A stretch of DNA of 64,000 nt, taken from the IMG/VR virus record IMGVR_UViG_3300028888_000069, positions 61,413 to 125,412 of that record; one strand, given 5' to 3'. The notes under the pieces were generated by a model that worked only from the letters and a program-made list of their open reading frames with translations, did not search any database and was not told the DNA's origin. Source of the DNA: a virus. Lineage: Duplodnaviria; Caudoviricetes. Of this stretch, positions 1 through 64,000 are shown one piece after another. Positions within the stretch are counted from its first letter, which is position 1. Every line of letters begins with the position of its first letter. The translations under genes were made by a program, and so were the position numbers.

Positions 1-1
1 C

Positions 2-3000
2 AGAAATCTGTATAACATAATTTCTATAATCACTTCCATACCCGTATCTATACTAATTCTATCTTCTTGTTTTTAAAATTTCAAAAGATTCTCCTGGATT
101 TTCCACCATTAATACAGGTAATGGATCATAATCATTATAAGAACTCCATCTATAATATTCATATCCTCCCATAGGGTCGATAATTTTTATCACAGGTTCT
201 TGGTTAGTATGTTCAGTAGAACGTTTTATCGGAGCACTTTCTATTAATATATCCTATAAAGAATAATTTTCCAAATATTTTGTTAATGATTTTTCTCTAT
301 CTTGTTTATTACTAGGAGTATCCAATTCTCCTAACCATTTATAGTATTTATATAGAAATGATTTATTTACAGACTATCTTCTATCATCATTAAGTAAGAC
401 ATCCTAGAATATAGTAGTTAATCTTTCAGATCCAGCATGGTTAGCATTTACTATAAAATTATATATAATAAATAAATCAGCTATAGAAGGGCCTTTTTTA
501 GTCAGCCTATAATTAAATAATTTATTTAATCCATCTTTATAATTTTGATATTTATTTCTGTCTTCCTAACTATTTTCTTTTTCCAACATGTCTATATTTA
601 ATTTATAGAATGGAACTTGCTTATCCTCAACACCTACTAATCCCTGTATAAAAGCATTATCTTTTACAGATATATTTTTATCAGAAGTATTAGATATTAT
701 AGGTATAGTTCCTCCTTTTAATCCTGGAATTATATATTTTTCAAAAACCATCTTAAAAGTGCACAAATCATGAGCATTTTTTATTACAAATGGTTTAGAA
801 CTTGTCCATTTTTCTTCGAGGAAAGACGGACTTAATACCGTCCAGTTCTTTTCCATATATAACTCTGGTTCCTATTCCTGTAGAAAATCTGATATTAACA
901 TTTTATCAATAATTCCCTAAAACTTATATTCATAATCAAATGGAGTGCGAGGGAAATATTTTCTCAATTCTTTAGAATATCTCTATAATAATCTACTTTT
1001 AATAGGTATTTCATTAATAACAAAAACAGCATATCCAGCAACTTTAAACATTGAGCTAAAATGTGGAGTATGATTGAATATATAAAAAGGATTTAAAGTT
1101 ATTTTTAAAGGATTATAAAACTATTCAGTCTTCTTTCTATAATTTTCTGAAATAAGCCAATCTAATGTTGTGAAATTTCCATCTATAATATCTGAAAAAT
1201 AGTTTTCAAATTCTTCTACCTCCATTCCATTTCCATATAAATCCTAAATAACTGCTTCATCCCATTCCCCTTCTTTATTTTTTAATTTAGGTTCAATTTT
1301 TGTTATTAAATTCTTTAAAGAATTTTGCCAAGAAACTAAATCTTTATTTACTGCTTTTACACCTTGATTTATTCCTAAGCCTCTTCCTAAAGCTGAAAAT
1401 TCATCCGCCCCATTAAGAACCTTCTCAAAGGTATCCAAATCATTTAAATATTGTGTAATAATAGGTATAGAGAAACCTTTTTCATTTCTAATTAGATTAT
1501 CTAATTCCTCATTAAATCTTGCCTTTATTGTTGGATGTACTCCCCTAAGACTTGGCACTTTATTCTTTTCTGGATCAATTTTGTTATTTAAATATTTCCT
1601 AATATATGTTATTATATAATTAGCACTTATATTCTAATTGTTTATTATATTAGGATCAGTTATTTTATCTATTAAAGATATTAAAGGAGAGAACATAAAA
1701 GCAGCAATATCCTTTACATCAAATCCAAGGGTCATTAAATATAAATGGCATTTTGCTAATTTAGTTCCAGCATTAATTGCACCTAATATTAACTCTTTAG
1801 CATTATCGGTTGCAGCAGAGATAACCTAAGAAATTACTCCATCAACAGGAATATCAGGTTTTAAATATTCTCCTTTAACTGTTTTTAATAATCTATCCCT
1901 TAATTCTTCATTTAAGTCAAAATCAGGTAAAAATTGTATATTGGATTCTTTTTCTATATTACCTGACCATCTTCCTTCTATTCCTTTTAAGTTCAAATTA
2001 AATTTAACTTGATTAAAATCAACTCCCTATTCTAAAGCCTCTAAAACTGCATATCTCCAAATATACTGACCTTTTTGTCCATTAGCTGATATACCTGTTA
2101 CCGCTTTTCCTACCATATTGATCCTCTATAATATAGCCATCATAGCAGGATTAAAAGGACTTAATTTCTCTAATTCCTTTGCTTTTGGTGCTTTTTTCAA
2201 AGTCCCTCTTAATTCCTCTATAGCTACTGGAGAATAAGAAGGAATTAAATTTCCTATTTTTGAACTTATCTTTTGAATACCAGTAGATATAAAATTCTTT
2301 AATATCTTATCTCTAATATTAAGAGATTGATCATAATTATCATGTTTTTGTATATCTCCTAATATTGCTTTAGCATCTTCTTCTGGAATACTCTAAGAAA
2401 ATTTTATATTTGTTTTCTTTGATTTGTATAAATCTTTTAGTATTCTTCCTATAACTTTTAATCTACTTATTCTATCATTAATTTCATTAGAAGTGGTAAG
2501 GCTCTTATAACCAATACCTTCAGTTACGATAAAACTATCTTCGTCTTTAATATTTTCATCATTAGTAAATCCAACATTTTTTGCTAAAGGAAGATATTCA
2601 TCACTAGCATTTAATGTATCAATAGAAGTATAATCAAATAAATTACTCCATCCTATAAATATACCATTGTCATCAAATTCAAATCCCATCATATAAGACT
2701 TATCAATATCATAGTCAGATCCCTATAAAAAGGCCTACCAGTGAGAAACCGCACACTAGTTAGTACTTGAACCATTAAATCCTATACACTCCATCTTCAT
2801 AAAAGATTGAAGGTTTTGTGCTGGAATACGAGAAGATGTAAAAAATTTAGATTTCATAAAAGAAGTATGACGTTTCTTAGATATTTCTTTCATGTATAAT
2901 TTATTCCAATAACTTAATTTAGAAGGCTCGTGGCCTCTTTTTAATTTATTTACTTCATTTACTAAATTATTTAATACATCTGCATCATCAATTTTTAAGG

Positions 3001-6000
3001 TAGCTTTAATAACTCTTTTTACATTATATATTGATGGATATAAAATTTTAGTTTTTATTTCTTTTACTAAATCATCACTTATTTCGTTCCCAAAAATCTT
3101 TCTTACTTCCTCATCAGTAAAAGGCTTTCCAGCATTAAATCTTATATACTCTTCTTTTCTTTTTCCAAAGTCTATTGTAAATACAAACTATTTAATATTC
3201 TTTAAATAATTAAATAATTCCTAATTTCCCTCCTTTTCTGCCTATTTTATTAAATTATCAAGTATTTTAACTACAAGAGGACAGTTTTCTCTTTTAAGAT
3301 TATAAGCAGGCTAAATTAAAGCATATTTATCCGATTTAAAAATAGAATTTATTAAATTAGATATTTCTTTCCTAATTAAATATTGTTCGTTAGTAATTCT
3401 TTCTGGAAGTAAACATCTTGAAAGATTATCTCTATCAATGCAAAATTTAGTAAAAATAGAAGATCCATTTGAAGGAATTATATTATATTTATTTAAGAAT
3501 ATAATCTATTCACATATAGTTCCATCACTTGCAAAATAAAAAGTTCTCTTTTTAGATATTACTTTTCCTTCTTTATCTAAGAAATTCTTCCCATCATAAG
3601 TAACACCTTCAGCAACAATTCCTCTTCCTACTTCATATAATGGAATATTATTTCTATCCATTACATATATTCTATGTTTTATATTTCCAATCTAAGTTGG
3701 GTTCCCATTTTCGTCTTTTATATCTTGCCTATAAAGACTAGATTGTTTCCATACTTTCTTTTTTTGGCTATATAAATCTGAATTGGAACTTGGAGATAAA
3801 GATATATAAACATCCTTTTTCCCATTTAAACTAAGTAATTGAAAATCAAAATCATATTTTTCTGCGTCTATTTTATTATCAATATAATTATCAAAATAAT
3901 CAGGATTAGATTCTATATCGTACATACTATCATAGGTAGATAAACCAAACTAAGAAGCATATACATTGGACATTATAACTTCTGCTGATTTATATTTCAT
4001 ATCAGTTACCTTATATAAATTGCCATTTCTATCCTAATATTGTCCCTGATCTAATAATCTCAAAAATTCTGGAATAATTACCTTTTGATAATGTGCTATA
4101 GATATTTGAGCAGCCTATGAATTCTTAGCTTGTTTTCCAAGCTAATAAAGTTCAATATAAGGCCATGTATCAAATATATTTCTATTGACAATTTTCCCGG
4201 AAGGGGTTTCATAAGAAAAATGTATTCTAGCTGGAGCCAAATCCCTAGGTTTATTTCTTACTATAGAAGTTTCTAATATTGAAATTTCTGCATTAGGAGA
4301 TAGTTCTATTTTATTCCCGTTTTCATCATATATATCAGCTTTCTTTAAAATTAAATCTTTAACAAAATCTTCAGTATTCATTTTAAATTCATAATACTGA
4401 GGTATTGTTTTAAGATTTACTTCTACCTATAGGTTATTATTTACAAATGGCATTCCTCCCTCTATATATTCATGTTTGAATTTTATTCTTACTCTACTTA
4501 ACGGATCATAATTCCTTAATATTTCTTGTTTTTTAGAAGGTGTCCATAATTTGCTGTCTTTCCAAGATATTATATTATCATCTGGAGCTACTTCTTTTAA
4601 ATAGGAGTCTACTAAAGTTTTATTATATAAAATCTAATCCGTTAAATAAGGAGGCCTTTTTTGAGGATTAAGTCTAAAATAATTTCTTGCTTCTTTTAAA
4701 ACATCTGGATATTGTAACTTTTTTCCATTTATTTCATATATCTAGTATATTCCATAAGAAGGTACCATTACCTAACCTATTCCAGGATATTTTCTTTTTA
4801 TAGCTTTACTATTTAATATAGAAGCAACAGTAGAAAGAATTTGACCATATACGTTATGATCACTAAATGGAATTTTAAAAGTGTCGTTAAGGTGGTTTTC
4901 GTTTAGATTAAAGTTCTTTTTTATATTTCTCAATATACTTTCTAATAATCCTGCTCTTCCACCATTTTCACTAAAATTATTTATGATAGTATTTCCAACA
5001 ACTCTGTATAAATCAGCAAAATCCCCTTTTTCTATTGCTCCTTTTAGAGCATCTAATTCTACCTAAGCCGCTTTTAATGTTTGTTCACCAATGGCCTCAT
5101 ATAATTCCTATACTTCTTCGTGATAATATCCACCGGAATCTAAAGCAGATATAACTTGAGACATTTCTGTTACTTCCGCTTCATCTGCTTCATGGTCAGA
5201 ATCCTATTGAGGACCGTATTTCTAAGTGCTTGCTTTAGTAGTTTTTAATTCCTTATTAGGGTCTAATAAATCTCTAAAAGAATTAACATTAGAATATCCA
5301 TTTTTCATCGCAGATTTATAAACAATACAATCAATTAATTTATACTTTAAAGGCTGATAATAATAAGTTTGATTTACTGGAGGTCTTTTGCCATTTTCTT
5401 TCTAATAACGAGCATTTTCTTCTGTAGGCACACAAACATTATTCATAAAATTGACAACTATATAATTAGAACTTTCTGAATATTCTAAATTTCCATCCAC
5501 TAAAGATTCACAGTACATTCCTCCCATTGCTTGCCATAGCCTATAAAGAGAATTAATAGTATCAAGACCTTCTAACTTTTTAGTAGATCTTATATGTCCC
5601 TTTTCATTACTAAAATAATGATATACTGTTCTTATTTCATTAAAATTGCCATCACCAGAAGCATCTACTTCTTTTTCTTTTGTATAATAAGTACCATCTT
5701 CATCTCTTCCAAAATCTATAATTTCATAATGTTTATCATCAAGCATGTAGAATAGCTGTTTTCCCATTAATATATTCTTTCCAAAAGTTTTATTTCCAAT
5801 AACAGCTGACCAACCTTTTTTTGATAAATCTATTTCATCATCCGCCCATCTTTTATCGGCCATTTTCTTGAAAGCCATTCCCAAAGAATAATCACTTGCT
5901 TCTGACCTTCTCATTAATTCATTAGTTATTGTATTAACAGCATATTTTACTAATTTTCTTCCTCCATATTTTGGTATATCAATATCCCATAAAGGTTTTT

Positions 6001-9000
6001 TTACTTCATAACCAACCGCATTATCGCCTAAAGAATAATTTTCTAATATAGATGTAAAGGCAGTCATATGAGCAGATCCATCGTGAGCATCTATAGTTTT
6101 GCCTTTAGACCAACCATTTTTTCCTATAAAATCAAAAACAGGTGCTTTATCATCTTCGACAACAGCTATTGTATATTCCGAAACTATTCCATTTATTTCT
6201 CCTTGTCTATATCTATCCATTGTTCCTGGATTTGCCACTGTTCTTTTTGACTGAGCTAATATACCTAATGCTTGTATTCTAGAAGAAAGATTTTCATATT
6301 CTAATTTTACTTTAGACAATAAGTCTTCTGGAAATTTTTCTCCCAATGTTTCTAAAGGAGCGTTTGCTATTGTCCTTAGGTCAGATATGGTAACTATGAC
6401 GTTTTCTACATCATCTGTTGCAAGTTTTCCGTTTAATATATTTATTGCTCCTTTTATAAGCCCTTTCTAAGTAGGATCAAAATTTTCTAATATATTAATA
6501 TTAGAAAAAGTTTTAATAGCATGAAAAGCCTCTGTTCCCATTATTTGATGTCTTAAATTCTCATTTACAAGAGCATTAAAATAGACATACATTTGTATAG
6601 CAGGATTATATTCTATATGTTCTCCTTCATTTAATTCAATTGGATTATTTAATATATAATTATCAACATTTCCTTCGGAATCGGTTTTTTTAGCTAGAAT
6701 AAGAACCCCGTCGGTTGTTACCCAATCTTTTACCCCGTTTTTACCTAATATAGTTTCTAAAATTCCCGAATAAGAATCGTTGTTTACCTTTAATAAGGTA
6801 TAATATTGCATTAAAGAATTTACATATTCTCTTGTTTGATTTCTTAAATATTGGGCTATTGAATTTTCATCATTGAATACATGTAAACCCATTCTAACTA
6901 CCGTTTCATTTATTGTACAATATCCTCCTCTAAATGGCCTATAATGTAATTCTTCATAAACTTCTACTCCTTTACTATTAGCCTATTCTATAAAATCCCT
7001 ATAATTTAATTCTTTTAATTTCTATTCGGCTTTAAATAAAATATCTTCTATTTTCTCTCTATTTTTTTTAAATTTATCAAGAGTAAAATACCCTTCTTTA
7101 CTGTCGCCTTCATTTAAAGAGTCATAAAAACCAAATATTCTATTATAATCATAAGCTATATTATATACTAAATTTTTATAATAATTACCTAATGTATTAG
7201 ATATAGCTTCTACATAGTCTCCTTCTTTTTTTGTTGCCCATTCTTTTACTTTATTCTGTACTTCTCCTTCTTTTGAATTAAAAATATCAATCCCAAGTTT
7301 TTCCAAAGCTATTCTAAAATTTATAAATCTTTTTTTGTCAGAATAACATACAGGTTGTGCCAAAAATTGTCCTTCTTTTAATGGAAGCAAAAACTTGTGA
7401 AGGAAATTATGCTGCAATAATTCAGAATCTGTAAAATCTGATACCTATTTAGATTCCCCATACTTATTAAATTCTGAATCCATAGTTATATTCAAAACAG
7501 CATTTATAGCCCCTTCTTTAGTAAATAATAAGTTATTTGTTACACAGCTATAATCAGTTTCTGCTTTTCCTACATAAGCTGTTCTAAGAGTTTCCAACCA
7601 AATATCCATAAAAGCTTTTGAATGATTTGGCTATTTATCACCATTTCCATTGGTAGTTGTAGGTTTATTATATTTGTCTCCTAATTTATTTTTTGCGTCT
7701 GAATAATCATCAAAAATAGTATCACCTTCTGACAGAGAAGTGCCTATCATTACCCTTCCTTCATTTGGAATTTCTAAAAATATTTTTCTATTATCTAAAT
7801 CACTAGATAATAATTTTCTCATAGGCCTATCAGCATCAGTCCAAAATCTGCTATCTTTAAACCAATCATCAAAATATTCTACATTTTCTTGACTTTCGTT
7901 TATCCTATATTCATTATACCTACTATTTATATCAGCAGCTCCTAATACCCTAGCTGCAGCCATTACAAACCTATTTAATGGAGAAAACCTATCGTCCTAT
8001 GTACTTCTTAATACTTTTTCTTTAGAATCTTTAATTAATAAATCAAGTATTTTATAATCTTGTAATAATTCTAATTGGAGTTCTGTGTCTATAAAATTTA
8101 AAAGATTAAGAAACATGCCTACTTTTACAGTACTTTCATGACTTAAATTATGTAAAAAGCTCTCTGTTCCAATAAATTTATTTTTTCCTCTTATTCCATC
8201 TACAAATTCTTCTATGTCTACAGAAGTTTCAATTCCATTATCTTCATGTATAATATGAATTGATTGTGTAGCATTTCTTTCTTCAAATTGGAATGTAGGT
8301 TCTATAGTTTTTATTTCTAAACGATAAGACTTATCTGGAAAATATATTTTAATAATTTTTTCTTGTTCTAGGGTAGGCTATTCATAAGAAATAAAATAGC
8401 CATTCGTTGAATAAATTTGATGCTATGCTCTACTTTTTAATTCAAAAACTTCATTTCTAGTTTTCGATTTCTTAATATCCTATACGGTAATATTTCCGTT
8501 ATCAGAAACTCTTGTATCCAAATAATTAACAGGACTAGTTGAAGTAAAAGTTGCTATTATAGAAGAACAAATACCATAAACATCTGTATTAATTACAGAA
8601 CTATTTTCTTTATTTTCTATTTGCCAAATTCCTACCTACTATTTCCCGTTTCCAAAATGACCGTACATAAATCTATAGACGTCTTTAAATACTTGAAAAT
8701 CGGAATCAATTAATCTATCTTGTTTTAGATCAATTCCTTTACTAATTAAGCCTCTTCTAACTCTATTTGGGTCATTATCAAAAATTCCACGTGTATTTCC
8801 TACCCTAACTGGTAATTTTCCGTTTATTAATAATATTCTAAATATATTATATAAGGCTTCTGGTTGGTTTCCATTAGCCAAATCATAAAATGCGTTTTTT
8901 AATGCTATTTCCCAAGTGCTATTTCCAAGTATGTTAACAGTTGATCTTAACCTTGAAAGAGCAGCAACATAATCTTTTAATTTTAAGTATCCCCCATTTT

Positions 9001-10114
9001 CGCGAGGGATACTTTCTATTATTCTTTTTGAAAATTTTCCAGTCTATTTTAAAGCATCAGAAATTGTGTTAGTCCAATCTCCTTTTAAAGCATTTTTTAC
9101 TTTTAATTGATATTTATATTTAGTAACGGTTTCTCCTCTTCTATTTTGTTCTTTGACTATAGGAGAAGAATATTTTTTATTTCCTTGTATAAACCCTATA
9201 TCACTTTTTATAATATCGTCAAAATGCTCTAACATTAAATAAGCATTTATTGCTTCCAATAAATTTGAATCAGACGTTTTTCCGGTTATTGCATTTAAAA
9301 AATCTTCATTTAATTTCTCAAAGTAGCCATTCTCATTTTCTTCTTTAAGTTCACTTATATATTGTGCAAATAAAGACATTAATTTAGGAAAATGAAGAGA
9401 GTTATATGTGTAATTAACATCATATTTACTTAAAGCAAGTGGTTTTATTTTCCCTGTTTCTGAATCAAAATGGTTTTTCTTTAGAAAATCCTGTTTAGTT
9501 ATAAGAAAGTCATGGATAATCCTGGTAAGTTTATTTATATAATAACATAATCCTTCGTTTAAATCTCTTTCATTTCTAATAAGCCTAGAAGATTCTATAT
9601 TAGGTCCTCTTTGTACTACACATAAATCAAAAATTTTATGAAAAGCATCATCCTTGAAAAAGGAAATTAATACATCATTATTTCCAAAATAGTCTTCATA
9701 ATCATCCTTTATTTCTCTTTCTTCTTCGTCTTCTTCTTGAGTTAAATTAACTTCCTTTTTTTCTTCTTTTTGAACAGGTTTTATATTTTCTGTTTTAGAA
9801 TCACTAAATTCTCTTTCTATATATTTCTTTACTTTTTCTTTTTCATCGTCTAAAATATTTATTTTATCTACGCTACTTATAAGAGATTCTTTTAAATTAT
9901 TTATAGAAGTATCAAATTCTTCCTAATCATACATTGTTTCTCCTGAATCATTAGGAATATTTTCTAATGGAATGCCCATCTTCTATTTTAAAAATTTTTT
10001 TAATTCTCCATATTTTAAATAAGATCTGTCTTTTAAAAATTTTGTTAATTGTCTTTTTATTAAAACATCATCCTTCTAAAATAAACTTTTAACTTCACAA
10101 GAATTACCTAACAT
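2..10114 (-). CDS. crAss-like virion DNA-dependent RNA polymerase (single-chain, fused beta/beta'-like), >3,370 aa under TAG=Gln; runs off the left edge
   Basis: Eleven track fragments (566, 1244, 2393, 3692, 4142, 5402, 6467, 7022, 7631, 8639, 9044) share one frame and end in TAG. ATG at 10114 lies 11 nt after the upstream TAA. Catalytic DxDxD-type motif W-Q(TAG)-AFL-Q(TAG)-GSDYDIDK with DYDID at 2702-2716, preceded by SRIPAQ (~2815-2835). Also SAMKNG (~5300) and DSDHEADEAEVTEMSQ (~5160-5205), which I recognise from crAss RNAPs. Confidence 0.9.
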
Positions 10115-10125
10115 TTTTATTATAT

Positions 10126-13100
10126 TTAGCAGTTTAATAGTTTATTAACTAATTTATCTAAAAATTCTTCTTTATATTTTTCTTCTTCCCCTTCATTGAG
10201 TTTATCAGAAAGGTTTTGTAAAAGTGATTTTATTATATTTTCTTTTCCTTCCTTAATAGATTCTATTAAATATTCTTTTTTGGATAATATTTTTCCATTC
10301 CTTTCTTGATCACTTAGGACATCTAAAGCTTTTAATCCCTCATCTATAAGATCTCCTGTTTCTTCCTCATCAAAACCTTCATTATCAAAAAGATAACTTT
10401 TAATAGCATTATCTAAACCCTCTTCTGTAAGTTCATTATTAGTTGGGTCTACAGTTGCTCCTTTTATTTCAACTTCTCCTCTATCATTTATTAATACTTT
10501 AAAATCTCCCCCACTATTAGTTAAAAAGTGTATTTCTTCTCCTCTTAATTCAAAATGTCCATTCCCTTTTTCTTTGATAGAAGAGACTTCTTTTAAAACA
10601 GTCCATTTATAATTATCTTTTCCTTCTTTATTTATATTTATAGGAATATTTCCTATAAGAGAGTTGTGGTTTTCAAGGGGTTTTGTAGAAATATCATTTA
10701 TTATACTTCTTATATTATCACCAACAAGATTCTTGTATATATCAAAAGGTCCCCAACCCACTTCTGAAGCCTCTTTTAAAGTTTCTTCTATGGTTTCTTC
10801 ATCTACTATTTCTAACTTAAATAGTTCATTATTAAATAAGAAATGTGTTATTTCTTTTTTCTTTTCCTCTTCTTTTACTTCAATTCTAGAAGTGTCTTCC
10901 TAATAATCATCAAAAGATATTTCTATAACAGAAGATCTAGGAACTTTATCGGTCAAGTAATATTGTATCTAAGTTGCTGATTTCTAATATCCTAAACCAT
11001 TTCGTGTCTTCTTAGATAATAAAGTGTCTACTAACATTCCTTGCCAAAATAAAGATTTTCTCATATGAGGAGGTCTTTTTCCTTTCACAAAGTCGTTAAC
11101 AGTTCCACCTATTGAAACAGAACCATGTAAGGCTAGATTTATCATATTTATAAATCTTCTGTCATTAGCTTCTGTGCCATCATCACTCAAATAAATTCCA
11201 GGCTAAGAATCATATTCTCCATCAGTAGAGTAAGCAGATAAATCATATAAAGGTCTTAATCTAGGTTTTCCTTCTAATACTTCTAGTATAGAACCAAAAG
11301 ACATTGTCATTTCATTATCTTTTCCCTTATTTAATATAATTCTGTCTTCTATTATATCGTCATTTTCTTTGAATTTAGTTGCATTAATAGCAGTAGCTAC
11401 TTTAACCAATAATAAAGGAAGTACTTTTAATCGATCAACTCCTTCTAAAGATATTGAAACGTCTTTATCTAAAGTGAAAGTTAAAGTTCCGCCCTTTCTT
11501 TCTTTAGCATTATTTAATAGATTTATCCAATTTTTTTCATCAGTAGCATAATCTATTAAATCCTATTCTTTTATAGAATCTATAACTTCTTTTGGGAAAA
11601 CTTTATAAATTAACTAATTAAATAGCTCTTCTACCATTCCTAGGTTTTGATTAGCTACTATAGGATTTATATAAGCATATCCTTCTTCATATTCTTTATG
11701 CCCATAAGTTTTAGTAATTGAATCTCTTATATATACACCATGTTTAGATTCATAACCAAGTCTAAACTGAGGATTTTTAGAAGAACCATTAAAGTCTATT
11801 ACAGATTTTACATCTTCTAAATCTTCTTTAGTCAGTTCAAAATTTTTATAATTTAAACTTGAATATGTTTCAGATTCTCTTACTTCTTTTGAAAATTTAT
11901 TTAAATCTATTGATTCTAGTTCTTTTAACCATGTTTCATAACTTTGTCCCTCTTCATGTTTTAAATCCCATATAAAATGAAGTTTAGATTCTATTTCAGC
12001 TCTTCTTTGAGCTTCTCTTAATATCTGTTCTTCATTATCAGATTTCAATAATCTTCCAAAGTATTCTAATAATTCTTTTTTATATGCCCTTAAATTTGAT
12101 CTAAAATTCCAAAAAGCAGTAAACATTCTTATAGATTGAGGAAGAGCTTCAAAAGGGAATGTATAAGTATCACCATGTTTTGTTTCAAAAGCATAATTAT
12201 ATCCTTTATTATATAAAGATTCAAAACTAACACCTGCATGATCTAATGTTATTTTAGATACAAATGGATGCCAAGGAGATGTCTCATCTGTATAAGCATC
12301 AAGTAATTCATCTTCTTTTAAAGTTCTTACACTAGAAACTAAAATGAAAGGTTTGCCCCTTCCTTCAGACTCTTCTCCTGTTCTTTCTTTTACCCATGTA
12401 TATACAGGACTTGTTACATAATTTTCTGTTCTGGCATTATAAGCAGAAACAAAATCAGATGATTCTGGAGTAGAATTAACTTCTCTTAATCTAACTCTAG
12501 TTCTTTTATATTTTCCTTTAGAATCTTTTTTAACAGTTCCGTCCTTATTTAATAATTTAGCATCCGCTAATTGAGTTTTTTCTAAGAAATTAGGTTTATT
12601 AATTCTTTTGCTTCCAACTCTCCATAGCATTGCTAAATTTTCCCTGTATTCATCTGCAAATCTTCCTTTGTCTATATCGTCTATTTTCTTTTTAAGTTTC
12701 CTTATTTCTTCTTCAATCTTTTTTACTCTTTCTTCAGATTCTTCACCTTCTTTTTCTTTCTCTAATTTCTCTATTTTTTGTTCAGCTTGTTTTGATAAAA
12801 TATCAAAAGAATTAGTAGCTTTACTATCAGGTAAAACAGATAGGGTAATAGTATATACAGCACCATTATTTAATTTTAATTTCATCTAGACATCATTTAT
12901 AGATTTTACTTCCCAATAAGAATCTTTTAATCCCTATTCTTGAGTAACAAAATGATGTATACTAGGATCTAAATCCTCATGTACTGCATAATACTCTGCA
13001 TTTTTCAAAATATCTATTATATCATCTTCGCCTATAGCAAAGTTTTCTTTTACTACATTGTTATAATCGTCTAAAAATCTCCTATACTGTACTATAAATT

Positions 13101-16100
13101 GTATAGGATCTTTTTCCCACACATTAGATAAAATAAGAGATTTAAATTCCCAGAATAATCTAGCATAGTCTTTTTTAGTAGAATTATCAGAAATTTCTTT
13201 CTTTCCTTCTACCATCATTATTGCTAGGTCTCTTTTATTTGGGCCGTCGGTAAGTCTCCAAACAGCACTTCCATCCGGAAGTTCCTCTCTTTCAGTACCT
13301 AAGAAATTAAAATTAGAATAAGAATGTATAGGATAAGAATAATTGAAATCTTCTAAATCTTTTGTTTCAGCTTCCCTAATATCTTTATTATCCTATGGGA
13401 CTAAACCTGTTCCTTCTAATTCTTTTGGATCAACGGGAACATCTATTGGCTTATCTTCACTTATAGGAACCTCTTTTTCTTTCTTTTTTTCTTCTTCTAT
13501 TTTTATTGAATCTTCACTATCAACATCAGTTAAATTTAAAGAATTCAACCATTCTAATTCAGATTTCTAAAATGCCTCAATAGCTTCTGTATTTAATATT
13601 ACAGAATCAGTGCTATTATCTTCTTGTTTTGGATTTCCTATTACAGAAGTAAGTTTGTTATTTTTTATAATAGTTCCTTTTCTACTTCTTGTTATAATTG
13701 TATAAAGATTCCTCATGAAATTCAGAGTCTAGAAAGGACTAGTAAAATCCCTTTTCCATCCTATGTCTACTACTAAATAATCGCATTCTTTTCCCTGAAC
13801 CTGTTCTATAGACAAGGCTTCTTTTACCTTTCCAGCTGCCTTTAGTTTTTTAAATAAATCAGAAGATTCATCACCAACAAATAATATATCTCCTTCTAAT
13901 GAATCTACATCCATATCCTTTGAAGAATCGATAATCATATCTCCTGTAAATTCTTTTCCATTTTTATAGTACTAAAGTCTAAATTCTTTTAATTTCTGTA
14001 TAGTTTGTTTATTATTAGTTTCTGTTTCTTCTGATCCTTCTGATGCCCTTAATATATCCATCATCTGTGATAATTTAGTCTAATTATAATATTTCCACTT
14101 ATTTGCGTCCCTTAAAGAAAATCCTAATTTAGGAACTCTAACCATAAAAGTAGATTCTCTAGTTAAACTAAATCCTGGATCTGTATTCTAATTCTAATTT
14201 TCATCTCCAGAAAATATTAATTCTACATCATTAAAAGCTGCCCATTTGCTTAATATTTGAAGTTCTGCATTAGAAAATAATGTGATTTCATCAATAATTA
14301 ATCTTTTAGGGGCATCGGGTGTTGTAGATACATTTATTTTTGATATATCAACAGAACGAATTTCTTTATACCCAGAAGGTTCATTTATTTTTAATTTTTC
14401 TTTATATTTATCATACTGTTCTACTAATATTTTTTTAAGTAGTTCTTCCTTATCAAATTCTTTTACTTTTATTCCCTTTTTAGTAGCAATTTCAGATAGA
14501 TTACCAATCTAAGAATCAGTAGGCCCACTTATCCAATCTCCTTCTTCCATAACAGCCTTATCTACTACAGAAGTTTTTCCAGAACCTCCTATTCCTGGAA
14601 TAAATATAGCATTTGATAATAATACTGTATCCTTATTATCGAAATATTCCGAAAAATATGTTAATGCTTTATTAAAGAGGGGCTTATTAGCTTGATGAGC
14701 CATTAATAATCTAATAGCATGTTTTTGAAAAGATAAAGGAGCTAAATTTTTATTTTCTTCTATAAAAGATTTATATTTAGAATAAAAAGAATCTGGACTT
14801 AAAGATATTACTGATAATAAATAGAAAAATTTATCATATTCAGTAAAGTTTTCTAAAGAAATATTTGCATCTAAAAGAGACGATTTCTATGTAGCTATTT
14901 TAGCTTTATCAAAATTAGAAAGAATTAATTCCAATAGAGTAGTAAGAGTTAGTTCTTTATTTTTTAAAGCTTTTCTTGCATTATTATATAATAATTTTTC
15001 TATCTGATAAACAGCAGTTTTTGGATTAGAATCGTCTATTTCATCAATTCCATCTAATAAATTAACAGAACCTAAAGTTAAACTAGATTTTAAAGAACGT
15101 AAAAATTTTAATTTAGTATTTTCAAAATTTTGCTCAAATTCTTTATACATTTTAACTTTATTAATTCTATTATTTCTAGATTTTTTTAGCCATCCATTTA
15201 TTTCTTGATAGTAGTTTTCTAGACTCTATACTAATACATTACCAGTATTAGTATTTATTTCTAATAATTCTTCTGCCTTTTCTCCCAACATATCTTTATG
15301 GGTTCTTATCCATTCATTCAATGCCTTATTGGCAGGTAATTCATGTAGGAAGTTTGTGTCTAGAGATGCCTATTTAATTACAGAACGAGCTATCTATAAT
15401 ACTTTTAAAGTATTCTCTAAAGCCTTTATTTGTTCATCATTTAATATATAATCTTCTACAGATTCTAATGTTTCAAAATCTTTATATATGTCTCGCAATA
15501 CATTTTCTATATCAGCAAAATTAACACCAATAATAGGAGCAATAGCTTTTAAAACTTTTAGTGTAGGATTACTATCAAAGTTTAATTTTTCTTTCAGTCT
15601 TTTTACTGCCTTATAAAAAGCATTCTAATTAATAGAAGTAATAATAGAATCTATAAATCTATCAGCTATTTTATTAAGGTCCTAACTTTCTTCTTCCTAT
15701 AACTAGGATGAATAATGTAATACTTTTTCTGGATTTATATATGCAACTCCTTCTGAAGTAATTATATCGTTGTATTCTGTACTTAATTCAGAAAAAACAG
15801 CGGCTTTTTCATCAAGGGTTGTTACGGTTTCCCCTTCATGAGAATCGCTAACTAATGTTATAGCATAATCAGAAGGATTATTAATAAGATATTGAAGTCT
15901 TATAAAATCATATAGATTTTTAACAAAAGGAGTATCTTCTTCAATAAATATTCCAGATTTACTTTTTTCTCCTGTTCCTATTAAATCATTTAATTCTCCT
16001 ACAAAATCTTCAAAAGAAATAAAAGAATCAAATTTTTTCTTATCATTAAAATTAATAAAATCTATTCCACCTTTTGTTATAAATCGAGCTAAAGATTTAA

Positions 16101-19100
16101 AAGTATAGTATCCAGAACCTGCGTTATAAGGAGCGTCTTTATCAAAATCTGCCATTTTACTATCTCCTTCTTCATCTAATCCAAAATAATCATCAAGTTC
16201 ATTCTAAACATAAGTTGAAATAATGGAATGTACTCTATCCTTTAATTCACCTACATTAGATAAATCGTCTTTTAAATCTTTAAGTATTTCTTCTATTTGA
16301 TTAAAGATAGATGTTAGTTCTTGTGGAAAATTATTAGAAGATTTTTTTAATACTGAAGCAATTATATCCTTTTTTCTCCAATTTAAGATTTGAATAATTC
16401 TTCTAAAAGTGTTAGAATCAATTATAGAATTTTCATCCAACATCTTGTTAACCTATTCAAGTATAATTCTATCTTTCTTTATTTTAATAAGGCTTTTTCT
16501 TATTTTTTTTCTTTTATTGTATTCCTCTTCAGTTTCCCCTTCTTTCTAAGAATCTCTAAATTCAAAATCTTCGTCAATACCTTGTTTTTCCCAAATTGGA
16601 ACTTCAATATCTTTTCCTTCATTAGTTACTGTTTCTCCTTCTATGTAAGATACAACATTTCCTGGATGAACATAAGAAGTAATACCTCTAGAATTATTTC
16701 CAAATTCCAATATATAGTGGCCTAATTTTGGAACTTTACTTCCCCTTGTAGTTATTTCGCCGTCTGCCATTGTTCCAGAACTTACTGCATTTTGATAAGC
16801 ATCAGACCACATAGCTGCTCTCCATTTTCCAGAAGATTCATCAAAAACTTGTACACTGGCAGAATCATTTGTAGTGTATACTTTTATATGTTTACCTTTT
16901 TCTATCAGCAATCTAGTTGCCATATTAAAGTCATATCCCTATTTTCCTTCTGAGAAAAAGACATTATCACTCCATCCATGAAGCCCAGCATCGATTCCTC
17001 CTGTATTATTATGGTGAGATTTAATTCTTCGAGTCATCCCATCTTCAGTAATAATATATTCAGAACCCTATTCAGTATAAAATTTTTTAGAAACTTTTGC
17101 TCCCTTTGGGCTAGTTATATCATTTAAATTTTCTCCATTAAATGTATTAGGAGATGTTCCAGGTCTAGTAAGAACTGCTTTTTCATAACTACTTCCATCA
17201 CCGACTTCCATTGTATTTCCAGGAATCCCTTCCCAAAGATCTTGTAAAACTTTTGGAACTTCTACAGGGGTTGTTGTAGTTTTTGTTTTAAGTTTCCTAG
17301 TATCTACTTTTATAAATCCTAACTGCCCAAACCAATTATTTAATCCAACTACTCCTCCAGGAGATAACTCTCCCCATGTAGATAATTTATCCCCTTTAGG
17401 GATTACTAAAGCAGCTGCCTAAAATAATCTCTTTTTTTGTTCATCAGTTAATGGAGATACTTCTGTATCGTTATCTTTTGTAGTTTTAAAATGGATAGAC
17501 CAATATCCATCTTCAAGGTCTTTTACTATTTCAAATTTTCTGTCTGGGTCTTCTCTTAATTGTAAATAGAAAGCTTTATTAGTTTTTGAAGGATCTGATT
17601 TCCAAGGCTTATCAAAAGTTTCTCCTTTTATTATATTAATGCCCGATAAAAGAATATTTATTTCATCATCAGTAAATTCTTCTACTTGCTAATCCCACAA
17701 CTACTTAACTTTTGGCAAATTAGGGAATAATTCTTCCATTTTTTCTAAATGTTTTCCCCAAACTTCTACATCTCCATCATTTAAAGTTTCTAATTCTTTT
17801 TTAGATCTAGTTTGAACCTCTTTATATAATTCAAAAGCCTAATCTAATTCAATTTGTCTTTTTTCTTTTTTATATTTGTCGTATAAGGAATCAACTATTC
17901 CTTTAAATTTATCGATTAATTCATAATAATTAACCCCAAATCTTTGCCTAGTAAAAGCATTTTTTGTCATAGTTAAAAATGCTCCACTTATTTCTGGATT
18001 TATAGCAAAAGCTGTTTTCTCTAAATAATAAAGAGATCCAGAAGAGAAAAATTCTTCCTTTCTTTTATTTAATTCTTCTTTCTTTGCTTCTAATTTTTCT
18101 TTTTGCTCGACATACTAAGGATCATCATCTCTCTTTTCTTTATCCTTCGTCTGTTCTTGTAAATCCTATAAAGCGGTTTCATTTGCAACTATTGTATCAG
18201 TTAAATCCTCAAATTCTTTAAAATAGCCTGCTATATAAGAAGCATCTTTAATAGAACCTCTTTCTACATCCTACTCTAATTTATCATTCAAAGCGGCCAT
18301 TTTATAGTCAGATAAAACCATTCTATCAAATAATTCATCATCAGTTAAATTTAATTGATTTCCTTTTATAATGTTATCCATCTATAATATAGATGATTTC
18401 ATCATATCATAAACAAATTCATTTTGAGATTTATTATTTTGATCAGCTGTAATAAAAGTTTTTGTTTCGTTACCTTCTGGATCAACACTAGTGGTAGTAT
18501 TTACAGATAAATTAGTATCACCTAATTGTCCTTTATCACGCAATTTACCTAATTCTTCTAATATTTCATTGGTTTTTCCCTACCTTATTGCATTCATTAA
18601 TTCTCTATGGTATTGTACATCTACAGTCGATTTTGGATTTTTTATAGCATCTACTCCATAAAATAATCCTCCACCAATAGCTCCACCAAAGAAAGACATT
18701 AAATATCTGTCTTTGGCGTTTTCCCAAGCACCTACATCTTTTTGAGATACTAAACCAAATTGTCCTGCCAATTCATATAAAGATTTAACAGTATCAGAAA
18801 CCAATTCTTCTGATACTTCTTCTAAACCTTCTCCCAAAGCTTTTCCAAAAAATCCTGCAGAATGTTCTTTTAAACTTTGTAAATAATTATCCTTAAAGGA
18901 ACTAACTGCTTTTTTAGCAGAATTCTTTCCTTTCTATACTAAATTTAGTAAATTCTTTTTACTTGCTTCTTCTTTAATAGTAGAAATCCCGGCCTTTTGA
19001 GCCATTCTTTCCATTATTGGTGTAACATCTTTTTCAACAGATTCTTTTAAGCTTTTTCTAAAAGCTTTTTGTGCAGCCAATTCTGGAGTATCATCAAAAA

Positions 19101-20673
19101 ACATTTCTCCTAAACCTGTTTTATCTACAAAATACATTCCCAAAGTACTTCCTAATGCAACAGCAGCTGCTTCCATTTTAGTTGCACCATGTTCTAACAT
19201 AGATTCATATACATCTGTATTAGATACTAAAGCCATATAAGCAAGAGATAAATTTGCTCCTGTTTCATAACTTTTAGAAATAGCTTTTTCAGCGGCTGGC
19301 ATTACTTTTTCTAAAGCCGCTGCTCCAACAGCAGTATTTTTCCACTTGCCAGATGCCATTAAATCTGCTACACCTTTACTGGAATCTGCTCCTGTATATT
19401 TTATAGCGGCTGTTATAGAATCCATCTTTCCTTCAAAGGCCTCTCCAAGCTTTCCTTCTTTCGCCTATTGTATTATTCTATTAGCCTATTTTTCATATTC
19501 AGCCATTGCTTTACTTTCAGCAGAAGCAAGAGATCCTTTTATGCCTTTTCCTGTATTAGTTACCCAATTAGCTATTTGCTTTTGCTGTCCCCACTATAAA
19601 GCAACATCAGAAACCAACCCAGCAAAGTTTTCAAAAGAAAAAGCATTCTATCTTCCTTTTTCAGAAGTAGACGTAGAAAGTCTTTTACCAAATGCCGCAA
19701 GTGTATTAACAAACTGTGAATCTTCTTCCTATCCCATTAAAGAGGTAAATACACCATCTAGCATTGGCAATGTTTTAGCCAATTCTTTAGCTATCATTAA
19801 TCCGCTATAAGCAGCAGAAATCTCTGCTCCTCCTAATACCATAGGAGCTAATGCCACTAAATTCTTTGCTATAATTCCAGCAGTACTTTTTTCAATATCA
19901 TCAGAATCAAAAAAGTCGTATTTATTTATAGCAGAATCTTCTTTAGTAAGAACATCAAAAGCACTTAATACTTCTTTTCCTACTATTGACCTTCCTCCTA
20001 AAGTTTCATAATAATATTCTCCCTAAGGATTTAATTTCTTTTCTCCTTTAAGGTGTTTAACAGTCTATCCAGTTATAGGATCTGTTTCTTCTTCATCTTT
20101 GTCATAAGTGGCCAATACCAAAGAATCAGCAAAAGGATTTAATACGTTCGTTATATATCTAATAGGGTTGGTAAATAAAGAATAGTCTTCTGGAGAATGT
20201 TCTATAAATTTACCTTCTTTATAATCCCATATTTTTTGTCTTTGTGCTAACTCAGCTTCGGTTTTAGTTCTAGGCCCTTCCATATTAAACCCAGAAATAC
20301 CTAAAGAAGTATGATTTGGGTTGTCTGTTTCTATTAAATCTAAACCAGGATTTTTGACACGAGAAGTTGGTTTCTGGAAAGTATCCCAGAAACCATATTC
20401 ATAATTGTCAACTTTCTAAGAAGAAGAAAAATCAGAAAATTTATATGCTTGTTGTTGATAAAAAGCATCAAATTTATCTGGAGAAAAGTTACCTTCATTG
20501 TCTTTAAAAATATCTTGATTTTTGATATATTCAGAATTTTTATAATAATCAGCATCTTTTAACTGAGTATTATCCAAAGTCATTCCTAAAACTTCTTTAA
20601 AATCCTGGCTTTCAAAAGTTGGATTATTTATTCCAGCAACTATCCAATCGTTTTCTTTTAATTGTTTATTCAT
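10126..20673 (-). CDS. Giant virion cargo protein (3,515 aa, TAG=Gln) with N-terminal hydrophobic helices and a central SF1 helicase/ATPase domain
   Basis: Fifteen track fragments from 10126 to 20416 share one frame; only the last ends in TAA (10126). Walker A GIGGSGKT at 14572-14595, Walker B LIIDEIT ~14281-14301, FSGDENQ, EQVQGKECD, LYTIITRSRKG ~13675-13707. GEGLEEVSEE and FFGGAIGGGLF hydrophobic segments near 18650-18840. Adjacent to the RNAP, as in crAss genomes. Confidence 0.85.
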
Positions 20674-23600
20674 TATAATACTCCTGTTTTAACCGTGCCA
20701 GCTTGAGACCTTTTATTAAATATCTAATAAGAGTGTTCTAAAGCTCTAGCATCAGCTGTTTTTACTTTAACTCCTCCAGCATTTTGGGCTGCAAGTGCAT
20801 TATTTATAAGAGGTATAAATATAGAAGCTTTATATACTTCATCATATCCAAATTCTAACCAATGATTGTTAACATCAAACTCATAATTAGATTTATTCTT
20901 ATCAGTACTAAATGTTTCGTTCATCATTCTTTCAACATCTTCTAATTCATCCTCATCCGTTATTTTATCTATATATTTACTATCCTTACTAATTACTCTA
21001 TCAGAAGTGTATCCCTATACTACTAGGAATTGTCCTACTCTATTTTTATTAGGCATTCCATCTTCTCCTACTAATTCATCTAAATGAGCTTCTTTTAATT
21101 TTTCAGCAAATAGCTTTTGATACTATTCAGAGTTTTTACCAATTCCATTTTGTTGAGCAATTTGGTCGGTTTTATTTATAGCATCTTGGAAATCTTCTAT
21201 GATACTAAAATCGACTTGTTTAGTTCCATTTACTATTCTAAACGGAAGAGTAGTAATTGCCTTATCTTCATTATTAAGATATAATATATCTTTAAATTTA
21301 TTGGGATTTACTGCTTGGTCACCAAATGTAATACCTCTATTTCCGTCTAAAACTCCTTGGAAACCGCTCTTCGTTAACATATCAGCTAAACTCATATTCC
21401 CTTCTACTTCTGGTAGGGCTGAATATTTAGTAGCATTTACTCTTAAAGCAGCTCTATAACCGTTTCCATTTTCTTGGTCTCCCCCTGGTCTTATAACCAA
21501 TGTTCCAGGATGACCGCCCTGTTCTGCTATCATTTGTGCAACAGGAGATAATTCCATTCCTCCTATTCCTCCAGACTCTCCTCTAGGGCCATTAGTAGCT
21601 GTAGCATCATAAGATATACTAGTTTTTTGAGAAATGTCTTCATTAGCCATATACATCTATTTAATTAATTCTACAGGTTTTCCTCCAGAATAAAGTTTTA
21701 ATAAAGTTACTTCATTAGGAGAAAGTTGAGACATAACATAAGTTATGGCCGCTTTAATTTGTTCTTTCTATGTTTTTGTAGCATTTTTTATTTTATATAT
21801 GCCATCTTCACTTTGTTCTGTTAAAAGTTGAAATCCTTTTTGTATTTTTAATACTTCTTCTTTCGTATGTAAAGACTCATTCTCTATTTCAGTAGTTCCT
21901 ACTTTTATAGGAATTTCTTTTATTTTTTTATTAATAGCTTCCATACTTGTAGCATTTCCTACAATGTTAGTAAGCTACATATTATTAGCGTAAGTTGGAT
22001 AATATTCTCTAAGATTAGCTACTTGTTGATTAGTTAAAGGGTTTACTTTGTCTTTATTTTTTTCATATTCTTCATAAGACATATAACTAATAACTCCTTC
22101 TTCATTTTGAACTACCATTCTTCCGCTAGAGTTAATAGCAAATTCATTTAATCCTCCTTTTTCATCTGCTTGCTTTTTAGCAGCATCTAACTAATCTTTA
22201 TTATATTTGGCCATATTAGCTTGTCTAATTGCTTGAAGAGCTCTTACTTCTAAATCATCAGTATTTATTCCTCCTCCAGTTAAATTAGATAAACTATCTA
22301 ACCTTAATTGTTTTTCTAAACTAGTAGTAATTGCCTATACATCACTAGGAAGCCCTTCTAATTTAGTTAATAAATGTTTTAATACTTCGTCTAATTTTTC
22401 AGCCTATTCTTTTCCTTGATTTCCTGTCCCAGCTCCAGAAGAAGAAGAAATAGAATTACCTAACTAAGATGAAACACCCTATGTCTGGGAGGTATCTCTT
22501 CCTGCATAAGGAAGGGGTGTGTATACCCAAAAAGGGGCTATTCCTCCGCTTTGATATTTTAAAGGTAATCTTTTATATTTAGGCCTGTCATTTAATTTTT
22601 GTGCTTCTAAAGATAGCTTTGACATTTTTTCAAAATGTTCTACAGCATCTCTGGCACTTTTATAAAGTAATTCGGCATTTTTAGCATTATTATCTTTAAT
22701 AGTAGTTCTAGTAGTTGTTTTCTATTTAGATGATACTCTAGATCCATTTGCCGAAATTTTTATTTTTCCGCCTCTTTTAAAATAATAATTATTTAACTAA
22801 ATATCATTTAATAACTTTAAAGTATCATCTTGTCTACGTCTTGTTACATAACTATTAAATTTAGATAAAGCCTTATATAATTCTCTGTACTTTTCTTTCT
22901 CTTCTTCTGTAAGAGGCTCGTTTTTATTTATTAATTCCTATAATTCTAATCTTGCATCATTTGCTGTCCATCGTTTTCCGTCATATGTAAAATCTACTTC
23001 TCTTGTTTTTGTAGGATTATCTGGATCAGCTTCATAGTATTTTATATACCCATTATTAAGTATATCTTGATATTCGTTATTTATATTATATTGTCTGTTT
23101 TGAACACTTAAAGATTTTAATAATTCTTCTCTTTCTCTTGCTCTTAATTCTAATCCTTTAAAGAAATTTTCAATACTAGTTCCTTCAGATGCTAATTTTT
23201 GTGCTAATAAGTTATGTCTTGCATTCTCAGCTGCAACAAGAGATTTCGTATTCTAATTAGCAACATCTGTAGCTCTAGCAATATTATTGTCTTCATGTGT
23301 TGCAGATTCAGCCCTGGTTTCTCTAATTCTCTAATTGTCCGCTAAATCCCCTTGTGCTTCATATTCAGCTCCCTATCTTTGTGCTTCCATTACTTGAGCC
23401 ATTTGGGAGTCCATATTAGAAGTAACAGGTCTAGATCCCATATATCTTAACCTAGAAGCCCTATTATAAAACTATTGTTTAGTAGCTTCATCTCCTTCTA
23501 CTCTTCTATGGGTATTAAAAGTCTTTATTAAAGCAGGGTTAATTCCTTTTAAAGCTTCATTATATATTCTATTATCAGACCATAGATTATGAGCAAGTCT

Positions 23601-24401
23601 AATTCCATCTAATGCATCACTCCATTTAAATCTCTATCTAAATTTATTTAAAAAATCATTAAATCCAGGACTTCTTGGACCAGGTTGTCTTTCTGGCATC
23701 CCATTCTAATCAGTCGGTTGTTCTTCTGGCTATCCTTCTGGCTATCCTTCTGGCTGTTCTCCTTCTGGTTTCTATCCGCTTCCAGGGCCTGTTAATTGAT
23801 AATCCCTCCAATAAATAGTATTATCGTCATTCCAACCTTCTTTTACAGGGTTTTCTGATACGGTATAATTACCTATAACACTTGGATCAACCCAATGCTG
23901 ATTTCCCTATTCATCATTATAAAAATATCTTTTACCTTCATTTAAGAATACATTATGTCTAGCCCCTAAAATATTATCATATCTAATATGGTCTATATAA
24001 TCCTTTAAATTGGTATAAGTTTTTTGAGTAGGCCTTCCATAAGTATCGGCAACTTTTGTTGTCCAAGAGGTTCTTAAATTTCCATTAGGATCAAAGAATC
24101 TCTATTGATTATTGTCAGGCAGAAGTCTATCTACAGCTTCCGCCCACTTTTTTCCTATATCAGTGAAATTACCGTTTTCATCCAATAATTTATTTCCAAA
24201 ATCTCTATAATACTAATGTGATTCTATATCCTAAGTAGTTCTCTAAGTGTTTCCTACAGTAGCCCTGTATCTATTTCCCAACCCTTCTATGTTAGAAACC
24301 CAAGGATCTCTATAATCACTTGCGTTTACTAACCTTTCAGTATTCATAGAATACTGGTATTTATTAGGGTCATAATCTATTAATCCGTTATACCAAGGCA
24401 T
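20673..24401 (-). CDS. crAss virion cargo/ejection protein, 1,242 aa (TAG=Gln)
   Basis: Fragments 20724 and 21123 are in frame with ATG 24401 (MPWYNGL...). TAA at 20673 overlaps the next ATG (TAATG). Frame checked open across 22540-22860. Contains FKRGGKI and KYQSGGI motifs and a PEGQ repeat. Confidence 0.75.
23716..23777 (-). repeat. 12-bp tandem coding repeat (PEGQ)n
   Basis: Minus strand reads cca gaa gga gaa CAG / cca gaa gga TAG / cca gaa gga TAG / cca gaa gaa CAA. TAG occupies the Gln position of neighbouring units. Confidence 0.85.
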
Positions 24402-24402
24402 A

Positions 24403-26739
24403 TTATTTATTATTTATTAAAAAGTCTGTTAAATAATTATCTAAATTTCTATATATTTTACCTCCATATTTAAATATTCCATGGCTTTCCATTAATCTTT
24501 TCATTAACTCGTCTCTATTTTTATTGAAATAAATTCTATTTATATAATCCTTTTCAACTGGATTAGATATTATAACTTCTCCAGACCTTCCATTAAGACT
24601 AGGTATAGTATTAGACAATACCCAATCTGAATTAGAGTTTTTCATTAATAATATTTGTCCTTCTGTCCAGTCCTTTCCAGCAGCAGGAAAACTCATAATA
24701 CCATCATGTTGTAATATTAATTTAGGGCTGGCCATTCTTCCTACAGGTGTTACATAAGGCTTTCTTCCTTTAGGTGTCATATAAGGCTTCTTGTAGGCTC
24801 TTAATCCTTTAGGTGTCATATAAGGCTTCTTGTAGGCCCTTAATCCAGCAGGAGTTTCTCTTCCAAATAGTCTTCCTCTCTGTATTGCCCCTCTAAATGC
24901 CCTTGGAACATTTTCACTATTTTCTATCTAACTATTTACTCTTTGATATACTCTTCTATTATGATTTTTAGGTGATAAGAAACCTCTATTAGCATCAGCT
25001 ATTTCATTTACTTGTGCCTCTGTAAGAGGTGCATTAGTATATATAGAACCTGTTCTTTCTACGTCTATTTTAGGGCTTCCTAAATTTCTTCTTGCATTAT
25101 ACCAATGAGGTTCTCCTAATATTATATCGTCTGGCTCTGCTCCTGCTTTATGAAGAGCCGCTTTTACTTGTTCATTCTCGGATAAAATTCTTCTTTGTTC
25201 CTTTATTGATTTTATTCTTAAATTTTTCCATATAGGAGCATCTGGAGCATCTTTTAATTCAACATTTAATTCTTTTATTTCATTTCCTACCTTAACTTTA
25301 AATTTTACTCTTCCTAATTGTTTTAATCCTCTGGCTGCATTTATAGCACCTACAGCTTTAGCAGATTTTACACCTTTCATTGCTTGTATACCTACTAAAA
25401 TCTAGCCTAACTGTTTCCAATCTCCAAAAGTAAAATCTTCTCCACTATTTATTTTGGATACTAAATTTGCTCCACCCATACCTATAAGAACTCCTGCAAG
25501 TGTTTTTCCTCCCCATTTTATCAAATTAGTAAGAGTTTTCACTGCTCTTGCTCCTAAAGCAAAGTCTCCAATAATAGGAATAGCTCCAATCGCTCCTAAT
25601 GTATAATCACCTAAAGTAGACCAAAATCCTGCTCCTTCTTTAGTGTGTGCATTAGCATAATGTCTTGCTCCCGCTGCTCCTAAACCTAAAGCAGCTGCAG
25701 AAAAAGGCTCAGGGTCTATAATAGAAACAACATCAGCAGCTAAAGAACCTACCATTCCCCAAAAATACTCAGGATTCTTTTTAATTACTTCTGAAAGACT
25801 GTATTCATCAATATTTTTTTCTGGCTGGTCTTCTGCTACAGGTAACTAAACTTCTAATCCAGAAACAGGTTGTTCTGTTTGTTGTTCTGTTTGTTGTTCT
25901 GGATTTTGCTGTCCCGCCTGTTGTTGAGCTGGCTATCCTGCCTATTGCTGAGCTTGAGACTATTGTTGTTCATAATTCTATCTGCCTTCAGCAGTCAATG
26001 TATCTGTTTCTAAAAAATGTTTCCAATTTATACCTGCTGCATTTAAAGCTTGTTTTATTTCGTCTAAATTTCCTAATTGTAAAGCATGTAAAGCATTTTC
26101 TAATTTCTCTTTATGTTCATCGGCATCTTTAAATGCAGAGCCTTCATAATTCTATTCAGGCAATTCTCTTATATATTCTTCTATTAGTTTTCCTAATGCT
26201 TGCTTTCTATTTTCAATTCCTCTATAATGTGTATTAGGATCTACTTTATCCATATCATCCCAATCACTTATATTTGGATTTTCTTGTCCTCCAAATACTT
26301 TCTTTATAAAAAATTTATCAAAATCACTTGGAGTATATTTAGGTAATCCTTCTAATCTTTTCTTTTCTTCCTTTTCCTCTTTTTTTCTTTTCTCTTCTTC
26401 ACTATAGGAGTTTTCTTCTAGTTTTCTGTTTATATAATAAGCAGCATCACCGTAAGCTTCTCTTAATTTCTTTGCTAATGCATGATTATCTATCTGTTCC
26501 CCTTCGTATGTAGTATTTCGTACTCCGTTTATTACCTACATACCTGTTATTCCCCTGCTCATTAAGTCCTAATAAGCTGTTCTAAATCTTTCCTATTCTT
26601 TCTTACTCCAATTCTATGAAGCAATATAATCTTCCACTTCAGCGGCTGCTTTTTCATTAAATGTATTAGCATCTACTACTCTGTCATATCCAAAGTGCAA
26701 AGTGGTCCCACCCTATTGTAATTTTTTAATTTGTGCCAT
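24403..26739 (-). CDS. crAss virion cargo protein, 778 aa (TAG=Gln), with Gln-rich linker and Gly/Ala-rich membrane-inserting segment
   Basis: Fragments 24403, 24928 and 25402 are in frame with ATG 26739 (MAQIKKLQ-Q(TAG)-GG). Gln-rich linker at ~25870-25980. Hydrophobic segment SAAALGLGAAG...LGAIGAIPIIGDFALG. C-terminal FKYGGKI. Confidence 0.8.
24767..24846 (-). repeat. 39-bp tandem duplication encoding (GLRAYKKPYMTPK)x2
   Basis: cctttaggtgtcatataaggcttcttgtaggc(t/c)cttaat at 24767-24805 and 24806-24844 with one mismatch; degenerate copies (KPYVTPVGR) follow in the protein. Confidence 0.9.
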
Positions 26740-26754
26740 ATAATATAGTAATTA

Positions 26755-26792
26755 ATACAATAAAAGGAGCACACTAAAATAATGTACTCCTT
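26755..26792 (-). terminator. Hairpin with U-rich tail in the leader of the cargo/RNAP genes (possible attenuator)
   Basis: Minus-strand AAGGAGUACA-(9 nt)-UGUGCUCCUU (26792-26764; 10 bp, one G-U) followed by UUAUUGUAUU, about 25 nt before ATG 26739. Confidence 0.5.
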
Positions 26793-26834
26793 CTTTATAT
26801 AGTTCTTATACATTAAACCTACAGTAAGGAGCTT

Positions 26835-26844
26835 TGCAAATTTA
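26835..26844 (-). promoter_or_regulatory. Bacteroidota sigma-A -7 element (TAnnTTTG)
   Basis: Minus strand TAAATTTGCA between the terminator at 26871-26892 and the gene starting at 26739. An identical 10-mer lies at 27317-27326. Confidence 0.5.
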
Positions 26845-26866
26845 ATATATAATATAATTATTATCT

Positions 26867-26892
26867 AAAAAGAGCCTTTTTAAAAAGGCTCT
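26867..26892 (-). terminator. Intrinsic terminator after the 97-aa gene
   Basis: Perfect 22-bp palindrome AGAGCCTTTTT|AAAAAGGCTCT (26871-26892) followed by TTTT on the minus strand, 13 nt downstream of the stop at 26906. Confidence 0.75.
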
Positions 26893-26905
26893 AAAAGAGT
26901 AAAAA

Positions 26906-27199
26906 TTAATATTTTACCCTTCTTACAAGGCGACCACCTCTTCTATAAACAGGTTCGCCTTCAGGTGCTTCCTCTGGTGCTCCCTCTGGTGCTGGTCCAC
27001 CTGGACCTCCTTGAGCTAATTGCACAAGTGCTTGACATACAGCCATAGCTGTTTGGCAGTCTTGTGATTGAACTGCTTGAGCAGCTGCCTGGATTAATTG
27101 CATCATTGGGTCTTGTCCACCGCCCTGTTCTGGCATTGGGCCACCTTCTTGAAATCTATAAACTCCACTAGGAGTATAATTTCTAATGTTAATATTCAT
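26906..27199 (-). CDS. Small Gln/Pro/Gly-rich crAss virion protein (97 aa) bracketed by FQEGG and YRRGG motifs
   Basis: Intact track ORF with its own candidate promoter and terminator. It has 12 Gln codons, none TAG. Confidence 0.8.
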   Translation of the reverse strand: MNINIRNYTPSGVYRFQEGGPMPEQGGGQDPMMQLIQAAAQAVQSQDCQTAMAVCQALVQLAQGGPGGPAPEGAPEEAPEGEPVYRRGGRLVRRVKY

Positions 27200-27316
27200 A
27201 AGTATTAATACTTTAATTTATTATTTTAACGACTTTGTTTGTCAGCATCTAATATAATTATATTAAAAACCATAAACCACGTTCATAAATATAATATATT
27301 CTTATATTGTAAAAAA

Positions 27317-27326
27317 TGCAAATTTA
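27317..27326 (-). promoter_or_regulatory. Bacteroidota sigma-A -7 element (TAnnTTTG) upstream of the 97-aa gene
   Basis: Minus strand TAAATTTGCA in an AT-rich intergenic gap; identical to 26835-26844. Confidence 0.45.
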
Positions 27327-27335
27327 TAAAAATTT

Positions 27336-27923
27336 TTAAACGGGGGCATTTACATATTCAGGTTCTCTTTCGTCTTGTTTTTTTAACACTTTGAATATGT
27401 ATTTTCCCAATGCTTTATAATCTTTATCTTCTTGAGATAAGTTTGCTTTTATAGCCTTCTTCAAAAGTATTTTAGTTTCTCTTCTTGAAACTATTCTTTC
27501 TCCACCTTTTAACTCCATTTGAGTACTTCCATCAGGAGCCAATACTTTCATTGTTATTTTATCAGTAGTATCTCCTTCATCTATATCAACTTCATCACCT
27601 ACCTAAACTCCAGAATTTTGATTTAACTCTAAAACGTAAGCTACATCTTTTTCTGTAATAGGGGTCTCATCCATCGGTTTTCCTTTTGCTATAGATATCA
27701 CTTCTAAATCATCATTTATAAAGATAATATCTAAAGGTATTTTAGTATTATGCATCCAGAAAGAGACGTCTTCAGGAGGATCATATGGAAATAACATTCC
27801 TTCATCGTCAGGTAATTCGTCAACAGTAGACAATCCTCTTTCCTTTTGCTCTTCTGTTTTTGCTATAAATACCTTATACTTTTTATTACGAACTATTACA
27901 ATTCCTATATTTGATTTTTTCAT
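27336..27923 (-). CDS. DUF192-family domain fused to a crAss C-terminal domain, 195 aa (TAG=Gln)
   Basis: ERGLS...DEGMLF...FWMHNTKIPLDIIFI...YVLELN..GV-Q(TAG)-VGDEV matches the DUF192 signature, and the domain only completes through the TAG at 27603. In frame with 27336..27551. ATG 27923 overlaps the upstream TAA. Confidence 0.8.
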
Positions 27924-28900
27924 TATCCCCAAGGTTTTAATGGATTTCTATTATCTCTTTCTCTTTGTTGTTCTAAAACAGGTAACATTATCCTATTCAC
28001 CCAATTACGAGGGCTTGTTGGAACATAAGGAACTTTTGGCTTTTCTCTTCTTTGTTGTTCTTCCATTTGTCTTATTCTCCTATCCCTACCTACATTATAT
28101 ATCCTTCTATCCTATTCTCTTCTTCTTCTTTGTATTTCCCTAGTATAAGGCCTGTCTTTTAATCTTTCATTTCTTACTGCTGTCGTAGACAGTAAATTAC
28201 CTGCTCTATGCTAAGTGGATTCTCTTGCAACATTTGACATATCTTCCATAAATTTTAATGAATCTAATGAATTGCCAAATCTTCTTGCATATTCTCTTCC
28301 TACATCATCAAATCCTTTTACTACAAGTTTCTTGGTTTCAGGATCCTCAAAGCCATGAGCCGTATGCTCAAATGCTCCAGGCATGTCATATAAATCTCCC
28401 TATGAAAAAGGATGCTTTGCTAAGTCTTCAGCGGCATCTCTATAAGAACTATAACCATAATAATTTGGAACAATATGCCCAAAGAATTCATTATTAAATT
28501 CACTTAATCTCATGGCTTTTTTATTTATGTCTGTTGTATTTCTAGGAAAACCGTATTCTGTATAGTCTCTATCAGAACCTAAAAATATTATTCCAGGAAG
28601 AGTATGAGGCCTTTGTCGTCCATCATCATAAGTATGCCCCAATGGATATAATTCTCTTCTTCCTCCAGATACAACAATTCTAGGTTTTATGGTATCCATC
28701 AAGTTTAATACCCTTTGTGTATTATATTTATTTTCAACCATATCTTTATATATGGCATTTCCTAGATTTCTATCTTCAAAATAATTTGAAAATTTAGACT
28801 AATTGGGGTCTTCTACTATATATTCTTCTATTATTTCCTCATCAGGTCTTTTTCTAGTATTATAGTCCCAATATAAATGTGATAAACTAATTGGAATCAT
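27923..28900 (-). CDS. Hypothetical protein, 325 aa (TAG=Gln); possible degenerate zincin-like domain plus Arg-rich C-terminal tail
   Basis: Frame of the 28400..28741 fragment, extended by hand. ATGA overlap at 28897-28900 and TAATG overlap at 27921-27925. NEFFGH...YDMPGAFEHTAH motif; tail QRRRREQDRRIYNVGRDRRIRQ. Confidence 0.65.
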
Positions 28901-31575
28901 TTTTCCTACATTAATTTAATTAGCCCTGTTCTATCTTCCGTATTATTCATTATCTCTTTTGTAAGCATTCTTCCACATTGTATAGCTATTTCATCCTTTT
29001 TAGAATTAGAAGCATCTTCAAATTCCTTTTTTAATTTTTCTATTTTGTCTGTTACTTCTTTTCTAAAAATTATTTCATTACATTCTATTTCTGCCTATTG
29101 TTTTCCTTCTGTATCAACAACAGGTATTCCTTTCTATGTTAATTCTTTTGAATTTTCCATATGATGTTTCCTGGCATGTAAAGCCCCTTCAGGAATAACA
29201 TTTAAAGAACCTCCCTTTTTAAAGCTCTATGATCCTGTCATAAAATCATAATCACTTGAATTTATAGCTCCACCTTCTTTAAAAGAGGTCTATCTTCCAT
29301 TTTGGTTTACTACTCCTACTCCATCGCCATTTAAAAATATATCTCTTCCTTTTCTGTCTTTTCCTATAGGTTTTCTTCCTTGTTTTTGGTCCTCATCTAT
29401 GGAATCTACTTCTATATATTCTCCTTCTATAAAATCTTTTCCTTTTAAAGGGATTTTAATTTTCTTTAAAGAGCCTCCTTTTTTATACCTTTTAGGAGAT
29501 TTCAAATCTCTATAATACTCATCAACTGGGACATTAAATATAAAGGACAGAACTTCAGGAGAATACATATGGAGTAAATCTCTCATATTATCTCCATATT
29601 TATTTTCATCTGTATCTTTTAAATTAATGAAAAATTCAGGAGAATATTGTTGTCCTTTAGACATATATTTAGCGGCAGCTATTCTTGCAACTAATTCTTC
29701 TGGCTAATAATATCTATCTGGATTTTGTTTTATAAAAGATATGTCTGCTCCTAATTTTTTAAGCCTTTCATCACTTAAATTCTCCCAATAGTCTTTTAAT
29801 TGTTCCATTACTTTTTTAGAAGGAAAAGCATGGAATCTTTCATGTACTAAAAATTCATTAGGTGTTCCTTTATATGTTCCTGGTAAATAAATTATTCCGT
29901 CATCATAATAAGGATAAGGGTCTTTAGTATATACTATTTTTGCATTTTGTGGAGAATTTATTACTATTCCTCCTTCTTGATGTTTAATAATCCCTCCGTT
30001 TTTATATTCATTGTAATGTCTGATAAATACAGGATTTTCTTCTTCAACCGCATTATATTGAGGTTCGTTAATAGTGTAACCTTCTACTGCCCTTTCTATC
30101 TTATCACTCCAAGGTTTATAAGTTTTATATTTTTCTGTAAATAATTTAGCTTCTTCTGGAGACATTATTAAAATATCTCCCATTTGTTCTGCTCTATCAG
30201 CGGCTTTTCTCCAATCATCAATATAAAACAAATTTCCATTTTCGTCTTCTTGAACTTGTGGGAATACAACAGCCCCTCTATCATCAGTGAAATAGCCTAA
30301 TATATGAGAAGAAACTCCTTTACCATCAGGACTTTGTATAACTCTTATTTCAGGTTCATTAAGTCTTTGAATAAATCTAGGATTCTATTCCATAGCATAA
30401 TCAATTAGTTCACTTAATGGCCTAACTCTTGGTTTAGAAGATGCAGTCCTTACTCTGTTTCTTAAATTTTGAATATAATTTATAGGTTCAATTTTAATAC
30501 CCTATTGTCCTCTTTGAATTTGATTTAATCCACCTTGTATATCCTAAGCATATCTTCCAGTATTTACAGAAGCCATTTGTGATCCTTTTATTTCTCCTAG
30601 TTCAGCTAAATCTCCCATATCAATTAATTTTTCCCAAGCTTCATTAGCAAATGCTAATCTATTTCTTGCTTTTTTATAAGCCCCACGAGAAAATGTTCCA
30701 TAGGTTTTTCCCGCTTCATTTATAGCTTTATCTAATTTAGATTCTAGGTTTCCATAACTACCTAATAATCCTGCTGTTTTTTCTTTATTTTGCCAACTAT
30801 AATTATCGAATGTTCCAGTCTTTTTTGCTCCTGCCATATTAAGCCATTTAACAGGGGCAGGAGCCCAGGCTGAACCTAAGATAGCATCTTGGACTGTCAT
30901 GCCATCAGTTGATCCAAATAAATTTGATAGTCCTTTATTTAAAGCCATGCCTCCTGATATTACTGAACCAACTGGGCCGATAGCATTAACTCCAGCCTGA
31001 ACAGCATCATAAGCTAAGTCCATATTTTTAGTAATGCTACCATATTTCCCTTGGTATTCTTTAGAAGGGCCATTCATTGCTTGCAAACCTGCACCTACTG
31101 CTCCCATTCCAAAAGAAGATATTCCAGCAGCACTACCAAAAATATTACCTACTCCAGCCATTCCATTGTTTACAAAAGCCGAACCTACTTGACCTAAACC
31201 GCTAGAAACTGCTCCTCCAGCAAATTTAGAAAACTTAGAATGGTTTCCCCAAGATTCTATTCCTTGACCTAATAATCCTGCACCTATTCCAACTGCACTA
31301 GTAGCACCAGATTTTAAACCATTAGTAAGTGAATTTTGTAAACTCTGTTGTAAACCTCCTTGAAGAAGTCCTCCAGCAATTCCTGATATTATATTTCCTC
31401 CTGTAGAATTACCAAAAATATAGGGAGCTAAAGCATTTGCTGTGGACATCCAACTTGCATAATTATTAGTATTCATATTAGAAACGGCAGCAGCAACATT
31501 AGTTCCACTATTAGCTTGTGGCTAAGCTCCTCCTATAGGACCAGAAGGATTCTCATATTTTAGTACTTTTCTCAT
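28897..31575 (-). CDS. Multidomain cargo protein, 892 aa (TAG=Gln): Gly-rich membrane-like N-terminus, zincin metallopeptidase (HERFH), conserved C-terminal domain
   Basis: Fragments 29290, 29704 and 30544 are in frame with ATG 31575. HExxH (HERFH) at 29830-29844 with downstream PEELVAR. C-terminal GALHARKH...GIPVV...AEIECNEIIF. TGA at 28897 forms an ATGA overlap only if the TAG at 28906 is read through. Confidence 0.8.
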
Positions 31576-34500
31576 GAATTACTTACTGTATAAAATGTTA
31601 ATACACTGTGGATTAATGCCAAATCGTTTCCACTATATCTTACTTTTATTTTTATCCATTTATCTCTTATTTTTGTTTCTTTTCTAGCCGTCCAGTTTCC
31701 TGTTCCTAAATGAATTACATCTTCTAATTTCCTTTCTTCTTCATCAAATCCCTATAATACTGTATTAGGTAAATATTCCTTATCAGTATAATCTATTTGT
31801 TCTTTATAACTTTCAGGTAAATCTTTCTTACTTATAGTACTTACATCAATATCTTCAGGAATATATTGTAAAACCAAAGGAGGTTTATCATTCTCTGTCC
31901 AGGTTTCGTTCTTCTACATATAGGTTATAGAAGGTATCTATACTCTCCAAGTTCCTTCTTTATAATGAGAATTTCCTCTTATTCTTCCCTCTTTATTTAT
32001 AGGAGAGTTTTTAATATGAGTAACAAGATTAAATTGATTCTCATCTTGAGACCAAACTATTTCAGTTCCAGATAGATTTTGGTAATCTACACCATTAGAG
32101 AACATTAATTGATATGTATGGTATATATCATCAAATTTGTCTATTCTATTATAATATAAAGGGAATATAGTAGATTTCTAATAATACTATCCATTTTTCA
32201 TTTTTTGTGCTTCCCTCTAATTAAATATAGAACCGTTATATGCAACAATATCAGTGTACTTATTATTATAAAGAATATCTGAACCTAAATTCTAAAATAA
32301 TTCTTTTGTTGCTTCTTGTCTGAAATATTCTAAAGGTTTTCCAGAAGAGAAATCATAATTATCTCCATTTATTTCAAAATGGAAAGATTCAGGCTCAGTT
32401 TTGTTGCTTATAATTCGGAAATCTTCCCATATCTTTTGTAAAGAAAGTTGGTCATTTACAACAAATTCAAATTCAAATGGATGAACTTTTCCGTACCATT
32501 TGGTAGGATATATAGTTTCCTGAATATCAATAATTCCTGCTTTTCCATGTTTCCAGAAATCTGTATTTAAAGAAGCACATTCTATTATTTTATTTCCATC
32601 TTTATCTAATATATAATTTCCTTGTCCATCTTTTTCATATTCTGGATATGGATTATTAAATACTTCTTCAGAAGTTACAGCTATTGTTTCTGATTTATTT
32701 GTTATAGTAACTGTTTTAGTCTAACCTTTATAATCACTATAGGTTATTTCTCCATTTACAGAAATTTTTAATGTCTATATAGGCTTCTTTTTAAAATCCG
32801 CTTCTTCTCCAGTGTATATTAAATAATGTTCATCATCTTTTTCTATTATTACAAAATTCTTATCGTTTCTATGCAAATCTTTTTCAAAACTAAACTGGAA
32901 CTTCTATCCATATGTTTTATCCGTTTTAGAAAATCCTATATTTAAAGATTCAAAATCATCATATCTTAATTTAGTATAATATTTACTTCTCTTCTCTTCT
33001 CCTTCATACTAGTAAGTAATCTCTTCTGATTCTTTAATTATTGGAATATCTAATGTTATTCCACTACTTTCTGGATTCCAATAATTACTTTTCCAAAGTA
33101 ATGCCATATATTTAGAAGTATCTCTATCAAATGAAAAATACTAATTATCAATATTGGCAGAATAAGAAGGAACCCAAGAATAGAAAGATATGAATTGGTT
33201 TATATATTCATTAAAACATAAACTCCATACATTTTCTTCTTCTGGTTTTTCTTTTCTATCGTCATAGAATGTAAACATTACATCTTTTTTATTATTATTG
33301 TAATGTGTCTTTACATTTCTAAGACCTATAGTTGGCTAAGTTTCTCTTTCTGATAAAGTTATGTTATCAACTAAGAATTTATTAACTTTAAAGTCAGATA
33401 ATATTGTTATACCAGAGCCATTAACTGCCCATATTTTTTTGCTAACAGTATCAACACCATAAACAACACCTGTATCTGATTTTAATACACTTTCTGGCCA
33501 TTGAGAGCCGACTGAATCTGATATAATATTTAATTCGTCTGGAAGGACTTTATTAGAATTAATAAATATTTGTCCTCCTGCTCCTTCTCCAGCAAAAGCT
33601 CTTTCATTAATTGCAGCTATTCCTATTCCATGCTCAAAAACAACTAATAAATTTCCATTCATTTCTACAAGAGCTGTTATACCACCATATTCAGAAGAAT
33701 AATCTTGCGAGTAAGTGTTTAATGAATACCTATAATTATTTTTATAAGAATCTTGTATAGCTATTGCTGAGTATTGTATTCTATTTGAGAAAGTATCTTT
33801 TATATAATTAATATTATGTAACTCAAAATAGTTTTTGAATCCTAATGTATTTCTAAAACCATCATTATACAAATAAGAATCCTATAATTTATTTTCTCCT
33901 TTTGCTCCCAATTTAGTTCTTGGCCAAAAACTTCTAGGAGATCCCATTATAGCCTCTTCTGATACATAAGAATGGTCTACAGACCTTAAAGCATAATTGG
34001 TTGCTGATTTTACTCTTATAGTAATCCAACTTCCCATCTAAACAGCATTTAAATCACCGACAGCAATATTAGCCCATTTAGATTGGTTACTAACTGTATA
34101 ATTATCTCTCCAAGTTTTTTTATCTATTATAACATCATTACTTGGAAGAGAAGGGTCATTAAAATTCCTAAATACTCTATAAGTAAAAGTATTTAAATAA
34201 CAATCTCCTCTAAAACACTTTAATATTCTTTCATTATCTACTAAAGTAATACTTTCAAAATTATATCTATCAGAAATTGCAAAAAAGGAATCACTTGAGT
34301 TCATTCTGTCTAAATATTCCTATTGAGAGCCTCCTTCAATCCATGTTGCAGGATATATATTATAAGTAATTCCAGTTTCTAATTCTGAATCACTATTTAT
34401 AGCTAAATAAGGAGAATACTATCCCCTGACTAAATTAGAAGCCTTATCTACATTCTTAGAAGATTTTTTATCTCCCATTTTCATAACACCATTATCATAT

Positions 34501-36617
34501 TCTACATATTCAAATCTAAATGCTTCTTGTGTTTCCCCAATAGTAGATTTATATATATCTTCTCCGATAGCAGCTATAGGAATATCTTCTGTAACAGCAA
34601 CTATTTTTACTTCTTTTAAATTTCCGCTAACATCATTTGTATAATTTTCCCATCTATAATGTCTTCCTGATTTAGTTAAATCTTTTGATCCAAAAGCAGG
34701 CTATATTTTAAATGAAGATCCATTAAAAAACTAATTATAATAAGGCTAATTTAATAGAAAATCTGGACATATTCCAGCATAAGCCGTCTTACTTAAATTT
34801 TCGCCAGGTTTATCAAATTCATATAACCTATCATCATAATCCTAAACTAAATATCTATCATTATCACAAAAACGTTCCACAACATACTTATACCCTCCAT
34901 CTTTTGCATCTGTTTCATAAGAATCTCTATACTTAATAACAGGAGCTTTTAATACATTATCCATAGGTAATAAATACATCTGGGCTAAAATATTAGGAAC
35001 ACATTTCTATCTTACAAAGAATAGCCCTCTTATTCCTAATAATCTTAGATAGTCAGATACTTCTTTTGGTATATTAAAAGTTATGCTGAATACTTTTTCT
35101 TCTTCATCCTATTCCTTTGCATCTAAATAACAAACACCTCTTGCATTAGAAAATTTCCAATTTGTTATTTCTGGTGTCCATCCATCATCATCTACTCTGA
35201 TATAATTTCTAGAAGGAGGCGCACCTTCTACAGATTCTTTAAAAAATTCTGGATAATTTACATCAATTTCTGATTTATTTAATGTACCTCCTAATGTATT
35301 ATAAACATTTGATAAATTTCCATTATTGTATATAAATACTACTCCAAATCTATAGTATTCTTTATTAAAATACCCAACATTATTATAAATATTATAGGAA
35401 TTATAATATTCCCAAGAATCTTCTGTTCTAGAAATGTCTACATATTTATTACTAACATTACCTATAAGATTTGATTTTATATCGTAGGTTAATTTTGGGT
35501 AAATTCTTAAAGCTAAATCAGAAAGTTCTCTGTAGTTATCAGTATTTTTTACTATGTTCCCAAAAAATAATATATTTTTACACTATGCTTGTGCCAATAA
35601 ATGATTAGGATTAAATCTGGAGATATTTAGTAAATTTGGATCTAATTCCTCTGTTTCTTCATTTCCAGTAACTTGAATTACTAATCTATCAGAATTTACT
35701 GGAAATCTTTTATATAACTTTCTAAGAGAATAAACTCTATTTTGACCATAATCTGCAAAAATTCTTATATAATATACTTTTAAATAAGCATATCCTTTAT
35801 CAAGATTATTTAATCTCAATTTTATTCCTTTATCAGTCGCTTGATTTTTTATTCCTCCATCCATTGATAAAGGATCACAATCAGTTCCTATAAACACAGG
35901 AATAGGTCCAGATTCTGCAATAAAATCACTTTCATTATCATCGGCATCACAATATGTAAAATAAAATACATATTCTCCTACAGGTAAAGTTCCTTTTATA
36001 AATCCCAAATATGAAATAGCTGGATTTGTAGAAAACTGGTAATATAAAGAAGTATCTTTATCAAAATTATCTTCTTCATAAATATTAGTATCGTTTTCTC
36101 CAATTCTATCTACTATCTCATATGTATTAAATTCTCTTGTACTGAATCTAGAATTTATAAGTCTTGGTAAATTTTTATCGTCATTTAATATAAGATTTAC
36201 AGAACCATCATAAGAAGGCTGTACTTCTATATTAACAGGATGATTTAAATCAAAATTAAATTTAGGTGTATCTAAATCTATTAAAGAACCTGCATAATAT
36301 TTAATATGATCTCCATCGTATTCTTTAATTCCCTCTATAGGAGTTATTCCATCTTCTGCATAAAAATTATCGTTCTTCTTTATTATATAATTTCCCTTTT
36401 GGTCTTTATAATAGATTTCTTGTATAATGCCGTTTCCCCCTTCTATTATTTTTGCTTTATATAAAAGCTGTCCATTTAATGTATTTAAAACGGCATTATC
36501 TGGAATATTATTTTCATCTATGTTGTGGGATACTTGTAAATTATGAAATGGATTATATTCATAAGCCATATATCCCTTATTTCTTTGTGAATATAAATAA
36601 GTATTTATTTGTGCCAT
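31572..36617 (-). CDS. crAss large tail protein (stabilisation/muzzle-type), 1,681 aa (TAG=Gln)
   Basis: Fragments 33336, 34038 and 35583 are in frame. C-terminus IRDKWIKIKVRYSG is typical of crAss tail stabilisation proteins; also YGGITALV, GSQWPESV and YGVDT motifs. ATGA overlap with 31575. Confidence 0.8.
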
Positions 36618-36619
36618 AA

Positions 36620-39600
36620 TTATACGCTTTCCCAATTATTTGTGTCTTCAACATCTTTAAATACTGGATATTCCATTTTCATTTTAGGAAAAGCTTCAAT
36701 AGCTTTGGCTTTTAAATTTGCATATTCAGCTTCTTTGGATAGCCAAGCTATATACTAACAAGGATATTTTAAACTGCTTTTTTCTACTTTATTTGCTTCT
36801 ACTAAAATTTTATTACTTTCTGTATTTATATCAAAATATTCGCTAAGTTCAGCACTTTGTTCTAAGCCTCCAGTAGAATTTACTAAATAAATTGCTCCAT
36901 TCTTTAAAGGCCTTCCATAAACATCACTAGTTGCTCCAGTTGAAACATCCATAACAATATTTGTGGCATTTAATAAATTCTAAGACTCGCTTACTAATCC
37001 TGATACTTTATTAGAAGACCAGTATGATATAGGCTATTCTGACAATTTCTATTCAAATTTAGTAGGTAATTTAAAAATAGCTAATTCTTTCCTTATATAA
37101 GTCTGATTTTCTCCTAGTAAATTTTTAATACCATTTTCCAGTAAATTATTATAAGAACTTATTACATTGTTTGCATTTGAACCTTCGAAGATATACTCCA
37201 AATAAGCTCTTATTATAAGCTTTACTTCATAAGCAGAATCAATATAAGTATATCCTCCTTCTCCTCCTGTATCTCCTCCTGTTATATGCAACTCTACATT
37301 TTTTGGTTTTCCAAAAGTAAATACAAAATTATTCATATAATGTTTAAAGATATTATGGTTTTCGTCAGCATCAGCTTCTCCAATAGATTCTGATAATGGA
37401 GTATTATACATGAATAACTATCCATCACTTATCTTTTGTGAATCAGATTTATTATCCCATATATTTTTTAATGCTGTATTTTGGAATCCAACTTTTGTAT
37501 TTCTCCACATTTTTGGAAATAGAGCATATTCTCCTTCTTTATTGGTTTTCCACCAAATTCTGCAGAATTGAGAACTGTTTGATAATATAGCTAATTCATC
37601 GTTCCAATCTTTTACAGCCGTTCCTAAATAATCAGCATTTATCATCCCAACTAAAGAATAATATTGATTTTTACTTTCCCATATATTCTATATACTTTTT
37701 ATTCCAAATTCTTCCTAACTACCTAAATCTATAACCCTGTTTTTTCGAGAACTGTTTTTTGCATTGAAATAGTCATATTCATCCTATGGATCTATCCAAT
37801 CCTAGTTGTCTTTATATGAAGAACTATTAAAAGTCATTACAAAAGAATCTTCGTTTTCTCTAAACGGATCCCATTTTCCTTCATGGTCTTCTGGTCTTGG
37901 AATATTCCATTTTTCAGTCGCAAATGTTGTTCCTTGTCTAACTTTCCTATTTCCTTCTCCAGGTTCATAGTATCTGCCAACTTCTTTATTTGCTACAACA
38001 CCTATTCCTTTATGTTTTCCATATGACTTTAATAAATATCCATATAAACGATTGTCATACATACTAAATCCTTTTTCTAAGTAATCATATATAGATTCAA
38101 ATGCTGTTGCTACATATACATTCTCTGTAGATGGACTATAGACAATACATTTATCATATAAATCTATATTTCCGCTTATAGCTCCTGTGTCAGGATTAAA
38201 ATTTAAGTTTCCAAAACATAACTAAAATTCATCATCGGGTATGAATTTTGAATCCACATATTCCCCATAAGGTTCATTATTTTCATTAACGTCTCCCAAA
38301 TGAAAAGTTGTCCATGCTTCTCCTTCTTTGTTCTTTCCAACTTTTTTCTGCTCACCTTTCCATTCCATCTATATTTCTATATAACCTTTTGTTGCTATTA
38401 ATTCCTGGCTATTTTGGTCTTCCGTTTCCCCTGGAGTTGCAGGAAGAACTTCATCAGGAACATCTTCTGGGTTTAATTCTCTATCGTTTCCTTTAGTTCC
38501 TCCTGTTGATGTTCCCCCTCCTGTTCCACCTATACGTATAGCAGTTTCTTCATCAACTGTTCGGAAATATTGATTTTTAACAGTTCCAGAATTAGCTTGA
38601 AGTCTTCTTTTAGAACTAGAAACCTCTTTTTCTTTTTCAAAAGTAGGTTTAATAGTTGCCCCACTAGTTATATTTTCTATTTCTATTTCTTTTGGATAAT
38701 AACTTTTATCATCAACTTCTATATTATAATCAAGACGTAGATTAATATTATGCGATTTTACATAACCATATCTTAAAATATCTTCTGATATAGAAGATAT
38801 TCCTCCATATTGTTTTTCAGAACTTGTACCAAAATCTTTATATTTAGTATTTCCATTAAATAATATATTTAATTTTTCATAATATATTTTTGCTTCTCCA
38901 GTATAATAATTTTCTTCATAAGAAGTTTCTACACTATCGCTTTCTTCTGGGATAGACGCATATTTAATAGTTCCTTGTGTTTGTATTGCTGTTATTGTTT
39001 CTCCTGAGGTTATTTCTGGAACGTCGTCTTGATACCCTATTCCCTATATAATTCCATCCTAAATAGGAGGCCTTGCCTATAATCCAAAATTTTCAATATT
39101 TAAAATCTCTTCCGTTTGTTCAATATTTTCTTCAGGACATCTATAATAAGTCACTCCTAAATAATTTATAGTTTCCAAAGAAGAAGAACAGGAAGGTTGG
39201 ATTTTAGAATAAATTTTATCTCCTATTTTAACATAATTTATTTGTTCTTTTATATCAACCGCTACATATTTTATTATAGTATGGTCATTCATTTTTTCAA
39301 ATCTTACATAATCTTTTTCTTTTATAGAATATAATTGTCCTTGTAGTTCCGTTACATCATCATCTATAACAAGGTCTCCCTATTGATTTGTAGTTGTTTT
39401 ATAATATTTTTTATTTTCGTATGTAACAGTTACTGGCCAATCATTTATTTCTTCATTATTTCCATATCCTGGATAATTCTCATTTGTATAAGGGAGTAAA
39501 TAATAATTCTAAAAAGGCTCTAAATAAAGAGTCATATCTGTATCATCTACTTTTACATCAATAGAACTAAGGGGATCACGAGGCTTTAATTTAGTTCCTT

Positions 39601-41824
39601 GAGCCTCTTCTTCTTCTTTTTTAAAGTCAGCATCAAGTGAAGGAAATATATCTCCATTGTCATTTTTTGGTTTTCCATAATCTTTTATGAATTCATCACT
39701 GTTAGCATAATAACAATTATTAAATAATGGTGTAGTTAAAACAAATCTATATTCATCTTCTATATAAGATTTTGGCATAACATATATTCCTTTTATTTTG
39801 ACATCACTATTCCCGTCTTTAATAATTACTAAATTTTTATTTGCTTTTAAATTAATGATTTCCATAGATTTTCCATCATATTCATCTTCTCCTATTTTAT
39901 ATTTAAAAGCTTTTTCTGAATTTATTAGTATATTATAATCATCCTAGGTACTGTTATCCCTTTCTAAAGTTATTTCATTAACAACAAGTGATTTCTTTTG
40001 GTCTTCAATATGTGCGTTTCCGCTATCATATTTTATCAATAATGGTTTTTCAGTAGTAAAGAAAGAAGGTTCAATTACCTTTCTGCCCTCTTCTTCCTTT
40101 TCTTCAAAAGTTTCCCATTCTTCTAAGGAAGGCTATAAACTGCTTTCTCCAAATTCTACATCATGAGATATTTTTACTAAATATAAAGTTCTAGAACTTA
40201 AACTGTTTTCAGAATCCGTATCAATATCAAAAGTTTCTGTAAATACTCCATTATAACTTTCTCTGTCTTCTACATAATAAGTCATTACAGGATCTGTATT
40301 TCCTCTATTACCTATATCTATAATATCATAAAATTCAAATTTAACATTTTTTATTTTAGAATTATACATAGGATATGATTCCCAGCCATAAGTTAATGTA
40401 ATAGAATCATCAGAATTGTAATATCTCCAATTATTTAATTGGAATATACCTGTACCTATTTTATTTAAATCTATACTTCCAGTAACTTCTAAATTAGTCA
40501 TTCCTCCAAATGTCATTCCAGGAAGTAAGGTATAATCTATAATAGTTGAACTTGGATCTTCTAGTTTTATTTTATGTTTATTTTGGATGCTATATAATTT
40601 TGTAAATTTATTATAGGAAATATTAGTATTTTCTTCTTTATCAGTAAGGCCTTTATTACCATCTATCTTATAAAAGGTTATTGGACCATAATTATCTTTT
40701 GAATATTCTGGATCTCCTTCCTGTCCTTCATTCTATATAAGACAATCGTTTATATATCCATATTCCTAATAACTATCTCCCTAATTTGAATTGCCAAAAA
40801 ATCCATCAGGAAAATTATAAGTATAATATGAATATATACATAAAGAATATGTGTCTCCACTTTTATATCCGCTTATAGCATAATTAAAAGATTGTATGGT
40901 ATTCAACTGCATTTTAAGATATAAAGGCCCAACAAGTTTTTTCCCGTAAGTGTTTACAGGTAATGCTTGTCTTTCTGCTATAAGTGCTTTATCGCCCTTT
41001 GTTTTATCGCTACTAGGTTTAGGTTTCTTTCCTCCTATAAAATATCCTTTATTAAAAATATCAATAGAAGAGTCCTCCTCCTTATCATCAATTATAGAAG
41101 TCCCATCAAACCTTTTTAAGGAAGGGGTTATATCAACAAATTCATTTTGGGAATTTAAAATTCCTATTGAAAAAGTAATAATATTATTTTTTAATAAATT
41201 TGCTTTTTCTCCTTCTCCTTTTATATTATTGTAATTGGATAAAAATTTAGATATTGTATCTTTTATATAAGAGGTCTCCTAATTCTCATCCTCATAAAAA
41301 GAGAATTTATCTCCAGCCCTTATTATATTTATATCCTCTAATAAATTTAAATCTTTTTCACAATTTACTAAAGGAACTAATATTATATCAGTTTTTAATG
41401 TAGTGGCTTCATCAATATCTGTTATTTCATTTTCAATATTAAAGTCTTCACCTTCACTGTTCGGTTCATTAAAAAAATAATTTATATCAATATTCCCACT
41501 TTTTAATCCGTCATATTCAGGCCCAAGCTTTCTTTCTGGAGAAGGAAATGAACCTAACTATCCCCTATTAGTTATAGGATTATATGCAGCTACATATATA
41601 ACGCCTCCATATTCTTTCATTCCTATTGGAACATATCCAGAAGGCAAAAAAGCATTGTCTACTCTTGCGTTGCCCATATCATTTTGAAGAACATTTTCAT
41701 TGCCATTCATTGTTAATAGTGTGGCATTAAGGGCATAGGAAAGAGTAGACTAACCTTGCTATAGGGGACTTGTATCCATTTGCAGGCCTCCATTAAAAGA
41801 ATTTTGTGCGAATTGTTGTGCCAT
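36620..41824 (-). CDS. crAss large tail protein, 1,734 aa (TAG=Gln)
   Basis: Fragments 36755, 37049, 37418, 37802, 39077, 39509 and 40133 are in frame with ATG 41824. N-terminus NSFNGGLQMD...ALNATLLTMNGNENVLQNDMGN...GMKEYGGVIY...GSFPSPER is a crAss tail-protein N-terminus I recognise. Confidence 0.8.
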
Positions 41825-41826
41825 AC

Positions 41827-42399
41827 TTATAAGTATTTATATTTATTATAAGATGTAAGCAAGTCATACATCTTTAAAGGATCTCTTACTATAATTAACT
41901 CTGCTTCTTTAGTAGACAGAGTTTCATAATATCGTGTATATTTAAAGGATTGGTAAGGCCATTTTATTCTGAATATATATTGTTTCCCTCTTTCTGAAAC
42001 TTTACATTCTTCTAATATCCTAAACATAAAAACTTTTTTAAACAGAATGTTTTTCTTTCTAGCTGTTTTGATTTGTTTTAAATATTCTTCAAACTATTTT
42101 TTTGTAAGGGCAAAATAGTAATAACCGTCCCATTGTATTCCTCTTCTTTTATACATGAAGCGTATCTTTCTTGCTAATTTATTAGCATAATAACTAAAAT
42201 TACGCAGCCCATTCTTCATTAGTTTTCCGATAAAACATTTAAATCTATTATCAGAAATGCTCACATCGCTGCCGTAACTATTACATAAATATATCATACT
42301 CCATCCATAATTCACAATTTTCTTTAAATCGTCCATTTTAACTTGTGGATATAATGAATGAAGCCTTTCAAAATAATCTTTAGTTTTAGTGAGTTTCAT
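41827..42399 (-). CDS. HU/IHF-like basic protein, 190 aa (TAG=Gln)
   Basis: Fragments 41827 and 42094 are in frame, joined through TAG 42094. Lys/Arg-rich. Position between ring and tail genes matches the crAss IHF-like genes. Confidence 0.6.
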
Positions 42400-42836
42400 T
42401 AACAGTATTGTTTTCCTTTATTAGTGTTTTCTATTATTTTATTTTTTAATTCTCCACTAACATATACTTTGGTTTCTTTCCATCTTCCTTCTACAGAATT
42501 GCCTCTTAATTGTAAAATAATATTATTACCAGTAAAATCCGATTCTAAAAAATCTACTCCTTTAAAAGCACCATTTTTTCTGGCTTTAACAAAATCATCT
42601 CCAGAAACTCTTTTCATAAACATATAGGCTTTCTTAGCTTTAACAGGCAATTCAAACTGTGCATTATCATCAATAATATCGTTTAATACCATATAAACGC
42701 TATCTTTGATTATTTTCTTTATCAAAGACTTTTTCTAAGATTTATTTAGCCCTTTTAATCCTTTTAATTTATCATAAGGAAATTTAATCAACATCTAATC
42801 TAAATTAAAAGCATGTCCAGTAGATAAGTTTTTCAT
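42399..42836 (-). CDS. HU/IHF-like basic protein, 145 aa (TAG=Gln)
   Basis: Fragment extended to ATG 42836 (MKNLSTGHAFNLD-Q...) through two TAGs. TAATG and ATGA overlaps on both sides. Confidence 0.6.
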
Positions 42837-43522
42837 CTTAATGGTTTATATGATTTTCCATACGCAGCTCTATCCCAAGAGCCTTTAACTTCTAATATAT
42901 TATTCATATCATTTTGATTAAGTCTTTGTATTCTAGCCTAATCACATAATCTATTCCATTCTGCTTTTAATAGATTAGCTACTTGTATTACTTGTGCATT
43001 ATTAGTAATAATACCTTCTTTAAATTTCTAAGTATAAGCCACATAGCAAGCTATTGCTGCTGCTTCTTTATCAGTAATTTCTGGAAGACCTTCATCATCC
43101 ATAAATATTCCTTTATATAGAATTTTTATAGGCCCATAATTATGGCTAAAATATAATGTATTGCCTATCTATTCATATTTTGCCATTTTCCCACTCATAT
43201 AAAAAGGAGATTTAAATGCTTTCTCTCTTTCTATAGCATTTTCAACAAAATGTGATACAGGTTCTCCATTATCAGAATAATTAGTTGTGTGTTCCCAGTC
43301 TTCAAATCCATAAGTAACGGCTTCTACTTCTATAGCATTACAAGGTAAATCGACTGTTAAAGACTCGTCTAAAGTAGTACAAAATCTATATAATTTTACA
43401 TTTTTGTTTCCTATTAAATTCCAGGCAACTAGTCCAATTTCTTCAAAGTCCTCTGTTTGTAAATCTAATCCATACAAACTATTTGTCAAAAATTGAGCAT
43501 AATGAAAATTTTGTAATTCCAT
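42833..43522 (-). CDS. crAss tail ring protein, 229 aa (TAG=Gln)
   Basis: DFEEIGLVAWNLIGNK...LPCN..EVEAVT...DDEGLPEITDKEAAAIA...SWDRAAYGKSYKP. TGA 42833 overlaps ATG 42836. Confidence 0.7.
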
Positions 43523-43524
43523 AA

Positions 43525-44241
43525 TTAACCTTTATTATATTCTTGATTATTAGCTTTTATTGGAGTAGCTAACTATCTATAATATTGTATTTTCTTTTTT
43601 GTAAGTTTTTCTTGGATAATACTATTTATAAAGGACATATTATCAGTAGATAAACCTTCGCCATCTTCTCCGCCTTCGCAAGGACAAGAATAACCTTCTA
43701 ACTAACGAGGATCTTTAAAAACAGCCGTTATAGAAACCTGCTCTACATAAAGAGTTCCAAATAAATAACAGTCGTACATTCCATTAGAATTGGGAGAACA
43801 GTCTATATAAACCCAAGGCTTATTTTTTCCTCTTTTTCTATATTTCTAATAATTAGGAGAAATATCTAAAGCTGAAGAATAAACAAGAAAAGAATTTTGT
43901 CTATCTGTGCTTCCTATATATTTTATTGCCCTATTTAGTCCCATATCAGATAAAATCTAAGGTATTTCAAAATGGGCTATTGGAGTTCCACATACTTCTT
44001 TATTGCAAGGACAATTATCCATTTGTTTGCAATCTACTGGAATACAATTTATAGATAGATATAAATCCTATCCTAATGATATCCCTTTTAATGTATATTC
44101 TTTAATGATTGCCAATCGTTCATTAACTATCTCATCTTCTAACTATTCCATTGACATGGACATATTTTGGTGTAATCCCCTTAGTCCAGAAACTACATCA
44201 TTACGAATGGCATCTGCTAATTTTCTAATTGGTGTCCACAT
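43525..44241 (-). CDS. crAss tail ring protein, 238 aa (TAG=Gln); missed by the standard-code track
   Basis: ATG 44241 MWTPIRKLADAIRNDVVSGLRG...INCIPVDC...HFEIP...YIGSTDR...AVFKDPR, ending at TAA 43525. Several in-frame TAGs. Confidence 0.75.
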
Positions 44242-44255
44242 ATTACTATAAAATT

Positions 44256-44287
44256 AAAAAACTGGAATGGGCGAGAGCCCACCCCAG
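44256..44287 (-). terminator. Intrinsic terminator after the auxiliary capsid gene
   Basis: Minus strand CTGGGGTGGGC-TCTC-GCCCATTCCAG followed by a T run. Confidence 0.8.
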
Positions 44288-44326
44288 CTATTATGTTTTA
44301 ATATTTAACTAGAGAATTACGATTTA

Positions 44327-45349
44327 TCAGTTTCCTGTTCCTGTTCCACTATCATCTCCAGAAACTACGTCATTTCCTTCTTCTGTTCCTTCAGAATCTC
44401 CAGAAGTTTCAGGAACGGTCTTTATTGTTACGCCTAAACCAGTCAAAGCGGTTTCAAAAGCATCCTTTACACTATCGTCAACATAGAATACATGAGTAGT
44501 ATAAGATTGAACTCCCATACCAACTGCTTCTCCTGCAATACCTACTCTAACTCCAGATTTTTGATGGATAGTATATTGAGTATATTGTCCGCCTCTTGCT
44601 GGTGCTTCATCTTCTAGAGGAGCATCCCATCTAGTGTTATAAGTAGTAGGTATTCTAAGATTGTGAATCATCCAAGCATAATTACCAAATGCTTCAACAT
44701 TAGGAGTGATTTCTACTTGATTATCTCCCAATTCTTCGTCTTCTTGAAGAACAACACCTTCAGCAATAACTTCAAATTCGCCAAGATTAGAGCAACAAGC
44801 AACTGTCATTCCGCCTTCAGCATTATACTTTTCGAGATTTGCAGTTCTGATAATTTGATAGTCATACTTTCCAGTGAACTTTATTACTCCTTCACCTTCG
44901 TTTGTTACAACTAAAAGATCTTCATCAGTATAAAGTAAAGCATACTTCTTTGCGATGGCTATAATTCTTTTAACTATTTCATTGGAATCTTTAAGTGCGT
45001 TGTTTTCTATATCAGATGCTTTAACAGGGAATTCTATATAGAGAGGCTTTCCTTTATATACTAAATTATTAGCATAGAAAGAATCTTGGCTGGACATTGC
45101 AAGACCAATATAGAATACAAATCTATAAGTGCCTGCTTCTGTTATAAAGTCATCTAAAACAAAAGTTACTTCTGCTGGAGAGCCAGCTGCATATTCTCTC
45201 TTATAAACAGCTTCTATGTTTTTATCTGTAAACTTAAAGTGCTTTTTAATCACTAATATTTTATCATCTCCTTTTTGAGACGATACGAAAATGTTCTGAC
45301 CGTTATAGGTATCAGAATTGATAATGGTTTGTCTTGTAAATTCAAACAT
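44327..45349 (-). CDS. crAss auxiliary capsid protein (340 aa)
   Basis: Intact TAG-free ORF (MFEFTRQTIINS...FGNYAWMIHNLRIPT...YTQYTI...SYTTHVFYV). Lies in the crAss head gene block with its own terminator. Confidence 0.7.
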   Translation of the reverse strand: MFEFTRQTIINSDTYNGQNIFVSSQKGDDKILVIKKHFKFTDKNIEAVYKREYAAGSPAEVTFVLDDFITEAGTYRFVFYIGLAMSSQDSFYANNLVYKGKPLYIEFPVKASDIENNALKDSNEIVKRIIAIAKKYALLYTDEDLLVVTNEGEGVIKFTGKYDYQIIRTANLEKYNAEGGMTVACCSNLGEFEVIAEGVVLQEDEELGDNQVEITPNVEAFGNYAWMIHNLRIPTTYNTRWDAPLEDEAPARGGQYTQYTIHQKSGVRVGIAGEAVGMGVQSYTTHVFYVDDSVKDAFETALTGLGVTIKTVPETSGDSEGTEEGNDVVSGDDSGTGTGN

Positions 45350-45374
45350 AATTTTTTAATTAATTTTTAGCATT

Positions 45375-46685
45375 TTATTGCTGTGCTTCTTGCTATTGCT
45401 GAGCTGGATTAGCAATAGACTGTGTAACTATTGGATGTGATTGTAGCCTAGGATCTGCACTGTTCTCCATGACTAAGTGTACCAACTCATTTATTATCTC
45501 TTGACAGACATAATCTGGAAACTCCATCATCTAAGAAGTATCTTCTGTCAAGTCTAATTGCTCCTGAGTAAGACGAATCCACTGAGGGGCTTTAATATAG
45601 TCTACGTAAACGCTATCTAGAGTAAATAGACTGTTGTCTTTGCCATAACGAATTTCTAATCTTACATTAGAATTATTTCCATAACGGACTTCTCCTGCTC
45701 TTTCTACTTTATCATATACATTTGTAGTATTATCAGTTTTAGTGGCCGCTCTTTTCTACTAATATCCAGATTCATTAATGTTTCTTACATTATACTGATA
45801 TGTACTATAAACATACTGTTCTAATGTATCTTCAAAATCATATACTGTTTGCTAAGTAGATGTATTTATAACTCCTACAACCCTTTCTCCAATAACTACA
45901 TTTTTTATGTATATATTTGTTGTGGAACCTTCTTCTACTTCATAAGTGTCATATGATAGTAAAACAGTTCCTTCGTCGTCTAATACTGAATATTTTGGTT
46001 GCTCTTTAAATTGAAAAGTTCTAGATATTCCGTTTTTTGGAGATATGTAATCGTTTTTGTCATCAATATAAGTATCACCATATAAACTACTTTTAGTAGA
46101 GCTTTTTAAATGGGTAATATCAATATTTCCGGGATCAGTCGGTACATTTATTTTATCGTTAGGAACACGACCAAAACCTCCTTGTACATTGATTTTTCCT
46201 CCGTTTTCTAAATCAGTATTTACATTATGGATATAATAGTAAGGTCTTTTATATGTAGGTCTCATATAAAAGTTATTTATAATTTGAGACCACAAATCGG
46301 CAGTCAATCTAGTTGCCCCGAATTGCACATATGTTCCTGCATCATAACATTTAAAAGGTTTATTCACTTTAAAGTTACATATGCAATTTAATATATGTAG
46401 ATAGTCCTTTGGTAAATTAAATTCATATATAGCTCCCCACATAGCATCTGCTGCTGTTACATTGTTAACTGGTTTATCGTTATTTGCTTTTAGAACGCAA
46501 GAAGACTTTAATACCCTTAAATCATCAGTTGTCTGTTGATTTATATCATAAATATTATACCTTTTGTTTGTATATTGGTTTATGGCTTTGTTAAAAAGAT
46601 AATTAAAATCTTCAAGCAGCAAACTAGGGGCTTGAACTTTATTTAACTCTATTAATACGCCTTCATAGACTTGTCTGGCAGTCAT
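45375..46685 (-). CDS. crAss ring/tail-tubular protein, 436 aa (TAG=Gln), with a central insertion
   Basis: MTARQVYEGVLIELNKVQAPSLLLEDFNY... continues through TAGs to LEIRYG...YVDYIKAPQ...EFPDYVCQEIINELV...DPRL and TAA 45375. Confidence 0.75.
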
Positions 46686-46704
46686 TTAAAATACTTTTAA
46701 ATAA

Positions 46705-47562
46705 TTAATCTTCCATTAATTCTGGATAAGTATCTCTTTTTATTAAGTCTAGAAGATTTTTATGTTTAGGATCTTTTAAATATAATATGGCAGCTTCGTC
46801 AGTAGCTCCCAAAACAACATTGTCTGAGTATATATATAATTTATTTTTAAAATTAATAATATGTTTTTCTCGAGCATCTACAAATAAAAGTCTTATAGAT
46901 AAATCTCCTCCAGTATAAAGATTAATAATTTTATCTGGGTCTTTTTCAGCCAGTTGAATCAAATAATCAGTAATATCGGCATCTGGCATATTGGTCATAT
47001 TCTTACCTAAAAGTCTGGCCATTTTAACCCTGCCATCATATCCTCTTGAATCAGTATAGATAAATTGACAAGCATCAAATATTTTCTTTTTCTTGGATAC
47101 TCTTCTTACTGCTTCTTCTCCTGGTCTTTCAACATAAAGTTCCGCAATTCCAAATCGTGGCTAATGAGAACTCCATCCCATAGTACCATCAATTAGAAGA
47201 TTGCCATTTGAATCTTTTGCATATCTATCTGGAGCAATTAATTTACAATGTTTAATAGCTTCCCAAATAGCTCTTTCTCTTGTGTCATCTAAATTGAAAG
47301 TAGTGCCATCTACAATAGTAAATACATCAGACTCTTTTATAAATTCATCTGGATCTTTTTTCTTATCTTCTTCTGATAAAATCAAGTCATTATGTGAATC
47401 TACCTTTTTAACACAATCTGCATATCTTCCTGTTCTAGGATCTTTAGAAGGCTGAATTTTATATTCAATTCCTACTTTTCCGTTTACGCTTCTTAATACA
47501 ATTTTATTTGACTGTTCTATATCTAACTTTGTTGTTTGTGAGTCATTTACTTTCTTTGCCAT
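46705..47562 (-). CDS. Conserved crAss head-associated protein downstream of the MCP, 285 aa (TAG=Gln)
   Basis: Fragments 46705 and 47161 are in frame, joined through TAG 47161 (…GWSSH-Q-PRFGIAELYVERPG…). Confidence 0.7.
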
Positions 47563-47594
47563 ATTAATTCATTAATCATTTTATATATTATAAT

Positions 47595-47622
47595 ATGTAG
47601 AGGAGATTGAACTCCTCTACAT
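47595..47622 (-). terminator. Stem-loop directly after the major capsid gene (terminator or mRNA stabiliser)
   Basis: Perfect 11-bp stem ATGTAGAGGAG-(6 nt)-CTCCTCTACAT, 21 nt downstream of the MCP stop. The U tract is weak. Confidence 0.7.
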
Positions 47623-47643
47623 TATCTATCTTAAAGTTTTTTA

Positions 47644-49065
47644 TTAAAGTTCTCTTAAGATATAAGAACGATAAGGATTGAACACTGCAATACCAGAGTA
47701 ACCCCAGTTAATCAACTTGCTACCAGCAACTGGGCTAGAAACTACTCCAGAACTTAAACCGTTTTCACCACCAACACCAAGATACTTGTTGGAAATGAAG
47801 TCGCCACCCTTCAAAGTAAAGAGAGCGATAGGAGGTTGAGAAGAAGTCTTATCCGCAGTAAGGTCTAATGCAAGACCATATCCCTTGTCATAACCAAATT
47901 CTCTAGAGAATGTTCTATCTACAGTAAAGCTGATGCTATTTCCTGCATAAGTATAAGTATCATAAGTAGCACCGACCTTTACGTAGTCATTAGCCTTTTG
48001 AGACCATAAGAATGTGCCATCAGTATGATAATCAGCAAGATATTTACCAAGAACACTTTGTACATCATTCCAAAGCTTTTCGTTGCAGATGAATAAATAG
48101 TGATTACCAGTAGGGTTATCAGCTTTTTGATTCAATGCAGCAAGAGCAGTATGGAATACTTCAAGAGTTAACTTATTATAAGCATACTTAGAAGCATACT
48201 TTTCAACTTGCGGAATCAAACCCTCACCTATATAAATAGGTCTATTGGTGTCTGGGTCTACAATAGTCGGTTTGCCATTAGCATCAATATTACCTTTATT
48301 GAATAACAAACCTTGGTTTCTAACTAACAAGAAGTTTTCGAGCAAGTTCTTTTGAACTTTATCCATACGATAAAGAGTTTCGCTCAAATCTCCTTGATTC
48401 TTTCCTTCACTAATCTTAATGAAGGTATCTTCATGTGCAGCATATAAAGCAGAATAAGAAGCATCAACACGGTGAGTAGTAATATAGCCTCTGTGCTTTT
48501 CTACATTAGATTGCCATTTGCAATAGCCTTCTTCGTGAAGCTCTGGCATAGCAACACTAATGAAACGAGTCTTCATTCCTGGTTGACAAGCACTTAAATC
48601 AAGTTCAGTGTCATAGTTATTATCAATAAGTCTTACTGTTACACACCAGTAATTATCAGCTTTTCTGATAGGTCTTGCAACAACTTGACACATTTGACCG
48701 CTTTCTTCAATCTTAAAGATGTCATACTTTTCATAGTATCTCTCTTTAAATGCCATTTCGATTTCCGCTCCATTTGCTCCAGTAGATTCTGGAACTGCTG
48801 CAAATTCAACTCTCTTGATGTAGTTAGTTTCTACTTCCCATTCAAACATCATAGAATCTATTGATTGATACTTACTTTTGCTCTTTTGATCTTGATAGAA
48901 AATGTTTTTCAAAGATTCAGTTAAATAAGTAGCAGTCAGATTTGGATAAAGTCTAGAAACAACACCAAGTCTTTCTGGTTTTGTACCCAAATATTTGTAA
49001 AAATCCTCATAGGTTCGGGTATCACCCATGGTAGGAATATTGCTAGTAAATGATGCAATTCTCAT
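47644..49065 (-). CDS. crAss-like major capsid protein (473 aa)
   Basis: Intact ORF with FEWEVETNYIKRVEF, FKERYY, MPELHEEGY, IYIGEGLIPQ and GIAVFNPYRS; size and position (scaffold upstream, hairpin downstream) match a crAss MCP. Confidence 0.9.
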   Translation of the reverse strand: MRIASFTSNIPTMGDTRTYEDFYKYLGTKPERLGVVSRLYPNLTATYLTESLKNIFYQDQKSKSKYQSIDSMMFEWEVETNYIKRVEFAAVPESTGANGAEIEMAFKERYYEKYDIFKIEESGQMCQVVARPIRKADNYWCVTVRLIDNNYDTELDLSACQPGMKTRFISVAMPELHEEGYCKWQSNVEKHRGYITTHRVDASYSALYAAHEDTFIKISEGKNQGDLSETLYRMDKVQKNLLENFLLVRNQGLLFNKGNIDANGKPTIVDPDTNRPIYIGEGLIPQVEKYASKYAYNKLTLEVFHTALAALNQKADNPTGNHYLFICNEKLWNDVQSVLGKYLADYHTDGTFLWSQKANDYVKVGATYDTYTYAGNSISFTVDRTFSREFGYDKGYGLALDLTADKTSSQPPIALFTLKGGDFISNKYLGVGGENGLSSGVVSSPVAGSKLINWGYSGIAVFNPYRSYILREL

Positions 49066-49095
49066 ATTTTCTATTTAACACTTTTATATATAATG

Positions 49096-50154
49096 TCAAT
49101 CTAAATCTTCTATTGATTTGATTGGCTGTCTATAACTATTATGTCCGGCAGAAGGTTGTCTTTGTATTACAACATTTGAAGGATTTTCTTTCTATCCATC
49201 TGCCAATCCTTGGTAGTAACGTGCTTCTGAAACACGCTTAATCTCATTAATAAAATAGTCAGAAATGTTATTTATAGCTTCCTCACCATTTAACATAAAC
49301 CAAGCTGCTCTTATTGCTTGATTAGGGTCTTGGATAGCTTTATAGAAATAATTCATTCCATTTTGATCTTGTCCAAGCATAAATGCCGCTAATTCCTCCT
49401 TATCGGCGTCTTCCATATTGATGTCTAGATTTCCCAATCTATCAAATCCTTGGATAGCATTTACTACGTTATTTTGATAATTCATAAAAGCCTCCTGTTG
49501 CTGTTGTTCATAATCAGCCTAGGCCTGCATTTCTTCGTAGTCTTCTCTTTGCTTGTATTCGTTTCTAATACCATCTACCTGCTTCTTATAAAGATCTTCA
49601 TCAAATTTAGCTGTATTTAAAGCCTATTCTATTTGAGCATCACTAAGTTCCCCAACTCTAGATTCTAGATCTAAAATATACAGTTCATCGTCTGATAAAT
49701 CGTCTACTTTATAAGCAGGAACACTATTTTGATCTACATAAGAATTTATTGCCTGTTGTTGGACAGCTGTCAAATAATCCTGCGGTGTTAAACCGCTTTG
49801 TCTCATATTATTTAATAAAGCCACTTCTTGATCAGCCAATCCATACTTATCCTCTATAGCAGCTTCTTGTTGTCCAGTAGGCGTATTAAGAATATTAATC
49901 TATTCTTCCCTACTTAAACTGTCCCAATCTCTTTCTTCTATTTGTCCATATTCGTTTTCGAATTTAATTCTGGACGGATCTGAAATCCCCTTACTTCTTA
50001 AAAAATCAGTGGTAAAATCTTCGGTTTCAGAATTATCACTGGAATTATTTTCATAAGGCTCTTCCTGGCCACCATAATTAGATTCTGAATAAGAATTACT
50101 TTCTTCTTGTTCTTCTTGTTCAAAATCATCAATTTCATCAATTCCTATTGCCAT
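49096..50154 (-). CDS. Acidic scaffold-like protein upstream of the MCP, 352 aa (TAG=Gln)
   Basis: Fragments 49192, 49624 and 49900 are in frame. Very acidic N-terminus; ends PIKSIEDLD-TGA at 49096. Confidence 0.7.
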
Positions 50155-50229
50155 ATTTATATAATTTATATATTAGTATCTTAAATATACTTAAATGTTA
50201 AAAAATGTCAAAATTTTTTTTTAAATTTA

Positions 50230-51192
50230 TTAAGAGATGTTAACATCTTCTGTTAAAAAATAACCTTCTTCATCTATAGTTCCTTCTATAGTAAAAGTTT
50301 TGGTTCCGGTTCCATTTCTTGCCTGTCCTTTAAATCTAGCTTTATTTTCGCTATTGTTTTTATATTCCGAATAATCAAATTTACAAGAATACTAAACATT
50401 ATTATATGTATACTCAACTATAAAGTAATTATTTATTATTCTGTCTTCAGCTTCTTCTCCCAAAAATGTTTTTCCTGGGATATCTTCGTCTTCATCTTCT
50501 TCTCCTCCCTCTTGATACACTGTAAGTAAATTAGATATTTCAATATTTTGGCTTGATTCTATTTTATCAATCTATAATATTGATTTTCCTTCTTCTGTTT
50601 TTAAAGAAAAACTTCCAGAAAATTCCTATAACGAATTTACAATTAAATCTCCTCTATTAGAAACAGAAATACTTTCATTTATAGATTCTAACCCATTTAT
50701 ATTTTTAACGTTTAAAGAATCTATGTTTGGAAGATTTAATAATAAATTAATTAAACTTCCATTATCATCAGCTATATATAAAGCTTTTTTGTCTTCTATA
50801 TAAACTATACCTTGTGAGACCTCTTGAGCATCTTCTAATGTGGGATAAATAAACCCAATGTTTTTTAATGCTTGATACTTCTAATCTAAAGAAGTTTCCT
50901 ACTCTACTTTAAAAGAAACATAGTCGTTACTTATTTCCCCTTTTAATGTATAAGTTTCTCCATTATTAATAATGTATATACTCCCGTCATCGGCTATGTA
51001 TATTCCATCTTCAGTTTCTTCACTTATATCATCTGTTTGTTTAATAAAGTAAGAGTCAGAACTTCCACCTATTTTTCCATCTTTAAATAAATTAAAGAAT
51101 TGTTTTCCGACTCTTACTTTTATTTCTCCTTTTGTATTTAGAACTAAATCAGTATTTCCTTTTCCAATTTCTCCATAGGATCTACCAAACAT
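50230..51192 (-). CDS. Hypothetical structural protein, 320 aa (TAG=Gln)
   Basis: Fragment 50899..51192 (MFGRSYGEIG...KGEIKVRVGKQF) continues through TAGs to TAA 50230. Confidence 0.6.
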
Positions 51193-51203
51193 CTAAAAAT
51201 CAT

Positions 51204-51446
51204 TCATAATATTAAATATTGTAAAGCTTTTAAAATAAATGCAATAATAGCACCTGTTCCTACAAATATAGTGTTTTCAAATATTTTACTCTTTTCTTTC
51301 TTATCTATCCATACTCCTATTAAAGCAAAAAATAGCAAAGATATAATTCCTGCCCATATTGAATACGAAAGACAATAAGTTGCAGACCATCCAGATAACA
51401 ATAATCCAAATATCTTAAAAGCTTTCTTTTTTAGCCATTCTTTCAT
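51204..51446 (-). CDS. Small membrane protein (80 aa, 2-3 TM helices) coupled to the endolysin; possible holin or lysis accessory
   Basis: Hydrophobic stretches and a basic N-terminus; TAATG overlap with the endolysin stop at 51446. Confidence 0.55.
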   Translation of the reverse strand: MKEWLKKKAFKIFGLLLSGWSATYCLSYSIWAGIISLLFFALIGVWIDKKEKSKIFENTIFVGTGAIIAFILKALQYLIL

Positions 51447-52228
51447 TATAAACTATTTAGGAATTTTTTCCATTCAGAACTTGTACTTCTTTCAGTAGTA
51501 GCTTTGCCTTCTTTACTATATATCTTAAAGTCATTCCATCCTATAATGCCTGGGCAGATTTTTCCAGATATATCATAATGTCTTACTACATTTTCCTTTG
51601 AGATGTTATACAAGTCCATTAAATATCTTACTAGTTTTTTGGCATTTTCTATTGAAGCTTCTGTAAAATACCATCCTGCGTGATTAGCCGCAGAAGCTGA
51701 AAATCCAGGTTTTAAATTAGAACAAATTTCTATACTTATAGTATTTTTATTTGTTGCTTTCCCATAAAGTTTGCCTCCATCAGAATAAGGATTTTTCTTA
51801 TCCCCAACAGACCAAGTGTAATAGTTTCTCAAATCAGGATTAATTTGAACTATAGTTGCATCATCAACTGCAAAGTCTGCACTTGCATTTCTTTTAAGAA
51901 ATACATTTCTAACTCCCATAGCACTTCCAGGTTTAGAAGAACCTCCAGCAGTATAATGGATAGCTATGTATTTTATAGGACGATTAGGGCTTCTTGTTAT
52001 ATGAACATTAATAAAACCTTTAGTTATCTTTATAGTATTATCATCTTTAAACATTTTTGCCCAAGTCAACGACCCTACTATTCCATCTGAAACCAATCCA
52101 TTTTCAGACTGAAAAGTTTTTACAGCCTCCTCTGTCTTAGGCCCAAAGATACCATCAACTGTAATACCTAAAGCCTGTTGTATCTTTTTTACATTATCAT
52201 TTTTGTCTCCTTTTTTAATTAAATCCAT
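51446..52228 (-). CDS. Endolysin: N-terminal peptidoglycan-binding domain plus N-acetylmuramoyl-L-alanine amidase (Amidase_2 type)
   Basis: DGIFGPKTEEAVKTFQSENGLVSDGIVGSLTW is a PG_binding_1 signature; IAIHYTAG...SISIEIC-like ISIEIC...VVRHYDISGKICP carries the Zn-amidase residues. Confidence 0.9.
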   Translation of the reverse strand: MDLIKKGDKNDNVKKIQQALGITVDGIFGPKTEEAVKTFQSENGLVSDGIVGSLTWAKMFKDDNTIKITKGFINVHITRSPNRPIKYIAIHYTAGGSSKPGSAMGVRNVFLKRNASADFAVDDATIVQINPDLRNYYTWSVGDKKNPYSDGGKLYGKATNKNTISIEICSNLKPGFSASAANHAGWYFTEASIENAKKLVRYLMDLYNISKENVVRHYDISGKICPGIIGWNDFKIYSKEGKATTERSTSSEWKKFLNSL

Positions 52229-52417
52229 TTTATGTTATGCTAGTTGTGCCTGCACATCCAGGCATTCATTATAAAGATCTGTTTTATTATATCTATCTAA
52301 AAGGCCATAAACGGCTTCAGTTTCTTTTTAAATTTAAGCAAATATTTTTTAATCTGCAAAAATTACACATAATTTTTTATTTAAATGAACACAAAAGCAA
52401 TAAGTATTAATATAGAA

Positions 52418-53218
52418 TTAACTTTCATAATCTCTTATATCAATCCCATAAAGTTCTTTATAGAGATCTAATAAATCTGAGACTTCACTATTCAATTTTA
52501 AATAATATTTCCCAAAACGTATTATAACCGAATACCTATATATAGTTTGAGAACCTTGATAATAAACTTGAACAGGCTCCATCCCTGTATAATATGCAAG
52601 AACATAAGTATTGTCACTACTACCAGCTACCGTAGGTATTAAAATGGCAATTTTTGTTTTATTTTCAATAAAAGGTCTAGTTAATGTAGCAACCCATGAA
52701 CCTCCTTGAATTTCTCCATCTGATTGTATGGAAGAAGCACTTATAGAAGACCTTAAATCAACTAATGTATAATTAACTGCCCTTGTACAATCCAAAGCAC
52801 CAGTTTCGGCATTTATACTTAATCCACTACCAACTTTTACTACACCATAGTCTTCAGTAGTTGCTTTTCTTTCTAAAAGAAATTTTCCATGTACTTGCGA
52901 ATCTGTTGAATAACCCAAAGAAAGATGAGTCCATTCATCATCATTAATATCGCTCATTCTTTGCGTTTTAACAAGTCCCATTCCATCAGATATTTCACTA
53001 GAATTTAAACCGCTTTCTATAACACTTATAGTCCCATCATCAGAAACTGTTATATTATCTCCTATTTTAACATTACCTAACTTTGTTTTTGATGCGATTA
53101 GAGTTCCATCTTCTTTAATGTTATCTATTTTATTATTAACACCTTTTAATTCTTTATCCAGTGTTTCTCCGTTGCCCATTATTTCACTGGTATGGGCTAC
53201 CATATGTTTTCCTTCCAT
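52418..53218 (-). CDS. Tail-fibre-like protein (266 aa)
   Basis: Two fibre-type repeats, ASKTKLGNVKIGDNITVSDDGTISV and ATTEDYGVVKVGSGLSINAETGAL. Confidence 0.55.
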   Translation of the reverse strand: MEGKHMVAHTSEIMGNGETLDKELKGVNNKIDNIKEDGTLIASKTKLGNVKIGDNITVSDDGTISVIESGLNSSEISDGMGLVKTQRMSDINDDEWTHLSLGYSTDSQVHGKFLLERKATTEDYGVVKVGSGLSINAETGALDCTRAVNYTLVDLRSSISASSIQSDGEIQGGSWVATLTRPFIENKTKIAILIPTVAGSSDNTYVLAYYTGMEPVQVYYQGSQTIYRYSVIIRFGKYYLKLNSEVSDLLDLYKELYGIDIRDYES

Positions 53219-53231
53219 AATAAATAATTAA

Positions 53232-53987
53232 TTATAATCCAAGTTCTGTTCTTGTTAAGCCATAAGCTTCAAAACCATTAGTTAAATCTACGTTAGTATA
53301 TGATAAAATTATATATGGAGTTTCAAAATATATTGTTAATTCAATATTATATAAATTTCCACCGACATATTCTAAGTGGAAAGTATAATGCCTAGCTCCT
53401 ATTAATTGCCACTCTGTTAGATAAGGAAATGTACTTGTATCATAAGATATTATATTTCTAGCTAATAATCCTCCAAAGTTTTTATTTTTCTTAAAGAAGT
53501 TTTCTATTGCTGTTTGATCTTCAGGAATTACAGTATGATTATTAAAGTCAGGTTGTATAACTAATGTACTTACATTTGATAAATAATCAAGTTTAATTTT
53601 ATCTTCAGGAGACATAGCACCACCAGTAGTAGTAGTTGCGTACTTTGCAGCTATTTTATTTTCTGTATATGTACCAAATTCAAGTGTATAATCAGATAAC
53701 TCAGGTGTAGTTATTGCACCATTTTTAGTAGTAATTACATTAGAAATCTTTACATATTGGCCTCCTACTTCTGGTTGTTCTGCTTCCTTCCATATATACT
53801 GTGAATTATCACTTGTTGATATATACAATTTCTGTTTTTCTCCAATACGTGGGAAATTCTCTATAGAATCATATTCAACAACAAATTCTTCTGGACAACA
53901 TCTTGGCAGCCATTCCTCATCAGGTTCATAATCAGGCGGTCTTCTCCAAGGCTTTTCTGTACAACCACAATTTTTTTTCTTAGCCAT
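53232..53987 (-). CDS. Tail-fibre-like protein (251 aa)
   Basis: VVEYDSIENFPRIGEKQKLYI...YIW and ATTTTGGAMSPEDKIKLD are motifs common in Bacteroidota phage fibre proteins. Cys-rich N-terminus. Confidence 0.5.
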   Translation of the reverse strand: MAKKKNCGCTEKPWRRPPDYEPDEEWLPRCCPEEFVVEYDSIENFPRIGEKQKLYISTSDNSQYIWKEAEQPEVGGQYVKISNVITTKNGAITTPELSDYTLEFGTYTENKIAAKYATTTTGGAMSPEDKIKLDYLSNVSTLVIQPDFNNHTVIPEDQTAIENFFKKNKNFGGLLARNIISYDTSTFPYLTEWQLIGARHYTFHLEYVGGNLYNIELTIYFETPYIILSYTNVDLTNGFEAYGLTRTELGL

Positions 53988-54531
53988 TTTGATTGGTATT
54001 AATACTATTTTCTTTTTTAACTATTCCTTTCTTATTTTTTTCTAAGGTTTTTAAAGTTTCTTCTACTTCATTGGGTTCTACCCCCAATTTACTGGCTATT
54101 TCTCCAGTAAGATATTTCTTTAAAAGTCTTAAAAAAGTCATCTATGGATATAATATAAGCATCGAAGCACAGGATGACCATAATTCTATTAAAACTATTA
54201 TTGCCCCTATAATACTTGCTGATATAACTTCCCCTATCATTTTATCTAATCCTACAAAAGCACTTAAGGTGCAACCATAAATAGCTAATTTTACTATTGT
54301 TAATCTGGCTAATTCTGATAGTGTAAATTTTCCTTGTTTTACACTTACAGCAATTCCCCATGCAGCATCCATAATAGTTATAAAAACTACTAAAAAACAT
54401 ATAAAGACGTGTCCCGCAAAATAATCAGCTATAAAGGTTCCTAAAACAGTTAACCACCCTGTAAATGTGCTTAATGAAGTTGTAAGTTTTGCCCCAACTT
54501 TTGATAGAAAAGGCAACATAATTCCTTTCAA
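53980..54531 (-). CDS. Phage holin (holin-4-like), 183 aa with one internal TAG read as Gln
   Basis: Three to four TM segments (VVFITIMDAAWGI...KLAIYG...IVLIELWS). After TAG 54142-54144 the frame continues MTFLRLLKKYLTGEIASKLGVE..., the usual C-terminal tail of this family, to TAA 53980, overlapping the next start by 8 nt. Confidence 0.8.
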
Positions 54532-54624
54532 TTAAAATATAATGTGTATTATAAATTTTTTATAAATCTAACTATTGCAAACTAAAATTATTATTGCCTT
54601 ATCTTATATAATGTTTTTAATATC

Positions 54625-54825
54625 TCAATAAAACTCTTCATCTTCATCAGCAAGATTCTCTATTGCTTCTCTTCGTTTAAACCATTCCTCGTATTCTTCA
54701 TCACTCGCATCCCGCCAGTTCTCTTCTTTATCTCCTCTTCCAAGCATTACTTCCTTGCAATAGAGTCTTTCTATATCATTCATTTCATAGGCTTGAGTAA
54801 GCCACATACCTTCTTTCGCTATCAT
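54625..54825 (-). CDS. Small acidic protein after the adhesin/fibre gene (possible fibre assembly chaperone), 66 aa
   Basis: AKEGMWLTQ...KEVMLG...ENWRD...EEYEEW pattern, seen downstream of Bacteroidota phage fibre genes. Confidence 0.55.
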   Translation of the reverse strand: MIAKEGMWLTQAYEMNDIERLYCKEVMLGRGDKEENWRDASDEEYEEWFKRREAIENLADEDEEFY

Positions 54826-54830
54826 ATATA

Positions 54831-57647
54831 TTATTTAGTTAAAGTTATTCCTTTGCTTGTGATATTATCTCTCTCTGCTTGAGTCAGTGCATTATAACTT
54901 GCTGTAGACAATTTCACAGTTATATTCTGTGCAGGAGCAGAGTTGGTGTATAGACTTGCATACAATGTGTCATGTCCTGCTGATGTAGTTCCCCATTTAA
55001 CCAAAGCAGAAAAATCATAACTTGTAAGACTGCTCTTGCCAAGATTGTTGATTGTCAATTCTTCAAGTTCATCACAACCTTGAAAGATGCCAGTAATATC
55101 AGTTACAACATCAAAGTCCAAACTCTCCACCCTTTTGAGCGAAGAACAATTCCTTGCAAAATATCTGAAAGTAGTATTCTTTGAAGAGTCAAGAGCAGGT
55201 ATCTCAACCAAAGTCCTACAATAGTCAACCATACTTTGCATATTAGTTGTGTCTTCCGAGTTAATTATGTTAGGCATAGTAACCATCTTTACACACCCAT
55301 AGAACATCTCTTGCATGGTGGTGCAACTTGATGCGTCAATCTCATCAGGGAAATTCTCAAGGGATATACAATTTTTGAACATTCTTCCCATATTAACCAC
55401 ATCCTCAAATCCATCCAAAGTCCCAATTTCCACCAACGAATAGCAGTTGCTAAACATATACCTGCAATCACTTAATTTAGTTATATTACCCACTTTGGTC
55501 AACGAATAACAATCCTGAAATGTTTGATAGCCAGTTGTAGGCAAATTCCCAACTTGTTTTAACGAATAGCAGGCTCTAAAAGTATTTAAATTAAATTTCA
55601 ACCCAGTGTTCCATTCAATATCAGGAATTGTGATAAGATTCCAACACCCATAGAATACATGAGATGGCGACCCCGTAAACCCACTCCAATCCATAACTGG
55701 TAGGTACACAAGATTCTTGTCACCATTATCTGCGTCTGGCACACCATTAAATGTTCTTCCCGCTTGTCCTTTCAAAGGTAGTGCATAAGCCACGCCATCA
55801 TTATCAATAGGAAGAGTAGCACCTTTGGATAATATGTCATAGCCAAGCAAACTTATACTCGCCATTCCTACAGCACTCTCCACACTATTGGTTTCAATTA
55901 TTGTTCCATTATTGTCAACGTCTATAAGCCCCTTGTCAAATTTACCTTTCAACACAAAAGCCTCATCAGCAGTATCAAATGTGTGAACAAATACTTTGTC
56001 TATCTTATAATGTATATAAGTGTTTGTTGGCAAATTGCTGACCGTAAGCCTTAAACTAACGGAAACATTGGTAACATTAGTTAGAATAACCTGTGTAATC
56101 CAAGTAGGAACACCAATGGTGGAACTTACAGTTGTTGTTGATATAGTTGTTGAAACTTGAGTATGTGCATTATTATTGGATGGTATTGCATAATAGGCAT
56201 TAGATGGGACAGACACAACGTCATTATAAGTATTCACCCTCAATGCCACAAGTACATATCTGTTGTCCGTTGCAATTTGGTAATAATAAGGCATTGTGAA
56301 AGTGAAATTAACCGCTGATGTTGTGCATTCCACCTCTTGTTCCTCAATAAGTGTAGGAGCAACCTCATTATAATAATCTTGCACAACAACCGCAGAGTTT
56401 TTCTTGTTGTCCATCATTTGATAAGCAAGATACCCATGAGCATTGTCATATATGTAATTATCCCTATGTAAAGTGTCTTGTATATAAAGATACCCGTCAC
56501 AAGGACTTGTGTACACTCCATAGAGTCTTCTTTGCTCGTTGAGTGCCACAATCTCATAATCTGTATTTGTGTATATGAGTGAATATTTTGTAGGGGAGAA
56601 TATGTCCAACAACAACTTGTCGCCCTCTTTCACGTCAATCCTAACAAGCCTACTCCCAAGTCTTGCATATTGGTAGGCATTGATATTATTAACCTTTAAG
56701 CCTGAATTGTAAGAACTATATTCCTCATTAACTATGATAGGACACAAATCCCCAATCTCAAGAACTCTATTGCCCGCATTGTTGCAATAACCGAGTGTAT
56801 CAGTTGCATTGTTGGCAATAACACTTTCCTCACTCCACCCCTCTATTAATCTACAAGTGGCTTTAGACAAGTCAATAGGCTTATGTTGTACCCATTTGTA
56901 CACATTCATGCTGACTCCAGGCACTCTAATTCTTGTGGAATCTGAATTTGACCATATAAATTGTACAGCCATGCTTTTTACCCCCGTAGGAATGGTAATC
57001 TCGGCAGAATAGTCATAGTCAGCTGAACCGCCATAAGCATCCCCACTTACAAAATGGTTTGCCAAGCCTTGTATAATTGATTGCCAAGTGTTCCCATCCA
57101 TATCAGCCTTATTGGTGGAAGAGTCTATAATATTAGCCATGTGCATCTCTTCAACTGTAGAATCATAGAGTGCATATGCGTGTCTATCAGATATACTTAA
57201 CAATCCCTCTACTTTCCATTTTTCCCCCGCTTTAACATCAAACAAAAAGACCATAACATCTCTTGTCGGATATAGAGAACCCTCATTATATCCCCCACTT
57301 ACAGCAGTTCTTCTTATTAAGTAATTGACGTTAGTTGACGCCTTTAACCCACCATATTCCCTCAACATATCTGCCCAATAGTAAGACTCGTCGCCCAATA
57401 TATCCACGACATCTTCAGTAAGCACCTCAATAGCCTCCTGCACATTCCCAGCACCTAATTGAGTGATTGAGTCATCATAAGTGATAGATAATGCATCCGT
57501 GCTTATATTGTCTAATGCCTCTTGTACCTCCTCGTTTATTGTTTCTTGGTCTTTACCTACGTTGTCATCAACAACTTGGTCAGCAGACACTACCTTTTGG
57601 TCTTCTGCCATAGACCTAAATGTTCCATATATATTTATATTCGCCAT
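54831..57647 (-). CDS. Receptor-binding/adhesin-like protein (938 aa) with C-terminal BspA/DUF285-type leucine-rich repeats
   Basis: Repeats VFYGCWNL, TFRACYSL, TFQDCYSL, MFSNCYSL, MFKNCISL, MFYGCVKM, FARNCSSL, IFQGCDEL; C-terminal LTQAERDNITSKGITLT. N-terminal anchor-like SADQVVDDNVGKDQETIN...NVQEAIE. Confidence 0.75.
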   Translation of the reverse strand: MANINIYGTFRSMAEDQKVVSADQVVDDNVGKDQETINEEVQEALDNISTDALSITYDDSITQLGAGNVQEAIEVLTEDVVDILGDESYYWADMLREYGGLKASTNVNYLIRRTAVSGGYNEGSLYPTRDVMVFLFDVKAGEKWKVEGLLSISDRHAYALYDSTVEEMHMANIIDSSTNKADMDGNTWQSIIQGLANHFVSGDAYGGSADYDYSAEITIPTGVKSMAVQFIWSNSDSTRIRVPGVSMNVYKWVQHKPIDLSKATCRLIEGWSEESVIANNATDTLGYCNNAGNRVLEIGDLCPIIVNEEYSSYNSGLKVNNINAYQYARLGSRLVRIDVKEGDKLLLDIFSPTKYSLIYTNTDYEIVALNEQRRLYGVYTSPCDGYLYIQDTLHRDNYIYDNAHGYLAYQMMDNKKNSAVVVQDYYNEVAPTLIEEQEVECTTSAVNFTFTMPYYYQIATDNRYVLVALRVNTYNDVVSVPSNAYYAIPSNNNAHTQVSTTISTTTVSSTIGVPTWITQVILTNVTNVSVSLRLTVSNLPTNTYIHYKIDKVFVHTFDTADEAFVLKGKFDKGLIDVDNNGTIIETNSVESAVGMASISLLGYDILSKGATLPIDNDGVAYALPLKGQAGRTFNGVPDADNGDKNLVYLPVMDWSGFTGSPSHVFYGCWNLITIPDIEWNTGLKFNLNTFRACYSLKQVGNLPTTGYQTFQDCYSLTKVGNITKLSDCRYMFSNCYSLVEIGTLDGFEDVVNMGRMFKNCISLENFPDEIDASSCTTMQEMFYGCVKMVTMPNIINSEDTTNMQSMVDYCRTLVEIPALDSSKNTTFRYFARNCSSLKRVESLDFDVVTDITGIFQGCDELEELTINNLGKSSLTSYDFSALVKWGTTSAGHDTLYASLYTNSAPAQNITVKLSTASYNALTQAERDNITSKGITLTK

Positions 57648-57661
57648 AGTACTATCATTTT

Positions 57662-58489
57662 TTATGTTGTTGTTACTGAAAAATACATCGTGTGTGGGAT
57701 TATCTTGTTAGTACTACGATAGCAATAGAAATCCCCCACTTGTATAGGACTATTCATAGGCACTTGAACCGCATTGCTTATTACCTTTGCAATCGTTCCA
57801 CTTGTACATATCCACAAGTAATTAGTGCTTGGGATAACAATACTATAATCGCCAGTGTCATCCGTCACGTTACGATATTGCAAGTTAGTAAGGTTTTCAA
57901 TATCACTTTGGCTTGACAATGTAGCACCACCAATACCAATATACAAGTTACCTATTACAGGCACAACAGGAGGCGGTGTGTCACCACCACTGCCACCACT
58001 GCCACCTGAAAACGAGGTAGGCAATTGCAATTGATGTAATGTCAATTCTCCAATTATATACGTTCCATACCTACCACGTTGAAACTTATAGTTAGTAGGC
58101 TCATAACCCTCCAAACAAGCACAATACGTTTCTTTTAACGTGTAGTAAGACTTAATCCACAATGCTCCATTTGTCATGTAATCAACAAAGGCATCGTGTT
58201 GCACCGCCACGTCTATCGTATTGATGGCATACCTTTCCGATACAATGAACGTAACCTTTATGTCGGTATTCTTCGTGATAACCACAGGATTATCATTCAA
58301 ATCAAATGTGGTTATCATAAAGTCCTCTTCTTGTGTGTCATTCCATTGTTCATTGTATATGTTAACTGGTTCACCCCTTGACATCAATCCGTCAATCTTT
58401 AAGATACGCACACCATCAAACTTGCTCGTTATATCCGTGTACGTTTCCGACCCACGTTTAACATAATATTTACTACGTAAATTATACAT
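57662..58489 (-). CDS. Distal-tail (Dit)-like protein with a fused C-terminal module after a Gly/Pro linker (275 aa)
   Basis: Second gene downstream of the tape measure. GEPVNIYNEQW...HDAFVDYMTNG; linker GGSGGSGGDTPPPVVP; module YLWICT...VPM...YCYRS. Confidence 0.55.
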   Translation of the reverse strand: MYNLRSKYYVKRGSETYTDITSKFDGVRILKIDGLMSRGEPVNIYNEQWNDTQEEDFMITTFDLNDNPVVITKNTDIKVTFIVSERYAINTIDVAVQHDAFVDYMTNGALWIKSYYTLKETYCACLEGYEPTNYKFQRGRYGTYIIGELTLHQLQLPTSFSGGSGGSGGDTPPPVVPVIGNLYIGIGGATLSSQSDIENLTNLQYRNVTDDTGDYSIVIPSTNYLWICTSGTIAKVISNAVQVPMNSPIQVGDFYCYRSTNKIIPHTMYFSVTTT

Positions 58490-58524
58490 ACCACATATTA
58501 TCTTTAGTTTAGTTTTAAATTAGA

Positions 58525-59118
58525 CTATAACCTTAATTCCTTACTAAATTCCTTAACCTTTTCCGACAAACAATACTTTCCCTTTTCAACATTACAATTA
58601 TCCGAATACTTGTATATCACAACGTCCGTGTCCTCATCACAATTGTCTATCACAACTTTACTTTCGTCAAACAAATACACCCTCAATGAATTGTATCCGT
58701 CACAACATATCGTTACGTTTGATTTGTTGCTTATATATATCGTGGGACACTTTGTTTCCGCTACATTGATAGTTATGCCATTGCAATACATGAAATGACT
58801 AACATCCACGTCCAATGGCATAACATCCGACTTGTAATCCACATACAACTTGTACGAATAACCATGCACACCATCACAATCAAACAACGTTGTGTCGTTT
58901 ATATAATCCTTGTACTCTTCCAACAAGTACTCTTTGCTTAAACCGTCACCCTTGTAACAATAAGTGGCAAAGAACGGAATTGCTTGTTGTATCATAGCCA
59001 ATTCCACTAACCTTGACTTGTTACCATTTGCACCCCTCCAATAGTTTTTGTATTCTTCACACAAACCATTCGTAAGTGCGTTCTTGTAAAACATAAACAT
59101 ATCTTTGTCCATCATCAT
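58525..59118 (-). CDS. Conserved protein following the tape measure in Bacteroidota siphoviruses (197 aa); ends in TAG
   Basis: NALTNGLCEEYKNYW motif and a C-terminal beta-rich repeat (TIYISNKSNVTI...RVYLFDESKVVI...VVIYKY). Stop at 58525-58527 is TAG. Confidence 0.65.
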   Translation of the reverse strand: MMMDKDMFMFYKNALTNGLCEEYKNYWRGANGNKSRLVELAMIQQAIPFFATYCYKGDGLSKEYLLEEYKDYINDTTLFDCDGVHGYSYKLYVDYKSDVMPLDVDVSHFMYCNGITINVAETKCPTIYISNKSNVTICCDGYNSLRVYLFDESKVVIDNCDEDTDVVIYKYSDNCNVEKGKYCLSEKVKEFSKELRL

Positions 59119-59139
59119 AATCTTACAATATAAAAGGTT

Positions 59140-62100
59140 TTAAGCAATCATTTCAACACGTACTGCGTTGCCACTTGGATTTGACCAACCAGTCAATAGC
59201 ATTTGTATCGCCATCTGTACTTGATAACTTTGTTGCAAAGATAATAAAATTTGTGCATTTGTAGCATTTTGTAGTTCAAAATCATACATGGTCAACACAT
59301 CTCTTATTTGTGTCAACAAATCTGATTGTAGATATACTTGTTGCGATACGGAGTTCATATAAGCCTCTAACGCACCAGCGGTGTCCTCCGTTATACCTTG
59401 TATCCCTTGTTGTAATGCACTTAATTCCTTATCCGAATTTTCCCCAAATGTAAAGTTTTCTTGTATTTTGTCATATAATAGTCCAGCAATCTTTTCCCCC
59501 TCGCTTTTTTGACCTATCATATAATCTATACTTGCTTGTGTGGCATCCAAACTTGCTTGGTCTAATCTTTCATTTATTCCATTGATAACCTCGTTTTGTG
59601 CTTGAATTTGGGTATTTTTCCAGTCCTCAATATCTTGTTGGGATATTTGGTTATTATAATATTTTGTCCATTCCATACCCGAATAATCTTTTCCCTCAAA
59701 ATGTTGTTCGGTTAATATTCTCTTAATATCTTTATCGGACATCCCCTTAATTTGGTCTATTTTTTGTTGTGCATCGGCTTTTTCTTTGGCAATATCTTCG
59801 GTATAAGATTTTTCTATATTTTCTACCCCTTTTAATACATTGTCCCACCATTTTTGCATAACGGAACTAACAATAAATTTCATAATCATATTGTCTATCA
59901 TTTCGTCCCATTTTTCAGAAAAAACTTTCATTGCGTCCTCACCATCCCTAAATGCATCAATCATTGATTGAACTAATTCCTCTGCAAAACTACCTGCGTC
60001 TGAAATACCTAATAAATTATTGCTTATTTCCTTTGATAGATTGTTAAGTTCATTTTCCAAATCAATCACTTGCCCTTGTAAATCTATAATTTTTTCTTTA
60101 TCCCTATCTTTTTTTCTACGGGATTGTTCAAGTTTCAGTTGTCGTTTTGTTTCAACTAATTGTAATTGCTTGTTTGCTATAATCGCTTGTCTTGCACCAA
60201 CCTCTAACGCACCATAAGAATCGTCTGCTTGTTGCTCAAGGTTTTTAAGAGTATTTTCTAATCTTTTAACTGCACGTTCACTTTGTGCTATTTTCTTATC
60301 AATTTTTGCGTTGTTATAATTAGCAATAAAATTAAGGGATGCAATTAACCCTGCAATAGCCATACCAATCACCGCTACCCAACCTAACGATGTTTCAGCA
60401 ATTTCCGCTATTGTAATAACCAATCCCAATGCCTCTGCGACTTGTTTAAAACCATTTGCCAATTCGTTTATCGCCATACCTTGTGCGGAATCGTCAGCAA
60501 AACCAAACATATCACCGACATTTTCTAATGCACTTGCCATATTATTCAAAACAGTTTGTGCATTTTTAGTAGCATTAACAAAGGCTTTGGTGTTCCCCCT
60601 ATTATTTGTTTGTGCGTCCGAATACTCGCCTTGTGCAATACGTAATTTATATAATAATTGTTTATATTTTGTAAATAGGTCAAGAATTGATATGGTTTCA
60701 TCACCAAGAGTTACAAAACTATTGGAAAGACTTTGATTGATAGCCTCTGCTGACATTCCACTTTCGGTTGCTGAATCAATCCATGCTTGTGTAGACGTAA
60801 AGAAATCTTCTATATTATTATAGCCTAAATCTTTATTAGCATCATTCTCAAACAAAGTGTTTAATTGTTCAACCTCTTTTTTAATGTCCTTTATATTTTT
60901 TTTCGCTTCTTTTAATGCTTTTGTGGAGTCCCATAAAGTTAGGAACGATTTAAACATGGTTTCAAATGGACTGCGACCCTCTAATTCTTCACGTATTTTT
61001 TTATAAGCACTCATCCATGCCTTTACACTTTCAGGACTATCTTCTATTTTATCCTTAACCTTGTCCATCTCACTTAAAAGATGTTCTAATGAAAGTGTTC
61101 CAATTCTATCCATATCCTCAAAAATAGTCACATACTCATCACTCTTTTTAAAGTTTTCCCAATATTCTTTTGAAATTCTTTCATCCGATTTATTGGAAAT
61201 GGACATCGCAATCACACTTGCTTTCCCTTTCTTGTTATTAGGTAATTTACTAATAACTTTGGTCATTAAATATCCTAATTCGTCACTTAAACGATTAATC
61301 TCTTCGGGGTCTTGTGAAATCTTTATGGCTCTTGCCAAGTCCATCGCTTTTATTCTTTCGTCATTTGTACCATATTGCATCACCACACTCCTCATTTCTT
61401 CCGCAGTATCACGTTTTATTTGCATTAATTTATCGTCAAATTCCCCATATTTCTTTATTAATTCATCCCATAATTTCTTCGTGTTCTTAAATTCATCTTT
61501 ATATAATTTCATTATTTCTTCGTGCTTTGCCTTGAATGCTTGATACACTGGACTATCCTTACCTAAAAACTCACCGATATTCTTTACACTTTCTTCAAGT
61601 CTAACGTCAACCTCAAAAGGTAACATATAGCCACCTGACAAAATTGTGGCTTCAGGTAACTCAAATGAAAGTTCCGCTAATTTAGTAGCCTCATTTATAT
61701 GACTAAAATCAGCCTTTAATCTATTAAGAAGATTTAAAGTTTCTTGAAATTCCGAGTTTATATCTTTTACATAATCATTTAATGTTTGTGGTGCTTGTAA
61801 CGCAAAACCACTTGCATCTTCAAACCCCATTAGTTTCGCAATGTTATCCATCAACTCTGGGTCTTCGTCATAAGCAATATAAAACTCATATTGTTCGGAA
61901 TCCATTTTTAATTTTCTTTCCAAAGACGAACTTATATTTTCAGCGACCTCTGCCATTGATGATGTAATTAGTTTTAGCATTTCCTTTTCCACCTCTTTAA
62001 AGTCCTCTGGAATCGCCTTATTGCTTTTCTTTAATTCATCTAATTGGCGATTAAAGAAATTATATAAAGATGAATAATCAATTAAGCCGTCTTTTGTAAA

Positions 62101-63999
62101 GAATTTGTCAACACCAATACTATCTAATTCTAAACCGTATTTGTTTAGAGTTTGATTTACTTTCTTAAAGGACTCACCAAATTCTTTTTCAAGAGTTTCC
62201 TTTATATTCTTAATTGGGATACCTTTACTGCGTAATTTGTCATATTCTTGTCGCAATGTTTCTATAAGACTTATTTCTTCCTTTAAAGTCTTTGCAAGTT
62301 CAGTTTCTGCATGGTGCTGCGCTCTTGCCGCTGCCGCCGCTTGTCTTCTTCTTTCTGCTGCCGCTTGCCTTGCGTTTTTTTGTGCTAACCTATTAGCCTT
62401 ATCTCTTGCTATTTGGTCGGCTTTTTCCTTTTGTTCGTCCCATGCAATTTTATCTAAAAGTTCTTTTTGCTTAAGTAGATATTTCTTTTTATCTTCCCAA
62501 CGTTTAATTTCAGCCGCATCATTTCTTCTTCTTGCTTCTGCAAGTCCCCTCTCCGTATCTTTTAAATCTTCATTAACCTTTTTTAATTTAGCATTATTTT
62601 TCCTTTGGTCTTCCAAGACATCACCCGAATCACCACCAAAGTCCAAAATAACAGGAATGGATATAGTCAACATATTAGCCAAATTTACAATTCTGACTAC
62701 ATCATTGTATGCGGATATATTATTTTGTTTAAACAACTCTAATATTTCATTTATTTTCGCCTTTCCCGCTTCAGTTGTCATATCAAATGCTTTTGTTCCA
62801 TTCTCCGTAAACTCACGATACATATCTTGTACCATTGTATAATGAGAATTTTTCATCCAATCCACAAAATACTGATAAGATATTCTATTATTAGTCCATG
62901 TGTCTTGAAAAATCCTCTTCATTATAAGTCCTTGTTTTCTTGTTTCCTCGTTTGTACTTTGTGTCATTTTCATTATGACGGACATATAATGATTATACAA
63001 CTGGTTGTTTAACTCTCTTTTAAATTCAAATGCTTGGGTAGCGGTCATCTTTTCCGACTCTGCTATGTTTTTCGCAACCTCGTCAGAGTAAACCATCATT
63101 TGAGTTAATTGTGATGTAAAATCATCCTCGTTAAAATTACCCCCCATGAAAGTGATTTTCCCAAATTGCAAATTTAATTGCTCCACAATGTCGGATGCGG
63201 TTGTTGAAACCTCATCTTTAAACTCATTGATTGCATCATGGAAAATAGCCTTATCTGCAGCATCAGCCATCCCTTGTTTGAGTTTTTCTTGAAAGTCTTT
63301 AAGTGCGTCCATATAGTCTTGTAGGTCACTTTTTAAACCCTCACCAAAAGACCCCCACAACCATGTGTCTTGATTCACGGTTATAGCCATGTCATTCAAT
63401 TCTTGTAAAGCACCGATAGCCTCTTGTATTGAATGAGTTAATTGCAAACCTTTGCCAACACGTTCCGATATGTTGTCTATTTGCATTAATCTGTCAATAT
63501 ATATTTGAGATGTTGATGTAGACTGTTCTATTTGAGTTTTTATTTCGCCCCACGCATTTCTTGCTTTTGTCAAGTCAATATCGTTGTAACCTATTAATTC
63601 ACCCTTATCATTTCTTTTATAAATTTCATCTTCAAGTTCTCTATAACTTTTCAAAAATTCCACAAGGGAGTTTGATGTTTCTTTGGCATTATTTCTTATT
63701 GACTCATTTAATTGTCTATTTTTCTCATCCACTCGATTAGCATGACCTAATAAGTCAAATATTGCCGTTAAAACAATACCAACCCAACCAAGTGCGGAGG
63801 TAAATACTGTTTTAATAGAATTTTTAATATTTGTAAATGTTGTCGTTATTTTTTTACCAAAAGTGGCAGTTGACGCAGTTGCCCAATTTAACGTGGTCGC
63901 CCATATCGTTATCATTTGGACAAACTTAACACCAATTAAAGCAAGACCAACAGATTTAATTACCCTTTCAATTGATTGCCAATTAGCAAATAATGTTTT
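59140..63999 (-). CDS. Tail tape measure protein, partial (5' end beyond the window), >1,600 aa
   Basis: Frame stays open to the window edge. Long helical/coiled-coil protein with two hydrophobic segments (ALGWVGIVLTAIF; LGWVAVIGMAIAGLIA). C-terminus LSALQQGIQGITEDTAGALEAYMNSV is typical of Bacteroidota siphovirus TMPs. No TAG in frame. Confidence 0.85.
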   Translation of the reverse strand, partial: KTLFANWQSIERVIKSVGLALIGVKFVQMITIWATTLNWATASTATFGKKITTTFTNIKNSIKTVFTSALGWVGIVLTAIFDLLGHANRVDEKNRQLNESIRNNAKETSNSLVEFLKSYRELEDEIYKRNDKGELIGYNDIDLTKARNAWGEIKTQIEQSTSTSQIYIDRLMQIDNISERVGKGLQLTHSIQEAIGALQELNDMAITVNQDTWLWGSFGEGLKSDLQDYMDALKDFQEKLKQGMADAADKAIFHDAINEFKDEVSTTASDIVEQLNLQFGKITFMGGNFNEDDFTSQLTQMMVYSDEVAKNIAESEKMTATQAFEFKRELNNQLYNHYMSVIMKMTQSTNEETRKQGLIMKRIFQDTWTNNRISYQYFVDWMKNSHYTMVQDMYREFTENGTKAFDMTTEAGKAKINEILELFKQNNISAYNDVVRIVNLANMLTISIPVILDFGGDSGDVLEDQRKNNAKLKKVNEDLKDTERGLAEARRRNDAAEIKRWEDKKKYLLKQKELLDKIAWDEQKEKADQIARDKANRLAQKNARQAAAERRRQAAAAARAQHHAETELAKTLKEEISLIETLRQEYDKLRSKGIPIKNIKETLEKEFGESFKKVNQTLNKYGLELDSIGVDKFFTKDGLIDYSSLYNFFNRQLDELKKSNKAIPEDFKEVEKEMLKLITSSMAEVAENISSSLERKLKMDSEQYEFYIAYDEDPELMDNIAKLMGFEDASGFALQAPQTLNDYVKDINSEFQETLNLLNRLKADFSHINEATKLAELSFELPEATILSGGYMLPFEVDVRLEESVKNIGEFLGKDSPVYQAFKAKHEEIMKLYKDEFKNTKKLWDELIKKYGEFDDKLMQIKRDTAEEMRSVVMQYGTNDERIKAMDLARAIKISQDPEEINRLSDELGYLMTKVISKLPNNKKGKASVIAMSISNKSDERISKEYWENFKKSDEYVTIFEDMDRIGTLSLEHLLSEMDKVKDKIEDSPESVKAWMSAYKKIREELEGRSPFETMFKSFLTLWDSTKALKEAKKNIKDIKKEVEQLNTLFENDANKDLGYNNIEDFFTSTQAWIDSATESGMSAEAINQSLSNSFVTLGDETISILDLFTKYKQLLYKLRIAQGEYSDAQTNNRGNTKAFVNATKNAQTVLNNMASALENVGDMFGFADDSAQGMAINELANGFKQVAEALGLVITIAEIAETSLGWVAVIGMAIAGLIASLNFIANYNNAKIDKKIAQSERAVKRLENTLKNLEQQADDSYGALEVGARQAIIANKQLQLVETKRQLKLEQSRRKKDRDKEKIIDLQGQVIDLENELNNLSKEISNNLLGISDAGSFAEELVQSMIDAFRDGEDAMKVFSEKWDEMIDNMIMKFIVSSVMQKWWDNVLKGVENIEKSYTEDIAKEKADAQQKIDQIKGMSDKDIKRILTEQHFEGKDYSGMEWTKYYNNQISQQDIEDWKNTQIQAQNEVINGINERLDQASLDATQASIDYMIGQKSEGEKIAGLLYDKIQENFTFGENSDKELSALQQGIQGITEDTAGALEAYMNSVSQQVYLQSDLLTQIRDVLTMYDFELQNATNAQILLSLQQSYQVQMAIQMLLTGWSNPSGNAVRVEMIA

Positions 64000-64000
64000 T

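What the first reader, a model, noticed from the sequence alone, without database searches (positions are those of the whole stretch)
54532..64000. Abrupt switch from a recoded crAss podophage to a siphovirus tail module: hybrid genome or chimeric assembly
Seen: right of the holin, more than 3,000 codons (TMP, Dit-like, 938-aa adhesin and others) have no in-frame TAG despite dozens of Gln codons, and one gene ends in TAG (58525). G+C and CpG are visibly higher. By eye I found no GATC or CTAG and only one AGCT (57021) in 54625-64000, while these words are common to the left (e.g. 53392, 53516, 54283, 54427). Established: Crassvirales are short-tailed and encode no tape measure or Dit. The join is co-oriented and falls in a fibre/lysis neighbourhood, a plausible site for either recombination or misassembly. 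If real, this is a two-code, two-morphotype genome (cointegrate or integrated phage). Misassembly is the more conservative explanation.
Basis: partly seen in the sequence, partly recalled or inferred. Interest (0 to 1): 0.8.

Follow-up and report, generated by a model that had tools for sequence, protein, structure and literature searches.

The report
Chimeric contig through a shared adhesin gene
The "crAss phage with a siphovirus tail" is most likely an assembly artefact: two separate gut phages, one with a changed genetic code, carry nearly the same 2.6-kb adhesin gene, and the assembler crossed from one phage to the other inside it.

Summary
Right of about 54.8 kb the sequence has no GATC or CTAG, one AGCT and no in-frame TAG, and one gene ends in TAG. 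The left side is a TAG=Gln crAss-like phage with a Crass_capsid major capsid protein.

The right end is a real siphovirus piece. It holds the C-terminal 1,619 aa of a tape measure protein cut by the contig end, a 197-aa protein, a 275-aa Dit and the first 47 aa of the 938-aa adhesin. Its relatives lie in GATC-free siphophage-like contigs with their own capsid, terminase and lysis genes.

The physical join is not supported.
- In a sheep-gut run, depth is about 20x on the crAss side, about 24-29x with two alleles over the adhesin body, and 10.7x on the siphovirus side.
- One ENA assembly holds two separate contigs, 111 kb crAss-like and 64.6 kb siphophage.
- Two JGI contigs each stop at 57157-57207.
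- A related recoded contig runs crAss-type TerL and portal into the same adhesin body through a different N-terminus that holds TAG codons.

So the adhesin body (54839-57422) is truly shared by both phages, and the rest of the join is a chimera. The 275-aa protein is the Dit, not the 197-aa one. Exchange of receptor-binding modules is a known kind of event, so interest is modest.

The parts
1..51207 (-). Late (virion) genes of a TAG=Gln recoded crAss-like phage. They include the major capsid protein at 47644-49065.
   Evidence: Reading TAG as Gln joins the fragments into long frames. There are 285 in-frame TAG. Crass_capsid PF23898 matches at E=4.9e-14, above the cut-off. Crass_capsid and CrAss_Ring_1 are on record for identical proteins. 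Gene-by-gene synteny holds with MT835470 and MT835492 up to 51207.
51204..54531 (-). Lysis-region block of the crAss-like phage: 89 aa, amidase endolysin (51446-52228), 266 aa, 251 aa and 183 aa. Composition is crAss-type, but TAG is rare.
   Evidence: Amidase_2 plus PG_binding_1 and endolysin PHROGs. GATC, CTAG and AGCT are present, and tetranucleotide usage correlates 0.80-0.83 with the crAss arms. It is linked to the capsid gene in the 111-kb ENA contig and in a Logan contig. TAG is 2 of 24 Gln-type codons. MT835470 and MT835492 have no homologues.
54625..54825 (-). 66-aa gene that travels with the adhesin gene, on the crAss-only side of the shared stretch.
   Evidence: Homologues lie directly after adhesin homologues in L024 (44% identity) and L029 (84%). 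In run X1 it lies on the 19.7x crAss contig that ends at 54808.
54809..54838 (.). Left edge of the stretch shared by the two phages. This is a real mosaic junction in the crAss-like genome.
   Evidence: In X1 the crAss contig (19.7x) ends at 54808 and a two-allele bubble (17.5x and 11.7x) starts at 54839. Three assemblies cross this edge: this contig, JGI L022 and the ENA 111-kb contig.
54831..57506 (-). Adhesin body (residues 48-938 of the 938-aa frame, with DUF285/BspA-type repeats near the C-terminus). It is present in both the crAss-like phage and the siphophage.
   Evidence: DUF285 PF03382 matches at E=1.8e-9, above the cut-off. It has 0 TAG in 24 Gln codons and 1 of 15.5 expected GATC/CTAG/AGCT. 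Depth in X1 is 24-29x with two alleles. It is linked to crAss lysis genes in L022 and to a crAss TerL-portal block in L030. It is linked to the Dit and the 197-aa gene in bovine runs that lack the crAss side.
57157..57207 (.). Most likely point where the assembler crossed from the crAss-like phage to the siphophage.
   Evidence: L021, from the siphophage side, ends at 57157. L022, from the crAss side, ends at 57207. They overlap by only 51 bp. The ENA siphophage contig ends at about 57117 and the crAss-type L030 ends at 57174.
57423..57647 (-). Siphophage-specific 5' end of the adhesin gene. The N-terminal 47 aa have no counterpart in the crAss-native form.
   Evidence: X1 unitigs branch at 57393-57422, where depth falls from 24.3x to 10.7x. 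L030 differs from the window from 57423 on, and all similarity ends at residue 48. Residues 1-76 are 58% identical to the same gene in siphophage contigs L013 and L017.
57662..58489 (-). 275-aa distal tail protein (Dit) of the siphophage.
   Evidence: The predicted N-terminal domain (1-157) aligns to Dit chains of monocin, 80alpha, TP901-1, p2, SPP1 and Bxb1 with Z 8.4-11.4 and Foldseek probability up to 0.95. Model quality is middling (pLDDT 64.7). Syntenic homologues lie after the tape measure gene in L013-L020.
58525..59118 (-). 197-aa siphophage protein of unknown role, between the tape measure and Dit genes. It ends in TAG.
   Evidence: It is conserved at 46-50% identity in the same position in L013-L020. 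The model shows helices followed by a confident beta-rich C-terminal half, with no PDB match at E<=0.001. The stop codon is TAG.
59140..64000 (-). C-terminal 1,619 aa of a tape measure protein. The 5' end is cut off by the contig end.
   Evidence: It aligns from its first residue to the last two thirds of the 2,333-aa protein of L013, which matches tape measure phrog_9959 at E=1.7e-54. The same gene is 2,326 aa in the ENA siphophage contig. The C-terminus is 38% identical to the annotated tape measure of Bacteroides phage C3_41T2LP. X1 depth is 10.7x.

Best explanation
The contig joins two different phages.

Phage 1 is a crAss-like podophage. Its late genes read TAG as Gln. Its true gene order here is TerL, portal, fibre genes, adhesin, 66-aa gene, lysis genes, capsid gene.

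Phage 2 is a standard-code siphophage that lacks GATC. Its order here is tape measure, 197-aa gene, Dit, adhesin.

Both phages carry nearly the same adhesin body, about 890 residues with DUF285 repeats. The DNA is 91-100% identical, in a patchwork of identical and diverged stretches. Each phage fuses this body to its own N-terminal part that fixes it to the virion: about 157 residues with TAG codons in the crAss lineage, and 47 residues in the siphophage.

Shown: the shared stretch, the two alleles, the depth step, the separate contigs and the crAss-native upstream path in a relative. Inferred: the short-read assembler walked from phage 1 into the shared stretch and left it on the phage 2 side at about 57157-57207, then ran on until the next branch inside the tape measure gene, where the contig ends.

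The shared gene itself reflects recent exchange of a receptor-binding module between two phages that probably infect the same ruminant gut Bacteroidota host. That host is inferred only from the crAss-like type and from distant relatives of the tape measure protein in Bacteroides and Parabacteroides phages. The gene has no TAG codon and has the siphophage's avoidance of these words, so the likelier direction is siphophage to crAss-like phage (my estimate about 65%). A TAG-free gene works under either code.
For: 1. Depth (run X1, sheep gut, Logan contigs).
- The crAss contig 51000-54808 is at 19.7x.
- 54839-55044 is present as two alleles: 17.5x identical to the window, and 11.7x with 17 differences.
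- Invariant pieces of the adhesin are at 24.3-26.3x.
- The siphophage contig 57393-64000 is at 10.7x.
- So the adhesin depth is roughly the sum of the two flanks.

2. Independent assemblies.
- ENA ERZ27257205 holds a 111,324-bp crAss contig that starts with the last 187 aa of the adhesin.
- It also holds a separate 64,591-bp contig with a full 2,326-aa tape measure gene, the 197-aa and 275-aa genes, and the first 177 aa of the adhesin at its end.
- JGI L021 equals window 57157-63242 at 99.98% identity, and JGI L022 equals 53376-57207 at 99.8%. They come from different samples and share only 51 bp.

3. The crAss-native path. L030 is the end of a 46-kb recoded contig with crAss-type composition.
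- It carries TerL and portal, 47-50% identical to those of MT835470, then several genes.
- It ends in a frame whose first 157 aa are unrelated to the window and hold two in-frame TAG.
- Residues 158-268 of that frame are 86% identical to adhesin residues 48-158.
- The X1 unitig 56323-57422 differs from the window at the same positions as L030 (57301-57347). L030 diverges further from 57423, exactly where the X1 unitigs branch.

4. The siphophage stands alone.
- L013's 65-kb record has an HK97-type capsid protein (phrog_29), a tape measure protein (phrog_9959), a terminase-like protein, a holin and an endolysin. It has no Crass_capsid match and no GATC in 65 kb.
- Bovine runs X2, X3 and X6 hold the adhesin, Dit and 197-aa genes at 90-95% identity with no crAss flank.

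5. Composition and code differ sharply between the two sides.
Against: - No raw reads or read pairs could be laid. The depths are means over Logan unitigs, and some small unitigs were not listed.
- Summed depths in the adhesin vary from 17.6x to 29.2x, so 'sum of two genomes' is only approximate.
- X1 may be the sample this contig came from, or a sister sample. It is then not independent of the contig, though its graph still shows the branch.
- L030 comes from another sample and shares only 313 bp with the window. It shows the crAss-native path in a relative, not in this very phage.
- The two ENA contigs add up to 175.9 kb. This is close to the roughly 180 kb implied by the record's 69% completeness estimate and to the 167-191-kb contigs that carry relatives of L030's portal. 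A single large genome is therefore not excluded by size alone.
- CpG depletion in the adhesin body (0.39) resembles the crAss part, not the siphophage part (0.90), so the direction of transfer is not settled.
Confidence: 0.85

Rival explanations
1. Real hybrid or cointegrate: one genome of about 176-180 kb carries both the crAss virion genes and a siphovirus tail module, and assemblies break in the adhesin gene only because that gene is polymorphic.
For: - This contig joins the two sides.
- The two ENA contigs sum to 175.9 kb, near the size implied by the 69% completeness estimate.
- Relatives of L030's portal sit on 167-191-kb contigs.
- Both ENA contigs end inside the same gene.
Against: - There is a twofold depth step (about 20x against 10.7x), and two adhesin alleles have depths matching the two flanks.
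- The adhesin region is deeper than either flank, which one molecule cannot give.
- The related siphophage record has its own capsid, terminase-like and lysis genes and no crAss gene.
- A crAss-type TerL-portal block leads into the same adhesin through another N-terminus.
- Bovine runs hold the siphophage side without the crAss side.
Confidence: 0.05
2. A minority recombinant: some crAss-like genomes in the sample have really recombined with the siphophage inside the shared gene, giving packaged or replicating hybrid molecules beside the two parents.
For: Between 51 bp and 2.6 kb of identical sequence in two phages that probably share a host is a good substrate for recombination. The mosaic pattern of alleles shows that recombination happens in this gene: L022 carries the X1 minor allele at 55089-55146.
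Against: - No assembly other than this contig shows the join.
- Such a molecule would lack the crAss TerL and portal genes, or exceed the head capacity, so it would be a dead end.
- Unitig data cannot detect a rare form either way.
Confidence: 0.06
3. Everything right of about 54.8 kb is chimeric: the crAss-like phage does not carry the adhesin gene at all.
For: The composition and TAG usage of the adhesin body are siphophage-like. An X1 unitig boundary lies at 54808-54839.
Against: - Three assemblies cross 54808-54839 into the adhesin gene. One of them, a 3.9-kb JGI contig from another sample, reaches 57207.
- The allele identical to the window has crAss-like depth (17.5x), and total depth there exceeds the siphophage depth.
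- L030 enters the same gene from the crAss TerL-portal side.
Confidence: 0.03

Closest known systems
Chimeric contigs in short-read viral metagenome assembly, formed at sequence shared by two genomes (studied on simulated gut viromes in PMC3901335)
   Same: Two genomes of different depth are joined through a near-identical stretch. Contigs from other assemblers and samples break at the edges of that stretch.
   Different: Here the shared stretch is not a generic repeat. It is a whole receptor-binding gene body shared by phages of two morphotypes and two genetic codes. Part of the apparent foreign segment (54839 to about 57157) is therefore correctly placed.
Modular exchange of tail fibre or receptor-binding proteins between unrelated phages: a lineage-specific N-terminal anchor with a swappable distal part (established phage biology, from my own knowledge). 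For gut phages, horizontal transfer of tail-associated BACON domains among crAss-like and other lineages (PMC6949934).
   Same: The N-termini are lineage-specific (157 aa crAss-type against 47 aa siphophage-type). The distal adhesin is shared from residue 48 on. It lies in the fibre region between the portal and capsid genes, where the relative MT835470 has fibre genes.
   Different: The partners are a TAG=Gln recoded crAss-like phage and a standard-code siphophage. The domain is DUF285/BspA-type, not BACON. Identity is high enough (91-100% at the DNA level) to confuse assemblers. No binding function was tested.
Siphovirus tail-tip gene module: tape measure, Dit, Tal, receptor-binding protein (SPP1, TP901-1, p2, 80alpha)
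   Same: There is a tape measure homologue. The 275-aa protein has a Dit N-domain fold (Z 8.4-11.4). A large adhesin follows.
   Different: An extra conserved 197-aa protein sits between the tape measure and Dit genes. No Tal-like gene was recognised between the Dit and the adhesin. The major tail and chaperone genes lie beyond the contig end.
Stop-codon recoded crAss-like phages: TAG=Gln in late genes and standard code in early genes (known from the literature on recoded gut phages, from my own knowledge)
   Same: The early arm is free of in-frame TAG. Late genes use TAG for about 35% of Gln-type codons. The relative MT835492 is also recoded, while MT835470 is not.
   Different: No suppressor tRNA was found in the 125-kb contig. 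The lysis block and the acquired adhesin are nearly or fully TAG-free.

Membership tests
Crassvirales-type phage (left part of the window) | crAss-type major capsid protein | tested here: met
   PF23898 Crass_capsid matches at 46.6 bits, E=4.9e-14, above the cut-off, in window 47644-49065. The same family is on record for the identical protein.
Crassvirales-type phage (left part of the window) | crAss-type terminase and portal upstream of a fibre block and the capsid gene | tested here: inconclusive
   Both are absent from this contig. They are present in this order in the relative MT835470 (phrog_6681 at E=8e-70, phrog_6547 at E=4e-59) and in L030.
Crassvirales-type phage (left part of the window) | crAss ring protein and giant cargo or RNA polymerase proteins downstream of the capsid block | tested here: inconclusive
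   CrAss_Ring_1 is on record for the 229-aa protein. Frames of 3,409 and 3,515 aa exist but gave no PHROG match, and the polymerase motifs were not examined here.
TAG=Gln recoding (code 15-like) | Many in-frame TAG in otherwise intact late genes, and no gene ending in TAG | tested here: met
   There are 285 TAG in 22 late genes, and all their stops are TAA or TGA. The frames join under TAG=Q. No suppressor tRNA was found.
Siphovirus tape measure protein (59140-64000) | Homology to a recognised tape measure family, at the position before the tail-tip genes | tested here: met
   It is 35% identical over 1,618 residues to the L013 protein, which matches phrog_9959 (tail length tape measure) at E=1.7e-54. 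The window's own fragment matches only phrog_21917, of unknown function. Its C-terminus is 38% identical to an annotated tape measure protein.
Distal tail protein Dit: the 275-aa protein | N-terminal tail-tube-like Dit domain, encoded after the tape measure gene | tested here: met
   VIA-align gives Z 11.4 (monocin tip), 10.8 (80alpha), 9.8 (TP901-1), 9.2 (p2), 8.7 (SPP1 Dit) and 8.4 (Bxb1), over model residues 1-157 against chain residues 1-135 or so. The model is middling (pLDDT 64.7).
   Foldseek found no PDB match at E<=0.001, and no Dit is among the weak rows. The model has low confidence in its N-terminal half. Pfam gave nothing, and PHROGs gave only a weak match to a family of unknown function.
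Siphovirus tail module as a whole | Major tail protein, chaperones and Tal | not testable with these tools
   The genes upstream of the tape measure gene lie beyond the contig end. In L013 the upstream genes match only PHROGs of unknown function. No Tal-like gene was recognised.
DUF285/BspA-type repeat adhesin (938-aa frame) | PF03382 repeats | tested here: met
   PF03382 matches at 37.8 bits, above the cut-off of 25, at residues 721-811. Homologues P0003 and P0004 carry the same family.
Chimeric (misjoined) contig | Depth step across the join, and a sequence shared by two genomes at the join | tested here: met
   Depths are 19.7x, then 24-29x with two alleles, then 10.7x.
Chimeric (misjoined) contig | Independent assemblies do not reproduce the join, and each parent has its own continuation | tested here: met
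   The ENA assembly holds two contigs, and JGI L021 and L022 both stop at 57157-57207. The crAss-native continuation is seen in L030. The siphophage continuation past the adhesin is seen in L029, which matches the start of the L013 record.
Chimeric (misjoined) contig | No read pairs or long reads span the join | not testable with these tools
   Only Logan contigs of the runs were available, not raw reads.

The most novel reading that the evidence does not exclude
A TAG=Gln crAss-like podophage and a standard-code siphophage in the ruminant gut repeatedly trade genes: the whole adhesin body, and also members of an early-gene family (94-99% DNA identity in patches). The code difference would act as a one-way valve. 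TAG-free genes can move into the recoded phage, but TAG-bearing late genes cannot move out. The palindrome-poor, TAG-free islands in the crAss-like genome would then be footprints of that one-way traffic.
Probability: 0.3. Interest if true: 0.55.

Novelty: new member of a known kind. Interest (0 to 1): 0.3.

Why it matters
As a curation point, this IMG/VR record should not be read as a tailed crAss phage or a two-code genome. About 6.8 kb at its right end belongs to another virus. Completeness, host and morphotype calls based on the whole record would be wrong.

As biology, it is a clean example of a receptor-binding gene shared at near-identity by phages of two morphotypes and two genetic codes, with lineage-specific anchors. 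It points to a common host. It also gives a natural case for asking whether stop-codon recoding biases the direction of gene flow between phages. Exchange of fibre modules is well known, so the advance is modest.

Tried and rejected
- Terminal repeats and circularity: no exact repeat of 20 bp or more at the contig ends.
- Terminase_6N search of the record: no match. This fits a fragment, not a phage without a terminase.
- Exact look-up of the 938-aa protein: not on record elsewhere. Its relatives were not found in viral contigs.
- An exact 47-bp pattern from 57160-57206 found nothing in metagenome contigs, although JGI contigs L021 and L022 hold it. That collection evidently lacks them, so the blank means nothing.
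- The record behind L030 is not held, so I could not test whether its far end matches this contig's left end.
- PHROG scans of the large late proteins gave no match.
- Was the contig's left end (genome 1-8.7 kb) also misjoined? The ENA, JGI and Logan contigs are collinear across it, so I rejected this.
- The 197-aa protein as a Dit: no structural support.
- Parts of the stretch without cover in runs X2, X3 and X6 (the crAss side and the tape measure gene) are used only together with the contigs that do cover the adhesin, Dit and 197-aa genes. On its own, absence of cover proves nothing.
Full report
**Setting**

The window is the last 64,000 bases of a 125,412-bp IMG/VR virus record. The record is classed linear, with an estimated completeness of 69%. 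Plus-strand replication genes in the standard code fill genome 1-53.7 kb: family A DNA polymerase, NrdD, ligase, helicases and primase. Minus-strand late genes fill the rest. Reading TAG as Gln joins the late fragments into long frames.

The 473-aa protein at 47644-49065 matches Pfam Crass_capsid above the cut-off. Identical proteins in other assemblies carry Crass_capsid and CrAss_Ring_1 on record. Only two GenBank phage records share this capsid protein over its full length: MT835470 at 71% and MT835492 at 60%. Gene-by-gene synteny with both runs from the left edge up to the 325-aa gene that ends at 51207, then stops.

In MT835470 the region upstream of that point holds several fibre-like genes, then the portal and TerL. 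That is the usual crAss order. This contig has neither a portal nor a TerL gene.

**The observation**

- Word positions: the last GATC is at 53516 and the last CTAG at 53458. After 54427 there is a single AGCT, at 57021.
- Depletion: against the crAss background, the three words together are 1 observed against 15.5 expected in 54839-57422 (P=3e-6). They are 0 against 39.3 in 57423-64000 (P=8e-18). Markov expectations also predict several of each.
- TAG usage: the late genes use TAG for 35% of Gln-type codons. The tape measure fragment has 0 of 94 and the adhesin body 0 of 24. The 197-aa gene ends in TAG, while no crAss late or lysis gene does.
- Tetranucleotide usage: the right end correlates 0.56-0.68 with a siphophage relative and 0.10-0.28 with the crAss late arm.
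- CpG: it is high only right of 57.4 kb.

**What the right end is**

The open frame at 59140-64000 runs off the contig. It aligns from its first residue to the last two thirds of a 2,333-aa protein in IMG/VR contig L013, which matches the tape measure family phrog_9959 at E=1.7e-54. The 197-aa gene, the 275-aa gene and the first 76 residues of the 938-aa frame follow in the same order in L013-L020.

The 65-kb record behind L013 looks like a separate phage.
- It has an HK97-type capsid protein, a terminase-like protein, a holin and an endolysin.
- It has no Crass_capsid match and not one GATC.

The predicted N-domain of the 275-aa protein aligns to the Dit proteins of 80alpha, TP901-1, p2, SPP1 and Bxb1 with Z 8.4-11.4. 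The 197-aa protein gave no structural match. So a tape measure protein and a Dit are really encoded here, but the Dit is the 275-aa protein.

**Is the join real?**

Four lines of evidence say it is not.

1. Other assemblies keep the two sides apart.
- ENA assembly ERZ27257205 holds identical proteins on two contigs. The first is 111,324 bp and starts with the last 187 aa of the adhesin. It continues through the 66-aa gene and the lysis genes to the Crass_capsid gene. The second is 64,591 bp and carries a complete 2,326-aa tape measure gene, then the 197-aa and 275-aa genes. It ends after the first 177 aa of the adhesin.
- JGI contig L021 equals window 57157-63242 at 99.98% identity. JGI contig L022, from another sample, equals 53376-57207 at 99.8%. 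They share only 51 bp.

2. Depth in sheep-gut run X1, which holds 91% of the sampled words.
- The crAss-side contig (51000-54808) is at 19.7x and the siphophage-side contig (57393-64000) at 10.7x.
- Pieces of the adhesin gene between them are at 24-26x.
- At 54839-55044 two alleles are present: 17.5x identical to the window, and 11.7x with 17 differences.
- The adhesin body is therefore present in two genomes whose depths match the two flanks.

3. The crAss-native path can be seen in a relative.
- L030 is the end of a 46-kb contig that is TAG-recoded and has crAss-type composition.
- It holds TerL and portal genes, 47-50% identical to those of MT835470, then a run of further genes.
- Its last frame has 157 N-terminal residues unrelated to the window, with two in-frame TAG. 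Residues 158-268 are 86% identical to adhesin residues 48-158.
- The X1 unitig 56323-57422 differs from the window at just the positions where L030 differs (57301-57347).
- L030 starts to differ further at 57423, exactly where the X1 unitigs branch and depth falls from 24.3x to 10.7x.

4. The siphophage context exists without the crAss phage.
- Three bovine runs hold the adhesin, Dit and 197-aa genes at 90-95% identity and nothing of the crAss flank.
- L029 carries an adhesin allele (92%) and a 66-aa homologue (84%). Converging genes follow that resemble the start of the L013 record. L029 has siphophage-type composition.

**Reading**

Two phages share the adhesin body (window 54839-57422). Its left edge, at 54809-54838, is a true mosaic junction inside the crAss-like genome. 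Three assemblies cross it, and the depth of the matching allele agrees.

The right part of the contig is a misjoin. It comprises the 47-residue siphophage anchor, the Dit, the 197-aa gene and the tape measure fragment. The crossover most likely lies in the identical 51 bp at 57157-57207. The contig then stops at the next branch, which is also where the X1 unitig stops.

I put this reading at 0.85. The other readings:
- A true single hybrid genome, 0.05. Sizes alone would allow it: 111.3 + 64.6 kb is close to the size implied by the completeness estimate, and portal relatives of L030 sit on 167-191-kb contigs. Depth, the two alleles and the alternative paths argue against it.
- A rare real recombinant beside the two parents, 0.06. 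Contig data cannot exclude it.
- The crAss phage does not carry the adhesin at all, 0.03. Linkage on both sides contradicts it.

**How the shared gene probably works**

This part is inference.
- The N-terminal part fixes the protein to the virion and is specific to each lineage.
- The body carries DUF285/BspA-type repeats near the C-terminus, and I take it to be the part that binds the host.
- It lies in the portal-to-capsid interval, where the relative MT835470 has its fibre genes.
- The small 66-aa gene travels with it, even in distant homologues at 31% and 44% identity. It may be an assembly helper.
- The body has no TAG and avoids GATC, CTAG and AGCT as the siphophage lineage does. This favours transfer from the siphophage into the recoded phage. 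Its low CpG does not fit that neatly, so the direction stays open.

**Comparison with what is known**

Chimeric contigs at shared sequence are a known hazard of viral metagenome assembly (PMC3901335). Swapping of distal fibre parts behind lineage-specific anchors is established phage biology. Horizontal transfer of tail-associated binding domains among crAss-like and other gut phage lineages has been described for BACON repeats (PMC6949934). What is particular here is that the partners differ in both morphotype and genetic code, and that identity is high enough to fool an assembler.

**Limits**
- No raw reads were available, so the depths are unitig means.
- X1 may be the source sample or a sister sample.
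- L030 is a relative, not this phage.
- The structure models are of middling confidence.

Noticed in passing
L009:1805-2226 (genome 1805-2226, outside the window): The crAss-like contig encodes a full-length tmRNA (Rfam RF00023, 91.8 bits; ARAGORN tag peptide GETTYRMAA) directly followed by tRNA-Leu(TAA). No suppressor tRNA(CTA) was found anywhere in the 125-kb contig, despite heavy TAG=Gln use.
   Followed up: partly
L009/L010, genome 5.8-21.5 kb (outside the window); L029:5660-6452: The early-arm stretch at genome 5796-21524 has no CTAG and only 5 GATC. L029, a siphophage-type contig, shares patches of 94.6-98.6% DNA identity with genes at genome 7.7-18.2 kb. This would be a second region of exchange between the two phage lineages.
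   Followed up: partly
L003-L008 (MT835470, MT835492): The nearest GenBank relatives differ in code and in word avoidance. MT835470 uses the standard code and has no GATC in 117 kb. MT835492 is heavily TAG-recoded (up to 128 TAG in one gene) and keeps GATC.
   Followed up: partly
window 51204-54531: The lysis block of the recoded phage is almost TAG-free: 2 of 24 Gln-type codons, P=0.003 against the late-gene share. It has no homologue in the two relatives. It may also be a recent acquisition, or it may be expressed before suppression sets in.
   Followed up: no
window 55089-55146 and 57301-57347: The adhesin alleles are mosaic. The crAss-linked JGI contig L022 carries, at 55089-55146, the variant that is the minor allele in run X1. 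This points to ongoing recombination or gene conversion between the two phages' copies.
   Followed up: partly
window 64000 (contig end, inside the tape measure gene): This contig and a Logan contig of SRR9006805 end at the same base inside the tape measure gene, while the ENA contig runs through it. There is thus another graph branch there, from a repeat or a strain variant.
   Followed up: no
L022:3826-3856 against window 53356-53386: JGI contig L022 ends in a 31-bp inverted copy of the adjacent sequence. This looks like a hairpin-type assembly artefact at an inverted repeat in the 251-aa gene region.
   Followed up: no
window 58525-59118: A conserved 197-aa gene sits between the tape measure and Dit genes in all siphophage relatives found. 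Its predicted C-terminal half is a confident beta-rich domain with no solved counterpart found, and its role is unknown.
   Followed up: partly
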